DNA of 24,159 nt, taken from assembly GCA_964645485.1 (NCBI GenBank), contig CAZXZO010000024.1, positions 1 through 24,159 on the forward strand, in the 5' to 3' direction. Below are positions 1 to 24,159 of this stretch, piece after piece. The position numbers and the translations under genes were made by a program. A model generated the notes under the pieces. It was given only the letters and a program-made list of their open reading frames with translations, was not told the DNA's origin and made no database searches. Each line of letters begins with the position of its first letter. Positions within the stretch are counted from its first letter, which is position 1. The DNA is from an uncultured Candidatus Poseidoniales archaeon. GTDB lineage: Archaea > Thermoplasmatota > Poseidoniia > Poseidoniales > Thalassarchaeaceae.

Positions 1-3000
1 GAGAGTTATGTTTGGGTTATTGATAGCAGATTCACTATGATGCCAGAAGATTTCAGTTTGGAAGTAGGTCTTGAGAGATTTTGGTTTGATATTAGTGGGG
101 CGACACTATCCTTCCTTTCAGCATTGATTGGAATCGTTACCGGTCCTATTGATGAAACAGGAATCTCAATCGCATCGGTTGCCGCTCCCTATGCAATTCA
201 TGTTGACAATGTTGGGCAGACAGATTGTCCAGATGATTATGATGCCGCAACGATGCACTCTGCTGAATCAGACGTACATCGTTGTACCGTAGGTGTTGGA
301 TTTGGTTATGTTCACTTTGACGCACCGGCGAATGCAGGAGACAAAGAAATAAGTGAATTTGCTTACATTGACATTGGAATTCACCCGATTGAAACGAATG
401 TGATTTTACCTTCTGTAATTGATTTGGTTTTGAGAAACGACGATGTTCTCACTACTTCGTTTGGAATGACGGGAGAAGGTGGTTTAGACACAGTCGAGTA
501 CTTCGCTGATGAGAGAGCAGACCTTCATTTGCACTTCCACGAGAATCGTTCAAATATGGTCTCAGGGCCAGGTGAACCTTATGGAAATATCACAGATTCT
601 CTTGGTTGGTTGAGAGCGATGCCATCCGGACAATTGCCTTCTGATGAGGTTTCACGGATATTCCGAATGCTTGGAAGTGAATCCGCCCCAGAATTACCCG
701 GTCAAATGCCAGAAAGGGTTTCAATGATACTCGCTATCAAGAATTTCAGCAAAGATACAACTCCAAATAATGCTGACTCCACTTTACCAGTTGACCCAAC
801 TGACCCACCAAATACGTTGGTTGTCTTATTTGCAACTCAGTCAGTTGCTGAAATTGATTATTATTCTTGGTTCCAACGTGAGGGCGCAATTGATGACCAC
901 CGGCGTTTACGTATACATGCAACTGATTTACCAACAGGATTAGTTTTGCAAGGAAGTTTCCAACTAGGTAGTGGTGAGGCTGCGGAAGCGGCAATCGGCA
1001 ATGCCCAATCTGACCCAATCTCAGCACTGTTAGACGCAACAATTCTCAATATTGTTGATGTATTTATTGACATAGGGAACATCGTGAACAGTATCCCCGA
1101 AGCAATAGTAAATATTGTCGGAGGGGATGGAGATGGCACCGGAACAGGTGGCCAAATCTATCTTGACTTTTACACCTCGATTGCAGCAGACCGTCAATTG
1201 ATGAGCCTTGGAATGGCTCACATAGAATTGGGTTCTAGTGCACAGCCAACTACAGTTGGCCCGCATGTAATTATGGCATCAGACAAAGGGTTGGGTCTGG
1301 TAAATGGCAGGCGAGGAATGGTTGAACCGTTGGTACCAGTCGCTGTGAGTATCCAACTTGATGGACTAAAGTCGATACATATCGTTGATGATGAATTAGC
1401 AGAACAACAACTTGTTTCCTTGAGGTCAGAGGGTGGTGACCCATTACGATTTATCTATATGGAACACGAATCAAATTCTTTAGAGTCTGAAAGTTACCAG
1501 TCAGTCTATGCCTCAAATCAACCAGGCAGTCTTGACCTGTTAGTGAGTGAGGGCAACCTAACGTGGGAAAGTGATAGACGAATTGACGAGATTCTCTACT
1601 CCGGGCGCTCAGGACAGCAAAGGCAAGTAGTACTCATTGAGCAGTTCCCTCAAAATTTCACTATGGGGATGGGTTCTACTGTTGATTGGGTGGGCGATAC
1701 CCCAATTGGTGGAGTAACAATTCAGATGGGTAATGCAACCGATTTGCGAACAATGGATGGCGACCACTTTCAATTCTGGCAAAACATCGATACCAACGAA
1801 GCATCTCTATCAGCACATATTAGCGGGATTTCAGAAATTTCCTATTCTCAACCAGTGTTGGAAGGAAGTTCTGGAAGAGATGGGATGCCAACAGCAAGTA
1901 TTGTTACAGAGGGTGGAACTGATTTGGCAATTATGCTTAGAGATGAAACTGATTGGGATGACCCAACTCTAGGAATTAACGGTGAAATATTACTAAGTCC
2001 TTTGCCGGCAAATTTGGAAATTGCAATACCTCCATCTGATGACGACAATTCAATTCCGATGCCTTCTTTCTCGACTGAGAACGGACTTGGTGGAGTCGGG
2101 TTCTTCCTCGCTGGATTTTCAGATGTTGGGATTGGTGTCAATGATATTCTCAGTGGCTTTGCAACAAGCCTCACAGGCAATGGTTCAGGTAGCGAAGATT
2201 TCTCTGTAGGAATTAATCTTGAAACCGATGCACCATTTGATTTAATCATGGATATTCGCCAAGGAAGTATGCCATTAGAACAACCTGAATGGGTACATGG
2301 CATGGCGATGAGAGCAGGGCAGTATGAGAATAGCACAGCATTCCATTTGCTCTCTTGGTTACCAGACCTTCCTCCTCAAACCAATATATTCGTGGAATAC
2401 ACTAACATGAGTGTTCGGGACAAATATCATGTTGATATTGACCTTTCAGGATGGACCCCAATTCGCGAAGAATTCATCATTGACGTGCAAGGTTTTGAGG
2501 GTCAAGATTTCGCACTCACAATGTTTGGTTTTGAGATTGGACAACAAACCAGCCTTCAAGTGGAGATGGATTTGGAACGCATTAATGATTTAGCAATCCC
2601 AGAAATTCAGTTGACATCTCGTTATGAAATGTCACATACACTAGACTTTGTTCATGCAATGTTGCTCGACAGACAAGGGGCTACAAGGTCTGAGGTATTA
2701 CTCAACGATATTCCTCGCTCTGTTGACTTTAACGCTGCACTCGGTCAAAGAGTTCATCTTTCAATGACGGTGCCCGAAGAAGAACAAATCAACAAACGAA
2801 GTGTGGAATCAATTATGATGCAGCAACAAATTTACTCAGAAGGAAAATGGTGGCCACTTACTGTGTTTATCAATGAGGTTCCAGGCACAATGACTCTTGA
2901 TGTAAGGCCTTCTTTCAATTTTGATATTACTCAAGATACAAGTTTCCAAGGCATGCCTACTCTTGATTATACATCCTCAGGCAAGGGTATGGATTTGTTT

Positions 3001-3537
3001 ATGACAGCGGCTGGTAGAGCCATCAATAGTAGAGGAGATATGTTGATGCTAGCTGAAAATATGGCTAGCCATGTATCAATAGCGCCGACAGAAACTTTTG
3101 GCTTATCAGTATCATCATCTGAGGGTGGTATCGGCAGAATCTATGTCAAACAAAGAAATGTTCCTGCTTCACCCGGAATTACCGTTCAACAGGTCGAAGC
3201 AATCGGTGAAAACTTGCAGAGTGCTACGGTTGAAGCATATTGGATTGGAGATACCTATCCTATCGTGAAAGTAAGCGATGTCAGAGGTGGAAGGATAGCC
3301 GCTACCGCAAGAGTGCAAGCAGATTTAGGTGGGCAAACCTTTGATGCTAGAGCAGTTCTCATTGATGCTCAAACCACCAGTTTCATCCCTTCTGCCTCAA
3401 CGATGAATGTTAACGGTCTAACTAGTGATTTATCCCTACTAAATGCAGTTCCCGGATTTGACAGTTCATCAACACATTGGCTCTTCCCAGAGCCACTTTC
3501 AACAGCCGCGGCTACTTTGCTGTTTACAATTTTCTGA
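1..3537 (+). CDS. Large acidic, beta-rich, probably cell-surface protein of unknown function; 5'-truncated (>1178 aa)
   Basis: Frame 1 is open from base 1 (ESYVWVIDSRFT-MMPEDF), so ATG37 is not the true start. The protein is D/E/G/S-rich with alternating-hydrophobic beta segments, degenerate internal repeats and a hydrophobic C-terminus (FPEPLSTAAATLLFTIF). No family was recognised. Confidence 0.85.
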   Translation, partial: ESYVWVIDSRFTMMPEDFSLEVGLERFWFDISGATLSFLSALIGIVTGPIDETGISIASVAAPYAIHVDNVGQTDCPDDYDAATMHSAESDVHRCTVGVGFGYVHFDAPANAGDKEISEFAYIDIGIHPIETNVILPSVIDLVLRNDDVLTTSFGMTGEGGLDTVEYFADERADLHLHFHENRSNMVSGPGEPYGNITDSLGWLRAMPSGQLPSDEVSRIFRMLGSESAPELPGQMPERVSMILAIKNFSKDTTPNNADSTLPVDPTDPPNTLVVLFATQSVAEIDYYSWFQREGAIDDHRRLRIHATDLPTGLVLQGSFQLGSGEAAEAAIGNAQSDPISALLDATILNIVDVFIDIGNIVNSIPEAIVNIVGGDGDGTGTGGQIYLDFYTSIAADRQLMSLGMAHIELGSSAQPTTVGPHVIMASDKGLGLVNGRRGMVEPLVPVAVSIQLDGLKSIHIVDDELAEQQLVSLRSEGGDPLRFIYMEHESNSLESESYQSVYASNQPGSLDLLVSEGNLTWESDRRIDEILYSGRSGQQRQVVLIEQFPQNFTMGMGSTVDWVGDTPIGGVTIQMGNATDLRTMDGDHFQFWQNIDTNEASLSAHISGISEISYSQPVLEGSSGRDGMPTASIVTEGGTDLAIMLRDETDWDDPTLGINGEILLSPLPANLEIAIPPSDDDNSIPMPSFSTENGLGGVGFFLAGFSDVGIGVNDILSGFATSLTGNGSGSEDFSVGINLETDAPFDLIMDIRQGSMPLEQPEWVHGMAMRAGQYENSTAFHLLSWLPDLPPQTNIFVEYTNMSVRDKYHVDIDLSGWTPIREEFIIDVQGFEGQDFALTMFGFEIGQQTSLQVEMDLERINDLAIPEIQLTSRYEMSHTLDFVHAMLLDRQGATRSEVLLNDIPRSVDFNAALGQRVHLSMTVPEEEQINKRSVESIMMQQQIYSEGKWWPLTVFINEVPGTMTLDVRPSFNFDITQDTSFQGMPTLDYTSSGKGMDLFMTAAGRAINSRGDMLMLAENMASHVSIAPTETFGLSVSSSEGGIGRIYVKQRNVPASPGITVQQVEAIGENLQSATVEAYWIGDTYPIVKVSDVRGGRIAATARVQADLGGQTFDARAVLIDAQTTSFIPSASTMNVNGLTSDLSLLNAVPGFDSSSTHWLFPEPLSTAAATLLFTIF

Positions 3538-3547
3538 GGTGCAAAAT

Positions 3548-4201
3548 ATGGCTAAAAATCAACCAGAAGGCGCCTTCAATTTAGTTGGCGATTCCAAGAA
3601 TCCCAGTCTTGAAGAGGTTGAGATTGATGATGGTGAAGAATTTGTAGAGGTGGGTGGAAAAACCTTCTCAAAAGATGAGGTTGAATTGGCCCATGAAGCA
3701 CTAGAAAAAGTGCGGGAAGTTGGGGAGAGGGTTAGCCGAGTAATCACTCCACTGAATGTGGTGCTAGCATCTATTTTTATGGCATTTTTAATTTTCACTT
3801 CATTCGCAGTTGTGTTCTGGGTTGTACCCCGTGATGCAGTCTCGGTTGATTCTGTTTACATGCAAAGCGGGCCAGGTCATGTGGTGATGGTTGAGTTGCA
3901 CAATTATGGCACACAATCAATTACAGATGTGACTCTCATTGTTACATTTACTGATGATGATGGTGAAGTCTTGAACTCAACTAGATTTTACCGCTCGGAA
4001 ATTGCAGCCCATACCTCAATTGCTGGTGATGACCTTGAGTTGGTGATTGGCGGAGCCACTGTATGGGCAAATTATCAAATTATAATTGAATTAGAGTATT
4101 CCTACTATGGTGGTGAGGATTTGACTGAATCTTGGAACCATCAAGTTGGTGATTGGAGTAGTGAACATTTCACTGATAAAACCGAGCGCCATTGGTTCTG
4201 A
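3548..4201 (+). CDS. Type II single-pass membrane protein with a C-terminal Ig-like (CARDB/FxLYD-like) domain, 217 aa
   Basis: ATG3548 follows GAGGTG (3536-3541), which overlaps the upstream stop, so it is preferred over the track start at 3443. It has an acidic N-terminus, a TM segment (LNVVLASIFMAFLIFTSFAVVFWVV), then VELHNYGTQSITDVTLIVTFTDDDGEVL, the N-x-G ... V-x-F-x-D-x-x-G pattern of Ig-like FxLYD/CARDB domains. The domain name is an inference. Confidence 0.8.
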   Translation: MAKNQPEGAFNLVGDSKNPSLEEVEIDDGEEFVEVGGKTFSKDEVELAHEALEKVREVGERVSRVITPLNVVLASIFMAFLIFTSFAVVFWVVPRDAVSVDSVYMQSGPGHVVMVELHNYGTQSITDVTLIVTFTDDDGEVLNSTRFYRSEIAAHTSIAGDDLELVIGGATVWANYQIIIELEYSYYGGEDLTESWNHQVGDWSSEHFTDKTERHWF

Positions 4202-4242
4202 GGAAAGAACAAACCACTAAACCCTAACTGATATAGAGGCTC

Positions 4243-4270
4243 GGTTGTCCCCTCTAAAGGAGGGGACACC
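4243..4270 (+). promoter_or_regulatory. Inverted repeat / SD-sequestering hairpin immediately upstream of the S8 protease start
   Basis: TGTCCCCTC (4246-4254) and GAGGGGACA (4260-4268) are perfect reverse complements around a TAAAG loop. The stem extends by GG/CC across a 1-nt bulge. The right arm contains the SD, and ATG4271 follows directly. Confidence 0.6.
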
Positions 4271-7200
4271 ATGTCAAACCGCTATTCTGCATTATTTATG
4301 TTGATAATGTTGCTACTGATGCCAATGGGCTCACTTCTGCCTGATAAGGCAGAATCAGATGATTTCAGCGGCAATGAATTGCGTTCAATCGAATATATTT
4401 TGATTGAACCAGACCCAAACAGCATTCGTGGATTGAACAATTCTATTTTGTCGGAGGGAACCGAACAAATCCGTTCAACCGAAGCCTCAACAAGAATTGG
4501 AATCTATGATTCAGATGGATTGAGGTTGAATAAAATCATCCCGCCTTCGTTGGCAGTTTCTAGATTCGATATTGCTATGGTTTTAGTTGATGGAGAGGTT
4601 GGATTATGGGAGGCCCAAGAAGAAATTACATCAATCAAAGGCGTGGAAATCAGAGCCTATATTCCGCCCTCTGGTTTCTTTGTCCAAGGAGATGCAACAT
4701 CTCTTCAAGCAGTAAAATCTCTACCCTCAGTCATAGCAATTCACCCGGTTCCCCTAGCAATGTTCGTTTCGGACGAATTGCTTGAGAATCAAATTAGTGA
4801 AAGTTCATTCATCAGGATTGAAGGATGGCGCTCAAACATCGATAGTTCACTTACTGATGGAGTCAATATCGCAGGATTGGCATGGAGTGTTAGCGAAGTT
4901 GCACAGTCAGAAATGATAGTTGATTCTACTCTTGATGTTGGTCGCTACGAAGGCTGGGTGAAAGTAGATGACATCCCTGTCATCGCGGCAAATCCAGCAA
5001 TTTCATGGCTCAGAATCCCTCCAGTTTTTGAAATACATAATTCCGAAGCAAAGGGTCACATGAAGGTGTCATCTATCGTTTCGGCATTTGGCACTACTCT
5101 CAATGGTAGCGGGCAAATAATTGCTGTTGCAGATTCTGGTCTTGACCAAGACCATGGAGACATGAACGGTAGGATTAACGCCGTGGTGTCTGTAGTGAGT
5201 GGGGATTCGTCAACCGAAGATACACACTCTGGCCACGGTACTCATGTTTCGTGTACAGTTCTTGGTGATGGAAACAGGGGTGGGTATTCCGGAGTTGCTC
5301 CAGAGGCTAACTTGTATTTCCAAGCCATGGAAAGAGATAGTGATGGGCAATTCTACTCTCCAAGTATGAACTACTTACTCAATGCCGCATACAATAGTGG
5401 TGCAAATATACACACTAATTCTTGGGGTTCCCAAACGAATTTTGGAAAATATACAACTGATAGTGCAGATGTCGATGATAGAACTAATCATTACGACCAA
5501 TATTGGTCCTATGATGGCATGGTGGCACTATTTTCAGCAGGTAATGATGGGAGCGGGGCTGGCACAATAACTCCGCCAGCGACAGCAAAAAATCAGATTG
5601 CAGTCGGTAACCACCACAATCGAGGTGGCGGGGCTCCTGATACTCTAGCAAGTAGTAGCAGCCGTGGCCCAACTGAAGATGGCCGCATTAAACCAGATGT
5701 ATCTGCACCGGGTGCATGGGTGCGGTCATGCCGCTCTCAAGATGCAACTGACACCGGTGGGGCAAGTTGGTCAAGTCAATGGTATCTAGAATATTCTGGG
5801 ACATCGATGGCTGCTCCAAATGCCGCGGGAGCATCAGCACTTATTCGCGAATATCTGATGGAAGTAGCACACCGGCCTGAACCTCAAGGCGCTTTGGTGA
5901 AGTCATTACTGATTCTTGGCGCCGAAGATATGGGCACCCGTAATATTCCGAACAATGACGAAGGTTGGGGCAGAGTAAACTTGCAACGCTCATTAGCAGC
6001 AATTGGTGATACTGGGGTTTGGGTAGATGACCGCAATTACTTACGTAGCGGTAACAATCGTGATTACTCATTCAATCTAACACATGGTTGGCAACAACTG
6101 AAAATTGTTCTTTCATGGTCTGATTACCGCGGTAGCACTTGGGCCACAGACCAATTACAAAATGACTTAGATTTGTTAGTAACTGCGCCCGATGGTACAA
6201 CTACATATTTGGGTAATGTCTTTGAAAACGGGCGCTCAGTTTCAGGTGGAACAGCTGATGATGTCAACAATGTTGAGGTAGTTCTGATTGATCAAGCCCA
6301 GAAGGGAATTTGGACAGTGAGGGTGTCGGATGTACGCCATGGTGGGCAAAAATCTGAGCAGACATATGCGCTGGCTATTCGTGGTGCTGGCGTTGATGAT
6401 TTGTCTCCTGATGCCGCATTTGTGCCACAGTCGTTTTCACTCTCAGACCCAATACCACAAGTGAATGAACAAGTTACTTTTACAGCACAAGTTTCCAATA
6501 TGGGAAGCCGGGTAATGGATGACTTACAGGTCCGTGCAAGTGCTGGGGGTCAGGTACTAAACACCCAAACTATCAGCCTTGGTCCCGGTGAAGTAAAGGG
6601 ATTGAATTGGCAATGGACTCCAGTTTCAAATGGTGACAATGACATCATCATTGAGGTAGACCCAACGGATGCTTTTGATGAGTTGGATGAGGCGAACAAT
6701 ATCCTACTTGTGACCGTAGGTGTTACTGAGCCAGGGGTTCGCGTAACTACTCAAAGCGTGATTGAAAGAGTCAGGGATTCGACTAGTAATACCGCGCAAT
6801 GGAATCTCACAATCAAAAACACCGCATTAATACCGACAAATGCGACTATTTCCGTCGAGAAGCCAATTCGTCAAAGTGATGGCCAACAATTCAACGATTG
6901 GTTCCAATCATTTTCTCAGACAACATTTGCTCTCAACGGTTCACAAGCAGTGGATGTTGGGTTGACTATGGTGCATCCTTCTCCACCTGAACCGGGAATT
7001 TATCAATTTACGGTGACCGGAAGGGATGTTGACAACAATATAGATTATCCAATAACCTTGACTTTGGATGTTCCTGTTCTACCTGGATTCAGATTTGATA
7101 ATCTGAATCAAATTTCTGTGTCCCCAGTTGAAAACACTTCATTTGATGTGACTATGTATAACGAAGGCAATGGCCCACAGGGTTGGGATTTGACTCTTGA

Positions 7201-9397
7201 CGCGCCCTTTGGGTGGCATCTTGGTTTCGACTCTCTAGGCTCAATCGCTGGCTCACCTTCTGCATCTTCTGGATACATTGCTTCTTCTACTTCTCAGGTT
7301 TCAAGAGTAACTCTAGTGCCGCCAACTGACCACCTCGTTTCATCTGGAACCTTGCTTAGCGGTTCATTGACGGCAGTTTCCCAATTAGATAACAGCTTGT
7401 CATGGAATCTTGGGTTTGATTTCATAGTCACCGGATACCGAAATGCCAGTATACTCAATGAGTCAAGTTTCGGTAGTTTACGGCCCGATAGTCAATTGAA
7501 TCTTAGATTCACAGTTATGAATGAAGGAAATATTGAACTTACGCTAAATCCAACAGTGGAATTACCCGGTGGTTGGGCGGTGTCCAATCAACTCCCAACC
7601 ATGACTTTACAACCCTCTGAAACAAAATCTCTAGTTGTTGGTTTACAAGGAAATGGAGTCGCTGCAGCAGGACCAATCGAGTTGATATTGATTGATAGTT
7701 CTGGATTCCGAATCCAATGGGAGGGATATTTAGATGTTCAATCTGTACCCCAACCAAGCATCAGTTTTGATGAGATAATTTTGGCTGATGGTACAAGGTC
7801 TTCTAGCATATTTGGATTGGGAGACCACGCTGTGGGTATGCCTGGATTTAGATTGGTTTGGTTGGTGACAAATAGCGGGGCTCAACCTTGGACTCCAATG
7901 ACCCAATTATTGCTTCCATCAAGCGCATGGACCGGGATGTGTGATCCAATTTCAGAAGTGGCACCAAATAGTGGTGAACGCGTTGAATGTCTAATTGTGA
8001 TGCCACCTAGTACCGATGCTGGAAGTGAACCAGCAGTAACCATGCAAATTACAATTGATGATGTCCAAATATCAAACACTTTAACCTTGAAAACTGCTAC
8101 TACAAAGAATGTACAATGGGAGAACTATGTTGAGCCAGAAACCATCGTGGAGGGTGTGAAAACCACTTTTTCAATTGATGTTGTTAATGATGGAAATGCA
8201 CCCTTGTCGCACCGTATAGGTGTTACCGGCCCGAACGGTTGGGATGTGGAGATTCTCAACGGTAAAATGGTTGAGTTATCGGCTGGTGAGGCTCGCACAT
8301 TGACGGTTGAAGTAATGGCAAATGAACCAGGTCTTGGTACCCTTGTGCTTTCCCTTCTTTCTGCTGATGATGTTTCAGGTTCATCTCATAGCATCGAATT
8401 TGATGTCACTGATGACCCTAATCGAGAAGTAAGTTCAAGTGGGGGAACAATGCAAATAATTGGGGCGATTATACTACTACTCTTGCTTTGTGTTGGTGGA
8501 TTTGTTCTAGTTTCAATGCGGAAGCAAGAGTCAACATCAAATTTCAATTTAGGGAAAAATTCAGGGAATTTGCCTATTCCTCCACCCAATTCAGCAGGGC
8601 TTGGTTTACCTCCGCTACCAAATGGTGGTTCACAACTCCCTCACTTAGAAGGTCTCGAACAATTACCACCTCCTCCAAAGAATAACGCCAGTGGAACACA
8701 GTCGCAAGTTGCACCAGGCGGGGTTGCTAGTGGAGCCAAGAATCCCAAGGGGATGGGTAGTTTCCCACTTCCACCGCCACCTCAATCACATCCAGCACAG
8801 GCTCCTCCTGCTGATGCTTTTGTTAAGGTAGAAGATGAAGCCCAAGTGCAGTCTCAAGATGGAAATTCAGTACAATCTCAAGATACAGATTCAGAAGATG
8901 ATTCTGTTACTAGCACTGAAGTTGGCGAGGAGGCTGAAGTTGCACAACTACCACAACCAGCCGAAGTAGAGGAAGTTGCAGAGGTGGCTGAAACTGCTGA
9001 GGTTGCAGAAACTGTCGACCCGGCTGAGGTGGCTGAAACGACTCAGGTTGCCGAAGAAGTGGAAGTGGCTGACCCGGCTGACCCGGCTGAAGTGGCTGAA
9101 ACTGCCGAAGTTGCCGAGGTGGCTGAAGTGGTCCAACCGGCAGAGGAGACAGAAGTGGCTACAACGGCCGAAATGGCGGCAATTCCACAACAAGAGGAAT
9201 CAAAGCCCGAACAGAGCGATGAAGCCGACCCAAATCACAAGTGTTGGGTTTGCCTTGATATTCTTCCAACTAAGGGTTGGCAAGCGTGTCCAAAATGTGG
9301 AGCACGCTATCATTTAAGCGATTCTGAATGTGGGATTTCCAAACTATCAAATTGCCGGAATTGTGAAGGAAAAATATCCGATTTTGTGAAGGTGTGA
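4271..9397 (+). CDS. Membrane-anchored S8 family (subtilisin, KP-43-like) serine peptidase with CARDB/NEW3-like Ig domains, TM helix and cytoplasmic Pro-rich, acidic and zinc-finger tail, 1708 aa
   Basis: Signal peptide present. Catalytic D288 (IAVADSG), H322 (HGTHV), oxyanion N425 (FSAGND) and S512 (GTSMAAP). A KP-43-type C-terminal beta domain (LKIVLSWSD..NDLDL..NNVE) and a CARDB-like module (VDPTDAFDELDEANN) follow. N-x-G Ig motifs occur at 6497, 6818, 7160, 7520, 7871 and 8186. The TM at 8456-8518 is followed by RK, and a C-terminal Cys/His cluster lies at 9242-9364. Confidence 0.95.
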   Translation: MSNRYSALFMLIMLLLMPMGSLLPDKAESDDFSGNELRSIEYILIEPDPNSIRGLNNSILSEGTEQIRSTEASTRIGIYDSDGLRLNKIIPPSLAVSRFDIAMVLVDGEVGLWEAQEEITSIKGVEIRAYIPPSGFFVQGDATSLQAVKSLPSVIAIHPVPLAMFVSDELLENQISESSFIRIEGWRSNIDSSLTDGVNIAGLAWSVSEVAQSEMIVDSTLDVGRYEGWVKVDDIPVIAANPAISWLRIPPVFEIHNSEAKGHMKVSSIVSAFGTTLNGSGQIIAVADSGLDQDHGDMNGRINAVVSVVSGDSSTEDTHSGHGTHVSCTVLGDGNRGGYSGVAPEANLYFQAMERDSDGQFYSPSMNYLLNAAYNSGANIHTNSWGSQTNFGKYTTDSADVDDRTNHYDQYWSYDGMVALFSAGNDGSGAGTITPPATAKNQIAVGNHHNRGGGAPDTLASSSSRGPTEDGRIKPDVSAPGAWVRSCRSQDATDTGGASWSSQWYLEYSGTSMAAPNAAGASALIREYLMEVAHRPEPQGALVKSLLILGAEDMGTRNIPNNDEGWGRVNLQRSLAAIGDTGVWVDDRNYLRSGNNRDYSFNLTHGWQQLKIVLSWSDYRGSTWATDQLQNDLDLLVTAPDGTTTYLGNVFENGRSVSGGTADDVNNVEVVLIDQAQKGIWTVRVSDVRHGGQKSEQTYALAIRGAGVDDLSPDAAFVPQSFSLSDPIPQVNEQVTFTAQVSNMGSRVMDDLQVRASAGGQVLNTQTISLGPGEVKGLNWQWTPVSNGDNDIIIEVDPTDAFDELDEANNILLVTVGVTEPGVRVTTQSVIERVRDSTSNTAQWNLTIKNTALIPTNATISVEKPIRQSDGQQFNDWFQSFSQTTFALNGSQAVDVGLTMVHPSPPEPGIYQFTVTGRDVDNNIDYPITLTLDVPVLPGFRFDNLNQISVSPVENTSFDVTMYNEGNGPQGWDLTLDAPFGWHLGFDSLGSIAGSPSASSGYIASSTSQVSRVTLVPPTDHLVSSGTLLSGSLTAVSQLDNSLSWNLGFDFIVTGYRNASILNESSFGSLRPDSQLNLRFTVMNEGNIELTLNPTVELPGGWAVSNQLPTMTLQPSETKSLVVGLQGNGVAAAGPIELILIDSSGFRIQWEGYLDVQSVPQPSISFDEIILADGTRSSSIFGLGDHAVGMPGFRLVWLVTNSGAQPWTPMTQLLLPSSAWTGMCDPISEVAPNSGERVECLIVMPPSTDAGSEPAVTMQITIDDVQISNTLTLKTATTKNVQWENYVEPETIVEGVKTTFSIDVVNDGNAPLSHRIGVTGPNGWDVEILNGKMVELSAGEARTLTVEVMANEPGLGTLVLSLLSADDVSGSSHSIEFDVTDDPNREVSSSGGTMQIIGAIILLLLLCVGGFVLVSMRKQESTSNFNLGKNSGNLPIPPPNSAGLGLPPLPNGGSQLPHLEGLEQLPPPPKNNASGTQSQVAPGGVASGAKNPKGMGSFPLPPPPQSHPAQAPPADAFVKVEDEAQVQSQDGNSVQSQDTDSEDDSVTSTEVGEEAEVAQLPQPAEVEEVAEVAETAEVAETVDPAEVAETTQVAEEVEVADPADPAEVAETAEVAEVAEVVQPAEETEVATTAEMAAIPQQEESKPEQSDEADPNHKCWVCLDILPTKGWQACPKCGARYHLSDSECGISKLSNCRNCEGKISDFVKV
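8957..9181 (+). repeat. Intragenic 9-bp-period tandem repeat encoding (E-V-A / E-T-A / D-P-A)n
   Basis: Encodes PAEVEEVAEVAETAEVAETVDPAEVAETTQVAEEVEVADPADPAEVAETAEVAEVAEV. GACCCGGCT is directly duplicated at 9071/9080, and GACCCGGCTGARGTGGCTGAAAC occurs at 9017 and 9080. A hand count gives 109/180 G+C over 9001-9180. Confidence 0.85.
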
Positions 9398-9448
9398 ATA
9401 CAAATGAAACACGATGCACCTGAAATTCAGAGTAGCCGCATATTCATC

Positions 9449-9472
9449 AAGGAGGGGTGGGCTTCGCCCACC
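9449..9472 (+). promoter_or_regulatory. SD (AAGGAGGGG) followed by a GC-rich hairpin abutting the probable start codon
   Basis: GGTGGGC-TTC-GCCCACC (9456-9472) is a perfect 7-bp stem lying directly before ATG9473. Confidence 0.5.
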
Positions 9473-12109
9473 ATGCGTACGAGCCGGAGCACCTCTCGCT
9501 ATGCGGCGTTTTTGTTCACTTCTCTGTTGGTTCTGTCCTTTGTTCCAACGGTTTCGGCGAGTATTGGTGTGTCTGTTTCATCTAGCCCGATGGCCCTTAC
9601 GGTAAATCCCGGGGAAAATGGTTCTTACACTATTACCGTGACAAATACCGGCGACGAAGACATGACTGTTTCACTAACTACCTCTCAAGCCCAAGATTGC
9701 ACTGGATACACTTCAACGATTGAACAGATTCCAGGGCAGATTTCAGGTGGTGGTTCCGAAACCACCACTCTTACGGTAGCGCTTGCACAAAATGCTGAAG
9801 GCAGTTGCGAAACCACTGTTACTGCAACAGCAACTGCACCACTAAATGCTCCAGAGACTGGAGATGTGATTGTGACTACAACCGCTGGCGAAGGTTCAGG
9901 TGGGGCGATAACTGGAGTTGACTTAACTTCATCAAATCCCGACCGGACATTCAATGGCGCCAACCCTGTAACATGGACAGTTAATGTGGAAAACACTGGT
10001 CAAACAAATGAGTCAATCCAATTGTCTTTTGAGAGCAACGCAACATGTGAATCATCTCTCTCTGCGTCGGTCGACCCCTCAGTGGTAACAGTTGACAGCG
10101 GTGAAAGCGAGGTTGTAACCGTTGAAGTCACAGTTCCAGAAGGAACCGAGGCTGGCAGCCATTGTTTCTATCTCAAAGGAGTTGTTACCACGCCTACAAC
10201 TCCTGAGCAGTCTTCTGATTTCATCAAATTATTCCTCGAGGTTCCCGAAATGAAGGAATGTAGCGCTTCGCTATCAGTTTCAAGTGCTTTAATTGATCCA
10301 GATGAAACTAAGAGTTATTCAATCACTTTCCACAATGATGGAAATACTGATTGGACAATAGGATTCTCCGTAAACAGTCAGAAGACGTGGCTGAGTGTAG
10401 ATGGAGGTTCAACCCAATTACTGCCTTACAATGGCGGTAACGGGCAAACAAATTTCCAGTTTGATATCACTCCGGATGATTCGCTTCCAGCCGGGAGCAT
10501 TGTTGATTTCAACATCATGGGGCTAGATGGTTCATCTCAGAAATGTAGCGCATTGTTCCAAGTTGAATTAGGGCAATCACGTGCTGGAAATGTGCAGTTA
10601 GAGTCCTCAAGAATTGATAATATTGAACCCGGGACAACTCGTTCTGTAGTGATTACTGCGTACAACTATGGCAATGGCCAAGAGACATTCTCCATTGGAG
10701 TTAGTAGCCAAGCGGGATGGGTTTCACAACTTGATTCAAGTTCAATCGCTTTAGAAGGGCGTCACTCATCTTCTGGTTCAAACGGAGCGATTCTGCTTGA
10801 TATTACTGCGCCAGAAGACGCATTAGCAACAGATGAACTGACATTTGATGTCACAATATTTGCAGCCGATGGTACACCATATGGTTCTGACACGCTCACA
10901 GTAACTGTCGCTGCGCACCGTTCAATGAGTGCAGATATGCAAGCAACTGAACAGTTTGGTAAGACGGGAGAAACTTCTCGATTCCCGGTCACTTTTACTA
11001 ACACAGGAAATATTCAAGACTCATTCACTCTCAGTTTGTGTGACCAACCACCATCATCAAATCCAAATCTTTGTGATTCACCTAATTGGCCAGGTCGATT
11101 TTCAGATTCACTAGGTTCAGAAATCACTAGTGTTTCACTTGCTGCTGGGGCATCAGTCACTGTCTACGCAGAAATTACTGTTGAAGGAGAGGATGAGTTC
11201 GAATCAGAAAACTTCCAAGTCCGTATCAAAAACGTAAATGACGGAACAGTCCAAGAGAGATTCGACTTGAGGGTAATTGTCTCCAACCACGTTTATCGCA
11301 TGGGTATGGCGTTACAGTCACCAGGTGAAATCCCTGACATGCAGGAACTAGAGTTACCCCCCATGGGTGAGGTAGAAGTTAGGGTTATCGTCACTAATGT
11401 AGGCTCATCTTCATACACCGAAGAAGCGATTATTTCAGTATCCGGGATGGAAGCTGAAACTATGGTTGATGTGTATTATGAAAACGGGACCATTGTAGAA
11501 GGCAAAATCGAGTTGGAAAAGGATGAGTCTATCGTTTTAAGGCTTGTAATCAATATTGAAGAAGGTGTACCAAATGGTGTATCTGGCTTGATAAAAGTTT
11601 CAGCGGCTTCAAGTCGCAATGCAGCAGAGTTGTCAACCGTGAAAATTTCACTTTCCATTAGGACAAATCATGAGATTGACTTTGAGGTTGATGGAGATGT
11701 TGATTCATCAATAGTTTATGGTGAGATTGCTAGAATATCGGTTAACATCACGAACAGTGGAAACATAGAGGAAACTATCCGCTTGTTGAGTAGCAATCCT
11801 GTGCGTGGATGGGCGATTGAAATCACTGAAGAAGAGGTCTTGCTTGAACCAGGAGAAACTAGGGCTGTAGAAGTGATTGTTAAGCCTCCAACAAATCTGA
11901 TGCAACCCGATACCTTCGAGTTTACATTGACTGCAGAACCGGCATCTTCTCCGGTCTCAGCGCAACCAATTGACCTATCTGTTTCAGCCACTCCGCCGAC
12001 TGGATTATTCGGTAGTGGTGGCAACTTGCAAGTGATTGGACTAACTTTCCTCACGCTCCTTGTTTTCGGCGCAATTGTGTCATCAATTCGCGCTCGAAGA
12101 AATGCATAA
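9473..12109 (+). CDS. Membrane-anchored surface protein of seven Ig-like (NEW3/NPCBM-associated, COG1470-like) modules
   Basis: From ATG9473 there is a typical Sec signal (MRTSRSTSRYAAFLFTSLLVLSFVPTVSA). Seven N-x-G motifs at 9644, 9992, 10334, 10664, 11000, 11396 and 11753 are spaced 110-132 aa apart. Eight Cys occur in apparent pairs. The C-terminal TM ends in a basic tail (LQVIGLTFLTLLVFGAIVSSIRARRNA). The alternative start ATG9404 (weak AAGGTG SD) cannot be excluded. Confidence 0.85.
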   Translation: MRTSRSTSRYAAFLFTSLLVLSFVPTVSASIGVSVSSSPMALTVNPGENGSYTITVTNTGDEDMTVSLTTSQAQDCTGYTSTIEQIPGQISGGGSETTTLTVALAQNAEGSCETTVTATATAPLNAPETGDVIVTTTAGEGSGGAITGVDLTSSNPDRTFNGANPVTWTVNVENTGQTNESIQLSFESNATCESSLSASVDPSVVTVDSGESEVVTVEVTVPEGTEAGSHCFYLKGVVTTPTTPEQSSDFIKLFLEVPEMKECSASLSVSSALIDPDETKSYSITFHNDGNTDWTIGFSVNSQKTWLSVDGGSTQLLPYNGGNGQTNFQFDITPDDSLPAGSIVDFNIMGLDGSSQKCSALFQVELGQSRAGNVQLESSRIDNIEPGTTRSVVITAYNYGNGQETFSIGVSSQAGWVSQLDSSSIALEGRHSSSGSNGAILLDITAPEDALATDELTFDVTIFAADGTPYGSDTLTVTVAAHRSMSADMQATEQFGKTGETSRFPVTFTNTGNIQDSFTLSLCDQPPSSNPNLCDSPNWPGRFSDSLGSEITSVSLAAGASVTVYAEITVEGEDEFESENFQVRIKNVNDGTVQERFDLRVIVSNHVYRMGMALQSPGEIPDMQELELPPMGEVEVRVIVTNVGSSSYTEEAIISVSGMEAETMVDVYYENGTIVEGKIELEKDESIVLRLVINIEEGVPNGVSGLIKVSAASSRNAAELSTVKISLSIRTNHEIDFEVDGDVDSSIVYGEIARISVNITNSGNIEETIRLLSSNPVRGWAIEITEEEVLLEPGETRAVEVIVKPPTNLMQPDTFEFTLTAEPASSPVSAQPIDLSVSATPPTGLFGSGGNLQVIGLTFLTLLVFGAIVSSIRARRNA

Positions 12110-12162
12110 TTCATTGGAATAAATGCTCATTTTAGCCTTTAGTCGAAGATGTGACTTGCTAG

Positions 12163-12180
12163 TAATAATGAATTATTAAA
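12163..12180 (+). promoter_or_regulatory. Putative archaeal promoter of the nuo operon (TATA-like TTATTAAA) overlapped by a 7-2-7 palindrome
   Basis: TTATTAAA at 12173-12180 lies in the only sizeable AT-rich intergenic region. TAATAAT-GA-ATTATTA (12163-12178) is a perfect inverted repeat. Confidence 0.5.
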
Positions 12181-12212
12181 GCCTGCCAGTTTCATTGAAT
12201 ATACTTGGCTGA

Positions 12213-12291
12213 AGCCCCTACGGGGCTATCCGGACTTTGGTTATGCTTATGGGGTCCATGCAAGTCGAGGAAAACAACGAACTGCGGTTCG
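12213..12291 (+). other. Putative structured 5' leader of the nuo operon
   Basis: Two short hairpins: AGCCCC-TAC-GGGGCT (12213-12227) and CGAAC-TGCG-GTTCG (12278-12291, a cUNCGg tetraloop). A possible GGAC/GTCC helix (12232-35 / 12254-57) lies between them. No match to a known riboswitch was recognised. Confidence 0.3.
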
Positions 12292-12298
12292 AGGGTGT

Positions 12299-12772
12299 GT
12301 GGACAGGTTGGTAGTAGAAAGTGTCCCCTCTGCTTACCTCGGACTCGCGATAATGACAGTGGTCGGTTTTGGCTTTCCATTTGGGGCGTTTTTGACTTCA
12401 AGATTTCTTCGCCCAACTCCTGACCCAAATAATCCAACTAAACTAAGTTCAATTCTTTTGGATGGGCTTGAATCGGACCATTCACTGTATTCTCGAGGTG
12501 ACTCTACTTACGAGTGTGGTTCTAATCCACTAGGGGATGCTATGATTGATTTCCACTTCCAGTATTATTGGTATGCAATCATTTTCTTAGTGTTTGATAT
12601 TGCCTTTATGTTCCTAGCATTTGGCGGTTTACTCTCAATGAATGCACAGCCAAATTCCCCTGATACAATTGAATTGGCAGTTGGTGGATTAGTCACTGTT
12701 GGAGTATTCCTAGCGCTGATGTCGCTTGGAGTTTGGTATGCGTTTCGTAAGCGGGGCAGAATTTACATTTGA
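12299..12772 (+). CDS. nuoA: Complex I-like (Fpo-like) oxidoreductase subunit A
   Basis: Three TM segments with the conserved YECG loop and YYWYAIIFLVFDIAFMFL motif. The start is uncertain: GTG12299 or TTG12308 (SD GAGGGTG at 12291-12297). There is no in-frame ATG before TM1. Confidence 0.9.
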   Translation: MDRLVVESVPSAYLGLAIMTVVGFGFPFGAFLTSRFLRPTPDPNNPTKLSSILLDGLESDHSLYSRGDSTYECGSNPLGDAMIDFHFQYYWYAIIFLVFDIAFMFLAFGGLLSMNAQPNSPDTIELAVGGLVTVGVFLALMSLGVWYAFRKRGRIYI

Positions 12773-12781
12773 GGTGATTAG

Positions 12782-13375
12782 ATGTCGGATGAAACACAAA
12801 ATTATGCAGTATTCAATAGCCAAGCGCTAATTGATACAGTTGGCGATAGTGCTAGTGCCGGATTAGAGGCAAGCCGCCTAAAGAAATTCATCAGCGTTCT
12901 AGGAGGGCGTTTCTTCAACTGGGGACAAAGAAAATCATTGTTCCCGCTCCACCTAGGAATCAAATGTTGTGCATTAGAAATGGCTGCTGCTGGTGGTTCA
13001 AGATTTGACGCAGAACGATTTGGCGTGTTTTTCCGTTCTTCGCCACGTCAGTGCGACGTTATGCTTGTTAACGGGCCCATCTCTAAGAAATTCGCTGACC
13101 CGATTGTCCGTTTGTGGGAGCAAATGCCGGAACCAAAGTGGTGCATTGCAATGGGTGAATGTGCTATTTCAGGGGGTCCATACTACCAATCATACAACAT
13201 TCTTGAAGGCGTAGATACAATAATTCCTGTTGATGTTTACATCCCAGGTTGCCCACCTCGTCCTGAGGCTTTGATTGATGGATTCCAACACCTTCGTAAG
13301 AAAATCATGAGGATTGGTACAACACCTAGCACCGTTAGAGATGACGACGCGCCAATTATTGTTGGAGACCAGTGA
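12782..13375 (+). CDS. nuoB: Complex I-like subunit B (N2 [4Fe-4S] cluster)
   Basis: Tandem-Cys motif GIKCCALEM, plus SPRQCDVMLVNG, WCIAMGECAISGG and VDVYIPGCPPRPEAL. SD GAGGTGA at 12771-12777. Confidence 0.97.
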   Translation: MSDETQNYAVFNSQALIDTVGDSASAGLEASRLKKFISVLGGRFFNWGQRKSLFPLHLGIKCCALEMAAAGGSRFDAERFGVFFRSSPRQCDVMLVNGPISKKFADPIVRLWEQMPEPKWCIAMGECAISGGPYYQSYNILEGVDTIIPVDVYIPGCPPRPEALIDGFQHLRKKIMRIGTTPSTVRDDDAPIIVGDQ

Positions 13376-13398
13376 ATAAGGAGGGGTCTAGGGTGGGG

Positions 13399-14058
13399 AT
13401 GAAGATTTTAGAAGAATATGCGGAAGAATCTGCGCAGCAGGTTGTTGATGCAGCATCCACTCGATGGGGTGGTGCAGGCTTGGATGCTGAAGTCCGCCAC
13501 CACAAGAGTGGAATGAAGCGCCCATATGTGTTCATTAATTGCCCCAAAAATCACTGGCGAGCGGTTGCAAAGTGGCTTCGCTTTGAGATGGGCGCTGACC
13601 ATTGTTCAATGATTACAGGAACTCATTGGCCAGAAGGCTCAGATGAGAAGAAATGGGAAGTTGTTGTCCACTTGATGCGAATGAATGTCATCAATCCACC
13701 AGAGCGTGGTGGATGGACCGAACAAGTAATTCGCGACCCTTCAATTTTACAAGATAATGATGTTCCGATGGAATTTGAAATCAGTATTTCAATCCCTGAT
13801 ACTCGAAACCCAACTGTTCAGTCTGTGCAAGAGGTATGGATGGGTGCTGATTGGAATGAAAAGGAAACTTGGGACTTAGTTGGAATCGAGTTCGAAGGCC
13901 ATCAGGGTATGCGTAGAGTTTTGCAGCCTCATGATACACCGGTTGGATTCCACCCCCTACAAAAGGAACACAAGATTCGCTACCATGATTCTGAAATCAT
14001 GTATGATGATCCACAAGGATTCGGACGTAAACCGGCCGATGATGGCAAGGTAAAGTGA
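13399..14058 (+). CDS. nuoC: Complex I-like subunit C
   Basis: Motifs CSMITGTHW, SVQEVWMGADWNEKETWDLVGIEFEGH and HPLQKE. ATG13399 follows AAGGAGGGG/GGGTGGGG. GTG13372, overlapping the nuoB stop, is the alternative start. Confidence 0.92.
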   Translation: MKILEEYAEESAQQVVDAASTRWGGAGLDAEVRHHKSGMKRPYVFINCPKNHWRAVAKWLRFEMGADHCSMITGTHWPEGSDEKKWEVVVHLMRMNVINPPERGGWTEQVIRDPSILQDNDVPMEFEISISIPDTRNPTVQSVQEVWMGADWNEKETWDLVGIEFEGHQGMRRVLQPHDTPVGFHPLQKEHKIRYHDSEIMYDDPQGFGRKPADDGKVK

Positions 14059-14068
14059 GGTGAAAATT

Positions 14069-15205
14069 ATGGCAGAAATGTGGATATCAATGGGCCCTCA
14101 ACACCCAATGACTCACGGTCTTTGGACCCTCAAAGTAAAGGTTGATGGTGAAACAGTTGTTGACACTGTTCCAGATTTAGGTTACATTCACAGAGGCGTA
14201 GAGAAGATTTGTGAATCAAGAGATTTCACCAAGATTACAACTTACTGTGACCGCCTTTGTTATGCAAGCGCAAACACTTGGGCACATTCGTATATTTATG
14301 CAGCTGAAGATTTGTTGGAAGTTGAAGTTCCAGCCCGGGCTGAACACATCAGAGTCATTGCAGTTGAATTGCAAAGGATTGCTAGCCATTTGATGTGGCT
14401 TGGCGCGTTCTGCCCTGATATTGGAAACTTGACTGCCTTCGTTTGGTGCTTGAGAGAGCGAGAAATGATGATGGATTTACTGCAAGAACTCGGCGGTTCA
14501 AGATTGCACTACAATTTCCCAAGAATTGGTGGTGTCAAGAGAGACCTTCCAATTGGATTCGCAATGCGAGCGCGCGCTAAACTCAATCTATTCCTTGACC
14601 GAATTCAGGAAACAGAACAAATGCTTGACGAGAGCACAGTCTTCCTAGTCCGTACTCAAGGAGTGGGATATGCAAAACCCGAAGAGATGGTCAATCACGG
14701 GGTAACCGGGCCAAATGTTCGTGCTGGTGGAGTCAATTACGATATTCGCTGGGCACACCCATATTCTGTATATGATGAACTCGATTGGGATGTTTCAGTC
14801 GAGCGTCCATCAATCAAGGGAGCAGATTGCTACGACCGCTATCGCGTGCGGGTAGACGAAATGCGTCAAAGCGCACGCATGTGTCTAGACGCTCTTGACA
14901 AGATGCCTGGTGGTGCTGAAACTCACTACTCTGAGGGCGACCCAATGATTCTAACAAAAGCGCGGGAGCGCGCTGAAGAAGGCAAGACTGGATTCCACCA
15001 CTTTGAGGATAGCCGGGGTGAATCGATGTTCTATCTTGCAGGCGGTGGGGAACAGCGTGGCAAGCATCCATACAGGATTTCAATCCGTTCACCTATGTTC
15101 ATTACAATTCCTTATGCTGCAAGATGCATGATTGGTCACAAAGTGGCTGATATTCCAGCCATCATGGGTTCTTTCGACCCTTGTATTGGGGAGACTGATA
15201 GGTGA
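14069..15205 (+). CDS. nuoD: Complex I-like subunit D (49 kDa/FpoD family)
   Basis: Motifs GPQHPMTHG, GYIHRGVEK, DRLCY, ELQRIASHL, GDCYDR-like ADCYDRY, EDSRGE and the C-terminal SFDPCIGETDR. The track's GTG14060 lies inside the SD GAGGTGA (14057-14063), so ATG14069 is the likely start. Confidence 0.97.
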   Translation: MAEMWISMGPQHPMTHGLWTLKVKVDGETVVDTVPDLGYIHRGVEKICESRDFTKITTYCDRLCYASANTWAHSYIYAAEDLLEVEVPARAEHIRVIAVELQRIASHLMWLGAFCPDIGNLTAFVWCLREREMMMDLLQELGGSRLHYNFPRIGGVKRDLPIGFAMRARAKLNLFLDRIQETEQMLDESTVFLVRTQGVGYAKPEEMVNHGVTGPNVRAGGVNYDIRWAHPYSVYDELDWDVSVERPSIKGADCYDRYRVRVDEMRQSARMCLDALDKMPGGAETHYSEGDPMILTKARERAEEGKTGFHHFEDSRGESMFYLAGGGEQRGKHPYRISIRSPMFITIPYAARCMIGHKVADIPAIMGSFDPCIGETDR

Positions 15206-15214
15206 GGTGGCATC

Positions 15215-16768
15215 ATGGAAGATTGGGTAGTTTTTCGTACATGGGTTGGCGATTTAACTCAAATGATTGCTGAGGCCACAGTTGGTCAAACACGATTTCA
15301 CGAATATTCAGATGGTGTCGCTTCTGTCATGACTGAAAGCATCATGGCGGTCACAGTTTTTGCTACAATCATGGGCACAATCCTTGCCCTTTTATGGATT
15401 GAGAGAAAATTTTTCGCTCGTATAATGGACCGTCGGGGAGCAACAATGGCCCTTCGTTCACTATGGGTTGGAGAGGGTGGTCAACACGCTGACTGGTATG
15501 ATGACTTACCATTTGGTACAGGAAAACCAATTCGATGGTTAAACAATCTTCTAAACGAAAAAGCTGGAAACGCTTCTGATTATGAAACAGTTCACAGAAC
15601 TAAGGATAGAGGATATCACGGTGTTTGGTGGTTGTTGCCAGGAATGATTCAAAATGTTGCAGATGGCATGAAGTTCATGACTAAGGAATGGATGGTTCCA
15701 GCAAAGGCTGACAAATTCATTTTTGAGGTTGCACCATTCATCATCATCACATCTACAGTGATGATTTTTGCATTCATACCTCTGAGTTCCAATATTTATT
15801 CAGCAAATCCTGAATTGTCTTTATTGTTTATGATGGCAATTTTTGGTATCGCTCCGTTTGGAGTTTTCTTTGCTGGCTGGTCATCAAACAACAAGTATAC
15901 TCTTCTTGGTGGTATCCGCTCAGCGGCACAACTGACAGCATATGAAATTCCTTTGTTAGTAACAATACTTTCTTTGGCAGTTATATCGGGCTCATTGAAT
16001 ATCATTGAAATTGCCGAATTCCAAATTACTTCGGGTGTATGGAATATTTTCCTACTACCTCTTGGGGCGGCATTATTCTTGATTACAATGGTTGCTGAAG
16101 TTGAACGAATTCCGTTTGATATGCCAGAGGCCGAAGCAGAACTTGTTGAAGGCTGGTGGACTGAATATGGTGGAATGCGCTGGGGATTGATGTTTGCAAG
16201 CGAATATCTCCGATGTTATGCTGCGTGTTTGCTCTTTGCAATCTTCTTCCTTGGGGCATGGGAAATGCCCTTTGGTGACACAATTACAGGAATTATCCCT
16301 AACCAAGATCTAATTCTTGGTGCAATCGGTGTAGGCCTAATTGGTTTAGCGATTGGGCTACGAAGTGAATTCCCTGTACTACTCGCTCCAGTGCCATTGG
16401 TATTTATTTCAGTGATTCCACCAACTGCTTGGCTACTGTTCAAAGCATGGTTCATGTTTGCAATATTCGTTTGGATTCGAGCATCATTGCATCGAATTAG
16501 GTCAGACCAAATTCTTGAATTTGGATGGCGCTGGTTATTGCCGCTGTCACTAGTTAACTTGGCAATCGCATTTTGGCTCCGTCTTTCAATTTGGCCAGGC
16601 GATGAATGGCCATTACTCATTCCAGGATTAATTACCGCTATCGCATTAATACTCTTCATCATTCTTGGAATGGATGAAGATAAATCAGCAATGGAAGGCA
16701 GGACAAGACCGTATTCGGTTTACACCAAATCAAAAGGTCCAGCCTCACCAAGGAGCCATGATAGGTAA
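15215..16768 (+). CDS. nuoH: Complex I-like subunit H, enlarged (517 aa)
   Basis: Motifs WIERKFFARIMDRRG, QNVADGMKFMTKE, SNNKYTLLGGIRSAAQLTAYEIP, AEVERIPFDMPEAEAELVEGWWTEYGG and RIRSDQILEFGWRWLLP. SD GAGGTGG. Confidence 0.97.
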   Translation: MEDWVVFRTWVGDLTQMIAEATVGQTRFHEYSDGVASVMTESIMAVTVFATIMGTILALLWIERKFFARIMDRRGATMALRSLWVGEGGQHADWYDDLPFGTGKPIRWLNNLLNEKAGNASDYETVHRTKDRGYHGVWWLLPGMIQNVADGMKFMTKEWMVPAKADKFIFEVAPFIIITSTVMIFAFIPLSSNIYSANPELSLLFMMAIFGIAPFGVFFAGWSSNNKYTLLGGIRSAAQLTAYEIPLLVTILSLAVISGSLNIIEIAEFQITSGVWNIFLLPLGAALFLITMVAEVERIPFDMPEAEAELVEGWWTEYGGMRWGLMFASEYLRCYAACLLFAIFFLGAWEMPFGDTITGIIPNQDLILGAIGVGLIGLAIGLRSEFPVLLAPVPLVFISVIPPTAWLLFKAWFMFAIFVWIRASLHRIRSDQILEFGWRWLLPLSLVNLAIAFWLRLSIWPGDEWPLLIPGLITAIALILFIILGMDEDKSAMEGRTRPYSVYTKSKGPASPRSHDR

Positions 16769-16783
16769 TAGGAGGAAGTAAGT

Positions 16784-17740
16784 ATGCCATTTCACCCCCA
16801 CGCACAACCGAATTTCCGTAATATGGTCATTAGACCAATGTGGATGGCTTTGAAGGCGGCATTGAGAACAATCCCTTATGTTGGAAGTCACAAACTTCTC
16901 GCCGCTCACGGTACCTCCGCACCTTACCACGCGCAAGAAGCCCAGATGATTGATGAGGGGACTGCAGCGCGAATTGGAGAGGACCACCCAAGTGTTGGGA
17001 AGAGATACGCCGTGGACCGGGAAACATCTTCACTGGTTCCATATCTTGAGCGCCCAGTTACTGTAATGTATCCTTACGAGAGACTTGAAGACCTTGAGCC
17101 ATGGCTTTTCGTGCCGGGTAATTACAACGGTAGAATCGGTGTGATTTGGGAGACCTGTACCGCCTGTAAGGCGTGTGTGAAAGCCTGTCCAAACAGTTGT
17201 TTGCATATGGAAACAGAAACTCGTGTCAATGTTCTAGATACCACCGAAGAGGGTGATGAGTGGCATGGCATGGGAACCGAGTTAGAAGTTGGTGGCATGG
17301 CTGCTCGTCGCAACGAGGTTGACAATTCCGACCATAATTTAATTCTGGACCATAGTGCAGTGCCACAAGAATACGATTTTGGTTCCGTTATCGATATCAC
17401 TGGGGAGACTGCAACAGTACGCTGGGATGGCGGCGGAATGGAAGAAGTTCCAGCGGCTGATTTGGCGCCAGCAGAAGTTGATATCATGTCAGGTCGCATT
17501 GATATTGGACGATGTATGTTCTGTGGACTTTGCATGGAAGCCTGTCCGTTTGAATCATTTTTCATGACTAATGAATACGATGGGATGTCAGGATATTCCC
17601 GTGAAGATTTGTGGTACGAAGCAGATAGGACAAGAGTTCTCCCATCTGTTCACCAAGAGAGAGTAGACGCTGAACTAGTAAAGCGTGCCGAAAAAGAACT
17701 GAAAAAGCGAGAAAGGGCAAAGGCTAGAGCGGAGGCTTGA
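16784..17740 (+). CDS. nuoI: Complex I-like subunit I (2x[4Fe-4S]) with large insertions, 318 aa
   Basis: PVTVMYPYE followed by two ferredoxin motifs, CTACKACVKACP (17156-17191) and CMFCGLCMEACP (from 17513). SD AGGAGG at 16770-16775. Confidence 0.95.
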   Translation: MPFHPHAQPNFRNMVIRPMWMALKAALRTIPYVGSHKLLAAHGTSAPYHAQEAQMIDEGTAARIGEDHPSVGKRYAVDRETSSLVPYLERPVTVMYPYERLEDLEPWLFVPGNYNGRIGVIWETCTACKACVKACPNSCLHMETETRVNVLDTTEEGDEWHGMGTELEVGGMAARRNEVDNSDHNLILDHSAVPQEYDFGSVIDITGETATVRWDGGGMEEVPAADLAPAEVDIMSGRIDIGRCMFCGLCMEACPFESFFMTNEYDGMSGYSREDLWYEADRTRVLPSVHQERVDAELVKRAEKELKKRERAKARAEA

Positions 17741-17745
17741 GGAAG

Positions 17746-18015
17746 ATGATGCCAGATTTACTTGAGCATGTTGCATTCGCAATTTTTGCTTTCTTGTCAA
17801 TTATTGGTTCTCTTGGAACAATTTATGCCAAGCGAATAGCTCACTCGATGTTTTGGCTGATTGTTTGTTTCATGGCTATTGCTGGTGTTTTCATTCTTGC
17901 AGGTGCTGAATTGCTTGCGGCAATTCAGATTTTAGTCTATCTTGGTAGTGTAATGTTGGTATTTGCTTTTGGAATAATGTTAGCCCGCAGAACAATTCAG
18001 GAAGGTGATGCTTAA
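17746..18015 (+). CDS. nuoJ: Complex I-like subunit J, N-terminal half (J1)
   Basis: Three TM segments with AHSMFWLIVCF and AAIQILVYLGSVMLVFAFGIML, matching NuoJ TM1-3. ATG17746 (or 17749) is preferred to TTG17737. Confidence 0.9.
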   Translation: MMPDLLEHVAFAIFAFLSIIGSLGTIYAKRIAHSMFWLIVCFMAIAGVFILAGAELLAAIQILVYLGSVMLVFAFGIMLARRTIQEGDA

Positions 18016-18284
18016 TGCGTTTGATTGACCATGTTGCTCGTCTAATGGTGGCTGGAATACTTGCTCTACTTCTACCGATGGTTGTGTATCATTCAATGTG
18101 GGACACAAGTTCAAGCACAATTGGTCTGAATACCTTTGAATTCTCTAGAGCAATGTTGACCGATTGGGCGCTTCCAGTAATTGTTTTGGGAATTCTGCTT
18201 TCAATGGCAATGATTGGTGCATCTTACTTAGTTAGAGATGAGAGAATTGAAAATTTACTCTGGGAACAGGAGGGTGAACAATGA
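18015..18284 (+). CDS. nuoJ: Complex I-like subunit J, C-terminal half (J2)
   Basis: Two TM segments with MLTDWALPVIVLGILLSMAMIGASYL, matching NuoJ TM5. TAATG stop/start overlap and its own SD GAAGGTGA (18001-18008). Confidence 0.85.
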   Translation: MRLIDHVARLMVAGILALLLPMVVYHSMWDTSSSTIGLNTFEFSRAMLTDWALPVIVLGILLSMAMIGASYLVRDERIENLLWEQEGEQ

Positions 18285-18583
18285 TTCCACCAATGTATCT
18301 TGCAAGCCTAGGAGCAATTCTATTCTGCATTGGCTTGATGGGTGTGTTCACAAGCAAGAATGGAATCATTGTTCTGATGTGTATTGAGATTATGCTCAAT
18401 GCAGTCAATCTCAATTTTGTCGCTGGTGCTTTGCATTATGGTGACGTAACCGGTTGGGTTTACACTGGAATTGCGATCGCAATTGCGGCTGCTGAAGTGG
18501 CAGTTGGTCTCGCTATATTCTTGGCGGTTTTCTCAACTAGAGAAACCATCGATTTGGATGAGGTGACGCTGTTAAAGCACTGA
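18281..18583 (+). CDS. nuoK: Complex I-like subunit K
   Basis: CIEIMLNAVNLNFV and IAIAAAEVAVGLAI carry both conserved Glu residues. ATGA overlap with J2. Confidence 0.96.
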   Translation: MIPPMYLASLGAILFCIGLMGVFTSKNGIIVLMCIEIMLNAVNLNFVAGALHYGDVTGWVYTGIAIAIAAAEVAVGLAIFLAVFSTRETIDLDEVTLLKH

Positions 18584-18595
18584 GGAGGGATTTCA

Positions 18596-20956
18596 ATGTC
18601 GGATACAAAAACCTCAGAAATGCGTTTCCTCCCAATTATTGGGATATTCTTGCTATACCCGTTCTTACGTATATTCCTTGGAGAATATATGACGGGCACT
18701 CCATTCACTGCACTAGATTCAGCCTTCTTGATTCCACTATTGCCAATTGCTGTGTTCCCAGTGATTGCAATTGTTGGACAATTATCCAACGGAGAAGGAT
18801 GGTGGAGAGACCAGTTCAAAGAAGGCGGGATAATTGCCCTTTGTACACTAGCAATTTCACTTTCCTTGACAATCTGGTTAGCCATCGAGTTCTTCACAAA
18901 GGGCGCGAGTTTCCATGAACCCCTTGAGTGGGGATTATTCAATTGGTTCACCTTTGATACCATTGGCCAAAATGCCGCTGGAGATTGGGTACACATACAA
19001 GTTAGCAACTCAATTGGTGTTGGAATTTGGATTGACAATGTCTCGATGATGTTGCTGTTTGTAGCATCATTCCTTTGTTTCCTAATTTGTTGGTTCTCAA
19101 TTGGATACATGAATACTGACCCAGTAAACAAAGACCGTAACCATCGCTTCTATGCTGAGTTCGTTCTTTTCACTGCTGGTATGCTAGGAATGGTTCTAGC
19201 AGATTCATTCCTTTGGTTGTTCATCTTCTGGGAAATCATGGGTCTTTGTTCATACTTGCTGATTGGTTTCTACTACGAGAGACCAAGTGCCGCGTACGCC
19301 GCTAAGAAAGCATTCTTGACAACAAGAGTTGGAGATATATTCCTTCTCATCGGTTTGCTAATGATGTACGATATCTATGGCTCTCTAGAGTTTGCAGTTA
19401 TCTTTGCTGACCCATCAATGGGTGGTTCTGTTGATGTTAGTATGCTACGCTGGTCACTAGTCATGCTCTTTATCGGTGCAGTCGGTAAAAGCGCTCAGTT
19501 CCCACTACACGTGTGGCTTCCTGATGCTATGGAAGGACCAACGCCTGTTTCCGCTCTTATTCACGCGGCAACAATGGTTAACGCCGGTCTCTATCTAGTT
19601 GCTAGATTTGTGCCATTCTTTGACGTTACATCTCATGGCCACGGTGTTGAAGGATTGTCAGATGTCGCTGTATTAATTGCCTGGATTGGTGGAATTACAG
19701 CCTTCATGGCTGCCTTGATTGCCTTTGTTCAAAACGATATCAAGAAGGTATTAGCATACTCAACTATGAGTCAATTAGCGTATATTTTCACTGGACTTGG
19801 TGTTGCACTCTGGTTTTACAACCACGGCGAACATCACGCCGCAGTGATTGCTTTTGGCGCTTCAATGTTCCATTTGTTTAACCACGCGATGGCGAAAGGT
19901 ATGCTGTTCATGGCATCTGGCTCGGTGATACACGAGATGCACCACGCGCACCACCATTTGGCTCATGGGGATGGAGAAGATGGCGACGATTCTCATGACG
20001 AGGGAGGTCACGACGACTTCGACCCACAAGATATGCGAAACATGGGTGGTTTAGCCGGGAAAATGCCGATTACTGCTACAGCAATGGCAATTGGTTCAGC
20101 CTCCATTATCGGCTTGCCGTTGATTGGTGGATTCTGGTCAAAGGAAGGAATTGTTGCTGAAACTTGGAATGCTGCTGCAATACATGGTGGAACTGAATTA
20201 CTGATTCCAGCATTTTTGATTTTGCTTACTGCAGGCATGACCGGATTTTACATGACACGAATGTGGATGATGACTTTTGCTGGCAAGCCAAAGACAGAGT
20301 TTGCTGACCATGTTGAGGAACAGACACATTGGATTCCGACTCCACTGGTGACCTTGAGTGTCATTTCACTTCTAGGAGGATTTGCATTAGCAATTCTTGG
20401 AGCAACATATTGGCTTGGTGAAGCGAAGGCATTAGGAACTCTTGTTCATGAGCATGGAATTGTTTTGGCAATTCTTGAAACACTTGTGCACGCTTTCTTG
20501 CCTACTGATCCATTCTTATTCATGGTGACTTGGATTACTATCTCAATTTCACTTGTTGTTGGGCCAGCAATGGCAATGCGCATTCACGGTGGAAAATTGA
20601 AGGATGGAGATAGAGCACCACAACTAATTTCTTGGATTCCACTGCTTTCATCTAAATTCGGCCGCGCTAATGTTGATGAATTGGCAAACTCGGGTTTGGC
20701 AGATGCATTACATCGTCGCCTTTACTTTGATGAAATCTATGAGTGGGCGATTGCAAGGACTGTAATTCCTCTTTCACAGGCTTTAACCTGGTTTGATACA
20801 AAAGTCATTGATGGTGCAATCAAGGGTATTGAATCTGGTAGTCAGAAGATAAGTAGGGATGTTCGTAAGGCTACATCTGGCAGCGCATCGGATTACATTC
20901 TAGTTGCTGTGATTGGAATGTTTAGCATCCTAATATTGCTTTGGGGGGTGATTTGA
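18596..20956 (+). CDS. nuoL: Complex I-like antiporter-like subunit L, 786 aa
   Basis: Motifs FWEIMGLCSYLLIGFY, KAFLTTRVGD, GKSAQFPLHVWLPDAMEGPTPVSALIHAATMV, DIKKVLAYSTMSQL, FHLFNHAMAKGMLF and GFWSKE, plus the C-terminal lateral-helix region (FDEIY..FDTKVIDG). Confidence 0.97.
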   Translation: MSDTKTSEMRFLPIIGIFLLYPFLRIFLGEYMTGTPFTALDSAFLIPLLPIAVFPVIAIVGQLSNGEGWWRDQFKEGGIIALCTLAISLSLTIWLAIEFFTKGASFHEPLEWGLFNWFTFDTIGQNAAGDWVHIQVSNSIGVGIWIDNVSMMLLFVASFLCFLICWFSIGYMNTDPVNKDRNHRFYAEFVLFTAGMLGMVLADSFLWLFIFWEIMGLCSYLLIGFYYERPSAAYAAKKAFLTTRVGDIFLLIGLLMMYDIYGSLEFAVIFADPSMGGSVDVSMLRWSLVMLFIGAVGKSAQFPLHVWLPDAMEGPTPVSALIHAATMVNAGLYLVARFVPFFDVTSHGHGVEGLSDVAVLIAWIGGITAFMAALIAFVQNDIKKVLAYSTMSQLAYIFTGLGVALWFYNHGEHHAAVIAFGASMFHLFNHAMAKGMLFMASGSVIHEMHHAHHHLAHGDGEDGDDSHDEGGHDDFDPQDMRNMGGLAGKMPITATAMAIGSASIIGLPLIGGFWSKEGIVAETWNAAAIHGGTELLIPAFLILLTAGMTGFYMTRMWMMTFAGKPKTEFADHVEEQTHWIPTPLVTLSVISLLGGFALAILGATYWLGEAKALGTLVHEHGIVLAILETLVHAFLPTDPFLFMVTWITISISLVVGPAMAMRIHGGKLKDGDRAPQLISWIPLLSSKFGRANVDELANSGLADALHRRLYFDEIYEWAIARTVIPLSQALTWFDTKVIDGAIKGIESGSQKISRDVRKATSGSASDYILVAVIGMFSILILLWGVI

Positions 20957-22603
20957 ATGGATTTGATGATGTTTGGTAATCCTTTGACACTGCTGACTCT
21001 TGGACCAATAGTTGCAGGATTCGTATTCCTGTTCCTAGCATGGGCAAGCCCACCATCAAAGCGAGAAGAAATCTCTCAATACATCCGTATTCTCATCTTT
21101 GCTTTCTCTTTGCTATTGTTATCACTTTCAACTTTGATGTTCTTAGAATCTTATAGTGGAATCTCTTGGACTTCAATCGGATTAAACAATTATGTTTACG
21201 ACAATTGTGCCAATGCTGATGTCGCTCTTGAAGCGGGTGGCTGTTCCCTAATTGACGGATTTGGTGTTTCATGGCACGTGGGTGTGGATGGACTTTCATT
21301 CCCAATGGTTTGGTTGACCACACTACTAATTCCAATTTCAATGTTGGTTCAATGGGATGTCAAGAAAGGTGCTCAGTTCCACAGCCTCATTCTACTAATG
21401 GAGGGGGCACTGATTGGTGTATTTGTCTCGCTTGATTTGTTTGTGTTCTACACATTTTGGGAATTAACTTTGATTCCAATGTTCTTCCTCATACTGTTGT
21501 GGGGTGGCGACGATAGAAAATATGCGGCTCAGAAATTCTTCATCTATACTTTCACTGCAAGCGTTTTGATGTTGCTTGGAATTTTGGTAATGTATTACTT
21601 CACAAGAGTTCCAGTTTGGGAAGGTAATATCACAGGTCGTGCATTTGATGTGACTTTGATGGCCGCCTCTTCTAATCAGTTGGGATCCTCTTTCTTAGGT
21701 GGATTTGGTATGCAGAAAGCGGTATTTTTGCTACTGTTGGTTGGCTTTGCCGCTAAAATGCCGAGCGTCCCGTTCCACACTTGGTTGCCTGATGCCCACG
21801 TACAAGCACCAACAGCTGGCTCAATGCTTTTGGCTGGTGTTATGCTAAAGATGGGTGCTTACGGATTTATTCGGATAGCAGTTGAATTACTTCCTGCTGC
21901 ATTGGTTTACTTCCAATGGCTAATTGTAATTCTTGGAATGATAAGTCTAGTCTATGGTGCATTAGTTTGCTTAGGACAAACTAATCTGAAACGAATGGTT
22001 GCTTATTCGTCGGTTTCACATATGGGATTGATATTCCTTGGTATTGCCACTATGCAGCCGCTAGGAATTGCTGGCGCAATTTTCATGATGCTAGCACATG
22101 GAATCATTTCCCCGCACCTGTTCGCTGTTTGTGGCGCTTTCAAGCATCATTACCACACCTTAGAAATTGGTTCAATGCGAGGCATGGCAAAGCATTCACC
22201 CTGGTTAAGTGGGCACATGATGACCGCTTGGATGGCAAGTCTAGGTTTGCCATTGATGGCTGGATTCGTGGCTGAAATTGCCATAATGATTGCGTTCTGG
22301 ATGACATTTGGTTGGCTTGTTATTTTGCCTGCATTGACTCTAATAATTACTGCTGCTTACTACTTGTGGAGTATGCAGAGAACAATCTTTGAAGGTGGAG
22401 AAGAAGGTGAACTGCCTGAATCTCTACACGGCGAAGATCCAGTAGATATCACCTGGCATGAGAATGCTGGAATGCTTGTGCTTGCAGGGTTTGCAGTATT
22501 ACTCGGTGTCCTCCCATTCATCTTCTTTGACATGATGTCAGCATATTCTAGTGAATTTGTTTCACAAGTTCTCCTTGATGCGTTGAACGAGGTGAGACCA
22601 TGA
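20957..22603 (+). CDS. nuoM: Complex I-like antiporter-like subunit M
   Basis: Motifs GVDGLS, FWELTLIPMFFLI, KFFIYT, KMPSVPFHTWLPDAHVQAPTAGSMLLAGVMLKMGAYG, KRMVAYSSVSHMG and GFVAE. SD GGGGGTGA. Confidence 0.97.
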   Translation: MDLMMFGNPLTLLTLGPIVAGFVFLFLAWASPPSKREEISQYIRILIFAFSLLLLSLSTLMFLESYSGISWTSIGLNNYVYDNCANADVALEAGGCSLIDGFGVSWHVGVDGLSFPMVWLTTLLIPISMLVQWDVKKGAQFHSLILLMEGALIGVFVSLDLFVFYTFWELTLIPMFFLILLWGGDDRKYAAQKFFIYTFTASVLMLLGILVMYYFTRVPVWEGNITGRAFDVTLMAASSNQLGSSFLGGFGMQKAVFLLLLVGFAAKMPSVPFHTWLPDAHVQAPTAGSMLLAGVMLKMGAYGFIRIAVELLPAALVYFQWLIVILGMISLVYGALVCLGQTNLKRMVAYSSVSHMGLIFLGIATMQPLGIAGAIFMMLAHGIISPHLFAVCGAFKHHYHTLEIGSMRGMAKHSPWLSGHMMTAWMASLGLPLMAGFVAEIAIMIAFWMTFGWLVILPALTLIITAAYYLWSMQRTIFEGGEEGELPESLHGEDPVDITWHENAGMLVLAGFAVLLGVLPFIFFDMMSAYSSEFVSQVLLDALNEVRP

Positions 22604-24159
22604 GTATGGCTCTTTTCTCAGACCCGCAAACGGCGTCAGCATTGTTGCCTGAGTTCACATTGATTGTCGGTATTGTGTTGATGATTCTAGTTCCGAACTT
22701 AGGTAAAGGGACTTTCAGAGTACCAATTCCAAATACCAATATTAGAATTCCTTACTTACTAGGTGGTGAGAGGTTCTCGTTCACTTCAAGTCCAAGGATT
22801 CCTGGAATTATCAGTGTTCTTACATTGTTGTTTTCAGCATCTTTAGCACTGTGGAGTCAAATGGAAACACCGCTATCTGGTTCGAATGTTTGGTGTATTT
22901 CTACTGCTGGAGAAGCATTTGCATCTTGTGCTGGAATGGCTGATCCAACCGTATTCCAGATTGATGGATTCAGTCGCTTACTTGAGATTGTGTTCTACGG
23001 TTCTTTGATGCTATGTGCAGTAGCAATGTGGAGTCGCATGCCGGCTACACCTCGATTCATGATTCACGCTCAGGTATTGGCGGGTAGGAGAGAGGATGAG
23101 CGCATTCAGAAATTGTTGGACAACAGACGTCAAGTTGACTTCCACTTGTTGCTACTGATGGTGGCGCTTGGAATGTCTGTGGTTGCATTAGCAAGCGATG
23201 TCTTTGTGCTATTCATTGGATTAGAATTAGCTAGCCTTTCATCATACGTTCTTATTGCTTTCATGAAAGAGAAAGAAGAAGCCCCAGAAGCGGGTATGAA
23301 ATACTTCATTCTTGGTTCAGTTGCGTCAGCAGTTGGATTATACGGTGTCTCATTGCTATACTTGTGGAATGGTAATTTGCAGATATCAGACCTGGCAGCA
23401 AGTTGGCAAGCAATGGATGGCATTGACCCAATGGCATTGACTGGAATCGCCTTCTTGATGGTGACAATTGGTTTCAAAATTAGTGCAGCACCATTCCACC
23501 TTGCAACACCTGATGCTTACACTGGCGCTGCAAGCCCAGTTGCTGGGGTTTTGGCAACCGGTTCAAAGGCAATGGGATTCGTAGTTCTGCTACGTGTGTT
23601 AGTAACTATCACAATGCCAGAAAGCGGCGAAGCATTCTGGGTTCCAATCGTTGGACTGCTAGCAGCAATCACCATGACTTGGGGTAATTTGGGGGCGCTT
23701 TCAAGCGACAATCCAAAGAGAATGCTGGCCTATTCATCAGTTGCTCACGCTGGCTATTTGTTGGCAGCAGTTGCAGCACTTGGACTCAATCAAGCAAGAG
23801 CAGGCGACCATGTGATTTCAGAACTCATCGTGGCGGCAATGTTGTTCCATCTCACAGTGTTGGTATTGTTCAAGTTAGGTTCGTTCCTAGTACTCTCCAT
23901 GTTAGAGAGTGAAGGAAAAGGAAGCAAGATAGAGGATTTGTATGGTTTAGCCAAGCGAGAACCGCTTTTGGCAACAGCACTTTTCGTCTTCATGTTGGCT
24001 TTAGCAGGAGTTCCTCCACTAGCAGGTTTCCTCTCAAAGTTACTACTTGTGAGCGGTATTGTTGATGCTACTGTCCACACCTCAATGAGTTTTGACGATG
24101 GGGTTTTGGCAACATTACAATCACTACACTGGGTGGTTTACCTCGGTCTGTTGGTGTTC
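22600..24159 (+). CDS. nuoN: Complex I-like antiporter-like subunit N, 3'-truncated by the window (520 codons visible); absent from the ORF track
   Basis: Hand translation from ATG22600 (ATGA overlap with nuoM; SD GAGGTGA 22589-22595) is open to the window end. It shows LLPEFTL, FIGLELASLSSYVL, EAGMKYFILGSVASAVGLYG, GFKISAAPFH, KRMLAYSSVAHAGY and LAGVPPLAGFLSK. Confidence 0.96.
   Translation, partial: MSMALFSDPQTASALLPEFTLIVGIVLMILVPNLGKGTFRVPIPNTNIRIPYLLGGERFSFTSSPRIPGIISVLTLLFSASLALWSQMETPLSGSNVWCISTAGEAFASCAGMADPTVFQIDGFSRLLEIVFYGSLMLCAVAMWSRMPATPRFMIHAQVLAGRREDERIQKLLDNRRQVDFHLLLLMVALGMSVVALASDVFVLFIGLELASLSSYVLIAFMKEKEEAPEAGMKYFILGSVASAVGLYGVSLLYLWNGNLQISDLAASWQAMDGIDPMALTGIAFLMVTIGFKISAAPFHLATPDAYTGAASPVAGVLATGSKAMGFVVLLRVLVTITMPESGEAFWVPIVGLLAAITMTWGNLGALSSDNPKRMLAYSSVAHAGYLLAAVAALGLNQARAGDHVISELIVAAMLFHLTVLVLFKLGSFLVLSMLESEGKGSKIEDLYGLAKREPLLATALFVFMLALAGVPPLAGFLSKLLLVSGIVDATVHTSMSFDDGVLATLQSLHWVVYLGLLVF

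Follow-up and report, generated by a model that had tools for sequence, protein, structure and literature searches.

A RING-like zinc finger on the cytoplasmic tail of a conserved Poseidoniales surface subtilase and its putative role in docking

What might a RING-like zinc finger be doing at the inner end of an extracellular protease in an archaeon? The question is raised by the locus analysed here, a window of 24,159 nucleotides spanning positions 1 to 24,159 of contig CAZXZO010000024.1, which belongs to the assembly of an uncultured Candidatus Poseidoniales archaeon (GCA_964645485.1). A first-pass annotation of this DNA described a subtilase coupled through a single transmembrane helix to a variant zinc finger, and proposed that the finger connects proteolysis outside the cell with ubiquitin-like or SAMP-dependent turnover or signalling inside it. 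The protein architecture behind this proposal holds up well, but our comparative analysis leads to a different view of what the finger is likely to do.

A membrane-anchored subtilase with a long cytoplasmic tail

The gene lies on the forward strand, as do all features described below, at positions 4271..9397, and according to the open reading frame list and its translation it encodes a 1708-aa S8 subtilase, a type I membrane-anchored, extracellular protein with a finger-bearing cytoplasmic tail. Its N-terminal signal peptide (about residues 1-28; 4271..4354) is read from the translation as a basic start and a hydrophobic core followed by acidic residues. The Peptidase_S8 catalytic domain (residues 279-567; 5105..5971; Pfam E 5.4e-44) scores 151 bits against a cut-off of 21.8, which places the protein firmly among the subtilases. 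The motifs of the catalytic triad are intact (D288 in AVADSG, H322 in HGTH and S512 in GTSMA), and the domain looks active as far as its sequence can tell. The Pfam scan and the motif positions further delineate a P-domain-like region in the ectodomain, together with a CARDB Ig-like domain (residues 727-811; 6449..6703; Pfam E 1.3e-13) and, as the final extracellular module, an NPCBM_assoc/NEW3 Ig-like domain (residues 1294-1351; 8150..8323; Pfam E 1.3e-08).

The single transmembrane helix (residues 1396-1418; 8456..8524; translation and hydropathy scan) and the signal peptide are the only hydrophobic segments that the hydropathy scan detects in the protein. Arg and Lys follow the helix directly, and the hydropathy scan places K/R immediately past it in all homologues. 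These basic residues, the signal peptide and the secreted-type domains ahead of the helix bear out the earlier assignment of an external ectodomain and an internal tail, and the start of the helix at 8456, the tail of about 290 residues and the ligand pattern at 9242-9364 are all found exactly as annotated in the translation of 4271-9397. The 290 residues beyond the helix consist of a flexible spacer, variable in length among homologues, and the finger. The spacer (residues 1419-1651; 8525..9223) is of low-complexity composition, Pro-rich at first, with PPPP motifs, and then acidic and rich in E, A and V, for a net charge of -40. Imperfect tandem DNA repeats with periods of 9, 18, 45 and 63 (Tandem Repeats Finder; 8960..9141) encode its acidic, AEVAET-type part. 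Membrane-anchored subtilases with CARDB or Ig stalks from other archaea and bacteria share with this protein the S8 domain and its D/H/S triad, the P-domain-like region, CARDB and NPCBM_assoc. Ordinary anchored proteins of this kind, however, end a few basic residues past the anchor, as does the product of the gene at 9404-12109, whereas here some 290 residues and a zinc finger are added.

The subtilase is the third member of a four-gene surface cluster that is conserved across Poseidoniales and, with the nuo operon downstream of it, syntenic in six genomes from both families. Upstream lie a giant protein of no Pfam family, with a hydrophobic C-terminus, which is cut by the start of the window (1..3537; synteny in 6 genomes), and a type II membrane protein of about 217 residues (3548..4201; orthologue alignment and synteny), whose start was placed by orthologue alignment at M36 of the open reading frame 3443-4201. 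The latter combines a variable cytoplasmic N-terminus, poorly conserved in length and sequence among orthologues and for that reason a weak candidate as the partner of the finger, with a transmembrane helix and an Ig-like ectodomain. The conserved downstream neighbour (9404..12109), an Ig-repeat surface protein of 901 residues, has a transmembrane helix at its C-terminus and beyond it just a few basic residues.

Fold and affinities of the finger

The C-terminal 57 residues (9224..9394), delimited by alignment, an AF2 model, fold matches and hhalign as a RING-like, putatively binuclear zinc finger domain related to Prok-RING_1, carry the pattern C-x2-C-x11-C-x2-C-x4-H-x5-C-x7-C-x2-C, which begins at C1658 (nt 9242) and ends at C1698 (nt 9364). 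All eight ligands recur across 31 non-identical domain sequences; in one homologue Cys stands in for His, as expected of a metal ligand. Judged by the alignment, the cluster is not a chance arrangement, and it would bind zinc, presumably through cross-braced ligand pairs. The gap of 5 residues between His and the following Cys, which had marked the finger as a variant, is confirmed in the translation and ranges from 4 to 6 across the family.

The AF2 model of the finger (pLDDT 90.3, pTM 0.74) has a central beta-hairpin flanking the second Cys pair. RING, U-box and ZZ domains account for nearly all of its top 50 matches in VIA-align and superpose over residues 1-57 at Z 4-5.3; they include the Prp19 U-box (Z 5.2, rmsd 1.9, 47 aligned), the BIRC7 RING (Z 5.2), TRIM37 (Z 5.2), Nse1 (Z 5.1, 29% identity) and the RING-H2 finger of EL5 (31% identity); a Z of about 5 is modest for a 57-residue domain. 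The best Foldseek matches are likewise RINGs, with rubredoxins also among them, and no match against the PDB falls at E<=1e-3. Sequence-profile searches of the PDB return only weak matches, namely 2nb9 (second half only), the C1 domain of ARHGEF2 (E 0.007) and the RING-CH domain of K3. RING-class cross-brace folds are defined by interleaved Zn sites, with ligand pairs 1+3 and 2+4, and it is the full-length superposition on such folds that suggests the same pairing, and hence a binuclear cross-brace, for the modelled finger. The finger also has the C4HC3 order and the C-x2-C-x4-H element of PHD fingers, and ZZ and U-box domains figure among its best structural matches, but no PHD or ZZ match is listed for it in Pfam, and a loop of 4-6 residues replaces the H-x2-C knuckle.

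A DZR-like pair of independent zinc ribbons, possibly making the tail a membrane-tethered, nucleic-acid-binding regulator, is a very improbable reading of the same ligands. It draws on the ribbon-like spacing of the first half (C-x2-C-x11-C-x2-C), on weak matches to DZR (PF12773; 31/31 members) and Zn_ribbon_3 (21/31) and on the rubredoxins returned by Foldseek. These ribbon matches, however, fall below the curated cut-offs and cover one ribbon-like half only, for DZR the first, with the finger of the window far under the 27.3 bits of DZR; the structures that match over the full length have cross-brace folds, profile comparison favours Prok-RING_1, and the tail offers neither a basic surface nor a release mechanism. 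The annotated RING-like character of the finger is supported, in preference to paired ribbons, by a model of pLDDT 90 and by full-length RING, U-box and ZZ matches.

Prok-RING_1 (Pfam PF14446), reportedly described by Burroughs, Iyer and Aravind in 2011, had already been named as a family that the finger resembles, a likeness that stands at the level of profiles and falls short at that of individual scores. Aligned with hhalign against 20 Prok-RING_1 tails from other Thermoplasmatota, most of them over the Pfam cut-off and the rest just below it, the finger alignment yields a probability of 95% (E 3.9e-8, 43 columns), a score of the kind that Cys-rich profiles can inflate. The finger of the window itself reaches only 12.9-13.7 bits against a gathering cut-off of 29.1, and 27 of the 31 family members match Prok-RING_1 at E<=1, with E 3.8e-4 for the best of them and none being shown to reach the cut-off. 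At E<=1e-4, no Prok-RING_1 match appears in the Poseidoniales genomes of the phylum scan. In Pfam, DZR and zinc-ribbon models match the finger as weakly as Prok-RING_1 does.

Finger and family share eight ligands in C4HC3 order, a first half of the form C-x2-C-x10-12-C-x1-2-C-G-A-x-Y-H and a final C-x2-C followed by an aromatic residue. They differ in the second half, where the family spacing (C-x2-C-x~11-C-x1-2-C-x4-H-x2-C-x~6-C-x2-C) has a His-to-Cys gap of 2, against 4-6 in Poseidoniales, and 6 rather than 7 residues between C6 and C7. W8 and R28, two residues that are not ligands, do not vary in the Poseidoniales finger but do so in canonical Prok-RING_1. Context is shared as well, since the Thermoplasmatota tails also sit at the extreme C-terminus, behind a transmembrane helix, on large surface proteins bearing Ig or CARDB domains; canonical examples comprise a large PKD, Big or CARDB ectodomain, the helix, about 30-40 residues and the finger. 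On this sequence evidence, the finger is best described as a divergent, lineage-specific relative of Prok-RING_1.

Conservation and exceptions across the order

The Poseidoniales correspond to Marine Group II, and in this order the subtilase is a core gene, syntenic and present almost universally, with orthologues of 1470-1650 residues. The finger accompanies it in 176 of 201 sampled Poseidoniales genomes (58 of the 61 of high quality), from both large families. A phmmer search against 1.84 billion representatives returned 27 matches, of which 24 are true; in these the finger always forms the extreme C-terminus, and a transmembrane helix precedes it wherever upstream sequence is present. The distance between helix and finger varies from 30 to 243 residues among homologues, being 30-60 in most lineages and 165-243 in the genus of the window. 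There are exceptions: in two genera (g9 and g13) the S8 orthologues carry a Trp-rich C-terminal motif in place of the finger, and in a third family (f2; genus g14, one genome searched) a short tail bears neither, which indicates that the finger is dispensable.

The finger is present in a single copy in its own genome; the other weak matches considered as paralogues belong to an RpoP-like ribbon, which is unrelated, and to a zinc-ribbon protein. The eight-ligand finger of the C5 protein, of 1401 residues, has the same layout and no detectable homology to the Poseidoniales finger alignment (HMM, 5.8 bits). The same terminal position is taken, on other large surface proteins encoded in this genome, by one further eight-ligand finger, five four-Cys ribbons and one Trp-rich, hairpin-like motif.

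This assortment of small autonomous folds bears on the idea that the finger is a passive cap or rivet, a stable knob without a partner at the free cytoplasmic end of the protein, which would keep the single-helix anchor from being drawn out by pull on the 1400-aa ectodomain or protect the disordered tail against degradation that starts at its end. The replacement of the finger by a Trp-rich motif in two genera, a linker length that appears unconstrained between 30 and 243 residues and the lack of an apparent partner gene in the conserved cluster point in the same direction, and the plain four-Cys ribbons fit a generic role, open to any small stable fold, as well as they fit specific docking. 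We nevertheless regard a purely passive cap as rather unlikely: the neighbouring 901-aa surface protein is uncapped, and the tight conservation of the finger throughout the order, W8 and R28 included, exceeds the usual needs of fold stability alone.

The invariant Trp and Arg, combined with a finger lying 30-60 residues from the helix in most lineages, might instead speak for a lipid-binding module that pins the tail to the inner leaflet in the manner of FYVE and C1 domains, which are binuclear treble-clef fingers. There is some sub-threshold likeness to C1 domains (ARHGEF2 in the PDB at E 0.007; C1_1 in 6/31 members). Yet the matches to C1 and FYVE are weak ones, and structural comparison places the finger next to RING, U-box and ZZ domains rather than next to either of these; the finger is also close to neutral (8 K/R versus 6 D/E), and linkers of 165-243 residues, as in the genus of the window, would be needless for a membrane-apposed module. 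Lipid binding hence seems quite improbable.

A proposed docking handle rather than a ligase

Relationship to Prok-RING_1 brings the ubiquitin-type machinery into play, and here the Poseidoniales diverge from their sister lineages. A search for the UQ_con E2 found none in 59 high-quality Poseidoniales genomes and none in the 63 Poseidoniales of the phylum sample, and the same search, as a positive control, recovered it in 77 of 301 Thermoplasmatota genomes. Within the phylum sample, E2 is present in 23 of the 34 genomes with Prok-RING_1 matches, whereas none was found in the Poseidoniales genomes that carry the finger; one genome with canonical Prok-RING_1 tails has a Ubl(GG)-E2-JAB cassette. 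The genomic association of Prok-RING_1-type fingers with Ubl, E1, E2 and JAB was not recovered for E2 in the Poseidoniales genomes searched, nor for Prok-E2_B and ubiquitin in the genome that contains the window, which is 82% complete. This genome does contain ThiS-like, ThiF E1 and JAB genes, which are ordinary sulfur-carrier and cofactor genes. Overall, the Poseidoniales appear to lack the Ubl/E2/JAB cassette that accompanies canonical tails elsewhere.

The finger also differs at the positions that resemble E2 contacts. A hydrophobic residue before C2 and a Pro after C7, in a C-P-x-C motif, are kept in canonical tails, while in the Poseidoniales finger they are variable or absent, the residue before C2 being any of V, A, S, T, G, M and Q and the final pair having the form C-[RIV]-x-C. 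Neither the contact residues nor the cognate E2 that characterise RING E3 ligases were found, and the connection with signalling, or with turnover of the ubiquitin-like or SAMP kind, drawn by the first-pass annotation is not supported. The parallel it saw with eukaryotic PA-TM-RING ligases (RNF13, GRAIL and plant RMR), which combine a PA ectodomain with a RING-H2 finger, survives as one of layout: both have a luminal or extracellular domain, a single transmembrane helix and a cytoplasmic RING-class finger. The Pfam scan, however, detects no PA domain in the subtilase, whose ectodomain is an active-looking S8 protease; its finger is of C4HC3 type with altered spacing rather than RING-H2, and no E2 was found in Poseidoniales. 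The resemblance is an analogy of layout, with no whole-protein homology demonstrated, and the subtilase does not qualify as a PA-TM-RING homologue.

A genuine ligase or adaptor could still be imagined. The finger would then bring in a SAMP- or ThiS-type modifier together with its E1, or else an E2-like protein that has escaped recognition, and so mark the protease tail or proteins in its vicinity for turnover. Homology to a family whose membrane-tethered canonical forms co-occur with E2 and the Ubl-E2-JAB cassette in sister lineages favours it, as do the ThiS-like, ThiF and JAB genes, although these are of the ordinary kind. We consider it improbable in view of an E2 search that came back empty while its control worked in the same phylum, the failure to find Prok-E2_B or ubiquitin in the incomplete genome at hand and the erosion of the contact-like positions; moreover, SAMP conjugation as known in Haloferax needs no E3.

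Since a ubiquitin-type E2 is apparently absent, the finger is more likely an internal docking handle than a ligase. The reading we favour, with a probability of roughly 0.55, is that of a divergent RING-like docking or anchoring module on the subtilase tail, whose action would be independent of E2, given that Poseidoniales appear to lack the E2 cassette and that the contact-like residues are not kept. Such a module would serve as a small protein- or peptide-binding handle, docking the inner end of the protease to some cytoplasmic or membrane-proximal partner, the existence of which, like the docking itself, we infer. Receptor-like sensing by the subtilase is speculation. It is also conceivable, if a long shot, that the finger is a RING that has outlived its ubiquitin system, descended from membrane-tethered Prok-RING_1 ligases, deprived of E2 and retained on one core surface protease, where it would now either ligate by an unrecognised route independent of E2 (for instance directly with a SAMP-like modifier and the ThiF-type E1) or relay information to the cytoplasm from the proteolytic machine outside.

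Marine Group II, uncultured to date, counts among the most abundant archaea of the plankton, and its members are presumed to feed on polymers, proteins among them. Literature searches for Poseidoniales subtilisins or zinc fingers and for Prok-RING returned no published description of a finger-tailed protease. The strict conservation of a RING-like finger on the cytoplasmic side implies a physical tie between the proteolytic apparatus at the surface of these organisms and something intracellular. The contrast with sister lineages, where membrane-tethered tails of canonical Prok-RING_1 type are found alongside a eukaryote-like E2 and the Ubl-E2-JAB cassette, provides a natural experiment on RING-class fingers with and without a ubiquitin-type system, and has a bearing on how membrane-bound E3 ligases evolved in their early stages.

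Architecture, conservation and genomic setting

The open reading frame at 4271-9397 on the forward strand encodes a protein of 1708 residues, in which a signal-peptide-like N-terminus (about residues 1-28) precedes Pfam matches to Peptidase_S8 (residues 279-567; 151 bits, with motifs at D288, H322 and S512), a P-domain-like region (630-692; E 6.6e-4 and 20.2 bits, slightly below the 21-bit cut-off), CARDB (727-811) and NPCBM_assoc (1294-1351). A hydrophobic helix (residues 1396-1418; nt 8456-8524, forward strand), followed by R-K, leads into a 290-aa tail whose end reads C-x2-C-x11-C-x2-C-x4-H-x5-C-x7-C-x2-C (nt 9242-9364, forward strand). The translation bears out all the coordinates and spacings of the first-pass annotation, this ligand pattern included. 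Lysine or arginine immediately follows the helix in all homologues, and an acidic or Ser-rich segment precedes it. These residues, the signal peptide and the secreted-type domains would jointly place the tail in the cytoplasm under the positive-inside rule, in agreement with the inside C-terminus already predicted for it.

The spacer between helix and finger spans 30-42 aa in many lineages, and up to 200 aa outside the window, where it reaches 243 aa, the longest seen. This length results from expansion by imperfect tandem repeats (periods of 9, 18, 45 and 63 bp; window 8960-9141) that encode an acidic, E/A/V-rich linker, and the net charge of the spacer is -40. Since its length varies so widely, the spacer is a tether, and TM helix and terminal finger together form the conserved unit. 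In the window's family, orthologues with long tails also conserve a Pro-rich motif, [FY]-P-L-P-P-P-P-Q (window 8700-8830; tail residues about 1480-1520), which is missing from short tails of about 40 aa and might serve as a short linear motif for binding.

The first-pass annotation had called for a search for other proteins of the lineage with this ending. When the tail served as query in a word-index search, eight full-length orthologues (1582-1648 aa) emerged, each with this finger at its end; the sources of two label them as Thalassarchaeaceae or Euryarchaeota MAG proteins. The last 69 residues, compared exhaustively by phmmer with 1.84 billion representatives, gave 27 matches, of which 24 are true; the finger is the extreme C-terminus in every one of these and, wherever upstream sequence exists, has a TM helix and Pro-rich stretch ahead of it. 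Across an alignment of 31 distinct finger domains, C7, W8, C10, C22, C25, G26, R28, Y29, C36, C44, C47 and F54 are invariant, and H30 is replaced, by Cys, in a single sequence. The profile built on this alignment matches 176 of 201 sampled Poseidoniales genomes (58 of the 61 high-quality ones; 78/99 in family f1 and 97/99 in f3), nearly always at the end of a frame of 1470-1650 aa. A second, weak match in the window's own genome falls in a 446-aa frame (L005, contig C31) that contains two zinc-ribbon motifs and, at its C-terminus, a long G-G-P-P-S-R-G repeat array. Six genomes, drawn from both large families, have the protease gene within one and the same cluster of four genes, in the order giant unknown protein, TM plus Ig protein of about 200 aa, S8-finger protease and Ig-repeat protein. 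The nuo (complex I) operon is directly downstream and co-oriented in all six Poseidoniales genomes examined, again from both families; in the window the surface cluster occupies 1-12109 and nuo 12299-24159.

Fold of the finger and relation to Prok-RING_1

No Pfam family matches the finger above threshold, with Zn_ribbon_3, DZR and Prok-RING_1 each scoring 12-17 bits; across the 31 aligned domains weak matches to DZR occur in all members and to Prok-RING_1 in 27. A confident AlphaFold2 model built with this alignment (pLDDT 90.3, pTM 0.74) has a central hairpin flanking the second Cys pair. Its best Foldseek matches, none of them significant, are RINGs (TRIM37, EL5 RING-H2, RING1B, IDOL) interspersed with rubredoxins. 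An exhaustive VIA-align search yielded a uniform list: RING, U-box and ZZ domains make up nearly the whole top 50, covering finger residues 1-57, at modest Z scores (4.0-5.3), with an rmsd of 1.9-3.0 Å over 45-52 residues and identities of up to 29-31% (Nse1, EL5). Both this uniformity and the identities are arguments for a superposition of the model's zinc ligands in RING order. The DZR matches would suit a double zinc ribbon, but this reading is the less likely one, and the RING-like assignment of the first-pass annotation gains support from the modelled fold.

A PF14446 scan of 301 Thermoplasmatota genomes detected Prok-RING_1 domains above cut-off in 21, none of them Poseidoniales. Most lie at the extreme C-terminus, 30-40 aa past a TM helix, behind PKD, Big, cadherin or CARDB ectodomains, and follow the pattern C-x2-C-x11-C-x1-2-C-G-A-x-Y-H-x2-C-x6-C-x2-C. 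The Poseidoniales protease shares the succession of ectodomain, TM helix and C-terminal finger, but its finger has 2-4 residues inserted behind the His, one added residue ahead of the last Cys pair and invariant W8 and R28 of its own. Given the common layout and an hhalign comparison of the finger alignment with one of 20 such tails (probability 95%, E 3.9e-8, 43 columns), the finger is best read as a divergent relative of Prok-RING_1. The top-scoring Prok-RING_1 matches (52-60 bits; L029-L031 and L039-L040, families f30 and f37) end frames of about 1590-1620 aa with no TM helix and no other Pfam domain in the last 550 residues, and the UQ_con search found no E2 in their genomes; they represent another sort of giant protein ending in a RING.

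Ubiquitin-type machinery

The first-pass annotation had read the finger as a possible ligase controlling protein turnover and proposed a check for the corresponding machinery. In the window's own genome (82% complete) this turned up ThiF-type E1s, a ThiS-like protein and a JAB protein, all of them ordinary archaeal genes, and no match to UQ_con, Prok-E2_B or ubiquitin. UQ_con was likewise not found in 59 high-quality Poseidoniales genomes, nor in the 63 that the phylum sample includes from this order, whereas the same search places an E2 above cut-off in 77 of the 301 Thermoplasmatota genomes. The genomes with an E2 include all 11 of family f5 and, out of 34 with Prok-RING_1 matches, 23; these figures are counts rather than statistics, as related genomes are not independent. 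One f5 genome (G267) carries a co-oriented cassette (L053:5275-6630, reverse strand) in which a UQ_con E2 (56.7 bits) lies between a JAB peptidase and a beta-grasp-like protein of 85 aa, whose sequence closes with V-G-G and eight further residues. Because UQ_con co-occurs with membrane-tethered Prok-RING_1 tails, these are candidates for membrane E3 systems beyond the Asgard archaea.

Canonical tails also keep a hydrophobic residue ahead of C2 and often have C-P-x-C as the last pair, which are the E2-contacting positions of RING ligases; the Poseidoniales finger conserves neither. With no E2 found and the contact-like positions not conserved, Poseidoniales therefore offer no support for reading the finger as a ligase or turnover factor, and a true ligase role is less likely.

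Tail modules and the role of the finger

This leaves a conserved cytoplasmic module of RING class, held on a tether, in genomes without detected ubiquitin machinery. Folds of this class, such as PHD, ZZ, MYND and B-box, commonly bind peptides or proteins, and for this reason we prefer to see the finger as a probable docking handle (probability about 0.55); lipid binding is less likely.

Three findings temper the docking reading. Genera g9 and g13 (L049, L050) retain the S8 orthologue (35-36% identity), ending in a Trp-rich EYPGWLWD...W-[IV]-PDPDH in place of the finger. The exhaustive phmmer search also uncovered two proteins of 820-841 aa (P0022, P0024) with Trp-rich repeats upstream of the finger. 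Finally, a census of the window's own genome lists seven proteins of at least 690 aa with a TM helix, a tail and a C-terminal Cys finger: the S8 protease, one more C4HC3 finger (with canonical H-x2-C) and five 4-Cys ribbons of C-P-x-C type. The six others (693-1401 aa; contigs C5 [L004:1492-3126, reverse strand], C12, C42 [L006], C4, C15 and C6) all consist of an ectodomain, a TM helix, a low-complexity tail and the finger, and a 1097-aa protein on C6 ends in the Trp-rich motif. This motif, with the consensus YPGW-x-WD-x5-W-[IV]-P, might form a hairpin of Trp-zipper type, and tails seem to use it as an interchangeable module. That interchangeable minimal folds occupy the same terminal position would fit a passive cap or rivet, an unlikely role overall, and a family of adaptor handles equally well.

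The combination of a TM helix with a cytoplasmic Prok-RING_1 domain belongs to a family already described, of which the Poseidoniales protein is a new variant in its S8-protease fusion, altered ligand spacing and E2-free background. Our analysis contributes the contrast in how E2 co-occurs with canonical tails, the Trp-rich motif that stands in for the finger, the spread in linker length, the conserved gene order of the four-gene cluster and a genome-wide census of tail modules.
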